From positions 9,797-73,796 of the forward strand of contig JAQVJW010000002.1 of the NCBI GenBank assembly GCA_028694925.1: a DNA stretch of 64,000 nucleotides, written 5' to 3'. How positions within the stretch are numbered: the stretch's first letter is position 1; each line of letters opens with the position of its first letter. This document shows, piece after piece, positions 1-64,000 of the stretch. The translations under genes were made by a program, and so were the position numbers. The stretch is from Patescibacteria group bacterium. Lineage in GTDB: Bacteria > Patescibacteriota > CPR2 > UBA1875. A model generated the notes under the pieces. The model searched no databases, had not been told where the DNA came from, and saw nothing but the letters and a program-made list of their open reading frames with translations.

Positions 1-562
1 TTCAGCGTCAGAGGAGAGATTTGCCACCCCTGAAGCAGCCTATGAAATACAAGAGGACGAATTACCGGTGGAAATTCCAACAACAGCAAAAGGTTCTCAG
101 CCGATATCATCTGCACTCAAAGTCATTGGTGATATTGGTGAGAGATTGGTTTTGAAGTTTGAGCAAGACACAATTGGAAAGGACAGGCCAGATAAGCTTC
201 CTCTGATAAAGATAGTTTCTAATGATACAAGTCTGGGGTATGACATACAATCAATTAGTGATATAGATTTTAGGGAAAAGAAGTTTATTGAAGTTAAAAC
301 CACGAAGCGAACTTATGCTCCGGCGGAGCAGATTGTTACTTTTTTCCCAATGAGCGGGAACGAATGGGAAACTGCAAAATTGCTAAAAGAATGTTATTAT
401 ATTTACAGAGTATTTCTGACTTCAAAGGGTGTTAATATCTGTGTAATCAAAAATCCGGCGGAAAAGCACGATAAGGGATTAATAATACTCGAACCACTAG
501 ACTATAGGGTAATTTTAAAGGAAGCAGCAATTGATAGAATGCATGAATTAGAGGGGGTTTAG
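1..562 (+). CDS. DUF3883-domain protein, C-terminal fragment; the gene continues upstream of the window
   Basis: The frame is open from position 2 with no upstream stop, and the first start in the ORF track is GTG at 68. The sequence matches the DUF3883 pattern (GYDIxS..IEVKTT...NEWE.A....YYIYRV) seen in defence-island helicase/ATPase fusions. Confidence 0.55.
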   Translation, partial: SASEERFATPEAAYEIQEDELPVEIPTTAKGSQPISSALKVIGDIGERLVLKFEQDTIGKDRPDKLPLIKIVSNDTSLGYDIQSISDIDFREKKFIEVKTTKRTYAPAEQIVTFFPMSGNEWETAKLLKECYYIYRVFLTSKGVNICVIKNPAEKHDKGLIILEPLDYRVILKEAAIDRMHELEGV

Positions 563-565
563 CTA

Positions 566-1528
566 ATGAAGGTTGCATCACTGTTTTGTGGTTGTGGCGG
601 GTCTGATTTGGGACTAGAAGGAGGGTTTGAGTATATTGGCAAAAAATATTCACGCCTACCTTTCAAAGTTGTCTATGCTTTAGACAACGATGTAAAAGCC
701 GTGGCCACCTACAATATTAACTTCAAATTACCAGCTACCTTAGCTTCGATAAAAGACATCGATCCCAGTAGCATTCCCGATCACGATGTACTGGTCGGTG
801 GGTTTCCATGCCAGTCATTTAGTACCGTTAATCCAAATAAGAATCCTTTTGATGAAAGAGCGGGGTTGTATAAGGATATGGCTAAAATATTAAAAATTAA
901 GCAACCTAAAGCTTTTATTGCAGAAAATGTGAAGGGAATGATGACTCTTCACAAAGGTAAGATTTTTGAAAATGTGACCAAAGAGTTTGAAAAACAAGGC
1001 TATAAACTAAACCACTTATTGATTAATGCTGCAGACTTTGGTATTCCACAAAAAAGGCCACGAGTCTTTATTGTTGGTATCCGTAAGGATTTGGGGTTCC
1101 AATATCAATTTCCCCAAAACCCTGTCGATAAGGATAACTGGGTGGGGCTAAGGGCCGTAATCGACAGTCTAGTACCAAGCGACCCAAGGTATTACTTTTC
1201 GGAAAAAGCCGTTATTGGTATGAGAAATGCAAAAAATAACATGAAGAGGGGACTTGCTCAGGATTTAGAGTCCCCATGCCTTACTGTGACTTCGCATCTT
1301 GCCAAGGTAAGTCTTAACTCAAGGGACCCTGTTTTACTGGTTGACCCTAAAAAAGATTTATACCGGAGATTTACTCCACTTGAAGCGGCAAGAATACAAT
1401 CATTTCCTGACGATTTCAAATTTGTTGGCTCGGAAGCTGATGCTTACAGACAAATTGGTAACGCAATACCGCCGGTCGTGATGTGGCACATTGCTAAAGC
1501 ATTAAGCAAACAGCTCACTAATTCTTAG
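566..1528 (+). CDS. dcm: DNA (cytosine-5)-methyltransferase
   Basis: C5-MTase motifs are present: FCGCGG (motif I), GFPCQ (IV), ENV (VI), QKRPR (VIII) and GNAIPP (X). The start lies 3 nt after the upstream gene's stop. Confidence 0.9.
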   Translation: MKVASLFCGCGGSDLGLEGGFEYIGKKYSRLPFKVVYALDNDVKAVATYNINFKLPATLASIKDIDPSSIPDHDVLVGGFPCQSFSTVNPNKNPFDERAGLYKDMAKILKIKQPKAFIAENVKGMMTLHKGKIFENVTKEFEKQGYKLNHLLINAADFGIPQKRPRVFIVGIRKDLGFQYQFPQNPVDKDNWVGLRAVIDSLVPSDPRYYFSEKAVIGMRNAKNNMKRGLAQDLESPCLTVTSHLAKVSLNSRDPVLLVDPKKDLYRRFTPLEAARIQSFPDDFKFVGSEADAYRQIGNAIPPVVMWHIAKALSKQLTNS

Positions 1529-1644
1529 TTGTCTTGGAGGTGTGTGCACACTTCAAAAAATTGTGACCGGACAACAGGTTCAATATTTAACTTTTAACTT
1601 ATGATTTATCTTTCTCCAAGGCTGATTCATTCTTTGGCTTCATC

Positions 1645-2520
1645 GTGTTATACTTGAATTTAAAGGAGCTTGCTTTGCAAGAGTTTAAATATAAATTTAC
1701 TGAACTATTCAACCCATTGCTGGAGGCGATGCGATCTCTGGGTGGATCAGCAAAGATCAGAGAAATCGAAGATCGTGTTGCCGAAGTTATGTCCTTGTCA
1801 GAAGATGAAATTAGCGACATTCATAGAGGTAATACCACGAAGTTTAGCTATCGATTAGCTTGGGCCAGAACCTATTTGAAACAATTTGGTCTAATGGATA
1901 ACACTTTTTCTGGGGTGTGGATTCTTACTGCTAAAGGAAGAAGAATTAGTAAGGTAGATCCAACAGAGGTAATTAAGGTTAACAGAACTTTCAGTAAGAA
2001 AAACCCAGTTCATCAAAGCGAAATGAATGAAGAGGTTGAGGAAGCGTTTGATTGGCAGGATGAGCTTTTAACTAAGATTAAAACACTCAGCCCCGCTGAT
2101 TTTGAAATTCTTTGTCAGAGGATCCTAAGAGAATCAGGCTTTGAAGAAGTTGTAGTAACAGGTGGCACAGGTGACGGAGGCATCGATGGTATGGGCATTT
2201 TTAAGATGGGTGGTCTTATTGGTTTCCGGGTATATTTTCAATCTAAGAGATACACGGAAAACAGTGTTCCGAGCAAGGATATCACTAGATTTAAGGGAAC
2301 AATGGTGGGCAGAGCTGATAAGGGGTTGTTTATAACTACTAGTAAATTCACAAAATCTGCTAAAGAAGAGGCCAATCGGGATGGGTCTCCGCCAATTGAT
2401 CTCGTTGATGGACGAGATCTGGTTAATATAATGAAAAAACTTGGCATGGGAGTTGAGGTAGTGAATGAGGAAAAGATAAACCTTAACGATGATTGGTTTA
2501 AGAGCAATTTCGATAATTAA
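1645..2520 (+). CDS. mrr: Mrr-family restriction endonuclease (Mrr_N winged helix plus Mrr_cat PD-(D/E)xK)
   Basis: N-terminal Mrr_N-like region (FSYRLAWARTYLKQFGLMD) and an Mrr_cat core (GGTGDGGIDG...QSKRY). Confidence 0.8.
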   Translation: MLYLNLKELALQEFKYKFTELFNPLLEAMRSLGGSAKIREIEDRVAEVMSLSEDEISDIHRGNTTKFSYRLAWARTYLKQFGLMDNTFSGVWILTAKGRRISKVDPTEVIKVNRTFSKKNPVHQSEMNEEVEEAFDWQDELLTKIKTLSPADFEILCQRILRESGFEEVVVTGGTGDGGIDGMGIFKMGGLIGFRVYFQSKRYTENSVPSKDITRFKGTMVGRADKGLFITTSKFTKSAKEEANRDGSPPIDLVDGRDLVNIMKKLGMGVEVVNEEKINLNDDWFKSNFDN

Positions 2521-2743
2521 GGTTGCAACTTGCGTTAGAACTTTTTTGTAATAAATAATGTGGTATTTACCTATATGCTACAACAGAAACATAACAATTT
2601 AGTCTTTATCAAGAGAACGAAGGTAGTATAATAGTAACAAACGGAGGTATAGGAGGAATTTATTACTTCTTAAAGGGGTAGAAGGGGACCCATTATAGTG
2701 CTCCATAGTAAGGAGGAAAGACCTTTTATATAAGGTGAAAAAT

Positions 2744-2872
2744 ATGAGTGGAACAAGAGGGAATGGCTTAAAGGCCGCTGAAACAAACAAGAAAAGAAAG
2801 GGAGCCAATTTCTACGGAGAGATTGGCCTCAAGGGCAGACTTAAAATGGGAGTGAAAAAGGATTATGAGTAA
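2744..2872 (+). CDS. Small KGG-repeat-like stress protein (YciG/Con-6-like), 42 aa
   Basis: Translates to MSGTRGNGLKAAETNKKRKGANFYGEIGLKGRLK. It is a paralog of 3340..3531 with long identical DNA stretches. At under 60 aa it is absent from the ORF track. An AGGAGG lies upstream. Confidence 0.45.
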   Translation: MSGTRGNGLKAAETNKKRKGANFYGEIGLKGRLKMGVKKDYE

Positions 2873-3167
2873 TTTTATGATAAAAAATATCAGAAAATTA
2901 TTGGGTTTATCGATTAGGTTCATCGGATTGATATATATGTTCTGGATATTAGTGGTTAAATTTCCTCTGTTCTTTGTAGCATTTTATGATTTTAATTTTT
3001 ATGAGGATGTTCTTTCCACATGGGGAGCCGGGTTCATGATTAAATTAGTAATAACTTTACTTTTTTTTGTGCCTGCGATTTTACTATATAAGATTGGAAA
3101 TTTAGTCGAAGGACGCGACTGGGATTATTGGTTCGATGATATAATTAAGAGATTTAGCAAGGAGTAA
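2865..3167 (+). CDS. Hypothetical small membrane protein
   Basis: 100-aa ORF with two or three hydrophobic helices and no recognisable domain. Confidence 0.35.
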   Translation: MSNFMIKNIRKLLGLSIRFIGLIYMFWILVVKFPLFFVAFYDFNFYEDVLSTWGAGFMIKLVITLLFFVPAILLYKIGNLVEGRDWDYWFDDIIKRFSKE

Positions 3168-3171
3168 ATAT

Positions 3172-3336
3172 ATGACTGTATTGGCAATTTTCTTAGCAAT
3201 CCTTCTGGTGATACTGTTTATAATTTATACAACTGAGACTGAAGAAAAAGATGAGGAAATTGAAATTTTAGAAAACAGAATAACTAGTTTAGAGGGTGAC
3301 ATTGTTAAACTTAAGAAAAAATTTGGAAGAAGGTAA
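3172..3336 (+). CDS. Hypothetical mini-protein with a TM anchor and coiled coil (54 aa)
   Basis: Translates to MTVLAIFLAILLVILFIIYTTETEEKDEEIEILENRITSLEGDIVKLKKKFGRR. It was found by manual translation and is not in the ORF track. Confidence 0.3.
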   Translation: MTVLAIFLAILLVILFIIYTTETEEKDEEIEILENRITSLEGDIVKLKKKFGRR

Positions 3337-3339
3337 AAA

Positions 3340-3531
3340 ATGAGCGGAACTAAAAGGGGCGGTATTAAAGCTGCTGAAACAAACAAGAAAAGACATGGAG
3401 CCAATTTTTACAAAGAGATTGGTGCCAAGGGTGGATTGAAAACTGGTGTGAAAAAAGGATTTGCGGCTAACACCAATCTTGCCCGTCTAGCGGGTCAAAA
3501 AGGTGGAAGGATTTCAAAAAGAAAAGCTTGA
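3340..3531 (+). CDS. Small KGG-repeat stress-induced protein (two KGG motifs)
   Basis: GANFYKEIGAKGG and LAGQKGG fit the KGG stress-protein repeat. It is a duplicated paralog of 2744..2872. Confidence 0.55.
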   Translation: MSGTKRGGIKAAETNKKRHGANFYKEIGAKGGLKTGVKKGFAANTNLARLAGQKGGRISKRKA

Positions 3532-3562
3532 ATATCTATCAAATAATTTAAAGGTATAACAA

Positions 3563-6229
3563 ATGACAAAAGGACTTTTATTCAAAAAGTTTGTCCTACA
3601 CTTACACACTCCCGGATCAAGTGATTGGAAGGGTGGGAATAAAGCGGCTGAGGATATAGTAAAAAAAGCAATCGAGAAAGAGCTGGCTGCTATAGCAGTC
3701 ACTGATCATAACTCAGGTGATTTTGTCGATGAAATGAAAAAAGCTGCTGAGAAAACTAGTTTAGTGGTATTCCCTGGGGCTGAAATTGTTGCCACGGGCG
3801 GTAAGAAAGGCATACACTTAATTGTCATATTTGACGTCGATAAAAACTCCGCTCATGTAAAAGCTTTTTTAAATACAATTGGGATATATAAAAAAACTGC
3901 TGCCGCAGATAAAACAGTTAATGAGATAGCCCGTAAGCTAGAAGAGTTTGACCCTTCTGCAATTATCATTCTTGCCCACTGCCATTCTAGTAAAGGAGTA
4001 TCTGGCGATATGCAAGGGGAGGTTAGGGCTAACATTTTTAACCAGAAGAATGATTGTATTTTAGCTGCTGAGGCGGCTAGAAGCGACTTTGAAGCTACCG
4101 AGAAAATAGAAAAGCATACAAGAGTCATTGATCTACTCGATGGAAGTAATCCGAACTTCGGGAAGAAAAAGTTAGCCGTTATACAGGCTGCGGATTCTCA
4201 TGATCTGGACTCTGTGGGTGACAAATTTACTTATTTGAAAGTAGATGAAGTAATAACAATTGAAGATTTAAGGCAGGCCTTTATAGATAGGGAGACAAGA
4301 GTGAGGCAACCTTGGGAATATACAGAGAGTCAGTTTCCTAAAATATTGAGGGTAAAAGTTAAGAGCGGATTCCTGGATGGAGAGGAAGTTGAGTTTAATG
4401 ACGGTCTAAACAGTATTATAGGTTCAAAAGGATCTGGTAAATCATTACTAGTTGAATTACTAAGGTTTGCACTTAGCCAGGAATCACACATTAAGGCTGT
4501 TTCAGAGGATCACTTTTCTAAATTAGAGAATTGTTTAAAGTTACATGGGGTAGTAACCGTGACATTTTCAGACAAAACCGGGCATCTGTATGAATTGGAA
4601 AGGACGTATGCACCCTCAAGTGAAAGCCCGACCAGAATAACTGATTTAGAGGACGGGTCAATTAAAAGTTTTGATGTAGAGACCCTCTTCCCTATTTTAT
4701 TCCTAAGCCAAAATGAGGCTATTAGAATCGCAGAGGAGAATGGGGGTGAGAACCAAAGGAGATTTATAGATAGATTCTTCGATTTTCATAAATATCAGTC
4801 GGAGATTAAAAGGCTAAACAAAAGACTAGCTGAAATTGATACTCGCTTCGCTGATGCAATAGAATCAAAGTTTAAGTTAGGAGTTGTTCAAAAAGAGCTT
4901 GCTACATTAGAAGAAGAGGTTGCGAAACTAGATAGGCAAATGAAAAAAGATATATTCGCGGAGTATTCAGAAAAGGAGAAGATTAATATTAGCATCCGGA
5001 GTAAGTTAGATTTTTTCGACTCGTTAGAGTCGGGCCTTGAGTCAATAATAATTGATTACAGGGATATTCAAGAAAATAGTACAGCAACAGATGGGCCAGA
5101 CGATCCAATAATAAAAAGGTCAAACGAGATACTCCAGGGCACAACGAATAGTATAGTTGAGGGCTTATCGGGAATAAAAGATTTGATTGGGGCTGAAAAG
5201 AAAAAATTTAAAGCAGAGGTAGACGATTGGGATAAAAAGTTTAAGTCAATTAAAAATAGTTATCACGACGCTGTTCTAGAGGCCGGAGGTAGTCAGGTTG
5301 TCTTAAACGAACAAAGAGAAGGGGTATTGGCACGTATAAAAGAAAGGAAAAAAGAAGAGGCGTTTCTTAAGAGTAAAACCGTTTTATTGAATTCATTGGC
5401 TGATGAGCGGAAGAGTCTATTACGGGGGCTAGAAGAAACAAGAAAGGCTTATTACGATCAAAGAAAAGAGAGGTGTAAATATTTATCCGAAAAATCTTCT
5501 GGTTTGGTAAAGGTTTCGATTAAGGAGATGGAAGATAAGTCAGTATTTAAACAAAAATTACTTGCATTAAAAAAAGGTTCTTGGATTTCGGACAAGGATA
5601 TGGAAATTATGGCAGAGAAAATTAAGCCCAAAGACCTTGTTAGCTCTCTGATCAACTATGCGAATGGAACCAGAGAAAAAAGTGTTAAAAAAGTAATCTT
5701 AGCAACTGATATTGATGAAAAAACGGTTGAAAAATTATTTGACTTTTTAACAGGGAGTTTAGATGTTAGGGAGATCCTGGCTTTAATGTATGACTCTGTT
5801 CCGGAAGACGTTCCGGTTATTAAATATAAAGTGGGGACGGGGGAATACAGAGAATTAAAGGATCTTTCAACTGGGCAAAAGGCTTCTGCCTTACTGATAG
5901 TCGCTCTGACTGATGGTGACTTCCCAATTATTATCGATCAACCAGAGGATTCGCTGGATCTCGTTTCAATTTGGAATGATGTATGTGAAAACATTAGGAA
6001 AACTAAAGAGAAAAGGCAATTTATTTTTACTACACATAATTCTTCAGTCGCGGTGGCCTCTGACTCCGATAATTATATAATTTTAGAAGCTGATGCTACA
6101 ACCTGTAGAGTTGTTGTATCTGGGTCAAATAATTCTACTGAAGTTAACGATAAAATCGTAAGCTACCTTGAGGGAGGAAAGCCTACCTACGCCCTCAAGA
6201 GGAGAAAATATATCAATAAAAGAAAATAA
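3563..6229 (+). CDS. PHP-domain phosphoesterase fused to an SMC/RecF/SbcC-like ABC ATPase with a long coiled-coil insert (Ppl-like defence protein architecture)
   Basis: PHP motifs are HLHTPGSSD, AVTDHNS, AHCHSSKG and AADSHDLD. The Walker A is GSKGSGKSLL. A coiled coil of about 350 aa follows. The ABC signature is STGQKASALL, the Walker B/D-loop is IIIDQPEDSLD and the H-loop is FTTHNS. Confidence 0.75.
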   Translation: MTKGLLFKKFVLHLHTPGSSDWKGGNKAAEDIVKKAIEKELAAIAVTDHNSGDFVDEMKKAAEKTSLVVFPGAEIVATGGKKGIHLIVIFDVDKNSAHVKAFLNTIGIYKKTAAADKTVNEIARKLEEFDPSAIIILAHCHSSKGVSGDMQGEVRANIFNQKNDCILAAEAARSDFEATEKIEKHTRVIDLLDGSNPNFGKKKLAVIQAADSHDLDSVGDKFTYLKVDEVITIEDLRQAFIDRETRVRQPWEYTESQFPKILRVKVKSGFLDGEEVEFNDGLNSIIGSKGSGKSLLVELLRFALSQESHIKAVSEDHFSKLENCLKLHGVVTVTFSDKTGHLYELERTYAPSSESPTRITDLEDGSIKSFDVETLFPILFLSQNEAIRIAEENGGENQRRFIDRFFDFHKYQSEIKRLNKRLAEIDTRFADAIESKFKLGVVQKELATLEEEVAKLDRQMKKDIFAEYSEKEKINISIRSKLDFFDSLESGLESIIIDYRDIQENSTATDGPDDPIIKRSNEILQGTTNSIVEGLSGIKDLIGAEKKKFKAEVDDWDKKFKSIKNSYHDAVLEAGGSQVVLNEQREGVLARIKERKKEEAFLKSKTVLLNSLADERKSLLRGLEETRKAYYDQRKERCKYLSEKSSGLVKVSIKEMEDKSVFKQKLLALKKGSWISDKDMEIMAEKIKPKDLVSSLINYANGTREKSVKKVILATDIDEKTVEKLFDFLTGSLDVREILALMYDSVPEDVPVIKYKVGTGEYRELKDLSTGQKASALLIVALTDGDFPIIIDQPEDSLDLVSIWNDVCENIRKTKEKRQFIFTTHNSSVAVASDSDNYIILEADATTCRVVVSGSNNSTEVNDKIVSYLEGGKPTYALKRRKYINKRK

Positions 6230-6233
6230 GGTG

Positions 6234-7040
6234 ATGAATGTAGAAAAGGGACCACTCGAGCAATCATATGAACTCGCCAATCTTGCTACTTTTGATGCGA
6301 CTGCTTTTGTGGGAGACGAGTCAGCATCTCAAGAGCTTTGTGACTTTATTTTGACGTTGGCAGTTATGTGCAATGAGCTGAAAGATTTGTCGAACATTAA
6401 AAAAGAAATTATAACAACCAGTCCAGTTAAGATAGACTCCCAATTGATTACTCCTCAAAAGGGTAATCTGGGGGGTTATTTGGCATTTATTTTGAGATTA
6501 TATATCTTGAAAGTTTATGAAATGTCGGAATTATTTCGTTCAAGTCTAGTTCTAATAGAATCAAGTCAATTTGAGGTTTATCTTAAAAAAATTAGCAAAA
6601 AACAAAGAGAAATGTGGGACTCTTCAGTAGCAATGCTTACCAATAATAAGGCCGACGGTAAGTTTAATAAGGTATTAACAGTCGTGAGACACAAGACAGC
6701 CGGACATTGCGAGGCCAAAGAAATAGCTAAGGGATATCGTTTTTATTTTATAGATAGAAAAGGTATGGAGCCTTACATTTCGTTTGGTGATGGTATACCG
6801 TCAACCAGGTTTCATTTTGCAGATGCGGCAATGGAAGGCTACCTACTTAAGAAACACAAAGATCTTTCGGCGGGGTATATTGAAAAGGAAATGGATGAGC
6901 TAATTAGCTATCTGTACAATTCGGTCTGGTTGTTAGTAGGTAAGTTTGTTAATTCCAGGAGTTCTTGGAAAAAACCGACCGAAGACAAATTGCCTGAGCC
7001 AGAGGGTTTTGGGGTTAAGGGTTTAAGGTCAAAGTTATAA
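6234..7040 (+). CDS. Hypothetical protein, tightly coupled partner of the PHP-ATPase
   Basis: The ATG lies 4 nt after the upstream stop. It encodes 268 aa with no recognisable motif. The ORF track entry 6168..7040 includes an upstream overlap. Confidence 0.5.
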   Translation: MNVEKGPLEQSYELANLATFDATAFVGDESASQELCDFILTLAVMCNELKDLSNIKKEIITTSPVKIDSQLITPQKGNLGGYLAFILRLYILKVYEMSELFRSSLVLIESSQFEVYLKKISKKQREMWDSSVAMLTNNKADGKFNKVLTVVRHKTAGHCEAKEIAKGYRFYFIDRKGMEPYISFGDGIPSTRFHFADAAMEGYLLKKHKDLSAGYIEKEMDELISYLYNSVWLLVGKFVNSRSSWKKPTEDKLPEPEGFGVKGLRSKL

Positions 7041-7296
7041 AGTCGTTCCTATATTTTCGCCAAATGGAACACATATCAAATAGACCATTTTATCGGCCTA
7101 TTTCTAATAATGACACAGGAAACTACCATGCTGAGGTAAAAGTTTCTTATTGTTATTATGTACTGTGAGGATTTTTCCTTAAAATTAAAAGATATGCAGA
7201 AGATCGCTCCACCTCAGCATATGTTTACAAAGTAAACCTATTTACCTCCCTAAAAAACGTGAATATGTAGCAAAATTGTTATAGATTCACGTTATA

Positions 7297-7325
7297 TTGA
7301 CAAATAATCGTGAATTATATATAAT
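7297..7325 (+). promoter_or_regulatory. Consensus sigma70-type promoter (TTGACA-17-TATAAT) for a near-leaderless Fic transcript
   Basis: TTGACA at 7297-7302, a 17-nt spacer and TATAAT at 7320-7325. The Fic ATG at 7338 is only about 6 nt past the predicted TSS. Confidence 0.5.
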
Positions 7326-7337
7326 AAATATAGTATT

Positions 7338-8228
7338 ATGGCAATTTCTAAAAATATTAGAAAAAATCTAAACAATCTTAAACGAGAGTATGATTCCTTA
7401 AAGAAGGGCAAAGAATCTCTTTTGGATATGCTATTTGAGGTAGAAATTCCAGAGTCAGTCTATAACTCTAACGCTATTGAAAACTCAACCCTAACCATCA
7501 AAGAAACAGAAAAGATATTAATGGAGATGGAGGTTTCTAGGGATGTCTCTGTACGTGAAGTCTTTGAAGCAAAAAACTTGGCAAAAGTCTTTGAATTTAT
7601 TAAGGCCCAATCCCAAAAAGATAATTTGGATAAAGAGTTTATTTTACTAATCCATAAAATGTTAATTGATAATATTAATGGAAATATTGCTGGAAGATTT
7701 AGAAAACCCGGTGAATATGTCCGAGTTGGTACTCATATTGCCCCAGCACCAGAACAGGTACCAGACCTTATAGAGTCAGCTCTGTTGGAATATTCTAGTA
7801 ATTTAAACTCCTATTTTCTGGAAAAAATTCCCAAGTTTCACCTAGAGTTCGAAGATATACATCCTTTCTGCGACGGCAATGGGCGTATTGGCAGAGTAAT
7901 CCTTAACTATCAACTAATGGATCTTGGATTTCCGCCTATTATTATAAGGGATAAAGAAAAAGCTGATTATTACCAATCATTCAGGGAATACAATATTAAG
8001 AATAAAACTGACCAAATGGAAAGGGTTTGCTATCTAGCGCTTCTAGAGTCTTTTCATAAAAGAATTACCTATTTAAAGGGTCAAAAAATCATTACATTGG
8101 CAGATTATGCTAAAAGAAATAAGGAGCCACTTAATGCCCTTTCTAATCGAGCTAAAAGACAAACGATACCTGCCTTTAGGGAAAAAGGCATCTGGAAGAT
8201 TGGTAAGGAGTATAAGAAATATCTCTAA
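7338..8228 (+). CDS. Fic/DOC family protein, class II (N-terminal inhibitory SxxxEN motif)
   Basis: Canonical Fic motif HPFCDGNGRIGR, with an upstream inhibitory-helix motif SNAIEN. Confidence 0.85.
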   Translation: MAISKNIRKNLNNLKREYDSLKKGKESLLDMLFEVEIPESVYNSNAIENSTLTIKETEKILMEMEVSRDVSVREVFEAKNLAKVFEFIKAQSQKDNLDKEFILLIHKMLIDNINGNIAGRFRKPGEYVRVGTHIAPAPEQVPDLIESALLEYSSNLNSYFLEKIPKFHLEFEDIHPFCDGNGRIGRVILNYQLMDLGFPPIIIRDKEKADYYQSFREYNIKNKTDQMERVCYLALLESFHKRITYLKGQKIITLADYAKRNKEPLNALSNRAKRQTIPAFREKGIWKIGKEYKKYL

Positions 8229-8315
8229 TGAGTGCTAGTATGTTTAGTTTAGGTGACATATAGGATTATTGCAGAACCTTCATTATCAGCGCTATAATGT
8301 ATAAAAGGAGGGAAA

Positions 8316-8738
8316 ATGAAAATATATTCAATTATTGTTACAATTGTAGCTGTTATCGCTATTTTAGCGGCTGGTTTTCTGGGCTATCAGTACCAAGACC
8401 TTCAAAAACAAAAAAAGGCCGTCGAAGATGATATGAATGAAGTCCAACAAGAATTAGAGGGAGCCCGATTGAGCGTCACTAATCTGGAGACAACGGTTGT
8501 GGCTCTTGAATCTACGGTGGGCTCATTTCAGCCTGTTGGCGACACGACAATTGGCTCGTTTATACCCGTAAGGGCAACTGAATCACGTCAAAAAATAGAA
8601 GAGATAACAGACGAAAAAGATAGAGAGATAGTACTAGAAGGATGGGATCTTTTTTACGAATCAAGACGCTTGAATGATTTTCAGCATCTATTAGAAAAAT
8701 TTACCGAGACTCTCGGTAGAAGCCTAGATAATATCTAG
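8316..8738 (+). CDS. Hypothetical membrane-anchored coiled-coil protein
   Basis: N-terminal TM helix, a heptad-like region and an AGGAGGG RBS. A candidate promoter (TTGCAG-18-TATAAT) lies at 8269-8298. Confidence 0.4.
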   Translation: MKIYSIIVTIVAVIAILAAGFLGYQYQDLQKQKKAVEDDMNEVQQELEGARLSVTNLETTVVALESTVGSFQPVGDTTIGSFIPVRATESRQKIEEITDEKDREIVLEGWDLFYESRRLNDFQHLLEKFTETLGRSLDNI

Positions 8739-8750
8739 CCTCATATATAG

Positions 8751-9560
8751 TTAATCGGTTATTTCGAATTTAAATTGAAATAATTGTTCGTTTTCCTGAG
8801 TGCCAACCAGGATATATCTTCCACTTTCTAGCGTGACCGGCTCACAATCAATGTTATAGCCTGCTCTTAGAACTTGGTCGCTTGTTCTTTTTAATATCTC
8901 TTTTGTCCCTAGGTTTTGTATGGTGACACCATAATTATAGAGTTGCTCTTTTGCGTCAGTAAGAAGACAAAACTTATCTCTCCTTCTGCTAAATGAGCTT
9001 GTCTCTTCTGGTGAATCCCTGTCGACATCGCCAGTAAGTGGAATTTTGGCAATTGCGACCCTTGTAAATAGGTCCTGTTTTTTATCATTTTCCTTTGTGA
9101 CATATTTTGTTTCTGAGGTATCTACTTGATATATTCCATAAATATCTGATAGTAGTACAGGATTTATTTTTAAATAATCTCTTTCGTTAGAGATTTTGTA
9201 AACATTATCTATGCCATTATTTATAATTTCGCGGATAATCCCTAACCTGATGGTTCCACCATCGTTATAGTTAACGACTACCCCACTTTTTATTTCTTCT
9301 GGTGCAAAGCACTTATCGAAGCTATAGGTTTTGCCTTGGGTCAAGAAGGGTGCCATTGAGTCGCCACTTACCTTAACATTAAAGTTACATAAATAATCAA
9401 TATTATCGAGGATTGGGAGTTTTAAGTTTGGCCTTTCTTTATAAAAATAAAGGGCGGCTGCCAATAATATGATAAAGATGATAACAGCGGTATAGATTCG
9501 GGAAGATTTTTTCTTGGTTTTCATTATATTTAGTTTAGGCTGTTTCGATAAATATATCAA
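8751..9560 (-). CDS. Membrane-anchored S24/S26 (signal-peptidase-like) serine peptidase-domain protein
   Basis: N-terminal TM helix, then VSGDSMAPFL (a GDSM nucleophile motif) and RLGIIREI. The true start may be the internal Met at about 9524 (MKTKKK). Confidence 0.5.
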   Translation of the reverse strand: MIYLSKQPKLNIMKTKKKSSRIYTAVIIFIILLAAALYFYKERPNLKLPILDNIDYLCNFNVKVSGDSMAPFLTQGKTYSFDKCFAPEEIKSGVVVNYNDGGTIRLGIIREIINNGIDNVYKISNERDYLKINPVLLSDIYGIYQVDTSETKYVTKENDKKQDLFTRVAIAKIPLTGDVDRDSPEETSSFSRRRDKFCLLTDAKEQLYNYGVTIQNLGTKEILKRTSDQVLRAGYNIDCEPVTLESGRYILVGTQENEQLFQFKFEITD

Positions 9561-9614
9561 AATTAATCATGATTTGAATCCTCGCTCTATTGTAATAATT
9601 CGTTGTGATATAAT

Positions 9615-10409
9615 TTGATTATGGTATTAAAGGACAATAAATTCTTAGTTACCGGCGCGGCTAGTGGTATCGGTAAGGCCCTAGTCCTGGCCCTCATTGA
9701 ACAAGGGGCCAGTGTGGTGGCCCTAGACTTAAATCAAGAGGCTCTTCTTGCGCTCGAAAAAGAAACAGATAAAAAGAAACTTAAGACCAAAGTTCTTGAT
9801 ATAACAGATAAGAAGGCAACGACTGAAATTGCAACCGAATATATGGATATCGATGGAATTATAAACAACGCTGGAATAATCCAACCCTTTTTAAGGGTCG
9901 GGGAGCTAGATTATAAAGCGATCGAGAGGGTAATGCAGGTTAACTTCTATGGTACTTTGTATCTTACCAAGGCTTTTTTACCCCACCTTCTTAAAAGGCC
10001 TGAGGGCTATATTATAAATGTGTCGAGTATGGGCGGTTTTCTTCCGGTGCCAGGGCAGGGGATCTATGGAGCTTCAAAGGCGGCTGTCAAACTTTTTACG
10101 GAGGCCTTGTATGCTGAGCTTCGAGATACTAATGTTCATGTTTCGATCGTCTTTCCGGGAGCCACAAACACGAACATTACTAAAAATTCGAACGTTACCG
10201 CACCCAAAGATACTACGGCGACTAATTATAGCCTAACTTCACCAGAAGAGGCAGCCAGAAAAATCATCCGAGGTATTTTGAAGAATAAATCAAGGATATT
10301 CACTGGTAAAGATTCGCGATCGATGGACTTCCTTTATAGGATATCACCTACTTTTGCCACAAATCTTATTGCGCGAAAGATGAAATCCTTGCTCGGAGGG
10401 ATAGAATGA
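9615..10409 (+). CDS. Short-chain dehydrogenase/reductase (SDR)
   Basis: TGAASGIGKAL glycine-rich NAD(P)-binding motif and the YGASKAAV catalytic YxxxK. Confidence 0.85.
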   Translation: MIMVLKDNKFLVTGAASGIGKALVLALIEQGASVVALDLNQEALLALEKETDKKKLKTKVLDITDKKATTEIATEYMDIDGIINNAGIIQPFLRVGELDYKAIERVMQVNFYGTLYLTKAFLPHLLKRPEGYIINVSSMGGFLPVPGQGIYGASKAAVKLFTEALYAELRDTNVHVSIVFPGATNTNITKNSNVTAPKDTTATNYSLTSPEEAARKIIRGILKNKSRIFTGKDSRSMDFLYRISPTFATNLIARKMKSLLGGIE

Positions 10410-10633
10410 AAGAACAAACAAAGAAATCTCAAATAACCGCTATAGCTTTTGATATTCTTGAGTCACATCCCGAAGGTGTGCATTGGGTGGATCTAAATAA
10501 GATGATTTTAGGGGCAGATTCTAAGTTACACCCCAAAACAGTTAATGGGGTTGTTTGGAAGCTCTCCCAAGAGTACCCTAATAAGGTTTATAAGCCTGAA
10601 AAAGGGGTTTTTCGCTTATTAAAATTCAGGTAA
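10406..10633 (+). CDS. Small winged-helix-like protein (Mrr_N-like fold?), hypothetical
   Basis: 75 aa, overlaps the SDR stop by 4 nt. Ends KGVFRLL, which resembles Mrr_N/wHTH termini. Weak. Confidence 0.3.
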   Translation: MKEQTKKSQITAIAFDILESHPEGVHWVDLNKMILGADSKLHPKTVNGVVWKLSQEYPNKVYKPEKGVFRLLKFR

Positions 10634-10652
10634 CATAAGGACTGGAGATAAG

Positions 10653-11225
10653 ATGCCAAAGAATGCCGAAATAACCAAAAAAGCTCGCGAATCACTTTCA
10701 GGTAGATGGTGGTTTGCGGTTGGAGTACTGCTACTTTATTACCTTATAACAGGAGGAATCGCCAATATTCCGATGGCAACCCTTATTGTTGGTGGCCCCT
10801 TTGTCTTAGGCCTTACAACTTTCTCTCTTTCCTTTGTTCGGAAGGAGAAGAAGAATGAACTTGCACAATTATTCGAAGGTTTTAAGAATTTTGAGAATTC
10901 CTTAGTAGCTTATCTTTTGGTTCTTGTCTTTACTCTTCTTTGGATGCTTCTTTTTATAATCCCAGGTATTATCGCTAGTATCTCCTATTCCCAGACTTTT
11001 TATATCCTAGCCGATGAGAAGCTAACCGGTAAAGAGGCGATTGAAAAGAGCAAAAAGATGATGATGGGCTATAAGTGGAAGTACTTTTGTCTTAATTTAA
11101 GATTTTTTGGTTGGACCTTACTCTCACTTCTTTCGCTTGGGATTGGATTTATTTTCCTTATCCCCTATATTCAAATGAGCCAGGCTATTTTTTACGAAGA
11201 ACTAAAAGCGAACTATAAAGCATAA
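10653..11225 (+). CDS. Integral membrane protein, DUF975-like
   Basis: Multi-TM protein whose N-terminal motif SLSGRWWFAVGVLL is typical of the DUF975 family. Confidence 0.45.
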   Translation: MPKNAEITKKARESLSGRWWFAVGVLLLYYLITGGIANIPMATLIVGGPFVLGLTTFSLSFVRKEKKNELAQLFEGFKNFENSLVAYLLVLVFTLLWMLLFIIPGIIASISYSQTFYILADEKLTGKEAIEKSKKMMMGYKWKYFCLNLRFFGWTLLSLLSLGIGFIFLIPYIQMSQAIFYEELKANYKA

Positions 11226-11275
11226 TTGTATATTATGCCAATGATTATTCATTAGTACTTTTATAATATCTAAGT

Positions 11276-11698
11276 ATGAGGAATTGGGTTAGGAAATATT
11301 ATTTAATATTTAAGTGGCACAGGACAAAAAAGCGCCATCCGGTATTTGATCCTAAATACGCCCAAGAGAACCTACTTTCTCTTTTTGGCTTTTTATTTAT
11401 GACCCTTCTCTATCTTGTCTCAACCATTCTCTTTTTACATCTCTTGGTACTAGGTGGGGTAGTAGAGACTGAAACTATCCTTTGGCTTATGATTGAATCG
11501 GGAACTAGAATAATCCTAGTAGGATTCCCCGAACAAATGATAGCGGGCACCCTCTTTTCTGGACTCTCCTTTACTTCAAGCTTAATCCTTATCTTCTTTG
11601 CTCGTCTTATAATTGGACTATATCAAGCGAAGCTCCATCCGGAGTCAGAAAAAGAGATTGCCAATTTTATTACCTCAAAGAGACAGATTAAGATATAA
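11276..11698 (+). CDS. Hypothetical membrane protein
   Basis: Hydrophobic 140-aa ORF with no motif. Confidence 0.3.
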   Translation: MRNWVRKYYLIFKWHRTKKRHPVFDPKYAQENLLSLFGFLFMTLLYLVSTILFLHLLVLGGVVETETILWLMIESGTRIILVGFPEQMIAGTLFSGLSFTSSLILIFFARLIIGLYQAKLHPESEKEIANFITSKRQIKI

Positions 11699-11714
11699 TA
11701 GAAATCAGGAAAAT

Positions 11715-12062
11715 ATGAAATTACTTGCAAGTCTTATTTTAAAAACAGCGGCTGTCCTACTTACGGCCTGGCTTCTTCCGGGGGTAGAGCTTGACGGGTT
11801 AATACCGGCTATTTGGCTTGTTATTGTCCTTGTCCCGATCGACTATATCGTAAGACCAGTCTTACATATCTTGTCACTCCCGATTAGTATCATAACCTTT
11901 GGTATCTTTGCCCTTTTCATAAATGGAGCCATGATTCTGTTGGCCTCGGTATTTGTACCTAATTTCTCAGTTGATGGTTTGCTTCCGGCGATTCTCTTTA
12001 GCCTTATCCTTGGTTTTGTAACGACAATCCTACAAAGGATATTCTTACCCGAAAAAGAATAA
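11715..12062 (+). CDS. Phage_holin_4_2 / DUF360 family membrane protein
   Basis: Starts MKLLASLILKTAAVLLTAWLLPGVELDG and has four TM segments typical of PF04020. The ORF-track start at 11613 overlaps the upstream gene. The ATG at 11715 has an AGGA RBS. Confidence 0.55.
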   Translation: MKLLASLILKTAAVLLTAWLLPGVELDGLIPAIWLVIVLVPIDYIVRPVLHILSLPISIITFGIFALFINGAMILLASVFVPNFSVDGLLPAILFSLILGFVTTILQRIFLPEKE

Positions 12063-12069
12063 TAACTTT

Positions 12070-12348
12070 CTACATTCCAAGGAACTTCATCAGCTCATAA
12101 ACCAAAAATCCTGGCCAAACGATTGCTTTTAGAATTCCAACTACTACTTCAGTAAAACCATCGGCGGACCCAAGGAAATAGACTAGGGCTCCAATTAGTC
12201 CAAGACCATAGACGGCCCCGGCCCCTGCCTTAGCGCCTTTATCGGCCTTGCAGGATTTGCTCCACTCGCTTATCTTTTGCTCGATTTTCTTTTCGGTCGC
12301 CTCGTCCCATTCAGCGGTAATTTTTGCTTTTTTGGTTTTTTCGGCCAT
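12070..12348 (-). CDS. Hypothetical small protein with a C-terminal TM segment
   Basis: 92-aa ORF with a lysine-rich N-terminus and a hydrophobic C-terminus. Confidence 0.35.
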   Translation of the reverse strand: MAEKTKKAKITAEWDEATEKKIEQKISEWSKSCKADKGAKAGAGAVYGLGLIGALVYFLGSADGFTEVVVGILKAIVWPGFLVYELMKFLGM

Positions 12349-12431
12349 CTTTACCTCCCAATTATTTAACTAATCTCATGATAGCATCTCTTGATATGGC
12401 TTAAAACCTATATATTCTGTATTATTACTAT

Positions 12432-13178
12432 ATGAGCTTTCTTTTAAGTGCAGTTATCGCCACCTTAATCATTAGTATCCTTTCACTTGTTGGAATATTT
12501 ACTTTTGTTTTAGGAGAGAAGAAATTAAATAAGATTGCTTTGTATCTAGTAGCCTTTTCTACTGGGGCTTTAATCGGTGGTGCTTTCTTGCATCTATTGC
12601 CCGAAGCGGCCGAAAATTCTGAGGGTCTTTCGATTTACCTATATCAAATTCTTGGTATTACCCTCTTTTTTATCCTGGAGCGGTTTCTTAAATGGCATCA
12701 TTGCCACGAAGAAGGGGAATGTGAGGTCCACACCTTTACCTACATGAGTATTGTTGGAGACTCTTTCCATAACTTTATTGATGGCCTGGTGATTGTCTCT
12801 GCCTTTGCGGTCGCTCCTGAACTTGGGATTGCAACTACAATTGCAGTGGCCGCCCATGAGATACCCCAAGAGCTTGGGGACTTCGGAGTCCTAATTCATG
12901 GTGGTTACTCGCGGGCTAAGGCCCTTCTATGGAACTTTGCTTCAGCCTTAACGGCTGTAGCCGGTACCATAGTGGGCTATTTTCTTTTAAATCTGAACGA
13001 AACACTTTCCTTATTCTTGCTTCCTTTCGCGGCTGGTGGTTTTATCTATATCGCGATGAGCGATTTAGTCCCCGAGCTTCATAAAGAGCCTAGAATTTCT
13101 AAGTCGGTTCTTAACTTTCTTCTCTTTCTTTTGGGGATACTTGTAATGTATGGTCTTAAAATATATTTTGAAGGGTAA
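12432..13178 (+). CDS. zupT: ZIP family zinc/iron permease (ZupT-like)
   Basis: His-rich loop (HHCHEEGECEVH) and the HEIPQELGDFGVL ZIP signature, with eight TM segments. Confidence 0.8.
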   Translation: MSFLLSAVIATLIISILSLVGIFTFVLGEKKLNKIALYLVAFSTGALIGGAFLHLLPEAAENSEGLSIYLYQILGITLFFILERFLKWHHCHEEGECEVHTFTYMSIVGDSFHNFIDGLVIVSAFAVAPELGIATTIAVAAHEIPQELGDFGVLIHGGYSRAKALLWNFASALTAVAGTIVGYFLLNLNETLSLFLLPFAAGGFIYIAMSDLVPELHKEPRISKSVLNFLLFLLGILVMYGLKIYFEG

Positions 13179-13224
13179 AAAAGAGCCGCGGTAGCGACTC
13201 CTTTTTATCTTTTTGTTTTATCCT

Positions 13225-13776
13225 CTAATTACTTTGGCAAGTACTTGCCCCATTGCCATTTCCACCATTTCTTTGTCCGAACCCTTCACGAACGGGGAGA
13301 ATGCTTGTATCAATTCCTTCATCTTCTAGGTATGCTCGTAGGCCATCCGTTCGTCCTTTTACCTTTCCTCTGTTTTGATACATTGGTTCTCGAGTAGCTT
13401 TTATCTCCTCGTGCCTTTCGAGGATAGCATCGTATTGCTCCTTTGTGATCTTTCCGTCTGCTAGAGCGGTATCTAGGCTAGTCGTAAGGGCCGTCTCTCT
13501 TTCGGCCTGGTGTTCTGCCCGCACTTCAGCAAGATAGGTCCCAACCTCATCTTGATTTAGATTAAATTTTTCCGTAAGGTCGCTCACTATTGGAGGAAGG
13601 GTCTCCGATGTTGTATCGGCAGCATTCGCGTAGCTTACAGCCGTTGCGCCAAGTCCTAAGGCAAGCCCAAGGGCTACGAGTGATATTTTTTGTGTCTTTG
13701 TCATCTTATTCCTCTTTGGATTATTTTTTACTTTCGCCGGCAGTAATAATACGCATGGGAAGAAAAAATATTTCAA
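13225..13776 (-). CDS. Secreted hypothetical protein
   Basis: Signal peptide (MTKTQKISLVALGLALGLGATAVSYANA), then a Gly/Asn-rich tail. It lies immediately downstream of the sigma/anti-sigma pair. Confidence 0.35.
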   Translation of the reverse strand: MKYFFFPCVLLLPAKVKNNPKRNKMTKTQKISLVALGLALGLGATAVSYANAADTTSETLPPIVSDLTEKFNLNQDEVGTYLAEVRAEHQAERETALTTSLDTALADGKITKEQYDAILERHEEIKATREPMYQNRGKVKGRTDGLRAYLEDEGIDTSILPVREGFGQRNGGNGNGASTCQSN

Positions 13777-14291
13777 ATATCATCGATGTCGTTTTCATAG
13801 ATCGGGTGCATAAGTCTTTTGCCTTGTCCGTTTCGGGGGCCTCTTGGGACGAAATTTTCGTCATTCCACTGATAGAATTGTCTGAAACCTGGTCTTTTTT
13901 CAAACTGCTCGTTAAGGTTTAGCCTTGAAAGCCCCATTCCAAGGAGAAGAACGAAGAAGAAAACAATGAGGGCCGTAATTCCGATATGTTTCTTGTAACC
14001 ACCTTCGTAATTGCGATAAAGATAGAGAAGAACTGCGACTACTATAGAGCCAATAATAAGGAGAGGCCAAGGGAAGAGCGAGAGGTAGCTTAGGTTCCCG
14101 TTCTCGGCCATCCTAAGAGCTCGTTCTGGGAGGTAGAACATAAGGTTAAAGATGTAGATAGCAAGGATAAGAATCACAAAAGATGCACTATAGATGGCTG
14201 CTCTTAGGAAAGCAAAGTATGACTTTGGTTTTGGTTTAATGTCATTCTTTCTTATTCTATTTAAGGTTTCCTTTTTTATATCTTTTTTCAT
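13773..14291 (-). CDS. Putative membrane anti-sigma factor
   Basis: Overlaps the ECF sigma gene stop by 4 nt. Multi-TM with no conserved motif, so the call rests on context only. Confidence 0.4.
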   Translation of the reverse strand: MKKDIKKETLNRIRKNDIKPKPKSYFAFLRAAIYSASFVILILAIYIFNLMFYLPERALRMAENGNLSYLSLFPWPLLIIGSIVVAVLLYLYRNYEGGYKKHIGITALIVFFFVLLLGMGLSRLNLNEQFEKRPGFRQFYQWNDENFVPRGPRNGQGKRLMHPIYENDIDDI

Positions 14292-14869
14292 AAGTAGTCC
14301 TCTGGATTAATATTTATATTACTCTTTAATTTCGCAAGCCCCCTTCTGATTCTGACCCCGACGGTACTTATGGGTATTTTTAGGATGTCACTGATCTCTT
14401 CATAGCTCTTCTCTTCAAAAAAACGCAAGATGACGATTTCTTTGTATTTAAGTGGCAGGGTTTCAATCTCTTTCTCGAGTACCTTTTTGACCTCTTTCTT
14501 TCCGAGTTCTGCTTCGATTTTCTCTCTCCCTTCTGAACTTGCAATTTCCGGGGCATCATCGATACTAACTTTATTTTTTCCTTTTCTGATTTCATTTATC
14601 GCCTTGTTGTGGGCAATCCGGTAGATCCAAGAAGAAAATTTCCTTTTTGGATCAAAACCGTTAATATTCTCATAAGCGGCAATAAAGGTCTCCTGTAAGA
14701 CATCTTCAGAAAGATCTTCATCTTTTAGGATGCGAGTAATATACCCTAGTAATTTTTTCTCGTATCTATCAATAACTTCGGAGAAGCCATCTCCAAAGTT
14801 GTTTTGGATATATAATATGAGCTCCTCATCAGAGTATTTGTGGTAATCCATGCATCTATAATACAACAA
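14288..14869 (-). CDS. RNA polymerase ECF-type sigma-70 factor
   Basis: Sigma70 region 2 (DVLQETFIAAYENINGFDP...WIYRIAHNKAIN) and region 4 HTH (SYEEISDILKIPISTVGVRIRRG). Confidence 0.85.
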   Translation of the reverse strand: MLYYRCMDYHKYSDEELILYIQNNFGDGFSEVIDRYEKKLLGYITRILKDEDLSEDVLQETFIAAYENINGFDPKRKFSSWIYRIAHNKAINEIRKGKNKVSIDDAPEIASSEGREKIEAELGKKEVKKVLEKEIETLPLKYKEIVILRFFEEKSYEEISDILKIPISTVGVRIRRGLAKLKSNININPEDYL

Positions 14870-14949
14870 CCAAGGAAATAAATTTCATTTTGGGATGATT
14901 TCAGAGAACCTGAAATCTTTAGCTCTTATCGATTATTTGATATACTGGT

Positions 14950-16278
14950 TTGGCATCGATATTAACTTTGGGAGGAATTGTGGAACTTTCAGATAAGATA
15001 AATAAGAAAACGCTCGTGGCTGGTGTGGTGGGGATGGGCTATGTCGGCCTTCCTCTGATGGTAGAAATCGCCAAGAACGATATTAAGGTGATTGGTTTTA
15101 ATCGGGGACAAGAGAAGGTAGATAAGATAAATAAGGGTGAGAATTATATTCAGGATGTTAACGATAAAGAACTCGCGGAACTCGTCTCAAAGAAGCTCCT
15201 TTCGGCTACGACCGATTTTAAGAGAGTGCCGGAGGCTGATGTCATCTGTATCGCAGTCCCAACCCCGATTAACGGTAAGAAGGAGCCAGAACTTGATCTT
15301 GTTATCGATGCGACAGAAAAAATTGGGAAAAACCTAAGAAAAGGTCAGCTCGTAATCCTTAAGAGTACGACTTATCCCGGTACGACTGAAGAAGTAGTCC
15401 TCCCGATCCTCGAGAAGGAGAGCGGTCTTCGGGCGGGGTCTGACTTCTATCTGGCTTTTGCTCCCGAGCGGATTGACCCCGGAAATGAAAAATATGGGAC
15501 CGGAAATACTCCAAAAGTGGTTGGCGGAGTAGATAAAAAATCAGGTAGATTAGCGGCTGACTTCTTCCGCCTTTTTATAACCGAAGTCTTTGAGACCAAA
15601 GGGGCTAAAGAGGCTGAAATGACAAAAATTCTTGAAAATACCTTTCGGCTTATAAACATCTCCTTTATAAACGAAATGGCCATTATCGCCAAAAAGCTTG
15701 ATATCGATATCTGGGAAGTAATCGAGGCCGCAAAGACAAAGCCATTTGGGTTTATGCCCTTTTACCCGGGTCCTGGGCTTGGAGGGCACTGCATTCCAGT
15801 AGACCCATACTATCTTTCCTATAAGGCGAAAAAATTGGGCCTTGCGACTGATTTTATTGATACCTCGTCAAAGATAGATGACTATATGCACGAGTATGTT
15901 GTTCGCCTTACGGAGGATGCACTCAAGGAAGCCGGAAAAAACTTAAAAGGTTCTAGGCTCCTTGTAATCGGAGTGGCCTACAAAAAGGACATTAACGATC
16001 TCCGCGAATCTCCGGCTCTTAAGGTAATGGAGCTCCTTACAAACTCGGGTGCTCATATCGACTATTATGACCCACATGTACCGAATTTTAGTGTAGGGGA
16101 GTCTAAAAAAGTAAGTCTTAAAACGCTTACCAAAGACAAAATCGCCTCTTATGATGCCGTTTTAATCCTGACCGATCACTCTCAAGTAAATTACGACTTG
16201 ATCGCAGGGGCTGCTAAAGTAATTATTGATACCAGACATGCCATCAGCAAAGATGGTGAAAATATCTATCGGATATAG
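14950..16278 (+). CDS. Nucleotide-sugar dehydrogenase (UDP-glucose / UDP-N-acetyl-D-mannosamine dehydrogenase family)
   Basis: N-terminal GMGYVGLP Rossmann motif and the catalytic GGHCIPVDP. Confidence 0.85.
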   Translation: MASILTLGGIVELSDKINKKTLVAGVVGMGYVGLPLMVEIAKNDIKVIGFNRGQEKVDKINKGENYIQDVNDKELAELVSKKLLSATTDFKRVPEADVICIAVPTPINGKKEPELDLVIDATEKIGKNLRKGQLVILKSTTYPGTTEEVVLPILEKESGLRAGSDFYLAFAPERIDPGNEKYGTGNTPKVVGGVDKKSGRLAADFFRLFITEVFETKGAKEAEMTKILENTFRLINISFINEMAIIAKKLDIDIWEVIEAAKTKPFGFMPFYPGPGLGGHCIPVDPYYLSYKAKKLGLATDFIDTSSKIDDYMHEYVVRLTEDALKEAGKNLKGSRLLVIGVAYKKDINDLRESPALKVMELLTNSGAHIDYYDPHVPNFSVGESKKVSLKTLTKDKIASYDAVLILTDHSQVNYDLIAGAAKVIIDTRHAISKDGENIYRI

Positions 16279-16330
16279 TCACATGGCCTTTATTAATTCG
16301 TGATTTTGTAGTAGAATTACTTTCGCAATA

Positions 16331-16747
16331 ATGAAGTTTAAAAAAATTGAATTAAATATTAAGGCCAGGGTTAATCCAATCCGCACGCGGGCCATCTCCC
16401 ATATTAAAAGTAACTATTTTCGGGATACGGCAACTCAACTTCTTTTGATTCCTTCAATATCATTTATGGTTGTGGCCCTTGTGATGGCGATTTACTTCTT
16501 TCGAATCTCCGAGTATTTAGTGCCCCTTAGGTACAATACATTTCTTGGAGTAATTAGCCTTGGGCATTGGTATGAACTCTATCAATTACCGATATTTTTA
16601 ACTATTTGTTTTATCGTAAATATCCTCTTGGCTAAGGTTATCTATGAGAGGGATAAATTCCTTGCCTACATTATAACGGCATCGAATATCTTTTTGACTC
16701 TAGTTACCCTTGTGACAATTATCAATTTTGGCAGGATAATTAGTTAG
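16331..16747 (+). CDS. Hypothetical membrane protein
   Basis: Four hydrophobic segments, immediately upstream of the GT2 synthase. Confidence 0.3.
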   Translation: MKFKKIELNIKARVNPIRTRAISHIKSNYFRDTATQLLLIPSISFMVVALVMAIYFFRISEYLVPLRYNTFLGVISLGHWYELYQLPIFLTICFIVNILLAKVIYERDKFLAYIITASNIFLTLVTLVTIINFGRIIS

Positions 16748-18394
16748 ATGGCCGAAATCACAGAGAATCACAAATTTACGCGAGCACTTGAGATATTTCC
16801 TGGCGCTCTGGCTTGGACAATTATTCTCTTCCCACTTCTTGCGAGTCCCTTTTTCCCAATGGCCGTTGCCATTTTTATTATAATCTTTAATATTTACTGG
16901 GTCGCGAAGGCCTTAAATATGATTAGACACCTCCTTTCCGGCTATTTTAGGATGAAGCGGAACATGAGTATTGACTGGCTCAAACGTACTCAAAAAGTCA
17001 GTAAAAGCTACAAGAGCCTTATAACAGAATTAAAGAAAGAGTTTGCGAGGCGTCCCAGCCTCTATTTAAGGGAAGATATTGCTGAGCTTGAAAATCTTCT
17101 TGAGCTTAAGAATCCGGTAAAAAAATATGAGGATATTTACCATCTTGTTATTGTTACAAACTACAAAGAAAGTTACGAAATTACCTATCCGACTTATGAT
17201 GCAATTAGAAGGTCAAACTATTCCAATAAGAAGATTATTGTTCTTGGAACCGGTGAAGCCTCACGTGACAAAAAAGGTTGGGACGGGGTCAAAAAGAAAC
17301 TCAAAAAAGAGTTTGGAGATTCTTTTGCCGGCCTTTTCTTTAATGACCATTATGATAAGCCGGGAGATGTTATTGGCAAAGGTCCAAATCTTTCCTCAGC
17401 TGGATATGAGGCGCTTAAGTATCTTAAGAAGGAATGGCCAAATCTTGCTCCAGAGAATGTGATGGTGACTACGCTTGATGCCGACCATATCGTCGAGACA
17501 AACTACTTTGCAAGGTTAACCTATAAGTACATTATCGACCCAAACAGACTAGAAAAGACCTATCAACCGGTTGGCCTCCTCTTTAATAACATCTGGGACG
17601 CTCCCGCCCCAAATAGGATTGCGGCTATTGCCTCTTCCTTTTGGCAAATCATTGAAGGGATGCGCCCCTATCGGTTACGTACTTTTGCGTCACATGCTCA
17701 ACCTCTCGCGACCCTAATTAAGACGGACTTTTGGAGTACAAAGACAATTGTTGAAGATGGGCACCAGTATTGGCGTACCTATTTTGCTTTTGGCGGGGAT
17801 CATGATATGGTCCCACTCCTTATTCCGGTCTATCAAGACTGTGTTCTCGCCGAAAAATTCGTCGATACCTTCAAAAATCAATACAACCAACGGAAGCGTT
17901 GGGCTTGGGGAATTTCAGACTTTCCCTATGTTGTGAAGATGTCCATTCGTCACAAAGAGATACCGTTGCATGAACGGCTCCTTCAGATTTTTAGGCTCCT
18001 TTCGGGGCATATCTCTTGGTCTACCGCCTCGCTTTTTTTGGCTTTTGCCTGGCTACCTCTGACAATCAACCGCTCTTTTCAGGATACGGTCATGGTTCAT
18101 AATATGATGACCTATGGCTCGCTTCTTATGCGCGTAGCCTGGCTTGGGATTGTTGCTAATGCTTGGGTCTATCTTTCTCTTTTGCCACAACGCCCCGAGA
18201 GGTATGGGCCACATCGCTATATTAATATGATTGCTCAATGGGTATTTATTGCCCCCGTCTCCATTTTTATATCCTCCATCCCGGCTCTTGAGGCCCAGAC
18301 TCGATTAATGCTTGGTAAATACATGAACGTTTTTTGGCTCACCCCTAAATATCGTCGTGAGAGCCCTCTTTTTGGGGCTCATAAGAAGAAATAA
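16748..18394 (+). CDS. Membrane-embedded family-2 glycosyltransferase with QxxRW motif (processive beta-glycan synthase-like)
   Basis: TLDADH (DxD) and QRKRWAWG (QxxRW), with N- and C-terminal TM clusters. Confidence 0.6.
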   Translation: MAEITENHKFTRALEIFPGALAWTIILFPLLASPFFPMAVAIFIIIFNIYWVAKALNMIRHLLSGYFRMKRNMSIDWLKRTQKVSKSYKSLITELKKEFARRPSLYLREDIAELENLLELKNPVKKYEDIYHLVIVTNYKESYEITYPTYDAIRRSNYSNKKIIVLGTGEASRDKKGWDGVKKKLKKEFGDSFAGLFFNDHYDKPGDVIGKGPNLSSAGYEALKYLKKEWPNLAPENVMVTTLDADHIVETNYFARLTYKYIIDPNRLEKTYQPVGLLFNNIWDAPAPNRIAAIASSFWQIIEGMRPYRLRTFASHAQPLATLIKTDFWSTKTIVEDGHQYWRTYFAFGGDHDMVPLLIPVYQDCVLAEKFVDTFKNQYNQRKRWAWGISDFPYVVKMSIRHKEIPLHERLLQIFRLLSGHISWSTASLFLAFAWLPLTINRSFQDTVMVHNMMTYGSLLMRVAWLGIVANAWVYLSLLPQRPERYGPHRYINMIAQWVFIAPVSIFISSIPALEAQTRLMLGKYMNVFWLTPKYRRESPLFGAHKKK

Positions 18395-18449
18395 CTTCTT
18401 TTGCTTGACGGCATAATTATTCGGGGCTACTATCTAACTAGGAGTAACT

Positions 18450-18785
18450 TTGGATCGTAAGAAATTTTTTGATTTACTAAAGAATTTACAAACCATTATG
18501 CGTTGTCCTTCTTGTGGGGCGCTTTATGATGTCGAAGAGATTCAATATGTTGGTAACCAGGATGGCTATTTCCTACTTTCAATGACTTGTAGTAAATGCT
18601 CTCTTCCGGTTTGGGTCAACTTCTTTGCTGGAAGCGAGCGAGAACCCGTTATTGCAAACGATCTAACAATTACTGATTCTCATTTTTTAGAACGAGAACC
18701 TATTTCATCTGATGAGGTTCTCGATTTTCACACCTCACTTAAAAGTTTTAGTGGAGACTTTAAAAAGGCTTTCAAGGTAAAATAG
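18450..18785 (+). CDS. Zinc-ribbon hypothetical protein
   Basis: Two CxxC pairs: CPSCG...CSKCS. Confidence 0.35.
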   Translation: MDRKKFFDLLKNLQTIMRCPSCGALYDVEEIQYVGNQDGYFLLSMTCSKCSLPVWVNFFAGSEREPVIANDLTITDSHFLEREPISSDEVLDFHTSLKSFSGDFKKAFKVK

Positions 18786-18854
18786 CTCACCTACTATCAA
18801 AGATTATCCTTTACCTTAGGGGCTTTTTTTGATATACTTTTCTTCGTAACTTCA

Positions 18855-19574
18855 ATGGAAAAGATAACTCTAAAAGCAGAAATCCGTGACGCACGGAAGG
18901 AAAAGAATAATAGATTACGGGAAGAGGGTAAGCTCCCGGCCGTTATTTATGGTAAGGGTAAAGAGAGTAAGCCACTTACCATCTCAGCGCAGGAATTTGA
19001 AAAGGTCTACCGAGAAGCCGGTCAGTCGGCTCTTTTGGACCTAATACTTCCAGGTGGGACAAAGAAGGTTCTAATCCAAGATGTCAGCGAACACCCTGTT
19101 CGAGGGAACGCCGAACACATTGATTTCTATGAAGTCTCGATGACCGAAAAGATTACAACGGCCGTGCCACTTAAATTTGTGGGTGAATCAACTGCAGTTG
19201 TCGATCAGTCAGGAACCTTAATTACGAATAAGGATGAAGTTGAAGTTGAGTGTCTACCGGTTGACCTGCCACACGAGATTGAGGTAGACATCTCGGTTCT
19301 AACTGATTTTGAAAAGTCTATTCACGTTTCTGATATTAAGGTGCCAGAAGGAGTCACTATAAAAGATGAAATAGAGGAGACAATCGTCACAGTTGAGCCA
19401 CCTCGAAGTGAGGAAGAACTAGCAGAACTAGAAGAGCCACTCGAAGAAGCCGAAATGCCAGAAAGCGAACACGGTGAGGAAGGTGAAGAGGCTGAAGGTG
19501 AAGCCAAAGAAGGTGAAGAAGGCGCAGCTGAGCCTTCAGAAGCTGAGGGCAAAGAAGAGAAGAAGGAAGAATAA
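18855..19574 (+). CDS. rplY: 50S ribosomal protein L25/general stress protein Ctc, with an acidic C-terminal tail
   Basis: LPAVIYGKGKESKPLTISAQEF and a beta-barrel region, plus an E-rich tail. Confidence 0.85.
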   Translation: MEKITLKAEIRDARKEKNNRLREEGKLPAVIYGKGKESKPLTISAQEFEKVYREAGQSALLDLILPGGTKKVLIQDVSEHPVRGNAEHIDFYEVSMTEKITTAVPLKFVGESTAVVDQSGTLITNKDEVEVECLPVDLPHEIEVDISVLTDFEKSIHVSDIKVPEGVTIKDEIEETIVTVEPPRSEEELAELEEPLEEAEMPESEHGEEGEEAEGEAKEGEEGAAEPSEAEGKEEKKEE

Positions 19575-19605
19575 AAGAGGACCTACTGGGTCTTCTTTTA
19601 TATTG
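19575..19605 (+). terminator. Rho-independent terminator of rplY
   Basis: A 9-bp stem (AAGAGGACC / GGTCTTCTT, with one G-T pair), a 5-nt loop and a TTTATATT tail. Confidence 0.5.
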
Positions 19606-19795
19606 GTTAGTGTGCGGTGCGGCTTGCCAAATGGAACGCAAATCAAATAAACCGTTTGTATCGGTCTATTTCTATTAATGATGCAAAAACACTAGCCTGC
19701 TAAGCACTTTTTATGTTAATATACTCACGAGAATTCAATCGGAGGGTCGCACCAGTAATGGTGTGACCCTCCTCGAATTAGTACAGGAGGATGCT

Positions 19796-20128
19796 ATGTC
19801 TACTTCTGCGAGTACAATCAGTGGGGCGTTGAACCTTCTGAATCTCAATTTGAGGTTTAGAGATGCCATCAAGCCATTGTCTCAGCACGAACTATCACGG
19901 TATCACCGCAGGGCTGTTGCCCAGCGTCTCGACAATCTTCAGGACGTCGTCCGCGAATGTTCCAAAGAAGACGTTTTGACCACAGTCATCATTCCAACGG
20001 AAGACGAGATTTGGGACTCGTTCTGGGTCAAACTGATTCGTCGGGCTATCTATCTTCTGGCGCAGTTGTTGCGTTGGAGAATGGCTCTCTCGAAGCAGTC
20101 GGGCATTGAGTGGCGAATTCCGAGTTAG
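19796..20128 (+). CDS. Hypothetical protein in a GC-rich insert
   Basis: Strong AGGAGG RBS 5 nt before the ATG. Local GC is about 52% against about 40% for the window. No recognisable domain. Confidence 0.35.
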   Translation: MSTSASTISGALNLLNLNLRFRDAIKPLSQHELSRYHRRAVAQRLDNLQDVVRECSKEDVLTTVIIPTEDEIWDSFWVKLIRRAIYLLAQLLRWRMALSKQSGIEWRIPS

Positions 20129-20158
20129 TGCGTCGCGACTACATCCAGGAGGTGCGTT

Positions 20159-20527
20159 ATGTCGGGCCCATTTGGACCTTGGTTCGAAGACAGGCCAAAG
20201 GAAGGCTGGGATGGAGTTACTGTCCATGTGTCCGAAGGCAGAATACCTCAGGTGATCGAAGCTATTGAGCGTATTGAGAGCCGTCGGGACATCCAATCCC
20301 ATCTTCGGATCGTTCACGCACTGCGAGGTGAAGAGCTTGTTGTCAGCGTAGTTGCAGGCGACCTCGCTCGGTTCTACTCTCGCGTCATCATTCCTCTGGG
20401 AACTATCGTCCCCGGTTCGATGCCGCACATGATTACGGCTCAGGTGAAATTCGAGTCGAATTCACCTTCGAGCCGTAATCACAACGACCGCCAATCAACG
20501 GAAACTTATAATTGTGAGGACCGCTGA
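20159..20527 (+). CDS. Hypothetical protein in a GC-rich insert
   Basis: AGGAGG RBS 6 nt before the ATG. It is followed by a GACCGC-TGAAAG-GCGGTC hairpin. No recognisable domain. Confidence 0.4.
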   Translation: MSGPFGPWFEDRPKEGWDGVTVHVSEGRIPQVIEAIERIESRRDIQSHLRIVHALRGEELVVSVVAGDLARFYSRVIIPLGTIVPGSMPHMITAQVKFESNSPSSRNHNDRQSTETYNCEDR

Positions 20528-20597
20528 AAGGCGGTCTTCACTTTATGAAGTTCATGCATTTCTCGCTTCGTTGAATAAGATGTACAACACCCGCCGA

Positions 20598-20620
20598 GTA
20601 TTGCGACAAAATGTCGCAAT
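20598..20620. promoter_or_regulatory. Palindromic operator-like site ATTGCGACA-aaa-TGTCGCAAT upstream of the AbiEi promoter
   Basis: Perfect 9-bp inverted repeat. It shares the core GTATTGCGACA with the operator at 39308..39356. Confidence 0.5.
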
Positions 20621-20657
20621 TTGCCCAGACTGGTAGTTGAGTATAGTGTCTTTTTAC

Positions 20658-20686
20658 TTGACAAGGGTAGCTCTATTTGCTAAAAT
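20658..20686 (+). promoter_or_regulatory. Sigma70-like promoter (TTGACA-17-TAAAAT) for abiEi-abiEii
   Basis: Consensus -35 and a near-consensus -10 lie about 40 nt upstream of the ATG at 20727. Confidence 0.45.
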
Positions 20687-20726
20687 ACTTCTAAAGAGTG
20701 TTATAAATAACATTTATTGAAAGTAT

Positions 20727-21356
20727 ATGAAGTATCTAAACCTTAAAGAAGAGCTCAGTGATTTCATCATCTTTTCACTTTTGGATATCAAAAAAATCGA
20801 ACCAAATTTTGACCGCAGACGTTTAAGCGAGTGGCAAGATAAGGGATATATTCAAAAGGTGCGAAGGGGTTATTATATTTTTTCAGATCTTGAAATAACC
20901 GACGAAGTTTTGTTTCTAATCGCTAATCGGCTATATGTTCCATCATATATTTCATTAGAGATGGCACTAAACTATTATGGACTAATTCCTGAGGGGGTCT
21001 ACAGCCTTACCTCTGTTACAACCAAGCTGCCTAAGGATTTTAAAGCTCCAATTGCAAACTTTAGTTATCGACAGGTTAAACCAGAATTATTCTTTGGGTA
21101 TCGCCTAGAAAAAGTTGGCAATCAAAATTACAAAATTGCAGAAATAGAAAAGGTGGTTCTAGATTACCTTTATCTCAATCCAGAGATGGATAATGAGGCT
21201 AATTTTTCAGAATGGCGTTTTAATTTTGATACCTTTCGGGAAAAGGCAGATATGGAGAGGTTTGCTACATATCTAAGTAATTTTAATAGTCCCAGCTTAA
21301 ATACTCGGGTTAGGAAGTTTATAAAACATATGGAGAAACATAATGTTAACAATTAG
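20727..21356 (+). CDS. abiEi: AbiEi antitoxin-family transcriptional regulator (type IV TA/Abi)
   Basis: AbiEi_4-like N-terminal wHTH. Overlaps the downstream AbiEii gene by 14 nt. Confidence 0.75.
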   Translation: MKYLNLKEELSDFIIFSLLDIKKIEPNFDRRRLSEWQDKGYIQKVRRGYYIFSDLEITDEVLFLIANRLYVPSYISLEMALNYYGLIPEGVYSLTSVTTKLPKDFKAPIANFSYRQVKPELFFGYRLEKVGNQNYKIAEIEKVVLDYLYLNPEMDNEANFSEWRFNFDTFREKADMERFATYLSNFNSPSLNTRVRKFIKHMEKHNVNN

Positions 21357-22122
21357 TCAGATAGAGGAACAATACCCCGAAAATCTAAGGCCTTTTAAGA
21401 GAGGTATTTTACGGGAGTATTTACAGTACAAGATATTAGAAATTATTTTTAACTCAAAATATGCTGGCAAGCTTTCATTTCTTGGTGGTACGGCACTCCG
21501 TATTGTATACGGTAACACCCGTTTTTCTGAAGATTTAGATTTTGACAACTTTGGACTTTCAGAAGAAGAGTTTAGCGAAATTGCTACAATAATCAAAAAG
21601 GGTCTTTCAGCTCAAGGTCTTATGGTTGAAATGAACACGATTTCTAAGGGCGCCTTCCGGTGCAATATTCGTCTTCCCGGGGTTTTCTTTGAAAACGAAC
21701 TTTCTGGACATCCGGAAGAAAAGATTTTGATTCACATAGACACCGTGTCTCATAAATTTGACTATAGACCAGATAAAAAGATTCTAAACAAATTTGATGT
21801 CTTTTCGGAAATATTTGTAACACCTCTTGATATTATTCTCTCTCAAAAGTTTTATGCAACCGTAAATCGAAAAAGAGCGAAAGGTAGAGACTTTTTTGAT
21901 ATTATGTTTTTGCAATCACGAACTAAGCCTAATTATGACTATCTAAAAGAGAAAATAGGGATAACAAACAGCAAAGAATTAAAGGCCTTGCTAGCAGTTG
22001 AATTTAAAGATTTAAATTTCAAAGAATTGGGCCGAGATGTTCAGCCCTTTTTGTTTAATCCAACCGACGCCAAGAGGGTTGAAAAGTTTAAAGAATTTAT
22101 CGAAGAAGCCGATTTGGGTTAA
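21343..22122 (+). CDS. abiEii: AbiEii/AbiGii nucleotidyltransferase toxin (DUF1814)
   Basis: FLGGTALRIVYGNTRFSEDLDFDN, a Pol-beta-type NTase motif typical of AbiEii. Confidence 0.85.
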   Translation: MLTISQIEEQYPENLRPFKRGILREYLQYKILEIIFNSKYAGKLSFLGGTALRIVYGNTRFSEDLDFDNFGLSEEEFSEIATIIKKGLSAQGLMVEMNTISKGAFRCNIRLPGVFFENELSGHPEEKILIHIDTVSHKFDYRPDKKILNKFDVFSEIFVTPLDIILSQKFYATVNRKRAKGRDFFDIMFLQSRTKPNYDYLKEKIGITNSKELKALLAVEFKDLNFKELGRDVQPFLFNPTDAKRVEKFKEFIEEADLG

Positions 22123-22204
22123 GGGGTTCCATCGCCCGTGTACATATCAATATGACGTTTAGAGAGATAATAAATATAAATGTTAAAAAGAAAAGGGTAA
22201 AAAG

Positions 22205-22618
22205 ATGAAAGCAAAATTGACAAAACAACAGATAGACGAACTATGGGGTCAAGATGGCCCTTATTCTGAGGTTAGGTTAGTGATTGAAAAAAGAATCTTA
22301 GACGATCAAATTAGTCGAGAATTTTTGGTAGTAGAAACTAATATCAATCCTTTTACTTTTAAGTTTATTAAAAAGAATCGTAAACTCTTTAAAGATAGCG
22401 AGATGATTCAACAACTACTTAACAACTCAGAGTATCGGGGTCCAGCTTTTGGCTACGTTAGCAATGCTTTTTGTGGTCATTATACAGGGGAAGATGTCAT
22501 GGAAAAGGCAGAAAAGGCAGCCGCTAGGTCATCCAAGCTAATAATCGAATTACATAAGTTTGTGATGGATTCGCTTGGTATAGATAAGAAAGATATTTAC
22601 CGAAAATATATGAGCTGA
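22205..22618 (+). CDS. Hypothetical protein
   Basis: 137-aa ORF with a plausible RBS and no motif. Confidence 0.35.
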   Translation: MKAKLTKQQIDELWGQDGPYSEVRLVIEKRILDDQISREFLVVETNINPFTFKFIKKNRKLFKDSEMIQQLLNNSEYRGPAFGYVSNAFCGHYTGEDVMEKAEKAAARSSKLIIELHKFVMDSLGIDKKDIYRKYMS

Positions 22619-22683
22619 TTAAAATGATCTTATTTCCCCCAATGAACTAGTGACTCCTTCCCTGTTCTTGCTATAATAATCAT

Positions 22684-23745
22684 ATGCAAAAGATAAAAAA
22701 TTTCTTTCTCAGGGTCGGACACTTCATAAAAAAGCACAAATGGTCGATACTACTGATTGGTGCGGCACTTCTGGTGGGGGGCTTTTTTGTTTGGGATAGC
22801 TACTCGGCTCAAAATGGTTCATTGTTGTCTTTGGTTGTAGATGAAGAAAAGGAACCAGAGCTTCTCGCGGCCCCACTTTCTGGGATTATGGTTGGGGAAA
22901 GTGTGGTCGAAAGAAGGCCAATTGCAATAGTGGTTGAAAATCATCCTGATGCCCGGCCCCAATCAGGACTCCTTATGGCCGATATGGTCTTTGAGACGTT
23001 AGCCGAGGGTGGAATCACAAGGTTTTTAGCGATCTATCATTCACAAACTCCTAAAGAAGTTGGGCCAGTACGCTCGGCCCGGCCATATTTTGTTGAGTGG
23101 GCTGACTCTTTTGATGCGCTTTATGCTCATGTCGGGGGAAGCGATGAAGGACTTGCCCTTATAAATCGCCTCTCGGTTGCCGATATTAATCAATTTGCCT
23201 TTGGAAACTTCTTTTGGCGCGATAACACGCGCTATGCTCCCCATAATGTCTATACTACACTCGATAAAATATATTCTGCCGCAAAGACAAGAAATTATGC
23301 TCTAACGCAGGATAATTTAAAGCCATATTCCTTTAAAGAAGAAGCAAAAGAAGAAGAGCGACCCGAGGCCCAGAAGTTTACAGTTAATTTTAACTATAGC
23401 TTTGCACCCACCTATACCTATAGTAAGGATTGTAACTGTTACCTTCGTTCAATCTTGGGTCAAAAGCACCTAGATTCTTCCGGCAAACAACTCTCGGCCA
23501 AGAATGTAATCGTGGCTTTTTCTGATATGGGGCAACAAATCGTGAGGGGTACTGGCTACACCGTGATCGATACTGATGATTCGGGTACGGCCTACTTTTA
23601 TATTGATGGCATAAAACAGGTCGGTAAGTGGAGCCGAGCGGTGGGAGAGCAAATAAAGTTTTATGATGCTGAGGGTCAGGCTGTTGCGCTAAACCCTGGT
23701 ACTACCTGGATAGATGTCGTCCCTGAGGGTACTTCGGTTAAATGA
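22684..23745 (+). CDS. DUF3048-domain protein (YerB-like), membrane-anchored
   Basis: N-terminal TM, then IAIVVENHPDARPQSGL...GGITRFLAIYHSQ...GPVRSARPYFVEWA, typical of DUF3048. Confidence 0.65.
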   Translation: MQKIKNFFLRVGHFIKKHKWSILLIGAALLVGGFFVWDSYSAQNGSLLSLVVDEEKEPELLAAPLSGIMVGESVVERRPIAIVVENHPDARPQSGLLMADMVFETLAEGGITRFLAIYHSQTPKEVGPVRSARPYFVEWADSFDALYAHVGGSDEGLALINRLSVADINQFAFGNFFWRDNTRYAPHNVYTTLDKIYSAAKTRNYALTQDNLKPYSFKEEAKEEERPEAQKFTVNFNYSFAPTYTYSKDCNCYLRSILGQKHLDSSGKQLSAKNVIVAFSDMGQQIVRGTGYTVIDTDDSGTAYFYIDGIKQVGKWSRAVGEQIKFYDAEGQAVALNPGTTWIDVVPEGTSVK

Positions 23746-25160
23746 AGAAATATACTCTAAAAGAAGTTGAGAAGAAGTTTGACATCCCCTTAAGAAAAAC
23801 CCTTTTTCTTATAAAAAAAGGGGTGATTAATGCTGTTGTCGAGGGGTCAAGAATATTTGTATCAGACGAGGAGATCGAAAAGTATCTAAAGCTAGATAAA
23901 AAAACAAAAGGAAAACACCATAAATCATATCTTGCAAGCCTGGGTCCTGGACTCATTACGGGAGCAGCTGATGATGACCCCTCGGGCACCATTGCCTATA
24001 CCCAGGTTGGGGCACAGTTTGGTTTAGGTCTTTCTTGGATGGCGCTTTATCTTACGCCGATGATGATTGCGGTTCAAGAGACAAGTGCTAGGATTGGGAT
24101 TGTAACTGGAAAAGGGCTTTCTGGGGTTATTAAAAAGTACTATAGCAAGAGACTTTTGGTCTTTTTGATAACCCTGCTTGTTATCGCAAACACCGTGAAT
24201 ATTGGGGCCGATATTGGGGCGATGGCGGCTGCACTTGAGCTTGTCACACCGATAAACTATTTTGCTGGGGCGATCCTTGTAACGGCTGCGATGATTGCAC
24301 TTCAACTGAAGTTCTCTTATCAAAGATATGCTCAAATTCTTAAGTTTCTGACCCTCTCTTTGTTTGCCTATGTTATTACCGGTTTTATCGTAAGGCCAGA
24401 TTTCACGGAAGTCTTAAGGAGTCTTGTAATTCCTAAGATCTCCTTTAGCCCGGGGTATTTGGCGGCTCTAGTGGCAGTAGCTGGGACGACGATATCGCCC
24501 TATCTATTCTTTTGGCAGGCCTCAGAAGAAGTAGAGGAATGTAGGGATAAAAAGATTTCTGCTAAGGCTCACCCAATTATTATCGGGAGGGAGATCAAAG
24601 AGATGCGGAAGGATACTACCTTTGGCATGATTGTCGCTAACATTGTCTTCCTTTTTATCATTATTACCGCGGCCGCCGTCCTCCATACTAGTGGAGTCAC
24701 TACAATCGAGACGGCCCAAGATGCGGCCTTGGCCCTTCGTCCCCTTGCCGGTGAGGCTGCTTACTATCTATTTACCATCGGTATCTTAGGGGTTGGTCTT
24801 CTAGCTGTTCCTGTACTGGCTGGTTCTTCGGCCTATGCCATCTCAGAGTTAGCTGGCTTTAAAGAAGGTTTCTCTAGGAAATATATCGAAGCCCGAGGTT
24901 TCTATATCATTATTATTATCTCAATGCTTGTCGGCTTTCTCTTAAACTTTGTTGGTATTAACCCAATGCGGGCCCTCTATTATACCGCTATCTTAAATGG
25001 CCTTATCTCCCCAATCATTATGTACTTTATCTTTAGGATCGGACGAAATGAAAAAATCATGGGCAAATTCGTAAGCCCTAAATGGGTCAACCTCTGGGGT
25101 GGAATCGCTACTATTCTGATGGGTGGAGCCGCTATTTTCCTTGTTCTTTCTTTCATCTGA
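23742..25160 (+). CDS. mntH: NRAMP-family divalent metal (Mn2+/Fe2+) transporter with an N-terminal HTH-like extension
   Basis: Nramp signature LGPGLITGAADDDPSGTIAYTQVGAQFG and about 11 TM segments. The first 55 aa or so resemble an excisionase/MerR-type HTH_17. Confidence 0.8.
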   Translation: MKKYTLKEVEKKFDIPLRKTLFLIKKGVINAVVEGSRIFVSDEEIEKYLKLDKKTKGKHHKSYLASLGPGLITGAADDDPSGTIAYTQVGAQFGLGLSWMALYLTPMMIAVQETSARIGIVTGKGLSGVIKKYYSKRLLVFLITLLVIANTVNIGADIGAMAAALELVTPINYFAGAILVTAAMIALQLKFSYQRYAQILKFLTLSLFAYVITGFIVRPDFTEVLRSLVIPKISFSPGYLAALVAVAGTTISPYLFFWQASEEVEECRDKKISAKAHPIIIGREIKEMRKDTTFGMIVANIVFLFIIITAAAVLHTSGVTTIETAQDAALALRPLAGEAAYYLFTIGILGVGLLAVPVLAGSSAYAISELAGFKEGFSRKYIEARGFYIIIIISMLVGFLLNFVGINPMRALYYTAILNGLISPIIMYFIFRIGRNEKIMGKFVSPKWVNLWGGIATILMGGAAIFLVLSFI

Positions 25161-25248
25161 GTACTAAATTTGTTTTTTCCTAGATTGTGCTAGACATTAT
25201 CACTACTTTGTGCTAGAATGTTCGCACTAAGTAAAGGTAGGAGATAAG

Positions 25249-25827
25249 ATGCTTGAACAACTCTTTGGATCAAGAACGAGGGTAAAGGTTTTGGCGCTCC
25301 TTTTAAATAATCCAACGCGCTCCTATTATGTTCGGGAAATAACCCGAAAGGTTGACGAGCAAATAAACTCGGTCCGCCGTGAACTTGCAAACCTAAAGGC
25401 CGTCGGTCTTGTAAGATCAAGGGCCAAAAAGGGAAAAGTTTACTACCAGGCAAATTCAAACTCTGATTTATTCCCTCATCTTAAGAAAATCTTTGGCAAA
25501 GTTGCTAAGGAAACGGTCTATGAGAACAAAATCGCTGAGAGTATTAAGACGGCCGGCACGATTCAGTATGCTTCACTTCATGGCTACTTCGTCGAGGACC
25601 CCTCTTCTCCAATCGACCTCTTTATCGTCGGCACAGTTGATAAAGCCAAGATGCGACCAGTAGTCCGTGAGCTCAGTAAAGAGGTTGGTCATGAGATCAA
25701 TTACACTGTTATGGACCCAGAAGAATTCACCGAAAGACGCTTAATTTTCGATAGGTTCTTAACAGAAGTCCTTTCTTCCTCTAAAATAGTAGTAGTAGAC
25801 TACTTAGGTCTTAAAAAGGAGGAATAA
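25249..25827 (+). CDS. Winged-helix transcriptional regulator with an uncharacterised C-terminal domain
   Basis: N-terminal wHTH (RTRVKVLALLLNNPTRSYYVREITRKVDEQINSVRRELANLKAVGLV). Confidence 0.5.
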   Translation: MLEQLFGSRTRVKVLALLLNNPTRSYYVREITRKVDEQINSVRRELANLKAVGLVRSRAKKGKVYYQANSNSDLFPHLKKIFGKVAKETVYENKIAESIKTAGTIQYASLHGYFVEDPSSPIDLFIVGTVDKAKMRPVVRELSKEVGHEINYTVMDPEEFTERRLIFDRFLTEVLSSSKIVVVDYLGLKKEE

Positions 25828-26843
25828 TGCCCAAAAACATCAACGTAAATATATCCGCCAGAAGTCTTCTTACGGCGCTACTCTTTATAGTTATCCTGTA
25901 TTTTGTCGTAACGCTTCGGGGGCTCATCTTACTCTTTGTCCTTGGATATATTCTAGCGATCGCCCTTACCCCTTTTGTCGGCTGGCTCAAGAAGATAAAG
26001 ATCCCTCGGTCTATTGGTTCGATAATTGCAATAATTCTATTCGTCTTGGTCTTTGGGATAATTATCGGCCTTATAATCCCCGTCCTTATTCATCAGCTAA
26101 ATGCTCTTTATGAAGCACGTTTTGAGATATTCGATAGTTTTGATTCTTTTATTGGAACTTTGCCAAGTACAGTTCAGGAAAGCGCTCATAACTATGTTAA
26201 TGACCTACCACAAAAGATTGGTGATTATGTTGTTGGTACCGATATCTTAAAGTCAGCCTTTGGGTTTTTGGCTGGTTTTGGTGGAATCATTCTCTTTCTT
26301 GTCATTACCGCCTATATCCTAATTGAAGGCAGTTCCCCAATTAACATTGTAAAAAAATACTGGCCTAAAAAGAGTCAGGCGACGGCTGTCGATGCCTTTA
26401 AGGCTTTTGAGATGAAGGTTAGTCAATGGGTCAGAAGCCAACTTATCTTATCGGTCGCAATTGGCCTTCTGACCTATATCGGCCTTTTAATCCTTGGCGT
26501 CCCGTATGCAGCCCTTCTTGCCGTTATTGCCGCTATTACCGAACTCATCCCTTACGTTGGTCCTTGGATTGGAGCCTTCTTCGGGGTTATTATTGCCTTT
26601 ACCGTTTCTCCTTTACTTGGGCTTTGGACCGGTCTTTTGTATCTTGGGATTCAACAGTTTGAGGGCGCCGTCCTTGTGCCAAGAGTGATGAAAAAGACGA
26701 TTGGCCTCTCTCCGGTCGCAACGTTATTTATCGTCACAGCTGGTGTCGCCGTCCTTGGGGTGTTGGGGGCGATAATCGCGATCCCAGTATCGGCCGGGAC
26801 CTTGGCGGCCCTTAACGTCGTTCTTAGGAGGCTCGATGGTTGA
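25827..26843 (+). CDS. AI-2E family transporter (UPF0118/PF01594)
   Basis: Eight TM segments and the conserved C-terminal block LGIQQFEGAVLVPRVMKKTIGLSPV. Confidence 0.75.
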   Translation: MPKNINVNISARSLLTALLFIVILYFVVTLRGLILLFVLGYILAIALTPFVGWLKKIKIPRSIGSIIAIILFVLVFGIIIGLIIPVLIHQLNALYEARFEIFDSFDSFIGTLPSTVQESAHNYVNDLPQKIGDYVVGTDILKSAFGFLAGFGGIILFLVITAYILIEGSSPINIVKKYWPKKSQATAVDAFKAFEMKVSQWVRSQLILSVAIGLLTYIGLLILGVPYAALLAVIAAITELIPYVGPWIGAFFGVIIAFTVSPLLGLWTGLLYLGIQQFEGAVLVPRVMKKTIGLSPVATLFIVTAGVAVLGVLGAIIAIPVSAGTLAALNVVLRRLDG

Positions 26844-27474
26844 GATAGTATATCTAGGACATTCTTGTTTTAAAATAACGGGGAAAGAAATATCAATCGT
26901 CGCCGACCCTTACAAGGAGTCGATGGTTGGTCTTAAGCTTCCTAAGGTAGAGGCTGATGTAGTAACTATCTCTCATGATCATCCCGACCACAACAACAAA
27001 GAAGGTCTTCGGGGAGAATACCTTTGTTTTGATACCCCAGGGGAGTATGAGATTAAAAAGGCTGAAATAGTAGGGATAGAAAGTTATCATGACAGTGTAA
27101 ACGGAGAAGAGAGAGGAAAGAATACAATCTTTGTCTATGAGATCGACGGCATTCACATCTGCCATTTGGGTGACTTGGGCCAAGCTCTAACGAGTGAGCA
27201 ACTCGAGAAAATAAATGGGGTAGATATTCTTCTTGTACCAGTTGGTGGTAAATATACTATCGGGCCGAAGGAGGCCGCAAAAGCAATCTCGGCTACTAGC
27301 CCTAAGATTGTAATACCGATGCACTACAGGGTCGGGAAGATGACGGACCTTGAGCCCCTTGAGGGTTTTATAAAAGAAATTGGGAAAGAGCCAAAGAAGG
27401 TCGATACCTTAAAAATTGCAAAGAAAGACCTAACCGAGGAGCTTGAGATCTATACCTTAAAGAGTAAGGGGTAG
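26836..27474 (+). CDS. MBL-fold metal-dependent hydrolase (UPF0173-like)
   Basis: HDHPDH metallo-beta-lactamase motif. Confidence 0.75.
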   Translation: MVEIVYLGHSCFKITGKEISIVADPYKESMVGLKLPKVEADVVTISHDHPDHNNKEGLRGEYLCFDTPGEYEIKKAEIVGIESYHDSVNGEERGKNTIFVYEIDGIHICHLGDLGQALTSEQLEKINGVDILLVPVGGKYTIGPKEAAKAISATSPKIVIPMHYRVGKMTDLEPLEGFIKEIGKEPKKVDTLKIAKKDLTEELEIYTLKSKG

Positions 27475-27500
27475 AAAAGAGAATATACGGAGGGGAAGAA

Positions 27501-27527
27501 ATAGCACCAATAAAGGTGCTATTTTAG
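27501..27527 (+). terminator. Rho-independent terminator
   Basis: ATAGCACC-aataaa-GGTGCTAT, followed by a T-rich tract. Confidence 0.5.
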
Positions 27528-27572
27528 ATTTGTTTTTGTTTGCATAAGCACGCAAAAAAATGTAAAATTGAA

Positions 27573-30500
27573 ATGTCAGTTAAGGGGGTAGACCTGAAGA
27601 GGAAGGGAAAGACAGAAAAGGTTTTCTATAACCTCGGCTTATTCATAAATCGAGTTCGATTAGCATACCTTGAAGGGCTTAATAAAACGCATCTTAAGAT
27701 CCGTAAACTCCATGATGTGACCTACCAAAGAGGTGGGAAGTATAAGGCTTGGAGTGATAAACCATATTCATCCACTATTCACAAAACCGCTATGATAACT
27801 TTTATTGCTTCTTTTGTGATCTTTTCACTCGCCCAAAACATTTTCCCAAATCTCTTTAACCTCACAATCCCCAACAATGCCCTGGCGGGGTCAACTCAAG
27901 TTGTTTGGACGACCAAGGACCACTTTGAGAATAATGGCGCTACAAATTCCAATTATACTGGTGCGACAACCTCTACAGACGTGGTTATAAGTGGGGATAA
28001 CAATGATGTAACTGACTCCAATAATAATGACGATATAACACTTGGAAATCCTGATATAAATTTTGATACAATTTCGATATCTGAAGGTTATAATTATTCA
28101 TTAGCAATTAAGACTGATGGATCGCTATGGGCTTGGGGGTCTAACTCTAGTGGACAGCTTGGCTTGGGCGATACTACAACAAGGACAACACCAGTTCAAG
28201 TTGGTTCATCTATTGATTGGAGTTATATTGATACAGACGGTTCTTTGAATCCTAGTTCCTATGGCATTAAAACCGACGGCACATTATGGGCTTGGGGCGA
28301 AAATGAATGGCGACAACTTGGGCTCGGAGATACAACTGATAGATTAGTGCCCACTCAGGTGGGAACTTCCACAAACTGGAAAAGAGTTTCGGCTGGGGGT
28401 TCATTTGCGTTAGCAATTAAAACAGACGGCACATTGTGGGCTTGGGGGTCTAACTCTAGTGGACAGCTCGGCTTGGGCGATACTACAAATAGGTTGGTTC
28501 CAACCCAAGTGGGAGTCGGTGTGAATTGGGATTCCCTTGATACCGCTGAAGGAAGCTCCTTTGCAATAAAAACAGATGGCACATTATGGGCTTGGGGCGG
28601 CAATTATTATGGTCATCTTGGGCTCGGAGATACCACAAATAGGTTGGTTCCAACCCAAGTGGGATCTGATACTGATTGGAAGATCGTAAATACTGAAACA
28701 CCAAATATTTTTGGAGAAAGTTCTTTCGCAATAAAAAATGATGGAACATTGTGGGGTTGGGGCTATAATTATTCTGGTAGCTTGGGTTTAGGAGACACTA
28801 GTCCTAGACCTACTCCCACCCAAATCGGGACCGATACAAATTGGAAATATGTATTTGCGGGATCACATGCGGTAGGAATTAAAACAGACGGCACATTATG
28901 GGCTTGGGGGTCTAACTCTAGTGGAGAGCTTGGCTTGGGCGATACTACAAATAGGTTGGTTCCAACCCAAGTGGGATCTGATACTGATTGGAAGATGATT
29001 TCAGCTCCTAGGTCGACTACTATTGCTACCAAAACGAACAATACATTTTGGGGTTGGGGTTACAATGCTTATTCACAACTTGGTTTAGGCGATACAACAA
29101 ATAGGTTGGTCCCAACCCAAGTGGGATCTGATACGGATTGGCTTGGGGTTGTTGTGGAATATCCATCGACAGGTTCTCTTACAGAACTAAAAGTTGATGC
29201 TGGTTCTGGTAACAAAGCTTCTTGGGCTAGTGTCTCCTGGAACGAAGAAATACTTGCAAATACCGACATTATTTTTAACGTCCGCACTTCAGACGATAAT
29301 GCAACCTGGAGTGATTGGAGTGCTGATTTAACGACACCCGGTGGGTCTAGTTTATCTTCCGCTGACCCTTCTAGGTATCTTGAAATTAAGGTAACCCTTT
29401 CTAGTTCCGACGGACTCAACACCCCAACCCTAAATGATTTCACGGTTACCTACGACACCCTCGAAGCCCCGGTTAATGAAAACATCGTTCTTACAAAGAC
29501 CGATGACTCTAGCCTATATACTTCATCTGGTACCCTAGTATCAGGTGGCATAGCTGGTGCCTATAGTAACGAATCATCTCTAAGAATTTCTGCCACTGGT
29601 CTTACGTGTGGCGGAGGTGATTCTGGAGAGCCAGCTTGTGAAGGTACTTCTACAAACATTAGACCCGAGGTAGAAGTCTCAAACATCACTGATACAGACT
29701 TTTCAACCCCAGTCTTTACGGGAGAAGCCGCTCAAGGCTCTGACTACGTTGATGCTACGGGCCTTACGGCTGGTGAATCATATCATATTAGAGTTCGAGC
29801 GATTGATGATGAGGGAAGAGTCTCTGCTTGGACCAATTATGTTGGTGATGCTACGGCCATAACCATTGAACAAACCCCACCGACGGGGACGGTTGTGATT
29901 GATGAAGGGGAATATACTAAAGATGCCACAGTTAATTTGAATCTATCCGCAGCGGATGAAGGTGGCTCAGGGCTTTCCCAAATGCGATTTAGTAATTCTG
30001 GTGCTGAGGGGCAATGGAGTGATTGGGAAACATATGCAACCTCTAAGGCTTGGGATATTACAAATGCTACTTATGGTGGTAACACTAACGAAGAAGAAAA
30101 GACTGTTTATGTGCAGTATAAAGACAATGCAGGGAATATAAGTGGAACATGGCTACAGACGAGTGATGAGGATTTTAATGCAGGGACAAAAGACCAAATA
30201 TCTGTTTCAGGTGACTTATATAGACTAACGATGGATTGGATATTAGGTCCAGTGGCTGGGATTGAGGTATACAAAGAAGATCAAATTGGAGCAGCTTGGC
30301 AGACTTCAAACACTGACTGTCCCGCACCTCAATGCAACGGATCATATCTCGTTGATCCTTTTTTGAATCCAGAGGTTGATTTTTCGGCTTATCCTGCTCA
30401 GAATGCCTGTAAGAACATTGGGGGAAGATTGCCCACCCCTGGTGAATTGGGCGATATTTATACTTATAAGTTGGATTATGGTAATAACTTTACGTATCAT

Positions 30501-33500
30501 ACTTCTTTTTATCACTGGACAAATGCAGAAACCTTTCTAGGATCTGATGCTTTTTTCCAATATTTCTCCACTGGCCTCACTGGTGCCAGAGCGAAAAACC
30601 AGCTACATTATTCTAGGTGCGTAAGGAGCGAAGGAACTGGTTCAAATGAATATAGTACAACAGGGGTTTATACCTCTTCTGTTAAGGACAACATCAATTT
30701 CAAAAACTATAGCCGCTTACACTGGTCAGCTAATATTCCCTCAGAAACAGGCGCTGATGCGCTTCGATTCCAGGTAGCCTCAAATAACGACAATGTAACC
30801 TGGAACTATGTTGGCCCAGATGGAACGGCCGGGACATACTATGATGCCGACGACAATGGCATACAAATACATTCCTCGCACAACGGACACAGATATATAA
30901 GATATAAAGCCTATCTTCAAACAGCCAATTCTAGTTATACCCCCACTGTTTATGATGTTGGAATCGAAGTTCTAAGCATTAACGCTTCCATCCTTTACGA
31001 CCACACTCCTCCCGCAAACACTGAAGCAACTATCACCTATCCTACTGCTGGGGAATCGCTTATTGGTGCCACCGAAGAAGAGATAACCTGGGATGATACC
31101 AAAATAACCGACCCAGGCGATAATGCCTCTGGCCTTTTGGCTGATGGCACGACGGCCATTACCATTCAGTTTACTTCTGATAATGGTAACAACTGGAGTA
31201 CAGTAGAATCCGGTCTTCCTAACTCTGGCTCATATACCTGGACTGTCCCTAATAACTCAACCTGCGTTAACCAGTGTCGCATTGCCGTTCTGGCTCAAGA
31301 TAAAGCCGGTAATGAAAACACCCCTGCGGATGCCAATACTACCTCGGCCCTCTTTTCCATCATTGCCGACTCTCAAGCCCCTCAGTGGGATGCAGGAACA
31401 GTTCTTGACGTAAGTAACACCAAGTATATTAGTGGAGCCACTACTTGGACCGATGCTACCCCAACCCTATCCTGGACTCCTGCTCCAACTGACCCCGCCC
31501 CTGGAAGCGGTATTGCCGAATATGAAGTTATCTTTGAAGGTGCCACAGCCGAAACTATTACTGGTCTTACGACCACTGAAGCCACTCCAACTCTCGCAGA
31601 AGGAGTCCATGAGTGGTATGTAAACGCGATTGATGGGGCCGGCCTTTCTGCTAATACTAAAGATGAACTCTCACGTACGAAAACCATTTCGGTAGATGCC
31701 ACTGCTCCGAATGCAACCCTAAATATTATTTCCCTTACAGGTGGTGCGGCTACTAACTCTTGCACTGTAGCGATTAACCTTGCCGATCAGGTGGAAGTAG
31801 GTTCAGGGATTTCCTCGATCCAGTATTCCAATGACGAACTTATCTGGAGCTCCCTTGGCGAGGGTTCCACCTGGGATCTTTGTTCGGCCAGCTCTACTAA
31901 AGGTACAAAAACAGTCTACGCCCGCCTAATCGATAATGTGGCTAATCAACGAACCATTTCAAGTACCATCCTTTATGAAGATACACTACCCACGAACCCC
32001 TCTGCTGTAACGGCGACCCTTGTTCCCCCAGGGGATGTGCCATCTACCTATGTCGATGATGCTTGGGTTGGTAACTCCTCAATCTCTATCGAGTGGAGCG
32101 GTGAAATCGATCCTGAACCAAACTCAAGTGGCGTTGCGAGTTACGTTGTCTATCGCTCCACAGATAACGGTGCCTACACCGAAGTTTCGGCTGATTCGGC
32201 TTCCCCCTATGTAGATACGGGTCTCGTTGATGGTCATAATTACAAATATATTATTAAAGTGATTGATGATGCCGGTAATAGCTCCCTTTACCAGACAAAC
32301 CCAGTAATTGGGGAACTTAATGTAGCCGATATTACGAGTCCCGAGCCACCTGAAAATTTCAATGCCTCGGGAACAGATTCAACAACAATTGATGTTACCT
32401 GGAACTCGGCGCCGGAAAACTCAATCTCTCACTCTGGTAAGGCCGATAGCTATACAATTGAAAGAACGGCTGATAGTGCCTTGGGTTCTTCTGAGCCAAC
32501 TAATGATGATACCTGTAATACCTATACCTATTCTGATACCATTCAATCGCCAATTACTTTTGAGCAAGGTGGAGTTTATGATCCCGGTAACGATAAGTAT
32601 ACTATTACCGATACGGTTAATGCTGAAGAGTGGTACTACTACCGAATAAAAGCAATTGACGAAAGACCCTCTGACTCTGACTATACTTGTTTTAAGGCTC
32701 GCGGTAACTTTGCGCCTGAATTCCCTCAAGAGAATATCAACCTTAGTGCAGATACTGTGGTCCCTGGCGATGAAGTTACCATTACATTTACAGCAACTGA
32801 CTTTGATGGGGCCACCGACCTTGATACTGGTAATGCCATCCAACAACTTAAAATCCAAGATGGGGCCCTGGCCGAAGTCCTTGCCTATACCGAGGTTACC
32901 GAAAAAGAAGCATATAATGACGGTGCCCGTTATGGCTACACCTATACCTATGGCTACACTGTCCCAGAGACGGCTAAATACGGCACCTATACCGTAACCA
33001 TTAATGTGGCTGACTCTGTAGCAGTTGGTAGCCCGGGTGATAACTTCCATAATCAAACCAAACAAGTGCAGTTTAAGGTGCCACCAGCCGCTCCAACCTC
33101 ACTTTCGGCTACTGGCTATACCTCAACAAGTGTTAATCTTACCTGGACGGCTCCCGGGAATGCCGGAAACCAGGCTGGGCTTCGAGGGACTAACCCTTAC
33201 TCCGTAAAAAGAAGGTCTTATGGTAGCTCTGATCCTTTTGTTCATCTTGCCTATTCAAATGCCACCTCATATACTAACTCCGGTCTTGCCTTGGGGACTG
33301 CCTATGAATACCAAGTAGTTGCCTTTGATATCAATGGGAACGAGGGTCCCGCGTCAAATAACTCTAATGCTATTCCGCCAGCCCCAGCGACCCCAGCGTC
33401 AGCGACCGTGCGTGACGCTTCTCATACCTCAATCGATTTAGGGGGTACCTACCCATTACGTTACTTTGTGACTTGGGATGCGGTTACCGAATCATCTGTC

Positions 33501-35285
33501 CCTGACTTTAAAGGGTACAAAGTCTATCGAAGTACTGATGGTGGAGAGTATACCTATCTAGATACCATAGACTGTGACACCCTCGGTGAGAACCGGACTT
33601 ACTATTTAGACCTTCATACTGCCGCGGACGAAGGTACTTCTTATCAATATCAGGTTCATACCTGGGATGAAGCGGGAAACATTGGTGATGGGGTTACGAC
33701 CCTAGCGACTGATGCTAGTGTAACGCCGACTGTTACCACTCCAACTTTGGATTCTAAAGGTGTCAGTTGGATTAAGGTTAAGTGGACGACCGATCAAGAA
33801 GCATATAGCTTAGTAGAATACAAAAAAGCTGATGCTTCAAGTTATTCTATTGCTGGCCAAAAATCAATAATCACCGAAAAGACCGGTGATAGCTACCAAC
33901 ACACAGTAACTATTAGGGGACTTGAGAAGAACCAAGATTACAATATTCGGGTTAAATCTGTCAATCAAAGTAATATTATGAGCGCTTCATCAAACGAGAT
34001 TACAGTTAAAACTGAGAACTTTGCTATTAGTGATGTTAAAAAAGATATTAAGGCCTCATCGGCCACTATCTCTTGGAACACAGGTTCGGTACCTTCAAAT
34101 GCGATTGTTATCTATAACAAAATAGGCAGTGGAGCTCAGTCGGATACTTCTGATAACCCACCAAAAGAGACAATGAAGACAAGCCATTCCGTTGAGATTA
34201 GTAACCTTACTCCAGGGGACTATTCCTTCTACGTAAAGAGCTATGACGCTGAAGGAAACCTAGCCGAGGCTGGTAATACCAACCTATATACCTTCACTAT
34301 CACTGGTTTCGATACTGGTACCCTCTCAGACCCTAAGGCCGGTAAGATTGAAGAACAAGATATTACGGCAACAAGTGCCAAGATAACTTGGACCTCAACC
34401 GTCTCTACTTCATCCTGGGTAGACTATGGTACCACTTCGGGTAACTATGGTAAGAGTACCGGCTCCGATACCCTAACGATTGACCACATCGTTACCCTTG
34501 AAGGGTTAACCCCAGGTCAAACCTACTACTACATTGTTCGGGGCCTTGATGCTAATGGGACCGAGTACAAGTCTCAGGAGTATTCTTTTGTTGCTCTTGC
34601 TCGTCCTTCTATCTCAAATGTTGAAGTTCTCGAAGTTACCTCATATACCGCGCGTATTAGGGTCGAGGTCACGAAAGAGACCGAAGCCTCAATTACTTAC
34701 GGGATTAATGGTGCCTTTAATGAGAAAGCAGGGGGCGGCTCACTAGCTCGAGTTCATGATATTGAGCTTACAAACCTTACTGATAAATCAAACTACTCTT
34801 TCTATGTTGATGTTAAGGATAGTGCTGGAAATACGGCCAAGAGTGAGACCAAAACCTTCAAAACCCCACTTGATACAACTGGTCCTACCATCTCCTCGGT
34901 TAAGATAGACCTTCTTCCAATTGGAGAGAGTGATGAATATGCCCAAGCAATCATCTCCTGGACTACTGATAAGCCAGCCACTACCTTAGTTATGTATGAC
35001 GAAGGGGTTATTGGTGGAGAGTATGGTTCATCCTCAATCGAAGACACCTCCTTAAATACCGCCCACACCGTGATTGTAAAAGAGCTTTTACCTTCTACTA
35101 CCTACAGGTTTCAACTGGTTTCAAAAGACAAACGAGGGAATGAGTCGAAATCAGCAGACTACAACTTTGTTACCCCATCTCGTGAGAAATCTATCCTACA
35201 GCTCATCTTAAAGTCACTCGAGGAGACCTTCTCCTGGGTTCGTAATGTGGGGGGATTCTTTAGGAATATAGGGGAGAAGTTTTAA
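27573..35285 (+). CDS. Giant surface protein (about 2,570 aa) with N-terminal RCC1-like beta-propeller repeats followed by many fibronectin-III/Ig-like domains
   Basis: More than 8 tandem DGTLWAWGSNSSGQLGLGDTTNRLVPTQVG RCC1-type repeats, then repeated blocks with WT/WTS/YYY motifs. The start is uncertain: the ORF track uses TTG at 27540, the first ATG is at 27573, and a TM/signal-anchor segment (MITFIASFVIFSLA) lies about 85 aa in. Confidence 0.75.
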   Translation: MSVKGVDLKRKGKTEKVFYNLGLFINRVRLAYLEGLNKTHLKIRKLHDVTYQRGGKYKAWSDKPYSSTIHKTAMITFIASFVIFSLAQNIFPNLFNLTIPNNALAGSTQVVWTTKDHFENNGATNSNYTGATTSTDVVISGDNNDVTDSNNNDDITLGNPDINFDTISISEGYNYSLAIKTDGSLWAWGSNSSGQLGLGDTTTRTTPVQVGSSIDWSYIDTDGSLNPSSYGIKTDGTLWAWGENEWRQLGLGDTTDRLVPTQVGTSTNWKRVSAGGSFALAIKTDGTLWAWGSNSSGQLGLGDTTNRLVPTQVGVGVNWDSLDTAEGSSFAIKTDGTLWAWGGNYYGHLGLGDTTNRLVPTQVGSDTDWKIVNTETPNIFGESSFAIKNDGTLWGWGYNYSGSLGLGDTSPRPTPTQIGTDTNWKYVFAGSHAVGIKTDGTLWAWGSNSSGELGLGDTTNRLVPTQVGSDTDWKMISAPRSTTIATKTNNTFWGWGYNAYSQLGLGDTTNRLVPTQVGSDTDWLGVVVEYPSTGSLTELKVDAGSGNKASWASVSWNEEILANTDIIFNVRTSDDNATWSDWSADLTTPGGSSLSSADPSRYLEIKVTLSSSDGLNTPTLNDFTVTYDTLEAPVNENIVLTKTDDSSLYTSSGTLVSGGIAGAYSNESSLRISATGLTCGGGDSGEPACEGTSTNIRPEVEVSNITDTDFSTPVFTGEAAQGSDYVDATGLTAGESYHIRVRAIDDEGRVSAWTNYVGDATAITIEQTPPTGTVVIDEGEYTKDATVNLNLSAADEGGSGLSQMRFSNSGAEGQWSDWETYATSKAWDITNATYGGNTNEEEKTVYVQYKDNAGNISGTWLQTSDEDFNAGTKDQISVSGDLYRLTMDWILGPVAGIEVYKEDQIGAAWQTSNTDCPAPQCNGSYLVDPFLNPEVDFSAYPAQNACKNIGGRLPTPGELGDIYTYKLDYGNNFTYHTSFYHWTNAETFLGSDAFFQYFSTGLTGARAKNQLHYSRCVRSEGTGSNEYSTTGVYTSSVKDNINFKNYSRLHWSANIPSETGADALRFQVASNNDNVTWNYVGPDGTAGTYYDADDNGIQIHSSHNGHRYIRYKAYLQTANSSYTPTVYDVGIEVLSINASILYDHTPPANTEATITYPTAGESLIGATEEEITWDDTKITDPGDNASGLLADGTTAITIQFTSDNGNNWSTVESGLPNSGSYTWTVPNNSTCVNQCRIAVLAQDKAGNENTPADANTTSALFSIIADSQAPQWDAGTVLDVSNTKYISGATTWTDATPTLSWTPAPTDPAPGSGIAEYEVIFEGATAETITGLTTTEATPTLAEGVHEWYVNAIDGAGLSANTKDELSRTKTISVDATAPNATLNIISLTGGAATNSCTVAINLADQVEVGSGISSIQYSNDELIWSSLGEGSTWDLCSASSTKGTKTVYARLIDNVANQRTISSTILYEDTLPTNPSAVTATLVPPGDVPSTYVDDAWVGNSSISIEWSGEIDPEPNSSGVASYVVYRSTDNGAYTEVSADSASPYVDTGLVDGHNYKYIIKVIDDAGNSSLYQTNPVIGELNVADITSPEPPENFNASGTDSTTIDVTWNSAPENSISHSGKADSYTIERTADSALGSSEPTNDDTCNTYTYSDTIQSPITFEQGGVYDPGNDKYTITDTVNAEEWYYYRIKAIDERPSDSDYTCFKARGNFAPEFPQENINLSADTVVPGDEVTITFTATDFDGATDLDTGNAIQQLKIQDGALAEVLAYTEVTEKEAYNDGARYGYTYTYGYTVPETAKYGTYTVTINVADSVAVGSPGDNFHNQTKQVQFKVPPAAPTSLSATGYTSTSVNLTWTAPGNAGNQAGLRGTNPYSVKRRSYGSSDPFVHLAYSNATSYTNSGLALGTAYEYQVVAFDINGNEGPASNNSNAIPPAPATPASATVRDASHTSIDLGGTYPLRYFVTWDAVTESSVPDFKGYKVYRSTDGGEYTYLDTIDCDTLGENRTYYLDLHTAADEGTSYQYQVHTWDEAGNIGDGVTTLATDASVTPTVTTPTLDSKGVSWIKVKWTTDQEAYSLVEYKKADASSYSIAGQKSIITEKTGDSYQHTVTIRGLEKNQDYNIRVKSVNQSNIMSASSNEITVKTENFAISDVKKDIKASSATISWNTGSVPSNAIVIYNKIGSGAQSDTSDNPPKETMKTSHSVEISNLTPGDYSFYVKSYDAEGNLAEAGNTNLYTFTITGFDTGTLSDPKAGKIEEQDITATSAKITWTSTVSTSSWVDYGTTSGNYGKSTGSDTLTIDHIVTLEGLTPGQTYYYIVRGLDANGTEYKSQEYSFVALARPSISNVEVLEVTSYTARIRVEVTKETEASITYGINGAFNEKAGGGSLARVHDIELTNLTDKSNYSFYVDVKDSAGNTAKSETKTFKTPLDTTGPTISSVKIDLLPIGESDEYAQAIISWTTDKPATTLVMYDEGVIGGEYGSSSIEDTSLNTAHTVIVKELLPSTTYRFQLVSKDKRGNESKSADYNFVTPSREKSILQLILKSLEETFSWVRNVGGFFRNIGEKF
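28080..29160 (+). repeat. Near-identical tandem DNA repeats of about 150-160 nt encoding the RCC1 blades
   Basis: Long exact matches, for example 28421-28510 against 28881-28985 and 28621-28690 against 28941-29000. Confidence 0.8.
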
Positions 35286-35336
35286 GGTTGAAAATGATTA
35301 CAGGAAAAGATAAACTAGATACAGTTAAGGAGGGAA

Positions 35337-36287
35337 ATGGCCCGAACACCAGTTATTAAAACGAGTGGCCTAGAGAAGACCTTTGATTTAGGGGCCGTTA
35401 AGGTAACAGCACTATCCGGGGTAAATCTTGAGATATATTCAGGTGAGTTTATCGTCTTTTTTGGCCCCTCTGGTTGCGGTAAATCTACCTTAATGAGCAT
35501 GATTGCCGGACTTCAACCACCTTCTGGGGGTAAGATTTGGATTCGTGGTGAGAATCTTGGGGAATATAATGAAAATCAACTGGCAGAATACCGAAGAACG
35601 AAGATTGGGATGGTTTTTCAGGCTTTTAACCTCATTACTAGTATGAATATTGTCGAAAATATCGCGCTTCCTTTGTCTTTTGCTCGGATTCCAAGGAAGA
35701 GAAGGATTAATAGGGCGGAGAATCTTCTTGAGACAGTTGCGATGAGCGATTACAAGCATCATACCCCATCAGAGCTCTCTGGTGGGCAACAGCAGCGGAT
35801 TGCCCTTGCTCGGAGTCTTGTCGCGAACCCCTGGATTGTCCTTGCCGATGAGCCAACCGGTAACCTCGATTCAAAATCAGCTAACGATGTCATGAGACTT
35901 TTAATTAAGTTAAATCGTAAATCAAAAAGAACCGTTATCCTGATTACTCACAACCCAGAATACTTGGTTTATGCCGATAGGGTTTTTCGTCTTAAGGATG
36001 GTAAGGTTGTCGATGTTGAGGTCAACAGTGACGCCAAGACCGAGATAGTGCCGGAGACGAAGAAGGATGAAGGAAAGGAAAACAAGAAAAAGGGGAAGAG
36101 GGGAAAAAAGAAAGAGCAAGAAGAGCAAGAAGAGGCCGATACTATACCAGAGTCATCACCTCCCCTGGATGATACGGATACCCCACTTGATGTAACGAGT
36201 GATTTTGACGAAACCGAAGAAAAGTCGAAAGAAAAGAAAGATAAGAAAAAGAAGGCTAAGATGAAGCCTATGAGGATCGGGGAATGA
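35337..36287 (+). CDS. ABC transporter ATP-binding protein (MacB/LolD-type) with a K/E-rich low-complexity C-terminal tail
   Basis: [25 protein letters not shown] and [11 protein letters not shown]. The tail of about 90 aa is charged. Confidence 0.9.
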
Positions 36288-37465
36288 GATTTATTGATAT
36301 CCTAAGGATGGCTCTTGGCAATCTGCGCCGTAATAAGATGCGAACCACTCTTACAGTGGCTGGGGTAGTAGTTGGTATCGGAGCGATTGTTTTCTTGGTC
36401 TCCTTGGGCTTTGGGCTACAGGATTTGATGGTCCGAAAGGTGGCTAATCTTGAGGCCCTAACGATGATTAAAGTATCACCCGGGAATGAAGAAGGGCAAC
36501 TTCTTACTGAAGAAGTAGCCGATAGGATAAAAGGATTTGGGGAGGTAACCGATACTTCTCGTATCCTCTCAAGCCCGGGCTCGTTTCAGTATAATGATTC
36601 ATTCTCAGACCCCTTAATTGCCGGAGTTGAACCCCAGTACATGGCGCTTGAAGAGCTCTCGATGGTGAATGGGACCCAAGAACTTAGTGAGGCGGATGTT
36701 ATACTCTCGACCGCGGCCCTTGATGCCATTGCCCTTTCCGCCGATGACGCAATCGGTAAAGAGATAGAGCTTGATGTCTACAAGCGAGATGAAGTTGGGG
36801 AAATTACTCAGAATAAAGAGACATTAAATCTTAAAATTGTTGGGGTTTTTGATTTTGAAAAGACCAAGAAAGGCTACGTCCACTTCAATAATCTAAAAAA
36901 GATAGGTAAGACCCCATATTCAGAGATCAAGGTAAAAGTGGCCGAAAGAAACCAGGTTACAAATGTCAGAAAGACGATCGAATCGATGGGTTATCCTACT
37001 ACTTCAGTCAAAGATACGGTAGATCAGATAGACCAAGCCTTTATGATTATTAAATCGGTATTGGGTGGCTTTGGAATGATTGCCCTCTTTGTTGCCGCGA
37101 TTGGTATTTTTAACACGATGACCATCTCGCTTCTTGAGAGGACTCATGAGATTGGCGTAATGAAAGCCATAGGAGGGCGAAACAAAGATGTCTCCCGAGT
37201 ATTTACAACCGAAGCGGCTACAATCGGACTCTTGGGTGGTATCTTTGGAGTATTAGCCGGCTATCTTCTTGGGGTCTTGCTTGGAGGGCTGGTGAACTTT
37301 ATCGCTACAAGTGTTGGTGGGGAAGCAAATGACTACTTTTCACTCCCAATTGACTTTATCCTGATCGTCGTTGCCTTTTCTTTTGTAGTTTCAACAGTCG
37401 CTGGGATTTATCCGGCCAGAAGAGCGGCTAAGCTTAATCCGCTTGAAGCTCTTCGTTACGAATAG
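36284..37465 (+). CDS. ABC transporter permease, FtsX/MacB-like
   Basis: N-terminal TM, a periplasmic domain and a C-terminal FtsX four-TM bundle ending PLEALRYE. Overlaps the ATPase gene by 4 nt. Confidence 0.85.
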   Translation: MRFIDILRMALGNLRRNKMRTTLTVAGVVVGIGAIVFLVSLGFGLQDLMVRKVANLEALTMIKVSPGNEEGQLLTEEVADRIKGFGEVTDTSRILSSPGSFQYNDSFSDPLIAGVEPQYMALEELSMVNGTQELSEADVILSTAALDAIALSADDAIGKEIELDVYKRDEVGEITQNKETLNLKIVGVFDFEKTKKGYVHFNNLKKIGKTPYSEIKVKVAERNQVTNVRKTIESMGYPTTSVKDTVDQIDQAFMIIKSVLGGFGMIALFVAAIGIFNTMTISLLERTHEIGVMKAIGGRNKDVSRVFTTEAATIGLLGGIFGVLAGYLLGVLLGGLVNFIATSVGGEANDYFSLPIDFILIVVAFSFVVSTVAGIYPARRAAKLNPLEALRYE

Positions 37466-37518
37466 AGCGTTTGGTTGGGGTGGATAATTTAACCAATACA
37501 ACCACTAGGATAAAATAA

Positions 37519-38307
37519 TTAGGTAATGAGTGGCTTTTCCCATCCAAAACAAGTTTCAGTATTTTTTAAGGCCTTGAAGGCAATCGCAGATGAAGGGTCT
37601 GCTTTCCTAAAATCAATAAGAAGCTCGACGCAACTACTAATAAATTCACCAACCGTTCCGTTAGAATCGTCAACGCCACCATGACTAAGTTTTCTATCAA
37701 GCTTTAGCAAGGTGTCTAGGACGAGTTTTGCTGATGACTTACTGGCCGGTAGCTGGGAGAATAATGCCGAAAGCCTATTGCATCCTTCCTCTAAAGAATT
37801 TTGATACTGAAACCAAATCTTTGACGGGCCGTTATATGTTTTGATATAACGGCTCGCTTCTGTAATTTTCTTTTTTAATTCTGCGATTTTGTTCGGGTCA
37901 ATTTCACCAACTAGACCCGAAAATGACAGGTTATTGTGCTGTTTTTTATCTTCTTTAGAGAGTTTTTTACCATCCATAACTGCCCATATAGCAACAGCAA
38001 CCACATGCTTACAAAGATAATCCTTTTGACCTAAGTAGCAGTTACAATCGGCATAGTTGAAATCCTTCATCGACACAAAAACATCATAGATGGTAGTACC
38101 TGCTACCTTTGCAGAAAATCCCTTAAAGACCTTATGAAATTCCTTGATTTTTCTAGACTCATAGATACCAACTGCCCGTTGGAAGGTTTTTTCATCAGTC
38201 GAAAACTTTATTTTATCTAAATCAAAATAGGGCCTGATATTTTCGAAATTAGATGGCATAATTTTCTCTAGCATATTTTGCCTGGGAGATAAATACATCT
38301 TTTGCAT
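37519..38307 (-). CDS. SWIM zinc-finger domain protein
   Basis: CNCYLGQKDYLCKHVVAV matches the SWIM pattern CxCxnCxH. Overlaps the upstream Fic gene. Confidence 0.6.
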   Translation of the reverse strand: MQKMYLSPRQNMLEKIMPSNFENIRPYFDLDKIKFSTDEKTFQRAVGIYESRKIKEFHKVFKGFSAKVAGTTIYDVFVSMKDFNYADCNCYLGQKDYLCKHVVAVAIWAVMDGKKLSKEDKKQHNNLSFSGLVGEIDPNKIAELKKKITEASRYIKTYNGPSKIWFQYQNSLEEGCNRLSALFSQLPASKSSAKLVLDTLLKLDRKLSHGGVDDSNGTVGEFISSCVELLIDFRKADPSSAIAFKALKNTETCFGWEKPLIT

Positions 38308-39292
38308 TACCGAGTGCTCCTAGCTCATAATAGGCGAGGATTGCCAGCTTATATGTATTTACATCTACTGCCCTTAATGAGAGCGGGAATGAATGGTTAG
38401 CATTCAGTATTGCGTTCGCAAGAATTCTAGCAGTCCTTTTGTTACCATCATTAAAAGGCTGGAGGTAACATATATATACGAATGATATTAAGGCCCTTTC
38501 AAAGACATCTTTTTTTGAATTAATAACTTCGCAAAACCTTTCTATCTCCTCATTAATTTGATGCTTGTTATCAAGGGGTCGATATGCACTACCCGTGATG
38601 CCCACTAATCTCTCCCTTATTCCTGAATCAATAAGGTTTTCCGCTAAAATTTTATGAAGCTCTAGTATTAGCGACTTTGAAATCTTCCCCGCGAATAAGT
38701 CCTTGTTTTCTTCCGAAAATTCTAGTGCCTTCTTGTGATTTAAAATCATCTGGGTTTCGTCTTTAGTACGTCCGGGTGCCACAAGCCCTTCTTTTAATAA
38801 GGATTCGGTCTCTAAAAGAGTATAGGTGTTCCCTTCGATTTGGGAAGACTTCCATGAAAGCTCGATTGTGATTCTTTCACGTTCTCTTTTGAGGATATCT
38901 TTAGGAGCGCTCTGATACTTTGATTTGTAGATATTATTGTTTTTAATAAGATTCTTTTTCTCATTATTTGTGAAAAGATTATTTTCCTTTAACAAATCAA
39001 GCCTTTTAAAGTCGTAATTAATTCTTCCACGGTTCTCATTTTCAAAAAATTTCTGGAGTGTATTCTTTGAAAATTTTAACCCCAGGATACCTAATGGAGT
39101 TGGTTTATACTTAACAGCTCTTGCTTTTCCAGACTTTTCAACCAAGCCAAGCATAATAAGTTCATTTAAGTCTCTTTGCAGGGTTCTGGCTGTGAGTGAA
39201 TTAAACTCTGGTAACTCAAGAAAATCAGGTAGATTATCTACCCCAAACATTAACTGACCCATAATATTGTACTGCCTGTTTGATATTTCCAT
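38249..39292 (-). CDS. Fic-family protein with an N-terminal wHTH and a degenerate active-site motif (QPFNDGNKRTAR)
   Basis: Fic core with inhibitory motif SSQIEGN. The catalytic His and the second Gly of the motif are replaced (Q...K). Confidence 0.75.
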   Translation of the reverse strand: MEISNRQYNIMGQLMFGVDNLPDFLELPEFNSLTARTLQRDLNELIMLGLVEKSGKARAVKYKPTPLGILGLKFSKNTLQKFFENENRGRINYDFKRLDLLKENNLFTNNEKKNLIKNNNIYKSKYQSAPKDILKRERERITIELSWKSSQIEGNTYTLLETESLLKEGLVAPGRTKDETQMILNHKKALEFSEENKDLFAGKISKSLILELHKILAENLIDSGIRERLVGITGSAYRPLDNKHQINEEIERFCEVINSKKDVFERALISFVYICYLQPFNDGNKRTARILANAILNANHSFPLSLRAVDVNTYKLAILAYYELGALGNAKDVFISQAKYARENYAI

Positions 39293-39307
39293 ACTTTAAA
39301 TATATAG

Positions 39308-39356
39308 AGTATTGCGACATTTGTAAAGAGTATTGCGACATTATGTCGCAATACTC
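39308..39356. promoter_or_regulatory. Operator: 29-bp perfect palindrome GAGTATTGCGACAT-T-ATGTCGCAATACTC plus an upstream direct half-site, overlapping a TTTACA-17-TATATT promoter for the minus-strand Fic/SWIM operon
   Basis: Read directly. The -10 ends about 6 nt before the ATG at 39292 (minus strand), giving a leaderless transcript. Confidence 0.55.
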
Positions 39357-39427
39357 CCAAAAGTTACCAGTAATAACAATTAGTGCTTCATTAATGTTGG
39401 CAAATATATATGGACAATCGAGCAAAT

Positions 39428-39682
39428 CTATCCAATAATCCCCTTTATTTTCTCTAGGATTCCAAACTGAGTCTCAAGTAGATAAACTCCAACCAGAAGG
39501 GTAACAAAGAATCCAATTGTAATTACAGAGCCCCTAAGGTCACGGAAGATATATCTAAGTTGGGGGTTCTCGGTCTCGTGGGCCTTAACCTTGATCTCCC
39601 CTTTTGACTTTGAGGCTACGGCTAGCCTCTCTGGGTCTACGTGGGTAAAGCGATGTTTCTTTGGCTTCTTTTTCATAATCAT
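39428..39682 (-). CDS. Hypothetical tail-anchored small protein
   Basis: Basic N-terminus and a C-terminal TM helix. Confidence 0.3.
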   Translation of the reverse strand: MIMKKKPKKHRFTHVDPERLAVASKSKGEIKVKAHETENPQLRYIFRDLRGSVITIGFFVTLLVGVYLLETQFGILEKIKGIIG

Positions 39683-39720
39683 ATTTTACCCTCTCTTGCT
39701 GTTCTTTACAAAAAAACAAT

Positions 39721-40230
39721 ATGTTTGATATAATAGTCAGGCACATGTTGGATACAACTCCTCTTATTGCAGGTGGGATTATAATCACGGTCATCATGGG
39801 GTGGCTTATTTTTTTAACGATTAAGCTCCAGGGTCTTAGGAAAAAGGGCGAAATTATCTTTTCTGATAAGGATCCTGAAAAAATCAGTAAGCTGATTGAA
39901 CGGTACTTTGAGAGTATTAAAGTAGTTGATAAGAATAACAAGAAGCTTGAGCGTACCCTAAAGGAGACCAAAGAGCTCGCCGAGCTTTCTGTTAACAAGG
40001 TAGCCCTGCTTCGCTACAACCCATTTGGAGATGTTGGTAGTGATCAAAGCTTCTCGCTTTGTCTTCTAAATAGTCATGAAGATGGTTTTGTGATATCATC
40101 AATCCACTCAAGAGAAGGTACAAGGGTTTATTCAAAGTCCGTTCAGGGTGGAGTTTCGCGCTACAATCTTTCGCGTGAAGAAGAGAGGGCCATCAGACTC
40201 GCAATAGGTAAAGACAAAAAAGATAAATAA
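39721..40230 (+). CDS. DUF4446-like protein
   Basis: N-terminal TM helix, then VALLRYNPFGDVGSDQSFSLCLLN...SSIHSREGTRVYSK...RYNLSREEERAIRLA, which resembles DUF4446. Confidence 0.45.
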   Translation: MFDIIVRHMLDTTPLIAGGIIITVIMGWLIFLTIKLQGLRKKGEIIFSDKDPEKISKLIERYFESIKVVDKNNKKLERTLKETKELAELSVNKVALLRYNPFGDVGSDQSFSLCLLNSHEDGFVISSIHSREGTRVYSKSVQGGVSRYNLSREEERAIRLAIGKDKKDK

Positions 40231-40277
40231 TTAACAGGGCCGCAGGTCGGCGTGGGGTATATCCCCGGGAGAGAAAA

Positions 40278-40700
40278 ATGTTTGAAAAGGGTCGGGAAGA
40301 AATCGTAAAATCAGGAAGCTCGGAGACAATTGTTGGGGCTTCAGTCAAACTTAAAGGTAACCTTAAAAGCGATGGTGATGTTTTAATTGAGGGAGTTGTC
40401 ACTGGTGACCTTAAAACAAAAGGTTCGGTTAAGGTCGGGGAGGCCGCGAGTGTGGTGGCGAACGTTAAGGCCGAGAATATCGTTATCGCCGGGAGTGTTC
40501 AGGGGAATATCGAGATAAAAGATAGGCTTGAGATTACATCAACCGGAAGGGTGGTTGGAGACATTGTCACAAACGTCCTCTCAATCGCGCCGGGAGCTGT
40601 GTTTACCGGAAAATGTAGTATGCCAGATAGCCCAAGGGATGAGGTAGTAGAGCCAACGGCTGAAATCGAAGAAACAGAAGAAGAAAAAGAAGAGAAATAA
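40278..40700 (+). CDS. Bactofilin (polymer-forming cytoskeletal protein, DUF583)
   Basis: Repetitive beta-helical G/V-rich core (VKVGEAASVVANVKAENIVIAGSVQGNIEI) and an acidic tail. Confidence 0.8.
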   Translation: MFEKGREEIVKSGSSETIVGASVKLKGNLKSDGDVLIEGVVTGDLKTKGSVKVGEAASVVANVKAENIVIAGSVQGNIEIKDRLEITSTGRVVGDIVTNVLSIAPGAVFTGKCSMPDSPRDEVVEPTAEIEETEEEKEEK

Positions 40701-40711
40701 GTCTAAGGTTA

Positions 40712-41587
40712 ATGTACTACTATATCGTAAATCCGGCAGCGGGGGGATCGAAGATTGATAAAATTCAGGATAAGCTCAAATCAAGGCTTCGTGACCTTGG
40801 TATTATGGGAGATTTCGTCAAAAGTACTGGCCCGGAGGATGTGGCAAAGCTCGCTAGGATGGGAGTCGAGAAGGGCTACAAAACAATAGTAGCCGTTGGG
40901 GGCGATGGCACGATAAACGAGGTCTTAAACGAGATAATCGGGAATGAAAAGGTTGTTCTTGGGATTATTCCAACCGGAACCACGAATGACCTGGCCGATG
41001 CGCTTGGAATTAAGGGTTGGTATGCTGCTACAGGAATCCTGGCCTCAAGGAAAGTTGAGGAGATTGATCTTGGGAAGGTGGCCGGCAGGTATTTTGTAAC
41101 CTCGGTCTCGCTTGGGTTTGACGCTGAATTTGCGAGTGTCAGGAGACTCGCGCGTGGTAATGCTTTTGATAAGGCTCGGTTCCAAACAAAACTTCTTTCA
41201 AAATCAGCTTCTTTTAAGCCGATTCATGCCCATATTAAGTTTGATAATAATTACGAGGTCGAGGCGGATTGCTTTAGCATTATTATCTCAAACTCAAAGT
41301 TTTTCCCGGTAAAGATGGTCAAGACGGCCCCTAAGGATAATCTTCTTGATACCGTTGTCATCACCAAAATCCCTGGGTACAAGATGCTTAAATACGGTTA
41401 TCTTTCGGATGCTTCGACAATCGAGCTTCCCAAAATATCAGTATTCCATTCAAAGACAATCGAGATCGAGACTAAAAAGCCAAAAGAAGTAGCAGCTGAT
41501 GGCCAGGTAGTTACTGAAACACCAACAAAGATCAAGATGGCCGATAAAAAATTAAAGGTTATTGTCTCAAGGAAAAGAAAGTTCTAA
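40712..41587 (+). CDS. Diacylglycerol kinase-family lipid kinase (YegS/BmrU-like)
   Basis: AVGGDGTINEV signature, plus the IIPTGTTND motif. Confidence 0.8.
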   Translation: MYYYIVNPAAGGSKIDKIQDKLKSRLRDLGIMGDFVKSTGPEDVAKLARMGVEKGYKTIVAVGGDGTINEVLNEIIGNEKVVLGIIPTGTTNDLADALGIKGWYAATGILASRKVEEIDLGKVAGRYFVTSVSLGFDAEFASVRRLARGNAFDKARFQTKLLSKSASFKPIHAHIKFDNNYEVEADCFSIIISNSKFFPVKMVKTAPKDNLLDTVVITKIPGYKMLKYGYLSDASTIELPKISVFHSKTIEIETKKPKEVAADGQVVTETPTKIKMADKKLKVIVSRKRKF

Positions 41588-41642
41588 AGAACTTTACATA
41601 AAGGCAAAAATTTGTTAAAATTTCACGAGAGGTAGTCAAAAG

Positions 41643-42149
41643 ATTCAAACGGTAAGGATAAACGAAAATATAAGAGCGCCGAAAGTAAGGCTAATAGACG
41701 AAAACGGAAACCAAGTTGGTGTCGTTAGTCGCAAGGAGGCGCTTTTTGCGGCCGAACAGGCAGGCCTTGACCTTGTTGAGGTATCCTCAGGCGATACTCC
41801 GGTTTGTAAGATTTTAGACTACGGTAAATATAAATACGAGCAAGATAAGAAGAGTCAAAAGTCCAAAAAGGCTCAAAAATCCCAAGAAATGAAGATTATT
41901 AGGCTATCGGTCAAGATCGGTAAACATGATTTTGATACTAAAGCCAAAAAAGCTAAAAAGTTCATCGAAAAGGGACATAAATTATCACTCGAACTTAGAT
42001 TTAAAGGAAGAGAAATGGTCCATAAGGACCTTGGAGAGAAGGTATTAAGAGATTTTGCAACTGAGCTAGGGGACATTCGGGTTGACCAGGAACCAAAACT
42101 AGCGGGCCGCAGCATCTCGATGGTCGTTTCTCCCGGAAAAAAGAGTTAA
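41643..42149 (+). CDS. infC: Translation initiation factor IF-3
   Basis: INENIRAPKVRLIDENGNQVGVV...PVCKILDYGKYKYEQ...LRFKGREMVHKDLGEKVL. The frame opens after a TAA at 41616-41618 and has no in-frame ATG before the conserved N-domain, so a non-AUG start (ATT 41643 or ATA 41658) is likely. The 5' coordinate is approximate. Confidence 0.75.
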   Translation: MQTVRINENIRAPKVRLIDENGNQVGVVSRKEALFAAEQAGLDLVEVSSGDTPVCKILDYGKYKYEQDKKSQKSKKAQKSQEMKIIRLSVKIGKHDFDTKAKKAKKFIEKGHKLSLELRFKGREMVHKDLGEKVLRDFATELGDIRVDQEPKLAGRSISMVVSPGKKS

Positions 42150-42150
42150 G

Positions 42151-42351
42151 ATGAAAAAGATTAAACAAAAAACACACAGTGGAGCAAAAAAGCGTTTTAA
42201 GGTTACCGGAACCGATAAATTACGAAGACGCTCGGCTTTTGGTTCTCATCTGCTTGAGAAGAAAGATAAGGAACAGAAGAGGCGCTACCGAAAAGATCTT
42301 AAAGTAGCTTCAGGGGACAAGAAAAACGTTAAAAAGATGCTTGGAATGTAA
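42151..42351 (+). CDS. rpmI: 50S ribosomal protein L35
   Basis: SGAKKRFKVTGTDKLRRR. Confidence 0.85.
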   Translation: MKKIKQKTHSGAKKRFKVTGTDKLRRRSAFGSHLLEKKDKEQKRRYRKDLKVASGDKKNVKKMLGM

Positions 42352-42373
42352 TAGTTAAAGAAAGAATATTAAG

Positions 42374-42727
42374 ATGCGAGTAAAAACAGGAACAACATCA
42401 AAGCAAAGACATAAAAAACTCCTTAAGGGTACTAAGGGAATGCGCGATATGCGAAGCCGAAGTGTTAGACGCGCTAAAGAGGCAACTCTAAAATCTGGTG
42501 CTAATGCCTACATCGGCCGAAAAAATAAAAAACGTGATTTTAGAAGCCTTTGGAACACCCGGATTAATGCTGCAGCCAGGGAGCATGGGCTTAGTTACTC
42601 TCGATTTATCTCGGGCCTTAAGAAGAATAAGATTGAACTTGATCGAAAAGTACTTGCAGAGATTGCTGCCGAAAAACCAGAAGTCTTCGCTGAGATCGCA
42701 AAAAAGGCTAAAAGTGAAAATAGCTGA
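42374..42727 (+). CDS. rplT: 50S ribosomal protein L20
   Basis: KKRDFRSLWNTRINAAAREHGLSYSRFISGLKK. Confidence 0.9.
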   Translation: MRVKTGTTSKQRHKKLLKGTKGMRDMRSRSVRRAKEATLKSGANAYIGRKNKKRDFRSLWNTRINAAAREHGLSYSRFISGLKKNKIELDRKVLAEIAAEKPEVFAEIAKKAKSENS

Positions 42728-42893
42728 AGTAAAGTGTAAGGACTGTGGGGCAAAATATGAAGTACTTGAGAACTTCCCGAAAGAACTTTTGGTATGTCCT
42801 TCTTGTGAGAGCCGGGATATAGACTTTAAGGTAACCGAGAGAGAATTTGAAGGTTGTGGTGGATCTTGTTCCGATTGTTCGTCTTGTAGCTAA
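42714..42893 (+). CDS. FmdB-family zinc-ribbon protein (GTG start)
   Basis: VKIAEVKCKDCGAKYEVLENF...CPSCESRD...GCGGSCSDCSSCS, with the C-rich tail typical of FmdB. Overlaps the rplT stop. Confidence 0.5.
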   Translation: MKIAEVKCKDCGAKYEVLENFPKELLVCPSCESRDIDFKVTEREFEGCGGSCSDCSSCS

Positions 42894-42920
42894 GGGAATA
42901 TAAAAAGAAAATGTAGATGT

Positions 42921-42950
42921 CAAAAAAGACTTCGGATGAAGTCTTTTTTG
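42921..42950. terminator. Bidirectional rho-independent terminator
   Basis: AAAAAGACTTC-ggat-GAAGTCTTTTTT with U-tracts on both strands. It ends the rplT operon on the plus strand and rnpB on the minus strand. Confidence 0.55.
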
Positions 42951-43322
42951 AATGCTTAGTTAGCCTATAAGCCGGGTTCTGTCGGGGACATTCATCTATC
43001 TATGCGACAGGACCAACTATACCCGCGTTAGATTACGCTGAAGGACCTTCTTCTAAGAGATTCCCCTAAGAAAAAGCATAACTTCCAGATACAGTGGCCC
43101 ACCTGTCTTGCACCGAATAGGGTTTACCGCTACATATTGTCACCAATATGTACTGTGAGCTCTTACCTCACTCTTTTCACCTTTACCACGCAAGCGTGGC
43201 AGTATTGTCTCTGTGGCACTTTCCCGAGCCTTACGACTGGTTGTGTTTCACAACTATTCTTATCTATGGTGCCCGGACTTTCCTCTGCACGAGGCAGCGA
43301 ATGTCCAGCTAACTAAGCAACC
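42948..43322 (-). ncRNA. rnpB: RNase P RNA (bacterial type A)
   Basis: The reverse complement contains GAGGAAAGTCCGGGC (CR-I), AAAGGTGAAA...GGTAAGAGCTCAC (CR-IV) and GACAGAACCCGGCTTAT (CR-V). The P1 helix is GCUUAGUUAGC/GGCUAACUAAGC. End coordinates are approximate (within about 10 nt). Confidence 0.75.
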
Positions 43323-43405
43323 CAATAGTATCATAAATCCCGCTCTTGTCAAGGGTGAAGATTGCCAAAAGAATAAGTTTAGACTAAAATATTGATGGAG
43401 GGAAT

Positions 43406-44332
43406 TTGCAAGAATCAGAAATTAGAAAAGATTACTTTTTGGAAAAATATGTCATTATTGCTCCAAAAAGGCTCAAGAAACCAGAGAAAATTTATCAAAA
43501 ACCAGAGACTAAGGTAGAATCTTGTGTTTTTTGTGCCCCCGATGTCGATGACCCCCAAAAACAAATTCAGGTTAAGGATTATTATCTCGAAGGTGGCAAG
43601 TGGGGGGTTAAGGTAATTGGCAATCTCTTTCCAGCCCTCTCGCTTAATAATATCAAAGCCTACGGTGAGCAGGAGATTGTGATTGAGACAAGAAAGCATG
43701 GGATTGAGATCCACGAGCTTTCGGTTGATGAAATAGTTAAGGTATTTGATGTCTATACGGACCGCTATAATACCTTAATGGAAAAAGACGGGATATGTTA
43801 CACGATAGTTTTTAAGAATGAGGGTGGTAAGGCTGGGGCCTCAATTCCCCATTCACACTCACAGATTATCTCACTTCCAATAATTCCGCCAAAGATTGCC
43901 GAAGAATCAGCCGCAATGGATAAATACATCGATGAACATGGAAGTTGTCCATATTGTGACATTATAAAAAGTGAGAAGGGCGGTCCCCGGGTCATTGCTG
44001 AGGATGAGCATATATTTGTTCTGGCTCCGTATGCCTCTGAGTCTCCTTATGGCGCTTGGTTTTTGCCAAAAAGGCATATTAGAAATATTAATGATCTTCA
44101 TGAAAACGAAAAGAAGTCCTTGGCAAATTTTCTAAAAAAGATCCTAACTAAGCTTGAGGAGATTGATGCCCCTTATAATTACTTTATCCAGAACTCACTA
44201 GATCTTGAGTCACACCACTTTATCTTAAAGCTGGCCCCAAGACCTAATATCTGGGCTGGACTTGAACTTGGAACGGGAATAATTATAAATCCCGTTTCAC
44301 CAGAAGAAGCCACCAAATTTTATCGAGGATAA
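43406..44332 (+). CDS. galT: Galactose-1-phosphate uridylyltransferase-like protein (GalT, HIT superfamily)
   Basis: CVFC zinc motif, the HSHSQII (HxHxQ) active site and a second half-domain CPYC. Confidence 0.65.
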   Translation: MQESEIRKDYFLEKYVIIAPKRLKKPEKIYQKPETKVESCVFCAPDVDDPQKQIQVKDYYLEGGKWGVKVIGNLFPALSLNNIKAYGEQEIVIETRKHGIEIHELSVDEIVKVFDVYTDRYNTLMEKDGICYTIVFKNEGGKAGASIPHSHSQIISLPIIPPKIAEESAAMDKYIDEHGSCPYCDIIKSEKGGPRVIAEDEHIFVLAPYASESPYGAWFLPKRHIRNINDLHENEKKSLANFLKKILTKLEEIDAPYNYFIQNSLDLESHHFILKLAPRPNIWAGLELGTGIIINPVSPEEATKFYRG

Positions 44333-44373
44333 CAAAAAGCACCATCTGGTGCTCTTTGTTACTTGAACTCTTT

Positions 44374-45039
44374 TTATTTTAAGTTCTTTCGAAGCCTTTC
44401 GATTACGTCTCGTGCTGCATCCTGACCACCGAGTCCAAAGGCAAGGCCACCAGCGATCGCAATAAGGACAACAACCCCAGTAATGAGGGTGTTTATGATC
44501 TCGGTTGCGATACCAAGCTGACTTAGAGCGACAAGAATCGCAAAGACGATAATAGCCCAGCGAGTAATGTCGGCGACTACTGCGGCAGTTTTTGCTCCGA
44601 TTGTTTGGGCCGTTGCTTCAACGGCACGTGAAGCAAGGTCTGCAAGAACGGCACCAACCATCAAGATAACCGCGGCCACAAGAACATGTGGTAAGTATGC
44701 GACAAGTCCCTTAACGATATCATTTACGCCTGCAAGGCCAAGGATATCAAGGGCTGGGATCAAGAAAACTATAATGGTAATCCATTTAACCAAATCGCCA
44801 AGTAGCTCCACTAAGTCTTCTTTTGTCTTGAATACTTTGTTAAGTCCGATTGCTTCTGTGTAAGGCTTAACTTTAATAAATCTCAAAGCCTTAACAACAA
44901 CTGTCTTAAGTGTCCATCCAACGAGAACACCTAATAAAATAACGACTACGGCACCGATCACTTCTGGGACATACCCAGCCACGTCTCTAAGAGACTGTGA
45001 AACGGCATCAGTCGTTAGGTTCCACCAATCTGCTACCAT
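44374..45039 (-). CDS. Membrane protein with repeated conserved TM helices (MscS-associated TM_helix-like)
   Basis: Multi-TM with repeated hydrophobic segments rich in VLA and with charged caps. Weak assignment. Confidence 0.35.
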   Translation of the reverse strand: MVADWWNLTTDAVSQSLRDVAGYVPEVIGAVVVILLGVLVGWTLKTVVVKALRFIKVKPYTEAIGLNKVFKTKEDLVELLGDLVKWITIIVFLIPALDILGLAGVNDIVKGLVAYLPHVLVAAVILMVGAVLADLASRAVEATAQTIGAKTAAVVADITRWAIIVFAILVALSQLGIATEIINTLITGVVVLIAIAGGLAFGLGGQDAARDVIERLRKNLK

Positions 45040-45235
45040 ATTTATTCACCTCCTTTCACATTTGATTAGAGGCTTCAAAAGGCATATTGCCTACCCTCCA
45101 CTCCGAAGGCCCCCACTACAATCATTCTACCAAAATTAGTGGCCCTGTGACAAGGACTATCTTATAAAAAGAAAATTTAGATAATATAACAATGCATCTT
45201 AATACTAAATTTGTAATAGTATTAACGGTGGTAAA

Positions 45236-45508
45236 ATGTTAGTCGAAATATTTACATGGGTAGCAGTTGGGATCATAGCGGGTCTTTTTGTTGGTTTATC
45301 CTATCCCGGACCAAAGAATGTAAAGAACATCATAGGTTCAATAATGGCTGGAGTCTTTGGTGCTTCGGTGGCTGGAGCAATCTATAAGGCGGTAGAAATC
45401 AGTGAAATTACCCTTAACTTTGGTTTCGGTACGGTACTACTGTTTATCTTGGCTGTCCTTATCTTTGGCGTTATAACAACGGCGTCGTCGAAGATAGGGA
45501 ATGATTAA
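45236..45508 (+). CDS. GlsB/YeaQ/YmgE-family stress-response membrane protein
   Basis: 90 aa with three TM segments and the glycine-zipper pattern typical of this family. Confidence 0.55.
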   Translation: MLVEIFTWVAVGIIAGLFVGLSYPGPKNVKNIIGSIMAGVFGASVAGAIYKAVEISEITLNFGFGTVLLFILAVLIFGVITTASSKIGND

Positions 45509-45515
45509 GTCTTTA

Positions 45516-46706
45516 CTAGCAGTTCTTGTCTGAGTTCCCAAAGAGCATCAGGCCGAGCTTCATCTCAACGGCATCAGAAAAGTTTCTCGGGTCGAGCCCA
45601 ATTTCCTTTTTAATCTTATCAAGTCGATAGATCAGGGTATTTCTATGGACATGAAGCTTTTTAGCAGCATCGGTTAGGTTCATGTTCGAAGAAAGAAAGA
45701 TTGAAACAGTTCTTTTGAGGTCCTTGTCGGTGAGGATTTCCCCTAATATTTGATGGGCAAGCTCACACCTTCTTTCATAGGATACATTTTGGGAAAAGGA
45801 TGCAAACATTCCCACATCTGTAATATGATAGCTTCGGCTAGGGCCCCAAAGTTTTTCGCCAAGATCTAAAGCGATTTGAGCATCATTGTATGACTTTCTA
45901 AGACCCGAGAGTCCCGGATAATACTGACCAACCCCAACTATTACCGGAAGACCTGTCTCCTTTTCGAAGGTTTTTCTTATATATTCAGCCTTCTCTTTAT
46001 AGAATTTGATTGTATTTGTGGTACTTATGGGTCCTTTAGCCCATTTTAGGACCGCAAAAAGGTCTGGCTCCAGACAAGTTATGATATTTTGATCATAGCC
46101 ACGGAAGGACTCAAGTATTTTTGAACTTAATTTATGGCATTTTTTAGTAACGTGGCTGATGCGGTTATCAAAGGAGCGTTGCATGCCCTCGTCATGCCAA
46201 TGCTTAAAAAGCCCAGGTACTCGAACAAGAATTATAGCTTGGGGGGCCCTCAGGTTGACCCCAATGATATCACCTCGATCAATTGCTTCTTCAAGGTTTT
46301 TTATCTTATCGCTAAGGAGAAGTTCTTTTACAAAATTACTCTTAGGGTCGGCTTGTGATTCGGTTTGTTCTCTTAGGAATAGTTCATACTTAATTTCATT
46401 AAAGAGACCCTCGATTAGACCAATCTCAGCTGTCGGCTTTTCTTTTGCCTTAATCCCAATTACAGCAATTGTCTTTGACTCAAGAATAAGGGGTATCCAA
46501 TACACTTTATTATCCCCAACAATTTTTTGTTTTTGAGCCGCGGTTTTTGCCTTCTCGTAATATTCTTTTTTACCTCCATATTCGATACCAAGCCTGCCGG
46601 TAACCGCAAAGATATTAGGGATTGCTCCTTCTTTAAGGTATTTAAGAAGGATCTGCTTGACGTCCTTTTCCTTGATAAACTCTTTTTTAGCCATTGTACC
46701 TCGCAA
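45516..46706 (-). CDS. CdaR/PucR-family transcriptional regulator
   Basis: C-terminal PucR HTH (TDAAKKLHVHRNTLIYRLDKIKKEIGLDPRNF). Confidence 0.65.
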   Translation of the reverse strand: MRGTMAKKEFIKEKDVKQILLKYLKEGAIPNIFAVTGRLGIEYGGKKEYYEKAKTAAQKQKIVGDNKVYWIPLILESKTIAVIGIKAKEKPTAEIGLIEGLFNEIKYELFLREQTESQADPKSNFVKELLLSDKIKNLEEAIDRGDIIGVNLRAPQAIILVRVPGLFKHWHDEGMQRSFDNRISHVTKKCHKLSSKILESFRGYDQNIITCLEPDLFAVLKWAKGPISTTNTIKFYKEKAEYIRKTFEKETGLPVIVGVGQYYPGLSGLRKSYNDAQIALDLGEKLWGPSRSYHITDVGMFASFSQNVSYERRCELAHQILGEILTDKDLKRTVSIFLSSNMNLTDAAKKLHVHRNTLIYRLDKIKKEIGLDPRNFSDAVEMKLGLMLFGNSDKNC

Positions 46707-47880
46707 GCATCAAAGACATCTTTAGTTGAAATGCATCCTCAAATATTTTGGGGTCAAGATCAGTTACCTCTGCAATTTTTTCAATCCGATATACTAGGGT
46801 GTTCCGATGAATTTTTAATTTTGTCGCGGTCCTTGAGAGAGACAAATCATTATCAAGGTACTCTTTTAGGGTCTGAAAGAGTTCAGGATGTTCTTCGAGC
46901 GATTTTATTACCTTTTTTGAGAAAGTAATATTTTCATTACTCGAGCCGCTAAAAAGAGGAGCGACAACTCCAAAATTATCAAAATGAAACATTTTGCCCT
47001 CTCCCCACATCTGTTTTCCGAGCTTGAGGGCTGTTTTAGCCTCTTTAAAACTCTCCCTTAGGCCGTTAGTTCCTGATTTAAAGTTTCCAACTCCAATAGT
47101 CACACTAACCATTAGCTCACTTTTTAAATTAAAGTGAAGGGCTTCGAGAATCTCCACAAACTCCTTCTGATATTCTTTGGGTTTGTCTCCCATATCCTTA
47201 AGAATCAAAAAGTTATTACCACCAAAGTAAAAGACAAGATTGTTTGGGTGGCTTCGGTAAAATGACCCAAGAAGGTCTTCGATACTTCTTTTAGCCCTGG
47301 CTACCCTTGCCTCTCTTTCTCCCTCTTTGACCCCTTCTGAGTTTAAGAGAAGATAGTCAGAATCAGAAATCTCAAGAATAATTGCAACCCGGTTATTATC
47401 TAAATTTATACCAAAAGAACGAAGTATCCTTGCTATTTCAATTTCGTCCTTTTCGTCACCCTGGAAAAATTCATATGCTAGTTGGTCTATTCTTTTCTCG
47501 TCACTGGTTAGAATCTCTGTATAGCGAACTTGCTGAGCGATAAGCTCAGCCATTGATTTTGCAATTGGGCCAATCTTATCGACAATATCTACCTTTTCGT
47601 CGATATATAGATAACCGAGTTTCTTTTTATCGAGGTGAATTGGGAAGGACTTTTTCCCACCAACATCTAGATGAGAGTGTTCAATCGAGAACTTTTTACT
47701 GCTTCCCAGTACTTCGCCGCAGTCATCAAGAACGGCATATTTCTTATCAGAAAACTTCTTTAAGTCATCAACTATTTTTTCAGCTAACAAAACATCCATA
47801 TTGTTCCTTTGCACATTGTGTGCATCCCACCTTTGTAGCTTTGCACAAATTATATCACGAAAGAGGAAATTAGCAATCAA
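46687..47880 (-). CDS. CdaR/PucR-family transcriptional regulator (paralog of 45516..46706)
   Basis: C-terminal HTH (TATKLKIHRNTLVYRIEKIAEVTDLDPKIF). Overlaps its paralog by 20 nt. Confidence 0.65.
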   Translation of the reverse strand: MIANFLFRDIICAKLQRWDAHNVQRNNMDVLLAEKIVDDLKKFSDKKYAVLDDCGEVLGSSKKFSIEHSHLDVGGKKSFPIHLDKKKLGYLYIDEKVDIVDKIGPIAKSMAELIAQQVRYTEILTSDEKRIDQLAYEFFQGDEKDEIEIARILRSFGINLDNNRVAIILEISDSDYLLLNSEGVKEGEREARVARAKRSIEDLLGSFYRSHPNNLVFYFGGNNFLILKDMGDKPKEYQKEFVEILEALHFNLKSELMVSVTIGVGNFKSGTNGLRESFKEAKTALKLGKQMWGEGKMFHFDNFGVVAPLFSGSSNENITFSKKVIKSLEEHPELFQTLKEYLDNDLSLSRTATKLKIHRNTLVYRIEKIAEVTDLDPKIFEDAFQLKMSLMLARYNG

Positions 47881-47908
47881 AAAAACAACCTGATTCTTGG
47901 TTGTGCGA

Positions 47909-47985
47909 TGGTGGGTGGTACTGGATTCGAACCAGTGACCTCTGCAATGTCAATGCAACGCTCTAACCAACTGAGCTAACCACCC
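47909..47985 (-). tRNA. tRNA-Val (anticodon GAC), CCA-encoded
   Basis: Manual fold: acceptor GGGUGGU/ACCACCC, anticodon stem UUGCA/UGCAG with loop UUGACAU, and T-loop GGUUCGAAUCC. Confidence 0.85.
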
Positions 47986-48031
47986 ATATAGTCACATATT
48001 CTACTTTAAATTGTATCTTTTTTCAATCAAA

Positions 48032-48400
48032 CTAGGCGTACTTATTGACCACTTTTATAATCTCATCAATATTGTATTCAATCTTCATCAGAAATTCGGC
48101 TGCCCCGGCCTTCTTAGCTCGCTCAATATCTTCCTTGTTCCCTTTTGAGTTTGTGAGGATAATCACTGGGATATCTTTGGTGGTATCTGAATCCTTTAGC
48201 CTTTTTAAGACTTCCCAGCCCGTCATCTGGGGCATCGCAAGATCGAGCAGGATAACATTTGGGACTTCTGTTTTAGCCATCTTAATCCCATCCTCACCAT
48301 TACCAGCGATTAGGGTATCAAATCCTTCATCGTGAAGGCGGAGGCTAAACATCTGGGTCATAAAGGGTGAATCATCTATCAGCAGTGCTTTTTTCATCAT
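48032..48400 (-). CDS. Stand-alone response-regulator receiver (CheY-like) protein
   Basis: KKALLIDDSPFM...VILLDLAMPQMTGWEVLKRLK...IPVIILTNS. The ORF-track N-terminal extension to 48490 overlaps thrS and is rejected. Confidence 0.75.
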   Translation of the reverse strand: MMKKALLIDDSPFMTQMFSLRLHDEGFDTLIAGNGEDGIKMAKTEVPNVILLDLAMPQMTGWEVLKRLKDSDTTKDIPVIILTNSKGNKEDIERAKKAGAAEFLMKIEYNIDEIIKVVNKYA

Positions 48401-48448
48401 ATTTCTCCTTAACAGATACATTATGATATAATTTAGGGACGTAAGCAA

Positions 48449-50212
48449 ATGGAAAAGATAAAAGTAAACAAGGTTGATGTGATTCGCCATTCACTCTCGC
48501 ACGTCCTTGCGATGGCGGTAATAGATATGTTCCCGGAAGCCAAACTTGGGATAGGTCCTGCGACCGAAGATGGCTTTTACTATGATTTTGATTTGCCCAG
48601 GACCCTAATCCCTGAAGACCTCCCAATACTTGAAGCGAAGATGAGAGAGATCATTAAGAGTGGGGTGGGTTTTAAGAAATACGAAGAAGATGCAAAGAAA
48701 GCCTATAAAAAAGAAGAGAAGAGAGGGGCTAATTACAAGACAGAGCTTATCGGAGATCTAATAAAAGAGGGGACCAAGAAGGTTACTTATTATCAGTCGG
48801 GTGATTTTCTGGATTTATGTGCCGGTCCCCATGTTAAAAATACCAAGGAACTTTCCGGGGTTGGCTTTAAGCTCTCAAAAATTGCCGGTGCTTACTGGCG
48901 GGGGAGCGAGAAGAATAAGATGTTGCAACGGATTTATGGAATTGCTTTTTTGACCCCGAAAGAACTTAGGGGTTATGAAAAGATGCTCGAGGAAGCCGAA
49001 AAGAGGGACCATCGGAAGATTGGGCAGGAGCTTGATTTATTTACCTTTTCTGATTTAGTTGGGCCTGGCCTACCTCTCTTCACACCAAGAGGTACGATTT
49101 TGATAGATGAGCTTCAGAAGAAAATAGAGGGAATTTGTAAAAAGTACGGTTATGAGAAGGTTATAACTCCCCACATTGCAAAAGAAATATTATTTGAAAA
49201 ATCTGGTCATAAACAAAAATTTGGTAAAGAACTATTTCGCGTAATTTCTGAAACCAAAGAAGACTACGCCCTAAAGCCAGTTCAGTGCCCTCATCAAACT
49301 CAAATATACGCATCAAGAGTTAGGTCATACAGAGACCTACCTATACGTTACATGGAATCAAATAAGCAATATAGGAATGAACAATCTGGTGAAATTAGTG
49401 GTCTTTCCAGAGTTATTGCAATAACCGTTGAAGATGGTCATGTTTTTTGTAGAATGGAACAGGTTAAAAAAGAAGTTAAAATGCTTGTAAAAATAGTAAA
49501 AGATTTTTACAAATCCCTTGGGCTCTGGGATGATTTCTGGATATCGTTGTCTACCCATGATCCAGAGCAATTCGAAAATTATATAGGTACAAAAGAAGAC
49601 TGGAAGAAGGCAGAAACAATACTCAAAGAAGTTTCGAATGAGATGAATCTTGGAGCAAAGGTTTGTAAAGGAGAAGCCGCTTTATATGGACCGAAGCTCG
49701 ATTTCATGTTTAAGGACGCTATGGGCCGTGAGATTCAAATTCCAACCATTCAGCTTGATTTTGCAACGCCGCAAAGATTTGAGCTAACCTATATCAATGA
49801 AAAGGGTGAAAAAGAAAACCCCGTGATGGTTCATAGAGCGATTCTCGGTTCCTATGAGAGGTTTTTGGTTATGTTAATCGAGCATTATGCCGGCGAATTC
49901 CCGGTTTGGCTTGCGCCAGTTCAGGCTAGTGTGATTACGGTAGGAGCGAGTGCCAAAAAATTTGCAAAAGAAGTATATAACACCCTTAAAGAAAATAATA
50001 TCAGAGCAGAGCTTAGAGATGAGAATGAAACTGTAGGCAAGAAGATTAGGGAGGCAGAGCTTGGGAAGGTTCCATATATGCTTGTTGTAGGGGATAAGGA
50101 AGTTAAGGCAAAGGCGGTAGCAGTTAGGAAGTTGCATGATAAGAAGATAGAAACCGTAAAGATAAATAAATTTGTCGATTTAATCACAAAGGAGGTTAGT
50201 AATGAAAATTAA
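48449..50212 (+). CDS. thrS: Threonine--tRNA ligase
   Basis: Editing-domain HS..SH, class II core motifs (HRAILGSYERF) and a C-terminal anticodon-binding domain. Confidence 0.9.
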   Translation: MEKIKVNKVDVIRHSLSHVLAMAVIDMFPEAKLGIGPATEDGFYYDFDLPRTLIPEDLPILEAKMREIIKSGVGFKKYEEDAKKAYKKEEKRGANYKTELIGDLIKEGTKKVTYYQSGDFLDLCAGPHVKNTKELSGVGFKLSKIAGAYWRGSEKNKMLQRIYGIAFLTPKELRGYEKMLEEAEKRDHRKIGQELDLFTFSDLVGPGLPLFTPRGTILIDELQKKIEGICKKYGYEKVITPHIAKEILFEKSGHKQKFGKELFRVISETKEDYALKPVQCPHQTQIYASRVRSYRDLPIRYMESNKQYRNEQSGEISGLSRVIAITVEDGHVFCRMEQVKKEVKMLVKIVKDFYKSLGLWDDFWISLSTHDPEQFENYIGTKEDWKKAETILKEVSNEMNLGAKVCKGEAALYGPKLDFMFKDAMGREIQIPTIQLDFATPQRFELTYINEKGEKENPVMVHRAILGSYERFLVMLIEHYAGEFPVWLAPVQASVITVGASAKKFAKEVYNTLKENNIRAELRDENETVGKKIREAELGKVPYMLVVGDKEVKAKAVAVRKLHDKKIETVKINKFVDLITKEVSNEN

Positions 50213-50723
50213 GAAGAATAAATTATTTGAGCTTGTAACTACAGCGATAATCCTCGAGAAGCCATATAAAAAGGGAGTGGATCCAAAATTCTTGATCCTC
50301 CAAAGAGCAGAACATGAAAAATTTGGACCCCTTAAGTGGACGGTACCAGGAGGTAAACTCGCAACCGAAGACTATACTGTTCTTAAAAAACAAACCGAAG
50401 ACTACTGGTATGGGGCAATTGAAGCAGTACTCCGGAGGGAAGTTGCCGAAGAGTGTAATCTTAAGATAAAGAATATTTGGTACTTGACTTCCCTTGCTCG
50501 GGTAACTGGTGATGGGTTTGGTAATCTCGTTTTATCGTTTGTGGCCGATAACGCAGGAGGAGAACTCAAGATAGACGAGAAGGATTTTAACGATTATGCC
50601 TGGGTAACGACTGAAGAGGCAAAGAAGTATGATCTTTTTGATGGGATTGTTGAAGAGTTCGTAATGATTGAGAAGGTGCTTGCTGGCGAGCGTGATGTTG
50701 AATGGCAAAGGCTAACAGAATAA
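50202..50723 (+). CDS. NUDIX hydrolase
   Basis: Nudix box GAIEAVLRREVAEECNL. Confidence 0.7.
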   Translation: MKIKKNKLFELVTTAIILEKPYKKGVDPKFLILQRAEHEKFGPLKWTVPGGKLATEDYTVLKKQTEDYWYGAIEAVLRREVAEECNLKIKNIWYLTSLARVTGDGFGNLVLSFVADNAGGELKIDEKDFNDYAWVTTEEAKKYDLFDGIVEEFVMIEKVLAGERDVEWQRLTE

Positions 50724-50729
50724 ATATTT

Positions 50730-51623
50730 ATGAGTAAGGTTCTAGTCATAGATATTGGGGCAACAAACATGCGCTTTGGTGTTTTTGCGGATGATAAAGT
50801 ACACGTACTTAGAAGAATTAGAACACCAAAATCAGAGGCTAGGTTGCATGATTATTTAATAAACCAATCTAAAAAGATTGTCCAAAAGATAGCAGTAAAT
50901 GGGATTGCTCTTTCTGTAGCCGGTCCTGTTTTGCATCAAAATAAGATATATCTATCGCATATTACCCAAAGCCATATTGATATTAAGACGCCAATTTTTA
51001 AAGAGTTTAAGTTACCAGTAACTTTAATAAATGATACAGATGCAGCCGTTATGGCAGAACAAAAGTACGGCTTTGGCAAAGGATGTAAATCACTTATTTA
51101 TGTTACTTTTTCCACTGGTGTTGGTGGAGGCGTAATCGAGAACGACAAGCTACGTGAAGTTACGAGGGTAAAAGACGAAATTAGTCATCAGAAAATAGAC
51201 AGTAAGTATGGGGCACCGTGTTATTGTGGTGGAGTTGGCCATTGGAGCTCTTTCATCTCAGGTGCAAAGATTGTAAATACTATGAGGATATGGTCAGAGG
51301 TTACGGGCAGAAGATTTAGCCCAATCATATATACTGACGTAAAAAGGATATTTTGGTTGGCGGGTCTTGGAGATAATTTGGCCAAGGATTTTTTAGATGA
51401 AGTTGGTAGAATGAATGCGAAAGCAATCGATATATTTATCGAAAAGTTTCATCCAGAAGTCTTTGTAATTGGCGGCTCGATTGCCCTCAATAACTCCGAA
51501 GTTATTCTATCTGGGATAAAGAAGTATCAGAAATCAAAAGTACCCGTTAGAATAACGAAACTAGGGGATGAAATCTCTTTACTTGGGGCCGCAGTCTATT
51601 TTGAGACTCGAAATAAAGGATAA
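50730..51623 (+). CDS. ROK-family sugar kinase/regulator-like protein
   Basis: N-terminal DIGATNMRFGV ATPase motif, plus the CYCGGVGHW ROK cysteine motif. Confidence 0.7.
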   Translation: MSKVLVIDIGATNMRFGVFADDKVHVLRRIRTPKSEARLHDYLINQSKKIVQKIAVNGIALSVAGPVLHQNKIYLSHITQSHIDIKTPIFKEFKLPVTLINDTDAAVMAEQKYGFGKGCKSLIYVTFSTGVGGGVIENDKLREVTRVKDEISHQKIDSKYGAPCYCGGVGHWSSFISGAKIVNTMRIWSEVTGRRFSPIIYTDVKRIFWLAGLGDNLAKDFLDEVGRMNAKAIDIFIEKFHPEVFVIGGSIALNNSEVILSGIKKYQKSKVPVRITKLGDEISLLGAAVYFETRNKG

Positions 51624-51644
51624 GGTGTGTTAAGATAAGTCGCT

Positions 51645-52886
51645 ATGAAGTATTACCTCTTTGTTATTGGGTGTGACATGAATAAGTCCGATGCCGAACG
51701 GATTGCGACCGTCTTTGATATCCTAGGTTACAAGAGGGCCGAGAGCGAAGAAGAGGCAGATGTTCTTTTGGCCGTTGCTTGCTCGGTTCGTCTTTCGGCT
51801 ACAAACAGAGTTTTTGGTAGGGGGCGAGAGTGGCAAAAGTATCGGAAGAGGGGTGCTCTAACGATGGTCTCGGGCTGTGTGCTTACAAGAGATAAGAAGA
51901 AACTCGAGAAATATTATGATCATATCTTTCCGATTGAAGAAATGAACAAGCTGCCAGAACTTTTAAAGTTAAAGAAGGCCAAAAAAGATGATTTATCTGA
52001 ATATTTACGTATTCACCCTATATATGAATCAGACTTTCGGGCTTATATCCCTATAATGACTGGTTGTGATAACTTTTGTTCCTATTGCGCCGTCCCATAT
52101 ACCAGGGGCCGTGAGAAATCACGAACAGAAGAAGAGATAATAGCCGAGGTTAAGGGGCTAATAGAGAAAAACTATAAAGAGATCATCCTACTTGGCCAAA
52201 ATGTTAATAGTTACAAGCCAAACTTTACAAAGCTTATAGTCAAAATCGATAAACTAAAGGGTGAGCATCGTATCTATTTCTATTCTAATCACCCCAAAGA
52301 TGTATCCGGGGAGCTAATTAAGGCTCTCCCGGGACTTAAACATTTCCCGAACTATCTTCACTTGCCCCTACAGTCCGGAAATGACGAGATCTTAAAGAAA
52401 ATGAATCGGCACTATACCAAAGATTCTTATCTTAAACTAATAGAGAAAATAAAGAAGGATATACCCGATATTGTAATAACAACAGACATCATTGTGGGGT
52501 TCCCGGGAGAAAAAGTTGATCAGTTTGAGGATACTAAAATGGTAATGGAGAATGTTGGCTTTGATATGGCCTATATCTCAGAATACTCAGAACGCCCAGG
52601 GACATTAAGCGCTAAGATGGAGGATGATGTCCCAGATCAAGAGAAAGCAAAAAGAGAGAAAGAACTCCAGAAAGTACTTGGGAGAACCTCGGGGGAGAAT
52701 AACAAAAAATTAGTTGGAACAACCCAAAGAGTTCTTATTGACGCCAAGAAGAAAGATAAATACTACGGAAGAACCGATTCATACAAGGTGGTGGAGATAA
52801 AAACGGACCAATCTCTTGAGATTGGCCAGTTTTATATGATTGAGATTAGGGAAGCAGGGGATTGGAAGTTAAGGGGTAGAATCTGA
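51645..52886 (+). CDS. miaB: Radical-SAM methylthiotransferase (MiaB/RimO family)
   Basis: MTTase N-domain, the CDNFCSYC radical-SAM cluster motif and a C-terminal TRAM-like region. Confidence 0.85.
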   Translation: MKYYLFVIGCDMNKSDAERIATVFDILGYKRAESEEEADVLLAVACSVRLSATNRVFGRGREWQKYRKRGALTMVSGCVLTRDKKKLEKYYDHIFPIEEMNKLPELLKLKKAKKDDLSEYLRIHPIYESDFRAYIPIMTGCDNFCSYCAVPYTRGREKSRTEEEIIAEVKGLIEKNYKEIILLGQNVNSYKPNFTKLIVKIDKLKGEHRIYFYSNHPKDVSGELIKALPGLKHFPNYLHLPLQSGNDEILKKMNRHYTKDSYLKLIEKIKKDIPDIVITTDIIVGFPGEKVDQFEDTKMVMENVGFDMAYISEYSERPGTLSAKMEDDVPDQEKAKREKELQKVLGRTSGENNKKLVGTTQRVLIDAKKKDKYYGRTDSYKVVEIKTDQSLEIGQFYMIEIREAGDWKLRGRI

Positions 52887-52888
52887 AT

Positions 52889-53365
52889 CTACTCTTGACT
52901 TTCCGGAGATACAACACTAGAGCTACTTGCTGGAACGAAGTTAGGCACAATTTCTTTCTCGTTAAAGCTGTTAATAATCATTAAAACGTAAGACCTTACT
53001 CTTTCTTCTTCTTCAATATTTCCTAAGTGTTGTTCCTCTAAACTAGATCTATAAGTCTCTACTGCTTGAGCTAATTGTTCGGCAACTGCTTCTGCCGATT
53101 GTAGTTCATTCTTTGGTAGTCTTTTTTCTGCTCTTTGAACTGCATTGGATTCCATAGCGTCTCTAACTAAATTTCCGGATTCATTCCCTATCAATGCACC
53201 TGCAAACATAGCGATCACTCCTAGGCCGAAGTCTCTTCTTGACATTTCATCCCGACTCATTCCTTCTGTTGAGTTCTTCCTAATAGCCGTTTTGTCGGGA
53301 CTAAAATTATTAATCGCACCACGCATATCAGCTGAACCGTCTGGCCTGTAAATATCTCTATCCAT
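52889..53365 (-). CDS. Hypothetical protein
   Basis: 158-aa ORF with no motif. Confidence 0.3.
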   Translation of the reverse strand: MDRDIYRPDGSADMRGAINNFSPDKTAIRKNSTEGMSRDEMSRRDFGLGVIAMFAGALIGNESGNLVRDAMESNAVQRAEKRLPKNELQSAEAVAEQLAQAVETYRSSLEEQHLGNIEEEERVRSYVLMIINSFNEKEIVPNFVPASSSSVVSPESQE

Positions 53366-53408
53366 AATACTCTCCTCAATTTAACTAACTTTAGTATAAT
53401 AGAAACCT

Positions 53409-54326
53409 ATGGAAAAGCCAATCATTGTTATAACGGGCCCGACGGCCAGTGGGAAAACAGCTATTTCTCTTTCGGTGATGCAGAAATTTCCCGCAGAGGC
53501 GATTTGTGCTGATTCGATGACTATCTACAGAGGGATGGATATCGGAACCGATAAACCAACCCTTGACGAGAGTTGTGAGAAGGTTGGAGATCATTACGAG
53601 ATAAAGGGAGTGAGGCATCACTTGCTTGATCGGTTTGACCCAGATCAGGAATGTAATGTCTCTGTATTTCGAGACCTGGTTCAGTATGAGGTTGATGAAA
53701 TTCATAAGCGCGGCAACATTCCTTTCCTTGTAGGCGGTTCCCTCTTCTACATTGACGCTTTTGCCTATGATTATTCGATACCGAAGGTTGAGCCTGACTT
53801 AAAGCTCAGAAAGGAACTTGAGGCGAGGGAGACTGAGGACTTATGGACAGAGCTTGTTGCGCTTGACCCAGATGCCGAGTGGACGGTCGATCGGAAGAAT
53901 AAGCGGAGGCTCGTAAGGGCACTTGAAGTTTGCCTGAAATCTGGGAAGCCCTTTAGTGAGCAGAAATCAAAAAAGAAACTTAAAGATAATATCCTTTATC
54001 TCGCAGTGGCATGCGACCGAGAGGAGCTATACCACAAGATCAACAAACGGGTTGATGTGATGTTTCGGGAAGGATTTGTCGATGAGGTGCGGGAGCTATA
54101 CGAGAAATATGACGGGAATACGGCGATGCAAGCGGCAGGTTACCGGGAGATTATAGAGTACTTAGAGGGGAGAAATAGCCTTAAAAAGGCAATCGAAAAC
54201 ACAAAAAGAGTTCATCGTAATTTTGCTAAAAGACAGCTTACTTGGCTTCGGAGGAATTCAGATGTCATTTGGATAAAGAATGCAGCCGAGGCTGAGAAAA
54301 AGATAAAAACATTCCTTACGTCCTAA
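53409..54326 (+). CDS. miaA: tRNA dimethylallyltransferase
   Basis: P-loop GPTASGKT, plus MTIYRGMDIGTDKP. Confidence 0.85.
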   Translation: MEKPIIVITGPTASGKTAISLSVMQKFPAEAICADSMTIYRGMDIGTDKPTLDESCEKVGDHYEIKGVRHHLLDRFDPDQECNVSVFRDLVQYEVDEIHKRGNIPFLVGGSLFYIDAFAYDYSIPKVEPDLKLRKELEARETEDLWTELVALDPDAEWTVDRKNKRRLVRALEVCLKSGKPFSEQKSKKKLKDNILYLAVACDREELYHKINKRVDVMFREGFVDEVRELYEKYDGNTAMQAAGYREIIEYLEGRNSLKKAIENTKRVHRNFAKRQLTWLRRNSDVIWIKNAAEAEKKIKTFLTS

Positions 54327-54367
54327 ATGATGTAACGAAGCTCCTCCTCTGCTATACTAGAAGTTGC

Positions 54368-55759
54368 ATGAAATTTTTAGCTATTTTAGTGGGGAAATTG
54401 GCTGCACTTGCGACTAGGCTAACAAAAACCGGTAGCGGAACAACGCTACCTGGGTTAATGGCGGAAAAAATAGAGCCGCAGATTATTAGGAAGATTGCGG
54501 AAAGGCTTAAGTATGGGGTAATCGTTGTTACTGGTACGAATGGCAAGACAACAACCTCAAAGATGCTTGTTGAGATACTCTCCGAAGAAGGCTATACCGT
54601 CCTTCATAACCCATCAGGGTCAAACTTAACTAGGGGGATAGCCTCAGCTCTTATTCATTCAGTGAATATCTTTGGGACCGGCCTTGAGGCCGATATTGCA
54701 GTTTTTGAGGTTGATGAGGCAACAATGCCGGAGGCAACGACCAAGCTAAGACCAAGAGCAGTCCTTTTAACAAATCTTTTCCGGGACCAGTTAGACCGTT
54801 ATGGCGAGCTTGATAAAACAGCCGCTATAATTGGTAATTCACTTCGGGGATTTTCTGAGATGACCACTATCCTAAACGCTGATGACCCACTCGTCTCGAG
54901 TTTAGCTAAATATTCTGAGGGAGAGGTAGTATATTTTGGAGTCGAAGACCAAGGAATAACGACTGATAGTGGCCTTGCGATGGATTCGAAGGATTGTATT
55001 GCTTGTGGTCACGAACTGGTTTATGAGGAGAGGTATTTAGGTCATCTTGGCAAGTGGCACTGCGAGAACTGTAAAGAGAAAAGGCAAAAGCCTTTAGTGT
55101 CGGCAAGCTCGATTAAGGTGTCACCTTTTGTTTCAAAGTTTGAACTCGCTCTTCCGAAAGAAAACCTAAAGGTAGAGATGCCTATCCCTGGGCTATATAA
55201 TGTATATAATGCGCTGGCAGCCGCAACGGCAGCAACAGTCACAGGGGTTGGTGCTCCGGCTATCTCTCACACTTTAAGGAATTGTGAAGCGGCCTTTGGG
55301 CGGATGGAGCTTATCGAGGTCGAAGGGAAGAAGATTATGGTCCTTCTCATCAAAAATCCGACTGGGGCCAACCAAGCTCTTTCGGCTATCTATTCAGACG
55401 GAAAGCCAAAGAAAGTGGGGCTATTTCTAAATGACAACTTTGCTGATGGGACTGATGTCTCCTGGATTTGGGATATAGATTTTGAATATTTTAAGATAGC
55501 AGGTAGTGAATTTGTAGCCTCGGGAATCCGCGGCGAAGACATGGCCTTAAGGCTTAAGTATGCCGGGGTAGATAAAAAGAACTACAAACTCGAGAAAGAC
55601 ATTAATCTAGCCACAAAAGAGCTAGCCAAGAAGCTCAAGAAAGATGAGATTGGGTATCTTCTTCCGACCTATACAGCAATGATTGAAATTAGAAATAATT
55701 TTACCGTCAAAAGTGATGAGTTATGTAATATGGGTAAAGTAACAAAGAGGGGCTTATGA
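54368..55759 (+). CDS. murT: Lipid II isoglutaminyl synthase ligase subunit MurT (Mur-ligase domain plus DUF1727)
   Basis: VVTGTNGKTTTSKML, and the Cys4 ribbon CIACGH...CENC. Confidence 0.8.
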   Translation: MKFLAILVGKLAALATRLTKTGSGTTLPGLMAEKIEPQIIRKIAERLKYGVIVVTGTNGKTTTSKMLVEILSEEGYTVLHNPSGSNLTRGIASALIHSVNIFGTGLEADIAVFEVDEATMPEATTKLRPRAVLLTNLFRDQLDRYGELDKTAAIIGNSLRGFSEMTTILNADDPLVSSLAKYSEGEVVYFGVEDQGITTDSGLAMDSKDCIACGHELVYEERYLGHLGKWHCENCKEKRQKPLVSASSIKVSPFVSKFELALPKENLKVEMPIPGLYNVYNALAAATAATVTGVGAPAISHTLRNCEAAFGRMELIEVEGKKIMVLLIKNPTGANQALSAIYSDGKPKKVGLFLNDNFADGTDVSWIWDIDFEYFKIAGSEFVASGIRGEDMALRLKYAGVDKKNYKLEKDINLATKELAKKLKKDEIGYLLPTYTAMIEIRNNFTVKSDELCNMGKVTKRGL

Positions 55760-56553
55760 GCTACAAAGTAAAGCTATACCATCTTTATCCTGATGCGATG
55801 AACCTTTATGGAGATATGGGGAATGTCATCGCCCTTGCTAAAAGGTGCCAGTGGCGGGATATCGAGTTTGAAGTTGTTGATGTTAAGATCGGTGATTCGG
55901 TTGATTTTTCTGATGCCGATATCATCTACATGGGTGGGGGGCAAGACAGAGGGCAAAAGATAATCCAAAATGACCTCGCTAAAAGAAAGACCGAGATCCA
56001 GGGTTGGATTGAGTCAGGCGTAGTTTCCTTAACGATCTGCGGTGGCTTTCAACTTTTTGGGAAATATTTTAAAACCGCAGAAGGCGAGGAGATAAGAGGG
56101 ATTGAAGTTTTTGACACCGTAACTACAGCTGGCGATAAGAGACTTATCGGAAATGTGGTGGTCGATGTTAGTGCCGCAACAGCCAAATGGGCGCAAAAAT
56201 TTAGATTTAAAAATCTTGAAAATCCAACCGCGACTTTAGTTGGCTTTGAGAATCATTCAGGACTTACAAAACTTGGTCCAAATACTGAACCCTTAGGAAC
56301 GGTTGTTAGTGGTTATGGGAATCTTGGCGACGGGGGCTATGAGGGCGGCTGGTACAAGAATGCCATTGGGACTTACCTGCACGGTTCTCTACTCCCCAAA
56401 AATCCTTGGCTTGCAGATCACATGATTGCGGTCGCTCTCATGAATCGCTATGGAAGCCCAATTCCACTCGATAACTTGGATGATAAATTAGAAGAGGCGG
56501 CCCACAAGGCGGCGATTGAGCGAGCCAAAACCGCAAAGACCTTAAGTATTTAA
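55756..56553 (+). CDS. gatD: Lipid II isoglutaminyl synthase glutaminase subunit GatD (CobB/CobQ-like GATase)
   Basis: TICGGFQLFG catalytic Cys motif. Overlaps the murT stop (ATGA). Confidence 0.8.
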   Translation: MSYKVKLYHLYPDAMNLYGDMGNVIALAKRCQWRDIEFEVVDVKIGDSVDFSDADIIYMGGGQDRGQKIIQNDLAKRKTEIQGWIESGVVSLTICGGFQLFGKYFKTAEGEEIRGIEVFDTVTTAGDKRLIGNVVVDVSAATAKWAQKFRFKNLENPTATLVGFENHSGLTKLGPNTEPLGTVVSGYGNLGDGGYEGGWYKNAIGTYLHGSLLPKNPWLADHMIAVALMNRYGSPIPLDNLDDKLEEAAHKAAIERAKTAKTLSI

Positions 56554-56575
56554 AAAGAGCCCTCCAGGGGCTCTT

Positions 56576-56758
56576 TTACTTTGCTTTCTTATTCATCGTC
56601 CTTAGGCAATCGGCACAGATTCTGATTCTTTTTTGACCTTTTTCTGGCCTAAAGTATTGTAGGTTTGGTAAAAATCGTCTCTTTGTTTTTCGGTGGGAGT
56701 GAGAGACGTTATGGCCGGTTAATGGCTTTTTACCGCATTTTTCGCAAACTTGTGACAT
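56576..56758 (-). CDS. rpmB: 50S ribosomal protein L28
   Basis: [34 protein letters not shown]. The start is the internal Met of ORF-track entry 56576..56818. Confidence 0.75.
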
Positions 56759-56826
56759 ATAGTTACCTTGATTACTGACTCGTAAGATGGTAGCATAATA
56801 CGGACTAAAGGTCAACAAAAAGAGAG

Positions 56827-57438
56827 ATGAATATAGAGATAATTACAATTATATTTTGGCTAACGGCCCTTTTCGTTTCGATTACCGTTCATGAATTTAT
56901 GCATGCCTGGACGGCAAATTACCTGGGGGACCCGACGGCTAAAGCCCTTGGAAGGGTAAGCCTAAACCCGATTGCCCACATTGATCCTATCGGAACAGTC
57001 CTTTTGCCCCTTGTGATGGTCCTGACGACTGGTTTTGTTTTTGGCTGGGCTAAGCCAGTTCAAATAAATCCAAATAACTTTCGAAACTATCGTGTTGGGC
57101 AAGCCTTAACGGCTATTGCGGGTCCTTTCGCAAATCTTGTGATGATCCTTCTTTTTACGGCCATTTACAAGTTAATGCCTGAAAGCGGACTCTTTAGTAT
57201 TTTCCTTATTATCTTAATCGAGCTTAATGTTGTTTTGATGGTATTTAACCTTATACCTGTTCCTCCTCTTGATGGTTCCAAGGTCCTTTACATGTTTCTT
57301 CCGTTTGAAACGATCAGAAAACTCGAAATGTACGGTCCCTTTATCCTACTTCCCCTCCTTATCTTCTTCGGAGGAGCAATAATCTTCCCTGTTATCTCAT
57401 TTATTCTTGGTTCTCTGGGACTTCCACCAATTTTTTAA
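56827..57438 (+). CDS. Site-2-protease-family (M50) zinc metallopeptidase, small form
   Basis: HEFMHAW (HExxH) within TM helices. Confidence 0.65.
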
Positions 57439-57515
57439 CGGGGTGTGGCGCAGTTGGCTAGCGCGTACGCATGGGGTGCGTGAGGTCGCAGGTTCGAGTC
57501 CTGTCACCCCGACCA
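57439..57515 (+). tRNA. tRNA-Pro (anticodon GGG), CCA-encoded
   Basis: Manual fold: acceptor CGGGGUG/CACCCCG, anticodon stem UACGC/GCGUG with loop AUGGGGU, and T-arm GCAGGUUCGAGUCCUGU. Confidence 0.85.
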
Positions 57516-57576
57516 AAATATAGTGGAATATATAATAGTCTTGACTATTTTATAATATGGTATATAATAGTCGTAT

Positions 57577-58698
57577 ATGAAAAGAAGTCAATTTTCACAA
57601 ATTATTAAAGATTTAGAGAAGAAAATGGTCTTTATAGTCGGTCCTAGGCAAGTCGGGAAAACCTGGCTAGCTAAGGAGGTGGGCAAAAATTTTGAAAAGA
57701 CTGTCTATTTGAATTTTGATAGTGTTGAAGATCGAAAGATTTTAAAGGAGAAAACTTGGCCTCGAGATACAGAGTTATTAATTCTAGATGAATTACATAA
57801 AATGAAGGGGTGGAAGAATTACTTAAAAGGCGTTTATGATACAAAGGATAAAAGTTTAAAAATCCTAGTAACTGGTAGTGCCAGGTTGAATACCTTCCGT
57901 CAGTCGGGTGATTCCTTATCTGGGAGATTTTTTTTGCATCGGCTTTTACCCTTTTCTTTAACAGAGCTAAAGACCGAAGAATCATATTCTAATATCGATA
58001 GATTAATCGAGAGAGGTGGATTCCCAGAACCGTTCTTAGCATCAAATGCAAAAGAAGCCCAAAGATGGCGTAACCAATATATTGATGGATTGATAAGAAC
58101 AGATATTCTAGACTTTAAAACAGTTCATGATCTTCGGGCGATTCAGATGGTTCTAGAGCTTTTACGTCGGAAGGTTGGTTCCCCAATCTCCTATACCTCT
58201 ATTGCAGAAGACGTGCAAATATCACCTGTCACCGTAAAAAGATATATCGATATTTTTGAAGAACTATTCATTGTATTCAAGGTCGCTCCGTATTCAAGAA
58301 ACATCGCGCGTTCGATACTAAAGGAACCAAAAATATATTTCTTTGATAACGGTTTAGTGGTCGGTGATGATGGTTCTCTTTTCGAGAATTTCGTGGCCGT
58401 TAGTCTTTTTAAGCATGTGATTGGGATGACAGATTATACTGGAGAGAAACATGAATTGAAGTATATGCGCACTAAGGAGGGGAAGGAGGTTGATTTTGCG
58501 CTCATTAAGAATGACAAAGTCGAAAAACTCATTGAAGTAAAGAAGTCAGATAACGACCTAGATAGAAATCTCAAATATTTTTCAAACAAATTTAATCTAC
58601 CCGGAATACAATTAGTAAAAGAATTAAAAAGGGCAAAATCTATCGGTAAAGTGGATATTGTTTTGGCAGAAAATTACTTAAAAGAATTATTCCTATAA
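57577..58698 (+). CDS. AAA+ ATPase, AAA_14 plus DUF4143 (COG1373-type)
   Basis: Walker A GPRQVGKTW and a C-terminal DUF4143-like region. Lies next to a tRNA gene. Confidence 0.7.
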   Translation: MKRSQFSQIIKDLEKKMVFIVGPRQVGKTWLAKEVGKNFEKTVYLNFDSVEDRKILKEKTWPRDTELLILDELHKMKGWKNYLKGVYDTKDKSLKILVTGSARLNTFRQSGDSLSGRFFLHRLLPFSLTELKTEESYSNIDRLIERGGFPEPFLASNAKEAQRWRNQYIDGLIRTDILDFKTVHDLRAIQMVLELLRRKVGSPISYTSIAEDVQISPVTVKRYIDIFEELFIVFKVAPYSRNIARSILKEPKIYFFDNGLVVGDDGSLFENFVAVSLFKHVIGMTDYTGEKHELKYMRTKEGKEVDFALIKNDKVEKLIEVKKSDNDLDRNLKYFSNKFNLPGIQLVKELKRAKSIGKVDIVLAENYLKELFL

Positions 58699-58794
58699 CA
58701 AACGGCATAGTTTGACACTTACAATTTATATTTGAAATATATTTATGATATGTCATAATTAATTAGAAATTATTTACTCTAAAAGGAGGGGGAA

Positions 58795-59940
58795 ATGAAG
58801 AAAATATTAAGTCTAATAATGGTAATCTCGATGGGATTACTATTTTGTTTTTCGCCAGTCTTTTCAGCGGCTGGAGAGAAAGACCAATCAGCTGAAAATC
58901 CGTCGGCGACGGGAGGGGTAGTACTATTCCCTTACGACAACTTACAGCAAGGCCAGACCTTTACTCCAACCAAGAATAGTCTTACCAGAATCAGTATTTA
59001 TCTTCGGGACAAGGTGAATGGGGCCGGTATTCGCCTTGCGTTAAGAAAAGAGTCCGATAAAACACCGGTTGGTGGTGAATATCACTTTAAAAGAATTGAG
59101 GGTAGCGGGACAGGCTGGGAGGATTGGTCCTTTGATGGCAGCCCTCTTACTGTTGAGCCCGGAGAGTCCTATGGAATTTATGTGGGGATGCTTAGCAGCT
59201 CGACTACCTATTGGGTAGCTTCCTTAGATTCATACGGCAGTGGTGTGAAAAGGCAATATAGTCCGGTAACTGATACCTACTATACTTTTTCGGGTGACTC
59301 AACCTTCATTGTCGAAGGCAATCTGGTGACTACCCCAGCTCCAGAGACTCCACCCGCAAGCGATCCGACCGAAAGTACTGAAGAAGAAGCCACCGAACAA
59401 ACCAAAACCGATGCCAAGGAAGCTGAGGTCGATGAATCGATTGAAGCACCAGTCCTTACCGGTGTTCTTCTAAATCAAGAAGAAGTAGAGCTTACAGATG
59501 AGAAAAAGGTCACGATTGAAGAGAAGGATGAGTTAATCCTAAACGGAACAGCGCCGAAGGGTTCTGTCGTTGTTATCTTTGTAGGTGAAGAGTCGTATGA
59601 GGTACCGGTAGATGATGCTGGTAATTGGACTTTTAAAGTTGATAATGAGGCGCTTTCAGCTGGCGATAATGTTATAAAGGTGCAAACCCAGGTAGATGAA
59701 AAAGGAAGTGAGATAGTCGATCTTCTGACCGTAAACATGAGGGTAGCGGCCGTAACGGTTGGAGAGACCGCTGTGACGCCTTGGTATCTGACTTGGGGCA
59801 TCTATCACACGATCGGACTTGTGCTCCTTCTTATCCTCCTTGCTCTTCTTGTTATATACCTTGTAATCCTAAGGAAGAAGAACAAAGGAACTCTAAAATC
59901 AAAAGAAGTGTTTGGGAAGAAAGAGAAGGAAGAACAGTAG
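58795..59940 (+). CDS. Secreted, C-terminally membrane-anchored surface protein with an acidic linker
   Basis: Signal peptide, an E/T/P-rich linker and a C-terminal TM plus KK stop-transfer. Confidence 0.4.
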   Translation: MKKILSLIMVISMGLLFCFSPVFSAAGEKDQSAENPSATGGVVLFPYDNLQQGQTFTPTKNSLTRISIYLRDKVNGAGIRLALRKESDKTPVGGEYHFKRIEGSGTGWEDWSFDGSPLTVEPGESYGIYVGMLSSSTTYWVASLDSYGSGVKRQYSPVTDTYYTFSGDSTFIVEGNLVTTPAPETPPASDPTESTEEEATEQTKTDAKEAEVDESIEAPVLTGVLLNQEEVELTDEKKVTIEEKDELILNGTAPKGSVVVIFVGEESYEVPVDDAGNWTFKVDNEALSAGDNVIKVQTQVDEKGSEIVDLLTVNMRVAAVTVGETAVTPWYLTWGIYHTIGLVLLLILLALLVIYLVILRKKNKGTLKSKEVFGKKEKEEQ

Positions 59941-60014
59941 AAGAAGAGATAATAACGGAAAAAGAACAAAAGAACCACTCGAAAGGGCGGTTCTTTTGGG
60001 CTATAATAGCCTAG

Positions 60015-60416
60015 ATGAAAAAGCTAATCATAAATACTGATGGAGGGGCAAGGGGTAACCCTGGGCCTGCTGGTATAGGGGTTGTATTTTCGGACGAAAA
60101 GGGCGAGAAAATTGCAACCTTTAGGGAATATATTGGAGAGGCCACCAATAATATTGCAGAATACAAGGCGCTAATCCTTGCGCTAGAAAAGGCCAAGGAT
60201 TTTGAGGCAGAAGAGATCGAGTGTCGGCTTGACTCAGAACTTGTTGTAAAACAGCTTCGGGGAGAATACAAGGTAAAGGACGAAAAGCTGAAGGAACTCT
60301 ACGCTCGGGTTCAAGAGTTGGCTTTTTTTAAACCAATAAAATATGTGCATGTGCGGAGAGAGAAGAATGAAGAAGCAGATGCACTCGTGAATGAAGCAAT
60401 TGATGAAGTTAGATGA
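60015..60416 (+). CDS. rnhA: Ribonuclease HI-like (RNase H type 1 fold)
   Basis: DGGARGNPGPAG, NNIAEYKAL, DSELVVKQ and NEEADALV. Confidence 0.8.
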   Translation: MKKLIINTDGGARGNPGPAGIGVVFSDEKGEKIATFREYIGEATNNIAEYKALILALEKAKDFEAEEIECRLDSELVVKQLRGEYKVKDEKLKELYARVQELAFFKPIKYVHVRREKNEEADALVNEAIDEVR

Positions 60417-60473
60417 TTTTAAATTGACCTTAGGCCAAAAATTTGACAAAATAAGTATAAGTTTGGGGGGAAA

Positions 60474-61253
60474 TTGCCGAAAAAGAAAATAACTAAAAAA
60501 CCAGTCATTGAAGTAAAAGATCTCTACAAATCCTTTAAGGTTGGTAAGGGAACTGTTGATGTTCTTCGGGGTATTAACTTTGAGATAATGCCTGGGGAGT
60601 TTGTTGTGATCTTTGGACCCTCTGGTTGTGGTAAGAGCACCCTTTTAAATACAATGGTAGGCCTTGAAGTTCCGACAAAGGGCAAGGTATATGTAAGGGG
60701 AACGGATGTTTACTCCCTAGATACTAATGATCGATCGGAATTCAGGCGTAAGAAGTTCGGGATTGTTCAACAGCAGTCAAACTGGATTAAGTCTTTAAAT
60801 GTGATTGAGAATGTGGCCCTGCCTCTTTGTATCTCGGGGCAATCGTATGGGTCGAGTATAAAGAGGGCGCACAAGCTCTTAAATCTCTTTAGGCTTGAAG
60901 AATTTGAGAAAAATACCCCAACTGAACTCTCTGGAGGTCAGCAACAACGGGTCTCGGTCGTTCGGGCCCTTGTTAGTAACCCCTGGATTGTGATTACAGA
61001 TGAGCCTACCGGGAATCTTGATACGACTTCAGCGGCAGACCTGATGTATGTTCTTCAGTATCTAAATTCTGAGTCAAAAAGAACCGTCATCATGGTTACT
61101 CATAATCCAGAATATGAGAAATATGCCACGAAAGTTATTAAGATGGAGGATGGGAAGGTAAAATCAGTTGTAACCAAAAAAGAGATTGCCGTTTCCGACG
61201 ATGATGTTGCCGGTGATGTTGTGCCCCCAGATGCCGCGGAGGTTCCAGCATGA
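60474..61253 (+). CDS. ABC transporter ATP-binding protein (MacB/LolD-type)
   Basis: [25 protein letters not shown] and [10 protein letters not shown]. Paralog of 35337..36287. Confidence 0.9.
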   Translation: MPKKKITKKPVIEVKDLYKSFKVGKGTVDVLRGINFEIMPGEFVVIFGPSGCGKSTLLNTMVGLEVPTKGKVYVRGTDVYSLDTNDRSEFRRKKFGIVQQQSNWIKSLNVIENVALPLCISGQSYGSSIKRAHKLLNLFRLEEFEKNTPTELSGGQQQRVSVVRALVSNPWIVITDEPTGNLDTTSAADLMYVLQYLNSESKRTVIMVTHNPEYEKYATKVIKMEDGKVKSVVTKKEIAVSDDDVAGDVVPPDAAEVPA

Positions 61254-62452
61254 GCATGAGAAAAACATTTATTTCTCGCCTGGCCTTAAGGAGCATAACA
61301 GGGCACAAATTGCGCTCGGTTCTTACAATTGCTGGTATTGCTATTGGTGTTGGCTTCATCATTTTTCTAATCTCACTTGGTTATGGCCTTCAGCGTATCT
61401 CAACCCAGGAGGTAGCTAATCTCGAGGCGTTACAGATTATTGAGGTAAGCCCAGGTAAATCAAAGATTATTAAGATCGATGATGATACGATCGAAAAGTT
61501 TATGAGTCTTTCTGATGTAGAGGCAGCAGAGCCTCAGTTGAGCCTAGTTGGGACCTTCTCGGTCGATACGGGTTCGATTGAAGGGGTTGTCTATGGGAAG
61601 GATACTGATTATTTAGAGCTTGAAGAGACAGATATAGAGGCCGGGAGACTCTATAGTAGTGACCTGGCACAAGAGGTCGTCATAAACAAAGCGATTGCGA
61701 CTCAATTTGGCTTTACAGATACTAATAATATTTTAGGTGAGACGGTTACGATTAGTACCAATATCGGTTCAGAATATTTAAACGACAAAGAGGACCCACT
61801 TAAAAAAGAAGATGATTTTAAAATAGTAGGGGTTCTTTCAAACTCAGATTCCCCCTATGCTTATGTCCCACTTGAGGTCTATACCGATTACGGAGTAGTG
61901 AACTATAGTTCTGCTAAGGTAAAAGTGGGGAGTAAAGAGGCTACAGATACGGCAAAGCAACAAATCGAGAATTTGGGTTACAAGACAACGACCCTAAAAG
62001 ATACGGTTGATCAGATTAATCAGTTCTTTGGCATCTTTCAGTTAATCTTACTATCTTTCGGAGCGATTGCTGTCCTTATCGCGGCCCTTGGTATGTTCAA
62101 CACCTTAACTATCTCACTTCTTGAAAAGACCCGTGAGATATCCTTTATGAAAGTTCTTGGAACAAACGGGAAAGATATTTGGAGAATGTTTATCGCAGAA
62201 GCCCTTTTAATTGGCTTTATAGGCTCGATGGTGGGTATTTTAGCCGGTCTTTTAGTGGGGGGATTTTTAAACGACTTTCTTGCGACCTTAGCCGAAAGAA
62301 CTGGCAACAAGCCAGTAGAGATATTCTATGCGCCATTTATCTTTACCTTTGCAACCTTTGCTATAGCGATGATTATAAGCTTCCTTACGGGTATTTACCC
62401 ATCATACAGGGCCTCAAAGATAGATCCGCTTGAAGCTCTAAGGTATGAGTAG
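61250..62452 (+). CDS. ABC transporter permease, FtsX/MacB-like
   Basis: Same architecture as 36284..37465, ending PLEALRYE. Confidence 0.85.
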   Translation: MSMRKTFISRLALRSITGHKLRSVLTIAGIAIGVGFIIFLISLGYGLQRISTQEVANLEALQIIEVSPGKSKIIKIDDDTIEKFMSLSDVEAAEPQLSLVGTFSVDTGSIEGVVYGKDTDYLELEETDIEAGRLYSSDLAQEVVINKAIATQFGFTDTNNILGETVTISTNIGSEYLNDKEDPLKKEDDFKIVGVLSNSDSPYAYVPLEVYTDYGVVNYSSAKVKVGSKEATDTAKQQIENLGYKTTTLKDTVDQINQFFGIFQLILLSFGAIAVLIAALGMFNTLTISLLEKTREISFMKVLGTNGKDIWRMFIAEALLIGFIGSMVGILAGLLVGGFLNDFLATLAERTGNKPVEIFYAPFIFTFATFAIAMIISFLTGIYPSYRASKIDPLEALRYE

Positions 62453-62476
62453 TTTAGTGTGGCGATACTACAATCG

Positions 62477-62505
62477 TTGAATATTTGAGAATACTATGCT
62501 AAAAT
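62477..62505 (+). promoter_or_regulatory. Sigma70-like promoter TTGAAT-17-TAAAAT for ssrA
   Basis: Lies about 12 nt upstream of the tmRNA 5' end. Confidence 0.45.
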
Positions 62506-62516
62506 GCTCCTTGTCT

Positions 62517-62903
62517 GGGGCTGACTTGGCTTCGACGGAAGTTACTTGAAATCAGAATAATGCAATTCGCGGTCGCATATCCGCGTTAACCAATATGTAA
62601 ACAAATAAGTGTAAAAACACTTGCCGCTAAAGTTAGAAATGCATTTAGCATGCCTGCTTTAGCAACTGTTGTCGCATAACTGCGGTAACCATCTGCTCCC
62701 CAACGTCCGATAGGGGTCAGCAGGTGCTAGAACTTCGGGCTGCTCTGGGTGACTTGCCTAAACCCAGCTAAGACTTAGGTAATTGGTTGTAAGTTTTTTC
62801 TTAGATCTTTAGCTTGCAACCGAGAAAAGAGATCTGAGTATGATTGCTAAAGTTGTTCTGGTTTTGCTTTCGGACGCGGGTTCAATTCCCGCCAGCTCCA
62901 CCA
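62517..62903 (+). ncRNA. ssrA: tmRNA (transfer-messenger RNA)
   Basis: 5' GGGGCUGACUUGGCUUCGACG and a 3' tRNA-like end GGACGCGGGUUCAAUUCCCGCCAGCUCCACCA. The internal tag ORF ends ...GCA TAA. Confidence 0.8.
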
Positions 62904-62957
62904 ATGCTTACTTTTTGGCTTTATAGAGCCTTTTTAAATATGTGATAGAATGGTTAT

Positions 62958-64000
62958 ATGGAACATAAAAATCATCATAATCATCACGAACACATGATAG
63001 CTGACTTTCGAAAGAGATTTTTTGTATCTCTTGTTCTTACTATTCCAATATTGTTATTATCCCCACTCGTTCAAAACTTCCTTGGACTTTCAGAGACCCT
63101 TGCTTTTCAAGGTGATAAATATGTTCTCTTTTTACTTTCTACAATTATATTCTTTTATGGTGGTTGGCCATTTTTAACTGGCCTAATCTCTGAATTAAAA
63201 CAAAAAAAACCTGGAATGATGACTTTAATAGGTTTGGCAATAACTGTTGCTTATACCTACAGTGCTGCTGTTACCTTCGGGCTAGAAGGAAAGGTTTTTT
63301 ATTGGGAGCTTGCTACCTTGATAGATGTAATGCTACTTGGTCATTGGATAGAGATGCGTTCGGTGATGAGTGCATCTCGTGCCTTAGAAGAATTGGCAAG
63401 ACTGATGCCATCCGAAGCTCACTTGGTTATGAGAAATGGTGCTGTAAAAGATATAGCTCTAGCGAAAATTAAAAAAGGTAACATAGTTTTAGTTAAACCT
63501 GGGGAAAAGATACCTGCAGACGGTATTGTTATCTTTGGTAAATCATTTGTTAACGAATCGATGTTAACTGGTGAGTCTGTACCTGTAGAGAAAACTATTA
63601 ACTCCGAAGTTGTTGGTGGCTCAACAAACGGTGAAGGCTCGTTAAAGATAAAAGTCATGAAGAAAGGAAAGGATTCTTTCCTTTCACAGGTTATAGAATT
63701 GGTCCGTGAAGCCCAAGAAAGTAAATCAAAAACGCAAGACCTTGCTAGTAAGGCCGCCTTATATCTAACAATAGTGGCAATATTTGGTGGATTAGTTACC
63801 TTAATTGTTTGGTATCTAATACAAGGAGAAACACTTGCCTTTTCACTAGAAAGAACTGTTACTGTAATGGTAATAACATGTCCTCATGCACTTGGGTTAG
63901 CTGTGCCTTTAGTTGTGGCAGTATCCTCTGGTATATCTGCAAAGAAAGGTATACTAATCAGAAATAGAGTTGCATTCGAAAAAGCAAAAGATATTCAAGC
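62958..64000 (+). CDS. Heavy-metal (copper-type) P1B-type ATPase, N-terminal part; continues past the window end
   Basis: His-rich N-terminus (MEHKNHHNHHEH), TM helices, the actuator-domain TGES motif (MLTGESVPV) and the CPH motif (ITCPHALGLA). Absent from the ORF track because no stop falls within the window. Confidence 0.85.
   Translation, partial: MEHKNHHNHHEHMIADFRKRFFVSLVLTIPILLLSPLVQNFLGLSETLAFQGDKYVLFLLSTIIFFYGGWPFLTGLISELKQKKPGMMTLIGLAITVAYTYSAAVTFGLEGKVFYWELATLIDVMLLGHWIEMRSVMSASRALEELARLMPSEAHLVMRNGAVKDIALAKIKKGNIVLVKPGEKIPADGIVIFGKSFVNESMLTGESVPVEKTINSEVVGGSTNGEGSLKIKVMKKGKDSFLSQVIELVREAQESKSKTQDLASKAALYLTIVAIFGGLVTLIVWYLIQGETLAFSLERTVTVMVITCPHALGLAVPLVVAVSSGISAKKGILIRNRVAFEKAKDIQ

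Follow-up and report, generated by a model that had tools for sequence, protein, structure and literature searches.

The closest described relative of the restriction system considered here is BpuJI, a Type IIS enzyme of Bacillus pumilus that recognizes 5'-CCCGT (structure 2VLA). A single gene, bpuJIR, encodes the nuclease and has an m5C methylase gene on either side, the arrangement expected for an asymmetric site (PMC1874659). Sukackaite et al. (2007, PMC1874659) reported a relationship between the BpuJI catalytic domain and Holliday junction resolvases, and found that alanine mutants of D348, E367 and K369 lose catalysis while binding is kept. Alanine mutants of N67 and Q208, as quoted in PMC9240713, are abolished in DNA binding. 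BpuJI requires Mg2+ and acts as a dimer whose activity is stimulated by two sites. Winged-helix recognition domains are also found in the Type IIS enzymes FokI and Nt.BspD6I; FokI cleaves at fixed distances and BpuJI at variable positions near its site.

A second family is represented by EcoKMrr, a Type IV, methyl-directed enzyme of E. coli K-12 that is composed of an Mrr_N and an Mrr_cat domain and for which D203A is an established catalytic mutant (PMC5435990). The mrr gene of K-12 directly adjoins hsdRMS and mcrBC. In the review by Loenen and Raleigh (PMC3874153), the Mrr motif is defined as (D/E)...(D/E/Q)xK, and the Dcm methylase of K-12 is described as compatible with Mrr because the two specificities do not overlap. 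The same review gives the example of LlaGI, which has Mrr motifs and yet does not target methylated DNA; thus, an Mrr-type nuclease domain by itself does not dictate modification dependence. An Mrr_cat nuclease domain is also present in the m5C-dependent Type IIM/IV enzymes MspJI and AspBHI, and the reader of MspJI is an SRA-like base-flipping domain.

We analysed a stretch of 64,000 nucleotides (hereafter, the window) from a Patescibacteria (candidate phyla radiation, CPR) MAG. Three genes lie at the window edge, all on the + strand and all with domain matches far above chance. A frame-2 reading frame already open where the window begins (from nt 2 to its TAG stop at 560-562, 186 codons) carries a NOV_C domain, formerly DUF3883 (Pfam, residues 46-142, E 4.9e-13). 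It is followed by a gene for a 320-aa C5-cytosine DNA methyltransferase, M2 (566-1528), and by an Mrr-type endonuclease gene (1675-2520). The first-pass annotation had described a DUF3883 domain, open to the window start and ending 3 nt before a C5-methyltransferase, and we found both the domain and the spacing as described. An exact-sequence look-up with the methylase recovered an 11.8-kb public contig (L001), whose final 7,072 bases match window 1-7072 without a single mismatch and which adds 4.7 kb upstream. On this contig, a second C5 methyltransferase gene, M1 (2858-3904, +; PF00145, E 7.5e-72), precedes the complete version of the truncated gene, R (3914-5284, +; 456 aa), which in turn precedes M2 (5288-6250, +; PF00145). 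The gaps are 9 nt between M1 and R and 3 nt between R and M2 (window 563-565), a tight, operon-like spacing. A promoter and terminator scan of the cassette gave 23 promoter-like sites, compared to 19.8 +/- 5.4 in shuffled sequence; with no excess of sites the scan is uninformative on operon structure, and the operon reading thus rests on gene spacing. M1, R, M2 and the Mrr-like gene encode consecutive, co-oriented NCBI proteins (MDD3480694-MDD3480697) on a 75-kb Patescibacteria MAG contig. From the results set out below, we conclude that the window edge very probably cuts an M1-R-M2 operon of the BpuJI Type IIS family, and that the adjoining Mrr-like gene encodes an independent, Type IV-like enzyme.

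The window part of R (aa 271-456 of 456; 2-562, +) covers the tail of the recognition domain and, after a disordered linker, a PD-(D/E)XK nuclease/dimerisation domain; the first 270 aa are encoded upstream of the window, at L001 3914-4722. The full-length protein matches BpuJI_N over residues 3-265 (E 4.2e-50) and NOV_C over residues 317-412 (E 1.8e-12). It had been suggested at first pass that the missing N-terminus might be a helicase or ATPase module. The recovered sequence shows that it is instead a BpuJI sequence-recognition domain: full-length R contains BpuJI_N and NOV_C only, with no helicase/ATPase module, and its structure model contains no P-loop domain. R matches the crystal structure of the BpuJI recognition domain (PDB 2VLA/5HLT, E 5.9e-28), and the recognition domain is built of two winged-helix subdomains, as is the N-terminal domain of BpuJI. 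An AlphaFold model of R with 31 homologues is confident in both domains (mean pLDDT 87.3), disorder being confined to the linker at residues 292-308, and a Foldseek comparison of this model with 2VLA gave a target-normalised TM of 0.87.

In its C-terminal domain, R carries a PD-(D/E)XK nuclease that resembles archaeal Holliday junction resolvases and has the triad Y-D...E-V-K; the catalytic lineage is Hjc-like rather than FokI-like. The triad residues D351 (window 242-244, +), E367 (290-292, +) and K369 (296-298, +) are invariant among the 31 aligned homologues and are the counterparts of BpuJI D348, E367 and K369; the D-to-E spacing is 16 residues here and 19 in BpuJI. Residues implicated in DNA binding are also retained: BpuJI N67 aligns with N67 of R, which is invariant in the 31 homologues, BpuJI Q208 aligns with Q204, and the KTxxNHRTE recognition-helix motif is kept. 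NCBIfam assigns no family to R. Judged by its domains and residues, R is a BpuJI-family Type IIS restriction endonuclease and is predicted to cleave DNA. In the public record R is named "DUF3883 domain-containing protein"; it can be re-annotated as a BpuJI-family Type IIS endonuclease, for which M1 and M2 are the two cognate m5C methylases. The locus adds a member to a known family of Type IIS restriction-modification systems; it holds nothing surprising to a specialist, and its significance beyond annotation is small.

Both C5-methyltransferases that flank R are intact. The M2 frame begins with an ATG at 566 and ends at 1528, and the PF00145 match (E 1.9e-74) spans its whole length, which together with a score of 249.8 bits to TIGR00675 (dcm superfamily) bears out the methylase call of the first-pass annotation. 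The six motifs that we checked were all found: I (FCGCGG), IV (PCQ), VI (ENV), VIII (QKRPR), IX and X (GNAIP). The closest solved structure is M.HaeIII (3.7e-40), and M2 scores 77.3 bits against the Dcm subfamily model NF007772, for which the cutoff is 710. We also considered M2 as an orphan Dcm-type methyltransferase, and ruled this out: the nuclease gene R ends 3 nt upstream. M1 and M2 share only 31% identity, and most of their differences fall between motifs VIII and IX, in the variable target-recognition region. This is the pattern expected of two enzymes that read two different strands.

By analogy to BpuJI (PMC1874659), these features suggest how the cassette might work. The target would be an asymmetric site, with M1 methylating a cytosine on one strand and M2 a cytosine on the other. 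R would dimerise via its C-terminal domain, and the N-terminal domains of the dimer would bind two unmethylated sites; this two-site binding would relieve autoinhibition of the nuclease and permit cleavage near the site.

In a scan limited to a single genome for each species, we found 510 loci with relatives of R, of which 80 were fetched and compared by tblastn with the window's own proteins. In 74 of these 80 loci, an M1 orthologue (50-66% identical) lies directly upstream of R and an M2 orthologue (45-69% identical) directly downstream, on the same strand. The remaining six comprise two loci cut by a contig end, two in which N6/N4-type methylases replace the C5 methylases in the flanking positions (L076, L078), one with M2 only (L062) and one with no methylase downstream of R (L059). 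The M1-R-M2 layout is kept across phyla, and the BpuJI family is thus both widespread, with 510 genomic relatives in many phyla, and very stable in its gene order. In contrast, an Mrr homologue was found by tblastn in none of the 80 loci (0/80), and its presence after the cassette distinguishes this locus from its relatives. With M1 and M2 conserved around R, and Mrr absent, M2 belongs to R and not to Mrr. This bears on two possibilities raised at first pass. The proposal that the methylase serves the DUF3883 protein's system, with Mrr as a separate guard, is supported by the conserved layout and is essentially right; the proposal that the Mrr-fold protein is a Type II-like enzyme protected by the methylase is not supported. 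The cassette evidently does not need Mrr, since its relatives lack it, but some functional interplay between the two may still exist locally in this genome.

The Mrr-like gene can be read from either of two starts. The open reading frame at 1645-2520 (+) begins with a GTG at 1645, 116 nt after M2, and encodes 291 aa; a TTG at 1675, 146 nt after M2, gives 281 aa. The TTG is the better-supported start, since it is preceded by AAGGAG (1662-1667) and is the start of the 281-aa protein in the NCBI record. The first-pass annotation had put the gene 117 nt beyond the methylase and had assigned it Mrr_N and Mrr_cat domains: both domains are present, and the distance is corrected to 116 nt (GTG) or 146 nt (TTG). 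The protein consists of an Mrr_N winged-helix domain (2.9e-22) and an Mrr_cat PD-QxK nuclease domain (2.8e-29), and matches the PADLOC model mREase_IV (9.1e-32). NCBIfam assigns no family to it. We found by BLASTP that it aligns end to end with EcoKMrr (residues 8-276 versus 6-304, E 8e-18), at 24% identity; it is shorter than EcoKMrr (281 versus 304 aa) and has a shorter inter-domain linker. The catalytic motif G-T-G-D-G-G-I-D171...Q189-S-K191 (D171 at 2185-2187, Q189-S-K191 at 2239-2247, +) is in register with D203...Q219-A-K221 of EcoKMrr, and thus includes the equivalent of D203. Its catalytic domain also matches those of AspBHI (PDB 4OC8, 2.9e-4) and MspJI (PDB 4F0P, 1.8e-3); its N-terminal reader, unlike the SRA-like domain of MspJI, is the Mrr_N winged helix. 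A paper on winged-helix fusions (PMC11037411) refers only briefly to Mrr-type fusions and does not assign Mrr_N a specificity. A weak match to NA-iREase1 (1e-7) raised the question of an inactive gene; we rejected this reading in view of the far stronger Mrr_cat match and the intact D...QxK motif.

The family to which this protein belongs is large, with more than 7,900 matches below 1e-10, many of them from Patescibacteria. We assessed the gene context of eleven Mrr relatives, six of them from a metagenome scan. One has housekeeping genes only as neighbours (L083), one lies directly after a Type I hsdS...hsdR (L085), one lies beside an N6/N4 methylase and a ResIII helicase (L084), and a decayed relative lies beside a TIR protein, just after a C5-methylase remnant (L090). 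Neither an M2 orthologue nor any shared methylase was found near the eleven relatives, and where C5 methylases do occur close to an Mrr relative, their identity to M2 does not exceed 32%, compared to the 45-69% of true M2 orthologues. Such varied neighbourhoods are as expected of a defence gene that is solitary and comes to lie in defence islands. Like EcoKMrr, the Mrr-like gene has no cognate methylase and lies beside another restriction system. Together, these comparisons suggest that it encodes a stand-alone, Type IV-like enzyme, which would cut DNA carrying foreign methylation patterns that the host does not make and which would be located beside the cassette because defence genes cluster. 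The modification that triggers cleavage may be m6A or m5C in another context, and cleavage may even need no modification. The first-pass annotation had considered it unusual for an Mrr-type gene to be paired with a cytosine methylase. The K-12 precedent speaks against this view, in that mrr lies beside hsdRMS and mcrBC and Dcm is compatible with Mrr. Coexistence needs only non-overlapping specificities, and the apparent paradox therefore dissolves.

The site read by the cassette is probably CCCGT/ACGGG or a close variant, if the analogy to BpuJI holds; we put the balance at about even or somewhat in favour of this site. The alternative, that the cassette reads a site other than CCCGT and that the Patescibacteria clade has a new Type IIS specificity, is a serious possibility that we nevertheless consider on the doubtful side. 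The recognition domain of R is only ~27% identical to that of BpuJI, and the specificity may differ accordingly; the BpuJI-like enzymes of the Patescibacteria clade are 47-55% identical to one another and ~27% identical to BpuJI. We found 49 occurrences of CCCGT/ACGGG in 68.7 kb against ~60 expected (ratio 0.82, z -1.8, rank 19 of 512), an under-representation that is not significant. The family is also plastic, as seen in the two loci that swapped C5 for N6/N4 methylases. Against a new specificity stand the retained counterparts of BpuJI N67 and Q208 and the KTxxNHRTE helix motif, as well as the segments that border the target-recognition regions of the methylases, which rank with the most strongly conserved stretches of 73-75 orthologues. 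Moreover, in three loci (L055, L023 and L019) where R is closer to BpuJI, being 49-54% identical to the BpuJI recognition domain, the M2 proteins share 56-67% identity with the M2 studied here. Should the clade prove to have its own specificity, new Type IIS reagents might be obtained from it.

A broader version of this alternative would join a non-CCCGT clade specificity to an Mrr-like enzyme tuned to tolerate precisely the resulting m5C pattern and to cut the m5C or m6A patterns of rival systems, which would give a defence-poor organism a two-layer barrier; we consider this combination unlikely. Slightly less likely still is the reading in which the cassette and Mrr are a co-adapted, two-layer unit whose parts move together, with Mrr ignoring the m5C made by M1 and M2 and attacking the methylation of competitors. 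The four genes are indeed consecutive and co-oriented, and some compatibility must exist, since the cassette and Mrr are both intact in one genome. The linkage, however, is not conserved among the cassette relatives, and compatibility of a methylase with a Type IV enzyme is a general rule, as with Dcm and Mrr in K-12 (PMC3874153), with nothing specific to this pair.

We regard it as highly improbable that R has decayed or lost its activity, leaving both methylases effectively as orphans. Degenerate relatives do occur, as in the locus with M2 only and the locus with no downstream methylase, and they indicate nothing specific to the locus studied here, in which R is full length at 456 aa with its catalytic triad and DNA-binding residues intact, both of its domains are confidently modelled and the genes are tightly spaced. 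Finally, there is scarcely any likelihood that M2 is the protecting methylase of the Mrr-fold protein, which would then be a Type II-like endonuclease blocked by modification. In favour of this reading, the two genes are adjacent on the same strand, the nuclease domain alone does not fix modification dependence (LlaGI, PMC3874153) and the decayed Mrr relative L090 closely follows the remnant of a C5 methylase. Against it, R has an M2 orthologue beside it in 74/80 loci and an Mrr homologue in none, the gap from R to M2 is 3 nt versus 116-146 nt from M2 to Mrr, Mrr relatives lack a nearby methylase or lie beside unrelated Type I or Type III systems, the C5 methylases near them fall well short of the identity of M2 orthologues, and the whole protein, including Mrr_N, aligns with EcoKMrr.

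Downstream of the Mrr-like gene are two small KGG-motif genes, a gene for a protein with PHP and SMC-like ATPase domains that belongs to the TrlF family and is related to the anti-phage protein Ppl, an unannotated partner open reading frame of 290 aa, and a gene for a Fic protein with matches to candidate defence families. This part of the Patescibacteria genome is a small defence island, and provides one more case of island-clustered, restriction-based defence in bacteria of the candidate phyla radiation. Its host sets the system apart from BpuJI, which comes from a Bacillus. Beyond the Fic gene, we found ordinary chromosomal genes.

Two loci carrying relatives of R, the endonuclease of the BpuJI-family Type IIS cassette M1-R-M2, differ from the cassette in their methylases. 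In both L076 (7189-12074) and L078 (6520-12166), which belong to the BpuJI-proper clade, R has N6/N4-type DNA methylases on both sides: one upstream and two downstream of the nuclease replace the two C5 methylases. Because the nuclease family and the layout are unchanged while the methylation chemistry differs, these loci suggest methylase replacement within the BpuJI-type family.

Downstream of M2 in the window lies the Mrr-like gene; a relative of this gene was found in locus L090 (188-1484), where the relative is broken into two ORFs (636-821 and 936-1484). The split gene is immediately preceded by a 93-aa C5-methylase remnant, which reads PCV where the catalytic PCQ is expected, and is followed by a gene for a CAP12/Pycsar-type TIR protein. 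Either this locus has decayed, or the metagenome contig contains a sequencing error.

The genes 5' of M1 lie outside the window, at 42-2432 of L001, a public contig that extends the window upstream. On the minus strand, at 1690-1950, is the gene for an XRE-type HTH protein of 86 aa. The others are a gene for a DUF5659 protein, two small ORFs with hydrophobic products and several small genes that carry no annotation. The start of M1 itself is ambiguous: the NCBI product is 354 aa and begins at the ATG at L001 2840, and the Logan gene call is 348 aa with a start at L001 2858.

Within the window, a direct repeat of 121 nt (77% identity) was detected at 2739-2859 and 3335-3455. The repeated segment is the 5' part of a small KGG-motif (stress-protein-like) gene, present as copies of 42 aa (approximately 2744-2872) and 63 aa (3340-3531), with two small hydrophobic ORFs between them (2865-3167 and 3172-3336).

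At 3563-6229 (plus strand), the defence island encodes an 888-aa protein that combines a PHP phosphoesterase domain at its N terminus with an SMC/AAA ATPase. Its score of 394 bits lies above the NCBIfam cutoff of 350 for the TrlF family. It is also similar to the anti-phage protein Ppl (PADLOC, 7e-46); against the NCBIfam Ppl model it scores 196 bits, far under the cutoff of 1000. A 290-aa ORF (6168-7040, plus strand) overlaps the 3' end of this gene and has no family match. Together, the two genes are probably a further defence module of the island. The Fic/DOC-domain protein encoded at 7338-8228 (plus strand; Pfam, 5.4e-20) matches PDC-S04, a candidate defence family in PADLOC (2.4e-37), as well as SoFic (7.6e-25). 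Ordinary chromosomal genes start beyond the Fic gene, which forms the far boundary of the island.

The genes for tRNA-Val (GAC; 47909-47985), tRNA-Pro (GGG; 57439-57515) and tmRNA (62517-62903; tag peptide VKTLAAKVRNAFSMPALATVVA) confirm that the window is chromosomal. The window also contains a giant ORF of 2,581 aa (27540-35285, plus strand). Its product is likely to be a surface protein and carries RCC1 repeats together with domains of two kinds, fibronectin type III and purple-acid-phosphatase N-terminal.

Follow-up and report, generated by a model that had tools for sequence, protein, structure and literature searches.

Adjacent genes for a TrlF-family PHP-ATPase and a predicted HEPN-like RNase in a Patescibacteria defense island are not a conserved pair

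Two genes that lie almost end to end in a Patescibacteria genome raise the question of whether they form a new two-gene defense system or are neighbors by chance. In the window, the 64,000-nucleotide stretch of contig JAQVJW010000002.1 analyzed here, an 888-aa ATPase is encoded on the forward strand at 3563..6229 (ATG start, TAA stop at 6227-6229). It is followed on the same strand by a small gene at 6234..7040, which opens with an ATG at 6234 and encodes 268 aa. Only the 4-nt spacer GGTG (6230..6233) separates them. The open reading frame calls agree with the first-pass annotation, which took the spacing to suggest an obligate two-gene variant of a Ppl-like system. The start at 6234 agrees with the N-termini of homologs of the small protein, and the deposited NCBI protein is 100% identical to the 268-aa product over its 268 aa.

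Domains and family of the 888-aa ATPase

The fusion of a complete PHP phosphoesterase with a split SMC-type ATPase, already recognized in the first-pass annotation, is supported by Pfam, by invariant catalytic residues and by an AlphaFold2 model. The PHP domain (PF02811) spans aa 12-213 (3596..4201, forward strand); the Pfam match itself covers aa 12-169 with 33.9 bits against a cut-off of 26.4. Among 35 homologs the metal ligands H15, D48, H49, E74, H85, H139, D211 and H213 are invariant and H13 nearly so. Of the PHP domains with solved structures, 3e0f and RNase AM (7ug9) are nearest. Matches to AAA_23, AAA_21 and SMC_N span aa 272-834. The Walker A motif GSKGSGKS (aa 287-294; 4421..4444, forward strand) is invariant in the same alignment at G287, K289, G290, G292, K293 and S294, and sequence searches of the PDB match this region to the N-terminal lobe of Rad50. 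The Q-loop residue Q383 is invariant or nearly so. The ABC signature LSTGQKA (aa 768-774; 5864..5884) has invariant S769, G771, Q772 and K773, the Walker B region PIIIDQPED (aa 788-796; 5924..5950) has invariant D792, Q793, P794, E795 and D796, and the H-loop His825 (nt 6035-6037) is invariant, all on the forward strand.

In the AlphaFold2 model (pLDDT 83.3) the ATPase lobes are separated by an antiparallel helical arm, aa 409-644 (4787..5494, forward strand), with its apex loop at about residues 502-514. The arm is followed by a strand-plus-helix subdomain of about 95 aa (aa 649-744; nt 5507-5794, forward strand) and then by the C-terminal ATPase lobe. The lobes are therefore split by a helical insert, as had been proposed; the arm, however, is only about 235 aa long, rather than a coiled coil of about 350 aa. 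Foldseek returned SMC, Rad50, JetC, MukB, RecN and LmuB heads with coiled coil (E values from 6e-10 to 1e-7). The window protein shares the ATPase head and helical arm with Rad50-Mre11/SbcCD, JetC of Wadjet and LmuB of Lamassu (E values from 6e-10 to 2e-7), although its arm is much shorter than those of Rad50/SbcC, JetC and LmuB. Its nuclease is a PHP domain fused at the N-terminus and nearest to the RNase AM/TrpH type, whereas those systems use a separate subunit (Mre11, JetD or LmuA).

HMM searches also place the protein in a family. NCBIfam NF045780, "TrlF family AAA-like ATPase", matches with 394.2 bits (E 1.9e-117; cut-off 350), aligning protein residues 4-882 to model positions 2-940 of 944. 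The equivalog model for Ppl itself, Ppl_antiphage NF042955, also aligns over its full length (positions 6-875 of 882) but scores 196 bits against a cut-off of 1000. The PADLOC Ppl model PDLC02208 matches in two stretches, the best being protein residues 2-638 (E 7.2e-46, 154.8 bits), a match judged by score with PADLOC's coverage rules left unapplied. A homolog search at E<=1e-20 recovered 296 full-length ATPase homologs, the closest at 50% identity. On these profile matches the 888-aa protein is an ordinary member of the TrlF family, a PHP nuclease fused to an SMC/Rad50-type ABC ATPase. It is a distant full-length relative of Ppl rather than a Ppl ortholog, because it falls so far below the equivalog cut-off despite aligning from end to end. 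The description "Ppl-like" thus holds for collinear, full-length homology and fails as an assignment to Ppl, since it is the TrlF model that the protein passes.

Plasmids, BREX islands and restriction-modification islands carry the TrlF family in a patchy pattern; on plasmids, TrlF genes sit within or beside BREX loci. TrlF of Photorhabdus resembles the window protein in its PHP domain and split ABC ATPase, and its family occurs in defense and mobile contexts. It is encoded in a trlR-trlF-trlG locus (PMC7554251), and the same TrlF-TrlG arrangement is found on a Vibrio plasmid, so that a PHP-ATPase with a second gene had already been described. TrlG is a protein of about 400 aa with AlbA_2 and HATPase_c_4 domains and trlR is small, the window ATPase adjoins neither, and Pfam detected no AlbA_2 or HATPase_c_4 protein among its neighbors. 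Plasmid-borne TrlF proteins are only about 25% identical to it. Ppl, the single-gene anti-phage protein of Escherichia coli, has the same domain order and is collinear with the window protein throughout, and most close relatives of the window ATPase are, like Ppl, solo genes.

Gene order and conservation of the pair

The pair lies among defense genes: a REase-like gene, a C5 methyltransferase, Mrr and Fic. Near the ATPase gene are a NOV_C/DUF3883 gene (68-562), the methyltransferase gene (566-1528) and the Mrr gene (1645-2520), and domain searches bear out the methyltransferase, Mrr-type nuclease and DUF3883 protein beside which the first-pass annotation placed the pair. A Fic/SoFic-like gene, with a Fic domain match, lies downstream of the small gene (7338-8228). 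GC content is 35-38% across 2-8 kb and 40-45% in the rest of the window. The pair lies in a low-GC defense island of a Patescibacteria genome, and we consider it moderately likely, as part of the overall explanation that we favor, that the island was horizontally acquired. A common island ancestry of the window and another locus, L001, was rejected; their Mrr genes are not orthologous.

A site search of the junction between the ATPase gene and the small gene found neither a promoter-like nor a terminator-like element. The two genes are probably cotranscribed, since the 4-nt spacer leaves no room for either, and functional coupling in this organism is for that reason a possibility. A sigma-70 consensus, TTGACA-17-TATAAT, matching at 12/12 positions, precedes the Fic/SoFic-like gene at 7297..7325 on the forward strand and delimits the putative ATPase-HEPN transcript on its downstream side.

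Conservation of the arrangement was examined from both sides. For the ATPase, 73 distinct relatives were recovered, and 1 kb or more of sequence beyond the gene was available downstream for 47. In the flanks of these 47 an HMM search found no member of the small-gene family anywhere (0/47). From the other side, seven further loci with a member of the small gene's family were examined and none (0/7) contains a PHP-ATPase, including those of homologs 71% and 57% identical to the window protein; these two are its only close homologs in databases, and the test on this side thus covers few contexts. The 71% identical homolog adjoins a HATPase/DUF4325 gene and Mrr, the 57% identical homolog adjoins a TaqI_C methyltransferase fragment, and more distant members are isolated or in other defense-like contexts. 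A locus search with a three-sequence alignment of the small protein returned a single locus in the genome collection, and a word-indexed search with a 101-sequence profile of the family returned only eight proteins.

The flanks of the ATPase differ at every locus examined. In 41 of the 47 relatives the 50 nt downstream contain no start of a co-directional gene of 100 aa or more, and the nearest relatives (48% identity) are solo genes. The tightly spaced downstream genes of the other six are mutually unrelated and include Ymh, PLD, AbiEii, an MmeI-like enzyme and unknowns. An all-against-all BLAST of flanking open reading frames, which looked for a conserved neighbor of any kind in the ATPase clade, gave clusters only between near-identical contigs. 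A lack of conserved synteny with PHP-ATPases had been named in the first-pass annotation as grounds for refuting an obligate pair, and no conserved synteny was found. Judged by gene order in the genomes sampled, the two genes adjoin in this lineage alone and do not represent a conserved system; the obligate two-gene variant is not supported.

A rival reading is a genuine pair peculiar to this lineage, in which the PHP-Rad50-like ATPase would sense phage DNA or its ends and license the HEPN-like RNase as a second effector. Such a pair would amount to a two-gene counterpart of RloC/PrrC, or to an operon of the TrlF-TrlG type whose second gene has been exchanged. The shared strand and 4-nt spacing without internal promoter or terminator are consistent with it, and the perfect promoter of the Fic gene sets the ATPase and small genes apart as a unit. 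TrlF genes can have a tightly linked TrlG, as in Photorhabdus and Vibrio, and one of the six tight downstream genes among the 47 relatives, at locus L032, encodes Ymh, a different HEPN protein, 24 nt from the ATPase gene. Defense systems that join HEPN domains to Rad50/SbcC-like or analogous ATPases are also known (PMC3710099). Against these points, the pairing is conserved in neither direction. In length and in its conserved C-terminus the window ATPase does not differ from its solo relatives (coverage 99-100%), and Ppl needs no second gene in E. coli (PMC11482910; PMC12904381). The small-gene family is mostly stand-alone, one distant member being monocistronic with opposite-strand genes on both sides. 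Short gaps are also common here, 15 of 43 same-strand neighbor pairs in a rough gene call of the window being separated by 10 nt or less. A true lineage-specific pair is therefore, in our judgment, unlikely.

Very unlikely is the narrower proposition that the TrlF-type ATPase and the HEPN-like protein act in this lineage as a two-component defense unit, a split analog of RloC. The ATPase would then sense phage DNA ends, its PHP domain would degrade the DNA, and the RNase would be released for abortive infection. RloC has a Rad50-like coiled coil, and the anticodon nucleases RloC and PrrC, like the window pair with its predicted RNase, bring together a Rad50/SbcC-like ATPase and a HEPN RNase in a defense island. 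They differ in that both parts reside in one polypeptide and the combination is conserved, whereas the window has two genes whose pairing is seen once and an ATPase with a PHP nuclease of its own. If the proposition were true, it would mean that TrlF cores recruit interchangeable second effectors (TrlG, Ymh-HEPN, PLD and the 268-aa family).

The 268-aa protein and its family

Direct searches of the 268-aa protein against Pfam, NCBIfam and PADLOC found no domain, PDB sequence searches with the single protein and with a profile found nothing, and neither Foldseek against the PDB nor tblastn against plasmids and phages returned a match. The earlier description of an open reading frame without a recognizable domain is accurate for the single sequence; analysis of its family reveals a HEPN-like character. 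The family consists of unnamed all-alpha proteins of about 250 aa, in at least 751 clusters at 50% identity, and is missing from Pfam, NCBIfam and PADLOC. Structure prediction for the window protein, suggested when the locus was first annotated, gave a confident all-alpha model, and tentative fold matches for the family are to the HEPN/KNTase_C clan, whose four-helix up-and-down core the protein may share.

The candidate catalytic motif is R152-H-K-T-A-G-H158 (Rx5H; 6687..6707, forward strand). R152 and H158 are invariant in 101/101 family members, always with a spacer of five, the residue after the arginine is N, H or D in 94/101 (R-[N/H/D]-x4-H), and E96 is 97% conserved. In HEPN RNases four to six residues separate the arginine from the histidine (Rx4-6H), and the arginine is followed by a polar residue, N, D or H (PMC3710099); the family motif, which reads RHKTAGH in the window protein, fits this rule. 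The best Pfam matches of relatives are to HEPN families: Swt1 at 1.4e-5 and AbiU2 at 1.3e-3 for single proteins, AbiU2 at 6e-4 for the relative P0148 as part of a concatenated query, and, for one relative, pEK499_p136 at 0.065. These are only four weak matches in 101 relatives, all under gathering scores; the AbiU2 and pEK499_p136 matches in two relatives both span the Rx5H motif. A concatenated Pfam scan of the first 19 family members gave no HEPN match, only a spurious summed match to "SPA"; a second batch yielded the AbiU2 and pEK499_p136 matches. In addition, a profile comparison of the family with two Ymh sequences, a test of low power, was blank.

Stand-alone HEPN Abi proteins (AbiU2, AbiJ, Ymh and pEK499_p136-like; PMC3710099) share with the 268-aa protein the Rx4-6H motif with its polar residue, a conserved upstream acidic residue, an all-alpha fold and their occurrence as solo genes, and both groups reside in restriction-modification and defense neighborhoods. 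The window protein differs in having no significant match to the Pfam models of AbiU2, AbiJ, Ymh or pEK499_p136. It is probably a stand-alone HEPN-like, Abi-like RNase, as predicted from the family alignment. A diverged TrlG was considered and rejected: the protein lacks AlbA_2 and HATPase_c_4 domains, and its hhalign comparison with true TrlG gave a probability of 0.7%.

Alternatively, it might be a helical protein of a different type in which the conserved arginine and histidine serve to bind a ligand; a regulator, a protein with an immunity or antitoxin-like role and a four-helix protein that binds nucleotides are examples. We hold this to be quite unlikely, as the invariant Rx5H with N, H or D after the arginine, together with the conserved upstream glutamate, is the HEPN catalytic signature. 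The relatives' only meaningful Pfam matches are to three different HEPN families, the two that could be located cover the motif, and the gene recurs beside restriction-modification and defense genes.

Two probably independent defense modules

The explanation that we favor, with moderate confidence, is that the locus comprises two independent single-gene defense modules, a TrlF-type ATPase and a predicted HEPN-type RNase, which are adjacent in a low-GC island and probably cotranscribed. E. coli Ppl protects against phage as a lone gene and is a 3'-5' exonuclease on ssDNA that NTPs inhibit, properties known for that protein only (PMC11482910; review PMC12904381). By analogy, the ATPase heads and helical arm of the window protein may act as a nucleotide-gated sensor of DNA or DNA ends, and the PHP domain would degrade phage DNA from 3' ends once inhibition by nucleotide binding is lifted. 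Collinear homology, domain order and the prevalence of solo genes make NTP-gated 3'-5' exonuclease activity on DNA ends probable. The 268-aa protein is most likely a metal-independent HEPN-type RNase, a stand-alone toxin of the abortive-infection type, with the region N-terminal of the Rx5H motif possibly regulating the protein itself.

That the 888-aa protein is instead a housekeeping SbcC/Rad50/RecN-type repair ATPase, as its SMC_N and AAA_23 domains, its structural likeness to Rad50, RecN, RecF and SMC heads and an electronically inferred RefSeq GO term ("double-strand break repair") on plasmid TrlF genes might suggest, is highly improbable and was rejected on curated model scores (NCBIfam recN 15.5 bits against a cut-off of 407.85; Rad50 models 23.6 against 700 and 21.6 against 1000) and on context, the PHP nuclease being fused without any pairing with an Mre11/SbcD gene, the distribution patchy across plasmids and BREX and restriction-modification islands, and the flanks variable in a low-GC island.

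The analysis prevents genes that adjoin by chance from entering catalogs as a new two-gene defense system, and places the ATPase in the TrlF family and not in Ppl proper. Its clade, mostly a solo gene as is Ppl, is represented here in a bacterium of the candidate phyla radiation. A by-product, which defense-finder models could take up after testing, is a sizeable family of proteins with a HEPN-type signature that no domain or defense database names. It is a reasonable candidate, predicted from sequence, for a new family of stand-alone abortive-infection RNases.

The gene pair and its surroundings

The gene for the ATPase, the 888-aa PHP nuclease::SMC/Rad50-type fusion protein, is an ATG-initiated ORF at 3563..6229 (+) that ends with a TAA stop, and the partner gene follows on the same strand at 6234..7040 after a spacer of 4 nt (GGTG), encoding 268 aa. 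Both reading frames are intact, as the first-pass annotation had described them. The partner ATG at 6234 agrees with the N-termini of homologues and with a deposited "hypothetical protein" from a Patescibacteria metagenome-assembled genome that is 100% identical over the 268 aa. The defence island proposed around the pair is also borne out by its neighbours: a NOV_C/DUF3883 REase-like ORF (68-562), a C5 methyltransferase (566-1528) and Mrr (1645-2520) upstream, and a Fic/SoFic-like gene (7338-8228) downstream of the partner. The GC content at 2-8 kb is 35-38%, with a strong positive GC skew of up to +0.28, compared with 40-45% in most of the window, which fits acquisition of the defence island by horizontal transfer.

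Neither a promoter nor a terminator was found at the ATPase-partner junction, and the Fic/SoFic-like gene is preceded by its own perfect sigma-70 consensus (TTGACA-17-TATAAT, 7297-7325); it is therefore likely, from these sequence signals, that the ATPase and partner are cotranscribed in the source genome. Short inverted repeats (CGTGAAT / ATTCACG), operator-like in appearance, surround the Fic/SoFic-like promoter (7240-7337).

Of a 462-position type II REase model, the NOV_C/DUF3883 ORF (164 aa) matches no more than the C-terminal third; it is separated from the methyltransferase gene by 3 nt and may represent a restriction partner that is truncated or minimal. Directly upstream of the ATPase gene, a direct repeat of 121 nt (2739-2859 and 3335-3455, 77% identity, within 2735-3531) reflects a pair of paralogous small ORFs of the KGG stress-repeat type: the intact copy has 63 aa (3340-3531, Pfam KGG), the other, apparently truncated, 45 aa (2735-2872). 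Two small hydrophobic ORFs (2865-3167 and 3172-3336) sit between the copies. The arrangement may mark a past insertion or duplication. Elsewhere, the window encodes tRNA-Val(GAC) (47909-47985), tRNA-Pro(GGG) (57439-57515) and a tmRNA (62517-62903) with the tag peptide VKTLAAKVRNAFSMPALATVVA.

Family and structure of the ATPase

The ATPase scores 394 bits over its full length against the NCBIfam model "TrlF family AAA-like ATPase" (cut-off 350). It also aligns at full length with the NCBIfam model "Ppl_antiphage", but at 196 bits against a cut-off of 1000, and it matches the PADLOC Ppl model with an E value of 7e-46. On these scores the 888-aa protein is assigned to the TrlF family as a distant homologue, and not an orthologue, of Ppl, so that the Ppl-like architecture initially suggested holds as remote kinship but not as identity. 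A housekeeping repair ATPase of the SbcC/RecN type, the alternative named at the outset, is rejected, the recN and Rad50 models giving 15-24 bits against cut-offs of 400-1000.

The fusion of a complete PHP domain to an ABC/SMC-type ATPase is upheld by Pfam, which places PHP at residues 12-169 and AAA_23, SMC_N and AAA_21 over 272-834. In an alignment with 34 homologues, the PHP metal ligands (H13, H15, D48/H49, E74, H85, H139 and D211/H213) and the ATPase motifs (Walker A 287-294, Q383, signature 768-774, Walker B 788-796 and H825) are all invariant or nearly so. The AlphaFold2 model (pLDDT 83.3) has four parts: an N-terminal α/β PHP domain, the ATPase N-lobe, a helical arm with a subdomain, and the C-lobe. 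The arm is built of long antiparallel helices (409-644), its apex loop lies near 502-514, and a small strand-plus-helix subdomain (649-744) lies between it and the C-lobe; what had been taken for a coiled coil of about 350 aa is therefore modelled as an arm of ~235 aa plus the subdomain. Foldseek matched the model to the heads of SMC, Rad50, JetC, MukB, RecN and LmuB (E 6e-10 to 2e-7), and the PHP part resembles RNase AM (7ug9). Searches by sequence profile and by fold turned up no solved structure of a PHP-ATPase fusion.

Genomic association of the ATPase and partner

The protein database contains 296 full-length homologues of the ATPase at E ≤ 1e-20, with identities of up to 50%. We examined 85 loci, representing 73 distinct proteins at 90% identity, and the partner-family HMM found no member in any of them, even at E ≤ 10 with filters off. 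Of the 47 distinct loci with at least 1 kb of sequence downstream of the ATPase relative, 41 lack any same-direction ORF of 100 aa or more that starts within 50 nt. The remaining six have tightly spaced downstream genes that are mutually unrelated; those at L032 (4601-5398), L056 (3119-3817), L064 (2145-3656) and L065 (3829-7659) lie 10-25 nt after the TrlF relative. A Pfam scan of five of them identified four as a Ymh-family HEPN, a PLD, an AbiEii and an MmeI-like restriction-modification enzyme, and gave no match for the 203-aa gene at L033; the sixth, at L087, encodes 141 aa. For this minority of TrlF relatives, the varied defence genes either reflect the packing of a defence island or serve as accessory effectors that can be interchanged. 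When upstream and downstream ORFs were compared all against all by BLAST, distinct loci had no neighbour in common.

The view from the partner side is the same. A homologue with 71% identity is flanked by HATPase_c/DUF4325 and Mrr genes, and one with 57% identity overlaps the end of a TaqI_C methyltransferase fragment. Among distant members, one resides in an Omnitrophota island with HNH, Ymh, DUF4379 and superinfection-immunity genes, another near DpnII and methyltransferase genes, a third after an OPT transporter gene, a fourth between two opposite-strand genes, and a fifth is isolated by gaps of 625 and 172 nt, with redox genes adjoining. None of these contexts, of the two close homologues and of the distant members, contains a PHP-ATPase.

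The ATPase and partner are thus not syntenic elsewhere. Nor is their 4-nt gap unusual: a rough call of the genes in the window gives 43 same-strand neighbour pairs, of which 15 lie 10 nt or less apart. With synteny missing from both sides, the outcome that the first-pass annotation had itself named as refuting, and with short gaps common, the obligate two-gene system proposed there is not supported. The arrangement was not undescribed either: the name TrlF comes from Photorhabdus, whose trlR-trlF-trlG genes make up the "temperature restriction locus" and whose TrlG is an AlbA_2 plus HATPase_c_4 protein, and so PHP-ATPases with a second gene were already in the literature (PMC7554251). The partner is unrelated to TrlG, and Ppl works as a single gene (PMC11482910). 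The main rival interpretation, a lineage-specific functional pair with a split RloC-like logic, draws only on the tight spacing and on precedents for second genes beside TrlF; given the missing synteny, we regard it as unlikely.

Several TrlF loci have individual features. Ahead of the solo relative at L004 (3545-5713; also L005 and L012), with 48% identity, lie genes for an AlbA_2-only protein (232 aa) and two unknown proteins (245 and 194 aa), an arrangement that could be a rearranged or split TrlG-like accessory. Related proteins of ~1100-1230 aa (29-95% identity) are encoded on the same strand ~85 nt to 1.1 kb before the TrlF-relative start at L014, L018, L021 and L052, the only flanking family common to more than near-identical contigs. 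On plasmids, TrlF genes seem to travel within or next to BREX systems: in Vibrio parahaemolyticus (NZ_CP068629.1) TrlF and a TrlG-type gene are within a BREX-1 locus, inserted between pglX, annotated in two pieces, and pglZ, and in Klebsiella grimontii (NZ_CP055413.1) a solo TrlF directly follows brxL. A Halapricum plasmid has TrlF adjoining a GmrSD gene, and a Staphylococcus plasmid carries TrlF solo.

A probable HEPN-like partner family and its predicted role

A profile of the partner and its two close homologues, searched against 1.84 billion representatives, recovered 751 clusters at E ≤ 1e-3 (435 at E ≤ 1e-10), nearly all of 240-270 aa and matched end to end. Across 101 aligned members, R152 and H158 are invariant and always separated by five residues, and the position after R152 is N (73), H (14) or D (7). 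E96 is conserved in 97%, and W128, S183, G185 and the block T-R-F/Y-Y-F-A-D-A-A (191-199) are nearly invariant. Judged from this alignment, the pattern is the HEPN catalytic signature: Rx4-6H, a polar N/D/H after the arginine and a conserved acidic residue upstream (PMC3710099). The AlphaFold2 model is confident and all-helical (pLDDT 91.9, pTM 0.87) and gave no significant Foldseek match. The partner had been thought to lack a recognizable domain, which is correct for direct searches: Pfam, NCBIfam, PADLOC and PDB sequences yielded no match to it or to the family taken together. A probable identity emerges from the individual members. The best individual Pfam matches among the 101 members are HEPN families: Swt1 (1.4e-5), AbiU2 twice (1.3e-3, single proteins) and pEK499_p136 (0.065). 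The AbiU2 match of member P0148 (6e-4, within a concatenated query) and the pEK499_p136 match of P0162 cover the Rx5H motif. From the conserved residues and these weak matches among its relatives, the partner therefore rather probably belongs to an unnamed HEPN-like family. Its most likely role is that of a stand-alone RNase of the Abi type.

By homology with E. coli Ppl (reviewed in PMC12904381), the ATPase would sense DNA 3' ends under nucleotide gating, with the PHP domain as a 3'-5' exonuclease. Activation would follow the loss of NTPs and the appearance of free ends during phage infection. The partner, probably a dimer like other HEPN enzymes, would cut RNA without metal ions through R152 and H158, leading to growth arrest or abortive infection, and would be controlled by the helices N-terminal of the motif or by cellular factors. 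The ATPase joins a known, curated family, and a new two-gene variant is unsupported; the sole mildly novel element of the locus is the partner's unannotated, putatively HEPN-like family.

Follow-up and report, generated by a model that had tools for sequence, protein, structure and literature searches.

A tRNA-end, hairpin and promoter module heading GC-rich orphan cassettes in Patescibacteria, a candidate decayed att-type junction

The locus and its two copies of a shared element

The window analyzed here, 64 kb out of the 75-kb contig of a Patescibacteria group bacterium MAG, carries two diverged copies of an intergenic element, copy A at about 7057-7180 and copy B at about 19613-19735, which a repeat search paired as family D17 and which are in direct orientation on the + strand. 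Copy A occupies the right end of a restriction/defence cluster and has a Ppl-like PHP-ATPase gene and its 290-aa partner on one side and a Fic gene on the other, and copy B follows the rplY terminator and is succeeded by a segment of 52% GC, the AbiEi/AbiEii genes and a 137-aa ORF. These are the contexts given in the original prediction, which placed both copies just 3' of a gene end, one ahead of the Fic gene and the other ahead of a GC-rich insert plus AbiE. The two copies are the sole matches in the window to the 20-base core pattern GCCAAATGGAACNNNNATCAAATA at up to 3 mismatches, with 0 expected from shuffles, and their alignment scores 95 against -5.5 +/- 8.7 for shuffled sequences (maximum 27, n=2000), more than 11 standard deviations above; chance similarity is thereby ruled out, and the predicted 65-nt repeat exists in two copies. 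Its register was about 7 nt off, as GCCA begins at 7059 in copy A and at 19626 in copy B, and its length was underestimated for both, as homology runs to ~7180 and ~19735. Identity between the copies is ~87% from GCCA to TAATGA (~55 nt, counted on the sequence) and 73% (82/112) across the full shared stretch of ~108 nt, and the similarity continues leftward into a tRNA-like remnant and rightward past a -10-like box. An nhmmer search with the family profile recovered copy A at 7058-7173 (E=1e-22) and copy B at 19626-19775 (E=1e-43), and no third copy in the 64 kb. Both regions are reproduced by an independent Logan assembly of run SRR22315504, in which one contig spans the copy B insertion. It is of note that at 7044-7072 one Logan contig of this run ends and another begins; they overlap by 29 nt, and the overlap runs precisely to the last base of the core block (..GCCAAATGGAACAC), which points to a branching assembly graph and perhaps to strains that differ at this junction. 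A coding remnant can be dismissed, since six-frame translations of A and B lose the frame at the indel, and A and B are not attL and attR of a single 12.5-kb island (7059-19626), the interval containing syntenic housekeeping genes common to relatives.

Related modules occur on other contigs (L002, L025, L026 and L027, described below), and the copies have one layout in common: a core (..CGCCA followed by AATGGAAC), a 15-nt trailer, an 11-12 bp hairpin (H1), TTAATGA and CTGCTAAG boxes, and a TGnTAnnAT promoter that faces a GC-rich (52-56%) orphan-gene cassette. Copy A (7057-7180, +), as delimited by the family-profile match and by alignments, is a truncated solo junction module without GC-rich cargo. 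Its core (7057-7072) reads TCGCCA, the last 6 nt of the tRNA-Asp 3' end, and then AATGGAACAC, as identified by a motif scan and by comparison with L002; its H1 (7078-7103; AAATAGACCA tttt at CGGCCTATTT) contains two mismatches that are A.C on the + strand and G.U on the - strand, and its extended -10-like box TGTTATTAT (7151-7159) aligns with the family TGnTAnnAT. Copy B begins with a decayed tRNA-Asp 3'-end fragment, TGCGGTGCGGCTTGCCA (19613-19629, +), which is 11/17 identical to CCCGGTCGGGATCGCCA when read against the tRNA-Asp of L002. The junction module itself was delimited to 19626-19735 (+) by alignments and nhmmer and comprises, all on the + strand, the core GCCAAATGGAACGC from 19626, H1 at 19645-19671, the TTAATGA box at 19675-19681, the CTGCTAAG box at 19697-19704 and the extended -10 TGTTAATAT at 19714-19722. 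It is followed by a cassette 5'-leader hairpin, GGAGGGTCGCACCA / TGGTGTGACCCTCC (19741-19772, +), which is kept in L002, L025 and L026. Each copy had been said to be followed within about 60 nt by a strong inverted repeat; behind copy B this is the leader hairpin, with its 14-nt arms, and behind copy A there is a 10-nt repeat (7129-7138 / 7212-7221, seen by eye only) whose arms lie ~73 nt apart and which is not homologous to the one after B.

Hairpin H1 exists in two sequence variants in which four pairs have changed on both sides, and pairing holds in 89% of cells compared with 18-44% when the partners are slid. This covariation, which reflects two lineages and a single lineage split and counts as roughly one event, suggests that the hairpin is under selection. 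H1 starts 15 nt after CCA and is flanked by A-rich sequence on its 5' side and T-rich sequence on its 3' side, with an interrupted T-tract on the + strand, and the tRNA-Val and tmRNA genes of the window show the same arrangement of gene end/CCA, short trailer and terminator. Because of these A/T-rich flanks, the spacing from CCA and the tRNA-Val/tmRNA layout, the 65 nt originally noticed are most likely a tRNA tail remnant, a trailer and a terminator-type hairpin, which would presumably act in termination. A terminator scan flagged H1 on the - strand only in both window copies, and made no call on the + strand or in L002. The GCCA that opens the predicted element corresponds to the tRNA discriminator base plus CCA, because the element of L002 continues a duplicate of the tRNA-Asp 3' end. 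In the six-sequence alignment, few columns are conserved as well as those of TGnTAnnAT, which are kept in 5/6 family members; the promoter scan called the L002 promoter, TTGATG-17-TAGAAT with an upstream TG, and neither window copy, in both of which there is no good -35. The suggestion that the element could be regulatory is thus partly right, in that a conserved hairpin and a conserved extended -10 promoter are present.

The homology of copy A stops at ~7180, and no cargo follows. The Fic gene (7338-8228) has its own conserved promoter/operator from ~7258 (7258-7337), with CGTGAAT inverted repeats and a perfect TTGACA-17-TATAAT, and this unit is kept in four other genomes, all without the element. 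Given the start of the Fic unit and the absence of the element at these four loci, the element is not part of a Fic cassette, and Fic appears to be a unit separate from copy A. The Fic family has more than 8000 relatives at ~70% identity in Patescibacteria, and in L021 and L022 Fic lies just downstream of a tRNA cluster. On the other side of copy A, the defence cluster, as read from window positions 1-7040 together with positions 1-4722 of L023, which adds 4.7 kb upstream of the window, comprises a BpuJI_N/NOV_C nuclease-like protein, two DNA methylases, a Mrr-like enzyme, the Ppl-like PHP-ATPase and the 290-aa orphan partner; the BpuJI_N/NOV_C protein is a 456-aa gene of L023, of which the window has the C-terminal part (68-559), and small phage-like genes (HTH_31, DUF5659) lie ahead of the cluster, just beyond the edge of the window.

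Copy B heads an insertion of 3,035 bp (19613-22647, +) that consists of the junction module, the GC-rich cassette, AbiEi/AbiEii and ORF137 and is absent from syntenic relatives. In three of these (L016, L017 and L018, whose L25 protein is 69% identical), rplY and its terminator are directly followed by DUF3048 and Nramp genes, so that the rplY-DUF3048 spot presents the empty site, TTAGTGACT, and the segment is missing at the same locus, as expected of an island; in an empty junction the rplY terminator would be joined to TAGTGACTCC. The insert is edged by a TAGTG 5-bp direct repeat (19608-19612 and 22648-22652), and a core-like CCCCCAATGAAC stands at 22636-22647, just before the right-hand TAGTG. 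The flanking TAGTG repeat notwithstanding, the element does not behave as a MITE or insertion sequence, there being two copies only and no terminal inverted repeats flanking the insertion. In L015, which is more closely related and was obtained from the same sample, the rplY-DUF3048 spot is taken up by an ABC-transporter gene, and because a different gene sits there, the site is variable. A D-loop origin of TTGGTTAG at 19604 was rejected, this being native chromosome, as TTAGTGACT stands in the empty site.

The first ORF of the cassette (19796-20128, +) is an orphan of 110 aa from its ATG and is absent from the L002 copy. It is followed by the cargo gene (20159-20527, +), a 122-aa ORF that is frameshifted relative to the other two family members by a 1-nt deletion near 20395, so that its conserved C-terminal end is no longer read in frame; translation in the conserved frame would end at 20478. 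Because mismatches to L002 fall 11/14/35 by codon position, the cargo of copy B is a real gene, and this third-position bias rules out a GC-rich RNA in its place. The protein family has three members among ~15 billion proteins, the ORF has no matches in Pfam, PHROG or PADLOC, and a single-sequence AlphaFold prediction reached a pLDDT of only 57, a quality that did not permit a fold search. An IS200-like transposon, suggested by the size of ~0.7 kb and the small ORF, was rejected, as there is no Y1_Tnp and no other Pfam or PHROG match. The cassette closes with a terminator hairpin (20516-20544, +; GAGGACCGC tgaaa GGCGGTCTTC + ACTTT) that is kept in L002, where the terminator scan calls the equivalent. 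Further downstream, an operator-like palindrome, GAGTATTGCGACA...TGTCGCAAT (20596-20627), lies upstream of AbiEi (20727), and the same palindrome is duplicated at 39300-39359, upstream of an HTH-Fic gene (38249-39292, - strand) located in a second region that is variable relative to L016. As the palindrome precedes both AbiEi and HTH-Fic, two unrelated toxin-type modules have one putative operator in common.

Homologous modules and their tRNA and tmRNA ends

A scan of 185,579 species genomes with a strict exact pattern gave one true match, on a Saccharibacteria MAG contig (L002) that carries the best-preserved related copy; the other four matches are due to chance, with profile E-values of only ~1e-2 to 1e-5 for L003 and L005. 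A scan of JGI metagenomes with a strict pattern returned chance matches only, inside coding sequence. The genome and metagenome scans used one strict pattern each and so will have missed more diverged copies. A phage or plasmid origin was also considered and rejected, since nothing was found in the INPHARED or PLSDB collections, and four pattern scans of IMG/VR viral contigs (for the element, hairpin and leader) together with one cargo protein scan gave no matches.

L002 carries an intact tRNA-Asp (4982-5058), followed by 80 nt with a terminator hairpin and then by an exact 20-nt repeat of the tRNA 3' end, AGCCCGGTCGGGATCGCCAA. This repeat is in direct orientation, 100 nt downstream of the intact tRNA-Asp, and is fused directly to the element, which continues with AATGGAACGCATATC, a perfect 12-bp palindrome, TTAATGA and the promoter already described. 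It begins in the T-loop/T-stem, which is the commonest attP sublocation in Islander (PMC4383910). Upstream of the exact 20-nt part, the L002 fragment is heavily degraded, with a degenerate anticodon-stem-like hairpin. L002 is 90% identical to copy A over ~62 nt (7057-7117) and 78% identical to copy B over 135 nt, the latter homology starting at 19615, within the tRNA fragment. L002 and copy B also have in common the GC-rich gene behind the element (81% nt) and the terminator of that gene, so that their homology begins in the tRNA fragment and lasts to the end of the cargo gene and its terminator, yet they stand at different loci. The tRNA-derived part amounts to only 6 nt in copy A and 11/17 in copy B and is absent from L026, and an intact tRNA-Asp was not found in the 64-kb window.

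The remaining family members were reached by other routes, L025 via the third member of the cargo family and L026 and L027 via a shared leader ORF, MRRGNTGGGIRQTHPSAPPSLP. The element of L025, the fourth that is clearly recognizable, has a hairpin that is again perfect and differs in sequence (AATAAGCTGAC tttt GTCAGCTTATT). L026 and L027 have the same promoter, leader hairpin and leader but unrelated cargo. This leader has 22 codons and a good ribosome-binding site, lies at 5339-5420 in L002, 947-1015 in L026 and 10001-10068 in L027, where it is fused to or ahead of unrelated cargo ORFs. The window copies lack it, and it could serve as an N-terminal peptide common to different proteins, as an upstream ORF with a regulatory role or as a structured leader. 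Throughout the window, L002, L025, L026 and L027, the element has 34% GC, the cassettes 52-56% and the hosts 40-44%.

The L026 cassette lies upstream of an orthologue (72% aa) of the short-chain dehydrogenase gene of the window (9615-10409), which belongs to the neighborhood of copy A. L026 and L002 also have the gene 3' of the cassette in common, encoding a 56-aa membrane protein (93% aa), although their cargo differs. At the right end of the cassette, a core-like block recurs in L002 (CGTCAAGTGGAAT, 11/14) and in L026 (GGCCAAATGGAGCAC, 14/15 identical to copy A); both blocks, like the one in the window, are short and degenerate.

Around the tmRNA gene, L027 and the window show synteny. At 9279-11044, downstream of this gene, L027 contains two GC-rich mini-islands whose borders are marked by the tmRNA 3' end (GCTCCACCA), present three times and followed each time by promoter-like sequence, and the homologous site of the window (62517-62960) is empty. 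The mini-island junction has a degenerate H1 and the same promoter and leader, with the tDNA core after the hairpin and not before it, and because of this order the hairpin may belong to the preceding unit. An intact tDNA accompanied by a displaced 3' fragment, the signature of Islander-type islands, is therefore seen for tRNA-Asp in L002 and for the tmRNA in L027, and the window has fragments only.

Candidate origins of the element

Starting from the observed anatomy, homologues, tRNA duplicate, insertion and decay, we consider it on balance probable that the element is a decayed att-type and expression junction of small, tDNA-associated, integrase-less and non-autonomous GC-rich cassettes. 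This reading is drawn from the tRNA repeat of L002, the tmRNA repeats of L027, the foreign cargo bounded by cores, the clean insertion in the window and the decay. The remnant of the tRNA-Asp 3' end (...GGGATCGCCA) joined to AATGGAAC would represent an att-type core arising from site-specific insertion at a tRNA gene, which would return, as a degenerate direct repeat, at the opposite end of the cassette, and the recombination crossover would fall inside ...GATCGCCAAATGGAAC. The trailer and hairpin, as a second part, would form a terminator that closes the transcript of the tRNA or of the upstream gene and insulates the cassette; the conserved TTAATGA and CTGCTAAG boxes would make up a third part, and the extended -10 promoter would drive the cassette gene through the conserved leader hairpin. 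The insertions would have been made by a tyrosine-type integrase supplied in trans. The cassettes appear to adjoin tRNA and tmRNA genes and a few other variable spots in Patescibacteria and to constitute a rare family. In the window, copy B looks like the head of a frameshifted cassette within a 3-kb insertion and copy A like a truncated solo junction, both decaying, as H1 mismatches occur only in the window copies, the cargo is frameshifted and copy A is without cargo.

Of the three options put forward originally, the att-like site comes closest, in view of the tRNA-Asp 3'-end remnant, the position of copy B at the edge of an insertion and the cores at the right ends of cassettes, but a hot-spot targeted by toxin cassettes is not what we find, Fic being its own unit without the element and AbiE being separated from it by the GC-rich cassette, with which the element is really associated. 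Some results also speak against the att-type junction. The window and L002 have both cassette ends in common, which a simple attP x attB reaction would not move together, and the right-end repeats are, as noted, short and degenerate. Moreover, neither an integrase nor any other recombinase was recovered by Pfam scans of neighboring and integrase-sized ORFs from the window, L002, L023, L026 and L027, and a crude motif scan found no HxLRH box in ORFs of at least 150 aa from the same contigs. The brevity of the tRNA-derived part, the order of hairpin and core in L027, the two lineages behind the covariation, the outcome of the promoter and terminator scans in the window copies and the tiny size of the family count against it as well.

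The shared cassette ends and the lack of an integrase would suit a passive origin, the main alternative, which accepts the same anatomy without a role in recombination and in which the element is the native 3' flank of a tRNA-Asp (a decayed second tRNA tail, trailer and terminator) together with the promoter of the next gene, spread by segmental transfer and at most used as an arm of homology when cassettes are swapped through homologous recombination. We regard this as possible and rather unlikely. The architecture downstream of the tRNA-Val and tmRNA genes of the window is the same, the composition of the element is host-like and AT-rich, the L002 fragment reaches into the degenerate anticodon-stem-like hairpin as a decayed tandem tRNA copy would, and the different cargo of L002 and L026 between the same 5' module and the same 56-aa gene fits an exchange through flanking homology. 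However, passive descent accounts poorly for a 20-nt identity in L002 that is exact while the remaining fragment is heavily degraded, for the clean insertion of the element and cassette of the window, flanked by a 5-bp repeat, at a site other than a tRNA gene, and for the recurrence of core-like blocks at right ends, and the tmRNA-end repeats of L027 show that site-specific tDNA insertion acts on this cassette family.

The inverted repeat of 10-12 bp has also been considered as an operator, bound by a dimeric regulator of the host or of the cassette that would control the adjacent promoter, which we find improbable. The best-preserved copies do contain perfect palindromes (12-3-12 in L002 and 11-4-11 in L025), operator-like palindromes occur in other modules of the window, and half-sites that changed together between variants would also be expected if binding specificity had switched; yet in L002 some 36 nt separate the center of the palindrome from the -35 downstream of it, a distance too great for simple repression, Pfam reveals no DNA-binding domain in any cassette protein, and the UUCG loop of L026 and the A-tract/T-tract flanks fit an RNA terminator better. 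A small RNA, as the original prediction had also allowed, or a cis-acting RNA, possibly from the - strand, is very improbable. It could be argued that each of the three mismatched stem positions of the window copies is A.C when read on the + strand and G.U when read on the - strand, that the - strand is where the terminator scan flags the hairpin in both copies and that the - strand fold of copy B reaches z = -2.2, but we estimate that three transitions would fall this way with a chance of 1 in 8, no conserved - strand promoter is readable in the sequence and, apart from the hairpin, folding is not significant compared with shuffles. Neither copy matches Rfam 15 at gathering or E-value thresholds, the best hit being a leu/phe leader with 21 bits versus a gathering score of 70, so that a known RNA family can be set aside. 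Outside the hairpin nothing pairs, and the oriented signals (tRNA end, -10 box, leader hairpin and gene) are all on the + strand and lead into the downstream gene.

Relation to described systems

The element, on the favored reading a decayed att-type junction, can be compared with known systems. Like a tRNA 3' trailer with an intrinsic terminator, it presents CCA, a short trailer and a hairpin with T-rich sequence, as at the tRNA-Val and tmRNA genes of the window, but no functional tRNA precedes the element and the T-tract is interrupted. Integron attC sites are built from R''/L''...L'/R' inverted core motifs (RYYYAAC/GTTRRRY) and have IntI nearby. The cassettes described here resemble integron cassettes in being small and variable in content, with a recurring junction, palindromic in part, that keeps its structure as its sequence changes; they differ in that no RYYYAAC/GTTRRRY core motifs were read in five copies and no IntI/attI was seen, and in that they have their own promoter and a tRNA-derived core. 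It is a doubtful proposition, and in our opinion quite unlikely, that Patescibacteria have an undescribed, integrase-less exchange of cassettes of small GC-rich orphan genes, each with a promoter and leader of its own, at tRNA-Asp, tmRNA and a few other sites, with the conserved junction of tRNA-derived core and structured hairpin recognized by a recombinase encoded elsewhere, in a manner functionally analogous and unrelated to attC.

In the tDNA island model, an island restores the gene that it splits, and the regenerated gene and the displaced fragment mark its ends (PMC4383910; Williams 2002 as cited there). The intact tRNA-Asp of L002 with its exact 20-nt 3' repeat, the tmRNA 3' ends that delimit GC-rich DNA in L027 and the clean insertion in the window agree with such Islander-type islands (PMC4383910), which differ from the present case in that here there is no integrase, the units are ~0.6-1.1 kb, the window has a decayed fragment without tRNA-Asp, and one insertion is at a non-tDNA site. 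Repeated integration and decay are known to lead to partial tRNAs and to integrase-less elements in tandem (PMC5704250; bioRxiv 10.1101/2020.12.28.424599). For example, CIMEs, which derive from ICEs or IMEs in Firmicutes, keep attL and attR and have lost the genes for integration and transfer (PMC5704250). The cassettes are similar to CIMEs in having no integrase, att-like bounding repeats (here short and degenerate), a tandem arrangement beside the target gene (L027, L002) and signs of decay (PMC5704250), but no ICE/IME parent, relaxase or conjugation context was seen here. In the tycheposon model, repeated integrations at tRNA genes push older elements inward in Prochlorococcus islands and leave partial tRNAs behind (bioRxiv 10.1101/2020.12.28.424599). 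Partial tRNAs and cargo remnants in streamlined genomes are common to both; tycheposons, on the other hand, have tyrosine recombinases and replication modules, none of which were found here, and a hairpin-plus-promoter junction is not described for them.

Islets associated with tDNA are known, and the cassettes reported here are unusually small and integrase-less, with a conserved hairpin-promoter junction, in a phylum for which few descriptions of such elements exist; the element is neither a new RNA class nor a demonstrated new mechanism. If the att-type reading is true, insertion targeted to tRNA and tmRNA genes would shape even the tiny, streamlined genomes of Patescibacteria, where mobile elements are poorly charted, and the element would mark a very rare family of GC-rich orphan cassettes. 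A five-sequence model (A, B, L002, L025 and L026) provides a handle for finding further junctions and the missing recombinase. The direct weight of the element for the host is small, as the window copies look like decaying relics.

Two other regions of the window are of interest in their own right. A giant ORF of 2581 aa with ~150-nt tandem repeats (28085-29126) occupies 27540-35282, in a region that is absent from the syntenic L016, and an AAA_14/DUF4143 ATPase gene (57577-58695) directly follows tRNA-Pro and may be another tRNA-adjacent accessory gene, a member of the same family following Fic in L021.

Follow-up and report, generated by a model that had tools for sequence, protein, structure and literature searches.

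A GC-rich block in the rplY-DUF3048 spacer of a Patescibacteria genome as likely cargo of a portable cassette

A GC-rich block with two small genes

The DNA analyzed here, referred to as the window, is a 64-kb stretch (64,000 nucleotides) of a Patescibacteria genome. In it, a GC-rich block lies downstream of rplY (L25/TL5) and upstream of AbiEi/AbiEii. The block contains two co-oriented genes separated by a gap of 30 nt: ORF1 (19796–20128, plus strand, 110 aa) and ORF2 (20159–20527, plus strand, 122 aa as read). A first-pass annotation had reported two ORFs, each with AGGAGG 5–6 nt before its ATG, and flanking hairpins. Both ribosome-binding sites were confirmed, at 19785–19790 (5 nt before the ATG of ORF1) and at 20147–20152 (6 nt before that of ORF2), and both hairpins were found, at 19741–19772 and 20519–20536. 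Together with a head that we call module U, these features make up a cassette in the order U, 5′ UTR stem-loop, ORF1, ORF2 (each with a strong SD), and terminator-like hairpin.

By sliding-window calculation, the GC content was 50.5% over 19700–20560 and 52.0% over the ORF span (19796–20527), in agreement with the approximately 52% first estimated. Segments of equal size across the window averaged 41.1% (sd 3.7). Only 0.17% of them reached the value of the block; composition is thus not uniform, and the GC maximum of the whole 64 kb falls in the block. The block had also been described as at least 10 percentage points richer in GC than its surroundings. This holds against the window mean (11 points) and against abiE (17 points; 34.6–35.1% GC), but not against rplY (~6.6 points; 45.4% GC). 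Codon usage, which was checked as GC3, is likewise deviant, at 58.6% in ORF1 and 51% in the in-frame part of ORF2 versus 31–45% in 23 other genes of the window; the homologues in two other metagenome-assembled genomes (MAGs), L002 and L003, have a GC3 of 60–63%. The GC and GC3 of ORF1 and ORF2 are foreign to the host.

RNA genes often form GC-rich islands in AT-rich genomes, and an antisense ORF of 177 aa is also present, hence the block might be a structured non-coding RNA or its ORFs might be chance frames in GC-rich DNA. However, Rfam covariance models gave no match at E ≤ 1 on either strand of 18000–23000, and the antisense ORF was rejected as spurious since its frame has stops in the homologues. 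Moreover, substitutions are strongly three-base periodic in the sense frames. Between ORF1 and its L003 counterpart, differences at the three codon positions number 18/4/55, and of the codon changes 46 are synonymous and 17 non-synonymous; between the N-terminal part of ORF2 and L002 they number 12/6/34. Because the differences from the only known homologues fall mostly at third codon positions, ORF1 and ORF2 are, judged by this pattern, genuine coding sequences, and we regard a non-coding block or chance frames as extremely improbable.

Upon comparison with L002, ORF2 reads as frameshifted in this genome. A single base, the third position of the Gly81 codon, is absent between 20400 and 20401, and the last 41 residues as read are therefore out of frame. 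The conserved frame runs from 20398 to a TAA at 20476–20478, and the predicted ancestral product has 106 aa and the end ...PLGNYRPRFDAAHDYGSGEIRVEFTFEP. Only in this other frame is the C-terminal part conserved with L002, and third positions account for 8 of the 12 differences there. The identical sequence is also found in L001, an independent assembly from Logan. The length first given for ORF1 (110 aa) was therefore retained, while that for ORF2 (122 aa) was replaced by an ancestral 106 aa.

We found no recognizable motif in either ORF, as the first-pass annotation had stated: searches with both in Pfam, PHROG, PADLOC, NCBIfam, and PDB sequences returned nothing meaningful. ORF1 is predicted to be all-helical and belongs to an orphan family. 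Its sole homologue is P0003, with 85% identity (5.8 billion proteins; 1.84 billion representatives searched), and an exhaustive profile search with ORF1 returned nothing beyond P0003.

The insertion and its neighbors

The block had been described as inserted between rplY and abiE. An insertion was confirmed, but with different limits: the block and abiE were jointly inserted between rplY and a DUF3048 gene. In five relatives (L008–L012) the site is empty, with the next gene 63–92 nt after rplY. In L009–L012, rplY is followed directly by DUF3048-Nramp-192aa-AI-2E-lactamase_B, which is the order found after the insertion in the window; in L008, rplY is followed after 92 nt by one gene that is cut by the contig end. 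One of the empty-site relatives, with 82% L25 identity, comes from the same sample. Since the rplY-DUF3048 site is empty in all five, the block, abiE, and a 137-aa ORF were therefore inserted together, as one insertion of 3.04 kb (about 19613–22652).

The pentanucleotide TAGTG occurs at the left junction (19608–19612) and again at the right junction (22648–22652), where AC comes next and then the promoter region of DUF3048 (TATAAT). In L009, the empty site has TTCTTAGTGACTAAG in the stretch that separates the rplY terminator from the DUF3048 promoter. The repeat might mark a crossover or a duplicated target; it is suggestive only, as 5 nt can recur by chance.

The abiE module (20658–22122, plus strand, 35% GC) is part of the insertion. 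A promoter scan placed TTGACA-17-TAAAAT at 20658–20686, upstream of AbiEi (20727–21356; PADLOC 1.5e-63) and AbiEii (21343–22122; PADLOC 2.4e-98, also Pfam AbiEii). The 137-aa ORF (22205–22618, plus strand), which is the last gene of the insertion and is absent from the relatives, matched no family in Pfam, PHROG, PADLOC, or NCBIfam. Between the cassette and the abiE promoter lies a palindrome, TATTGCGACA-AAA-TGTCGCAAT (20599–20621), that was initially taken for an AbiEi operator. This assignment is unproven: a second copy (39331–39353) lies upstream of a Fic gene (38249–39292, minus strand), and the palindrome is absent from the other loci.

A scan of 41 window ORFs, among them all genes of the insertion, found no recombinase or integrase domain. 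No tRNA gene of the window is adjacent to the cassette, and neither the right end of the cassette nor that of the 3-kb insertion has an att-like repeat with statistical support.

The cassette at unrelated loci and its head module

The cassette also occurs, at loci unrelated to this one, in two further Patescibacteria MAGs: among Fic/tRNA-Asp/sortase genes (HTH_17-Fic) in L002 and beside recG in L003. Module U and the 5′ hairpin are common to all three loci. By contrast, the window shares ORF1 with L003 alone and ORF2 with L002 alone, and an intact pair is found in none of the three genomes. The right limit of the homology to L002 and L003 is the 3′ hairpin segment (20519–20546), and past 20546 the window has no significant similarity to the tail of either. 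This segment comprises the terminator-like hairpin GACCGC-TGAAAG-GCGGTC (20519–20536, plus strand) and then TTCACTTT / TTCACTTTAT, to 20546. The hairpin, which a simple terminator scan did not call, is kept in L002, and its 3′ arm is kept in L003.

The 5′ UTR stem-loop had been noted as a 13-bp hairpin at 19741–19773. It is present on the plus strand, with a corrected count of 14 pairs, one of them G·U, at 19741–19772. A 111-nt segment that includes it folds with −36.8 kcal/mol (z = −3.9). The window, L003, and L002 all retain this stem-loop, and 14/14 pairs are kept on the plus strand, where pairing is maintained via G·U wobbles and one G-C to C-G swap. On the minus strand there are three A·C mismatches, and the consensus energy is −20.6 kcal/mol versus −27.0 kcal/mol on the plus strand. 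Given this strand asymmetry, the conserved inverted repeat has the behavior of an RNA hairpin on the sense strand and not that of a DNA operator.

We then considered whether ORF1 and ORF2 form a type II toxin-antitoxin (TA) pair, or another two-component addiction or abortive-infection pair, carried as cargo beside AbiE. The genes are small, 30 nt apart, and co-oriented, with one promoter and one terminator in common, and the insertions are rich in TA/defense genes (AbiE in the window; HTH_17-Fic in L002). That 0/3 genomes have both genes intact might itself reflect a costly system, which loss of either part is expected to inactivate. Nevertheless, neither gene matches any Pfam, PADLOC, PHROG, or NCBIfam model, and the inverted repeat upstream resembles an RNA hairpin rather than the operator of such a system. 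ORF1 alone in L003 and ORF2 alone in L002 each show a pattern of purifying selection, albeit with a third-position excess that has built up during the entire divergence rather than solely since partner loss, and either polarity leaves one genome with a toxin minus its antitoxin. The separate occurrence of the two genes is hard to reconcile with an interdependent pair of either polarity; each gene being alone elsewhere, and no genome having both intact, argues against an obligate TA pair, which we consider quite unlikely. The initial proposal of an anti-defense or TA-like pair thus gained neither a family match nor a phage, plasmid, or IMG/VR homologue, and its genes occur separately across three genomes. 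The cassette is probably accessory cargo instead of a TA pair, and the products may be orphan accessory proteins that each act on their own. The genes found around them (AbiE, Fic, Nudix, and nucleotidyltransferase-like neighbors) permit a weak guess at a role in conflict or defense, and such extreme orphans could be lineage-specific conflict genes.

The first-pass annotation had listed the conserved element next to the block ("copy B") as a flanking neighbor. It is rather the head of the cassette and travels with ORF1 or ORF2. This AT-rich and conserved module U, about 110–130 nt long (19618–19733, plus strand; 121 bits with covariance model R1), contains, besides the putative tRNA 3′-end relic described below, a conserved core (GCCAAATGGAACGCAAATCAAATA) and a hairpin, along with a TTCTATTAATGATGCA box, a CTGCTAAGCAC box, and an extended −10. 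A second window copy, copy A (7051–7170, plus strand; R1 92 bits), lies at the edge of a defense island, 170 nt upstream of a Fic-domain gene (7338–8228). Model R1 identified other copies in L002, L003 (two), and the metagenome contig L007 (two); only seven or eight copies, on four contigs, are known. By chance, no occurrence of the 24-nt U core pattern would be expected in the window. Species-representative genomes, JGI metagenomes, and IMG/VR were scanned once each and gave no further true copies. The only extra genome match to the U core, in a Bacillaceae MAG (L005), falls at a MetRS C-terminus (LPNGTQIK-stop) and has a weak covariance-model score of 26.7 bits, with ~0.07 such matches expected by chance (an estimate from pattern and collection size). 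The U core as the 3′ end of a metG-like gene was rejected as a chance match once the tRNA-Asp repeat described below was seen. A conserved small peptide inside U was ruled out because the frame differs between copies, and an ECF-type GGAAC...CGT promoter because its putative −10 lands in the variable hairpin.

Foreign composition, a phage-moron-like architecture, and an adjoining defense system would also fit a remnant of a prophage, plasmid, or phage satellite that carries, for example, anti-defense genes. However, when the proposed comparison with phage and plasmid databases was run, tblastn with ORF1 and with the ORF2 homologue came back empty from 50,697 phage records, 72,556 plasmids, and IMG/VR, and there was no PHROG match. 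The U core is absent from IMG/VR as well. Nine matches there to a short U promoter pattern were all due to chance, since none scored with the covariance model at the matched position. We therefore judge such a remnant very unlikely.

Within U, the hairpin AAATAAACCG-TTTGTAT-CGGTCTATTT (19645–19671, plus strand) is terminator-like and covaries. Among six copies, two-sided changes affect 6/12 pairs, and 88.6% of cells are paired versus 30–46% when the partners are slid. A terminator scan called this hairpin on the minus strand only. The CTGCTAAGCAC box and the extended −10 follow at 19697–19722 (TG at 19714–19715, TAATAT at 19717–19722), and TGnTAnnAT is present in 6/6 copies. The −35 has no consensus match, and a sigma-70 consensus scan did not call the promoter. 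In L007, the ATG of a Nudix gene lies 6 nt after the −10 without an SD, as in a leaderless start. From the conserved motif, we infer that the extended −10 functions as a promoter.

The cassette begins with a putative relic of a tRNA 3′ end (19605–19629, plus strand) that aligns column for column with the L002 head. Its layout is GG, a T-loop-like TTAGTGT, GCGGT, an acceptor-strand-like GCGGCTT, a discriminator G, and CCA. In L002, tRNA-Asp(GTC) is adjacent, and the U head repeats 20 nt (AGCCCGGTCGGGATCGCCAA) of its 3′ end exactly; this duplicate sits 100 nt from the tRNA. By homology to L002, the window relic may also be of tRNA origin. Every U copy begins at one point, ...TCGCCA or TTGCCA after a 7+5+7 layout. 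At its tail, the L002 cassette has a sequence similar to another U head (p < 1/300), and in L007 two U copies 631 nt apart head a Nudix gene and an unknown gene in tandem. None of the known copies lies beside an integrase or directly abuts an intact tRNA.

Alternatively, U could be a lineage-specific promoter/insulator of an accessory-gene regulon, and the cassette could have moved through homologous or illegitimate recombination of the ordinary kind, following natural transformation. Its tRNA-like head would then be incidental, one copy having chanced to lie downstream of tRNA-Asp. Consistent with this, conservation within U is highest in the promoter boxes and the CTGCTAAGCAC box, which precede diverse genes, no integrase was found among the 41 window ORFs, and the window copy has no att partner. 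On the other hand, an incidental head does not sit well with the exact 20-nt duplicate of the tRNA 3′ end just 100 nt from the tRNA in L002, the identical start of all U copies, the U-head-like relic at the L002 cassette tail, or the tandem U-gene-U-gene arrays. We regard a regulatory region of this kind as unlikely, albeit deserving of consideration.

Origin of the cassette and comparison with known systems

Collectively, our results favor, with some reservation, a reading in which the block is the cargo of a portable cassette of ~0.94 kb (19605–20546), within a 3.04-kb accessory insertion in the rplY-DUF3048 spacer, and in which the cassette has a tRNA-targeted origin. Recent acquisition of the cargo, as first proposed, is supported by the empty site in five relatives, the foreign GC and GC3, and the unrelated loci in two MAGs. 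Under the tRNA-targeted reading, U would be a remnant left at the tRNA-proximal end by a tRNA-targeting integrative element. Such an element would provide a replacement tRNA 3′ end, the U hairpin would block read-through from the tRNA, and the U promoter would drive the cassette cargo. Repeated integration and decay could then yield integrase-less, att-headed islets, similar to cis-mobilizable elements (CIMEs), stacked in arrays. The unit in this genome would occupy a secondary, non-tRNA site, at which it might have arrived through an integrase acting in trans at the T-loop-like TTAGTG or through recombination after DNA uptake. The transcription unit would work as a self-contained promoter-gene-terminator module, as in phage morons, and the 5′ stem-loop may stabilize the mRNA or tune ORF1 translation.

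Patescibacteria genomes are tiny, and their gain and exchange of accessory genes are poorly known. Taken by itself, the block is a horizontally acquired islet of the ordinary kind, in which one gene is already broken. The locus is a testable example of a self-transcribing mini-cassette whose head appears to be tRNA-derived; this cassette occurs in three MAGs, each time at an unrelated locus, and is related to the tandem U-gene arrays. The U core provides a sequence tag for finding more cargo. If the att reading is true, it would point to a route of gene capture in Patescibacteria via site-specific recombination. A wider and speculative proposal, which we hold to be doubtful, is that there is an undescribed family of miniature cassettes in Patescibacteria (including Saccharibacteria), each headed by a ~110–130-nt module (tRNA 3′-end att relic, terminator hairpin, and outward-facing extended −10 promoter), captured and stacked at tRNA genes by a trans-acting integrase and occasionally captured at T-loop-like secondary sites. 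Such a family would amount to a tRNA-based counterpart of integron cassette arrays, with promoters of its own, through which orphan and defense/conflict genes are shuffled among these reduced genomes.

The displaced-tRNA-fragment logic of genomic islands has been described (PMC4383910), and CIMEs and their tandem accretion have been defined (PMC5704250). Similar to such tRNA-targeted islands and CIMEs, the L002 unit has an end marked by a tRNA 3′-end fragment, the exact 20-nt repeat. Also as in CIMEs, units headed by the same repeat stand in tandem, have a foreign composition and an empty site in relatives, and lack recombination genes. Autonomous islands encode a tyrosine or serine integrase; a unit without a recombinase could only be CIME-like and non-autonomous. 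Unlike CIMEs, the cassette units are tiny (0.6–1 kb, one or two genes) and have a conserved terminator-plus-promoter head; the window unit lies away from tRNA genes, lacks a detectable second att copy, and has no known cognate integrase. Islands and CIMEs of this type are flanked by direct repeats of the target tRNA 3′ end, one in the regenerated gene and one as the displaced fragment. L002 has such a repeat as its U head and a U-head-like relic at the cassette tail, and the window has a diverged left relic (19605–29), no tRNA nearby, and no supported right-hand repeat.

Phage morons, known from the HK97/HK022 literature, are autonomous promoter-gene-terminator units with a deviant GC content, inserted between genes. 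The cassette is similarly a self-contained unit with its own putative promoter and terminator, with a GC content unlike that of its flanks, in an intergenic spacer; unlike morons, it lies outside a prophage, has no phage homologues, and has a head that appears to be tRNA-derived. As in type II TA operons, two adjacent genes of ~100 codons form one operon in an accessory region beside TA/Abi systems; by contrast, the cassette has no toxin or antitoxin homology, its genes occur separately, and its inverted repeat is probably an RNA hairpin. Integron cassettes, lastly, are usually promoterless, carry attC at their end, and depend on IntI and attI. The U-headed units resemble them as small one- or two-gene units that occur in arrays and have a recombination-site-like end with a variable-stem hairpin. 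Unlike in integron cassettes, no IntI was found, and the conserved end lies 5′ of the genes, contains a putative promoter, and seems to derive from a tRNA 3′ end.

Composition and coding content of the GC-rich block

The first-pass annotation described a GC-rich block between rplY and abiE. We computed a GC content of 52.0% for 19796–20527 and of 50.5% for 19700–20560, against a mean of 41.1% for the whole window. Among windows the size of the block (sd 3.7), only 0.17% are as rich in GC, and the maximum of the whole window falls here. The block was said to be at least 10 points richer than its surroundings, which holds against the downstream abiEi/abiEii genes (about 35%, 17 points) but not against rplY upstream (45.4%, only ~6.6 points). 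GC at third codon positions is 58.6% in ORF1 and 51% in the in-frame part of ORF2, and 31–45% in 23 other window genes. The window's only other stretch of at least 50% GC (31318–32049) lies in a giant ORF of 2581 aa (27540–35285) with seven tandem repeats of ~150 nt (28085–29126).

The two ORFs and both flanking hairpins were present as annotated. ORF1 (19796–20128, 110 aa) and ORF2 as read (20159–20527, 122 aa) have an AGGAGG 5 nt and 6 nt before the ATG, respectively. The 5' hairpin (19741–19772) is part of a 111-nt segment that folds at -36.8 kcal/mol (z = -3.9), and the 3' hairpin GACCGC-TGAAAG-GCGGTC (20519–20536) is followed by TTCACTTT. An Rfam search of 18000–23000 returned no match at E ≤ 1.

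Homologues of ORF1 and ORF2 are extremely rare. Among 5.8 billion proteins, ORF1 matched only P0003 (85% identity), encoded at locus L003 of a Patescibacteria MAG (UBA7522), and ORF2 matched itself in L001, assembled by Logan from the same sample, and P0002 (73% identity), from locus L002 of a Saccharibacteria MAG. A profile search with ORF1 against 1.84 billion cluster representatives returned P0003 alone. Both ORFs are nevertheless coding, judging from the pattern of substitutions: ORF1 differs from its L003 homologue at 18, 4, and 55 sites at codon positions 1, 2, and 3 (46 synonymous and 17 non-synonymous codon changes), and the N-terminal 80 codons of ORF2 differ from L002 at 12, 6, and 34. 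A 177-aa antisense ORF was rejected as spurious because it contains stop codons in both homologues.

Beyond codon 80, ORF2 of the window and of L002 match only in another frame, which reads ...PLG(N/D)YRPRFDAAHDYGSGEIRVEF(T/I)FEP* and stops at TAA (20476–20478); 8 of its 12 differences are at third positions. A single base, the third of a Gly codon within a GGGAA run, is absent between 20400 and 20401. ORF2 is thus frameshifted in the window genome, with an ancestral protein of 106 aa. The frame annotated as 122 aa is open as read, but its last 41 residues are out of frame and extend into the terminator hairpin's loop. L001 carries the same sequence (100% over 1500 nt), hence the frameshift is no artefact of a single assembler, although it could be a read-level error.

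A modular cassette headed by module U

When the window, L002, and L003 were aligned as DNA, a modular unit emerged. Module U (window 19605–19733), the 5' UTR hairpin, and the terminator hairpin (of which L003 retains the 3' arm only) are common to the three loci; ORF1 is found only in the window and L003, and ORF2 only in the window and L002. The flanking genes are wholly different: HTH_17-Fic and tRNA-Asp, with a downstream 56-aa gene and a sortase, in L002, and recG as the next gene in L003. The conserved element annotated as a neighbour of the block is therefore present, but as the head of the cassette.

The conserved core of U is GCCAAATGGAACGCAWATCAAATA, with boxes TTCTATTAATGAYGCA and CTGCTAAGCAC and an extended -10 (TGnTAnnAT) retained in 6/6 copies. 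Its hairpin stem shows compensatory substitutions (GACCG...CGGTC vs AGCTAC...GTAGCT), with double changes in 6 of 12 pairs and 88.6% of cells paired vs 30–46% in slid controls. A covariance model of U identified two copies in the window and no more: copy B in the cassette, and copy A (7051–7170), which precedes a Fic gene and borders a defence island with NOV_C, Dcm, Mrr, and a PHP-AAA ATPase. The sole metagenome match, contig L007 (Ga0247841_10195192), has two U copies 631 nt apart (176–925, minus strand). In one, a Nudix gene (129 aa) with no SD has its ATG 6 nt after the -10, apparently a leaderless start; the second sits before an unrelated gene with an SD. The presence of U ahead of diverse accessory genes indicates that it behaves as a portable terminator-plus-promoter head.

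We also noted an oppositely oriented, nucleotidyltransferase-like 144-aa ORF upstream in L007, with no Pfam match. At the contig end of L003 (1–345) there are two U copies. A GC-rich insert of ~45 nt breaks the first, after which come the beginning of the ORF1 5' UTR, truncated, and an NN gap; either a real tandem or a join made by the assembler within a repeat could explain the arrangement. The defence island (1–8300) comprises genes for a NOV_C-domain protein (68–562), a C5 DNA methylase (566–1528), an Mrr restriction endonuclease (1645–2520), an 888-aa PHP and AAA/SMC-like ATPase (3563–6229), its 290-aa partner without a family match (6168–7040, next to copy A), and, after copy A, Fic (7338–8228). 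Between the Mrr and PHP-ATPase genes, two paralogous small genes (2739–2859 and 3335–3455; 77% nt identity) for KGG-repeat-like stress peptides (MSGT(R/K)...AAETNKKR...) enclose two small membrane-protein-like ORFs. Another paralogous pair, of ABC-transporter ATPase genes (35761–36007 and 60913–61159; about 71–72% nt identity), is followed in each case by a MacB/FtsX-type permease-sized gene.

All 14 pairs of the 5' hairpin are kept on the plus strand across the three loci, via G.U wobbles and one G-C to C-G swap; the minus strand has A.C mismatches at three positions, and the consensus energies are -27.0 (plus) vs -20.6 kcal/mol (minus). The hairpin lies ~8–10 nt from the inferred transcript start, and its 3' arm (CCCUCC) complements the ORF1 SD. 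It behaves as an RNA element of the sense strand, and we infer that it contributes to mRNA stability or tunes translation instead of serving as a DNA operator.

The insertion and the head of module U

We compared five relatives (L25 identity: L008 from the same sample, 82%; L009 and L010, 69%; L011 and L012, 65%). Where contigs extend, all five keep the upstream order glycosyltransferase, 94–111-aa ORF, rplY. In L009–L012, rplY is followed after 63–66 nt by DUF3048, Nramp, a 192-aa gene, an AI-2E transporter, and lactamase_B, within contig reach; in L008, a gene begins 92 nt past rplY and is cut by the contig end. This downstream order resumes at 22684 in the window, and with the empty rplY-DUF3048 site it indicates that 19.6–22.65 kb is one accessory insertion of ~3.04 kb, containing the GC-rich cassette, abiEi/abiEii (35% GC), and a 137-aa ORF (35% GC). 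Thus rplY is indeed the upstream neighbour, but abiE belongs to the same insertion. Junction alignment places the breaks at TTAGTG (19607–19612, left) and CTAGTGAC (22647–22654, right), and L009 has TTCTTAGTGACTAAG at its empty site; a 5-nt duplication at the junctions is suggestive of a target or crossover trace, but is not proof of one.

The head of U probably derives from a tRNA 3' end. L002 has an intact tRNA-Asp(GTC) at 4982–5058. An exact repeat of its last 19 nt plus one (AGCCCGGTCGGGATCGCCAA) occurs 100 nt downstream and forms the start of U. The other U copies align to this head in the same layout (T-loop-like 7-mer, 5 nt, 7 nt, G, CCA) with different stem sequences; that of the window is TTAGTGT-GCGGT-GCGGCTT-G-CCA (19607–19629). 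A second U-head-like relic lies past the terminator of the L002 cassette (p < 1/300 vs L007 copy 1). A regenerated tRNA and displaced 3' fragments, also in tandem, are known hallmarks of site-specific integration into tRNA genes (PMC4383910). Homology of the window to L002 and L003 ends at about 20546. We found no recombinase domain in the insertion genes or among 41 window ORFs scanned, no tRNA gene at the window cassette site, and no att-like repeat with statistical support at either the tail of the cassette or the insertion's right end; none of the known U copies directly abuts an intact tRNA or lies beside an integrase.

Between the intact tRNA-Asp and the displaced fragment, ~80 nt of L002 (5059–5139) with a terminator-like hairpin may be the stump of another, nearly fully deleted integrated element. 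Elsewhere in the window (57439–58698), tRNA-Pro(GGG) is directly followed by a low-GC (36%) AAA_14/DUF4143 ATPase gene, with no integrase seen; this gene may be a further accessory gene located beside a tRNA; a tmRNA gene (tag peptide VKTLAAKVRNAFSMPALATVVA) lies at 62517–62903.

Cargo of the insertion and comparison with known elements

The suggestion of acquired cargo was borne out and can be refined to a cassette that has a promoter-bearing, probably tRNA-derived head and lies, together with abiE, in a 3-kb insertion. As to its function, domain searches with ORF1 and ORF2 gave no match, in line with the annotated lack of a recognizable motif; no homologue was found in phage, plasmid, and IMG/VR data, and comparison with PDB sequences gave noise only. 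The two ORFs had been proposed to be a TA-like or anti-defence pair, which these searches did not support. Neither do the genes travel together: none of the three genomes has both intact (ORF1 and frameshifted ORF2 in the window, ORF2 only in L002, ORF1 only in L003), and the lone genes show a purifying-selection pattern, accumulated over the whole divergence. An obligate TA pair is unlikely, as one genome would then hold an unguarded toxin. Association with AbiE, Fic, Nudix, and the nucleotidyltransferase-like ORF suggests that the cargo may function in conflict or defence.

A palindrome with 10-bp arms, TATTGCGACA-N3-TGTCGCAAT (20599–20621), lies ~37 nt before the -35 box of a strong predicted abiE promoter (TTGACA-17-TAAAAT, 20658–20686). 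The same palindrome (form TATTGCGACA-N3-TGTCGCAAT(A)) recurs with an extra half-site at 39300–39360, over the putative promoter of a Fic gene (38249–39292, minus strand), and was not found in the other loci. The annotated AbiEi operator therefore stands as a palindrome upstream of the abiE promoter, but its assignment to AbiEi is unproven given the second copy; it may be an operator common to two toxin modules.

Taken alone, the block is an ordinary islet whose genes are orphans, one of which is broken; what deserves pursuit is the U-cassette system. The closest known kinds are moron-like transcription units and the relics of tRNA islands known as CIMEs, units without an integrase that keep their att sites and accumulate in tandem (PMC5704250). 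Judged from four contigs only, the miniature, promoter-headed, arrayed form of the cassette looks new beside them.
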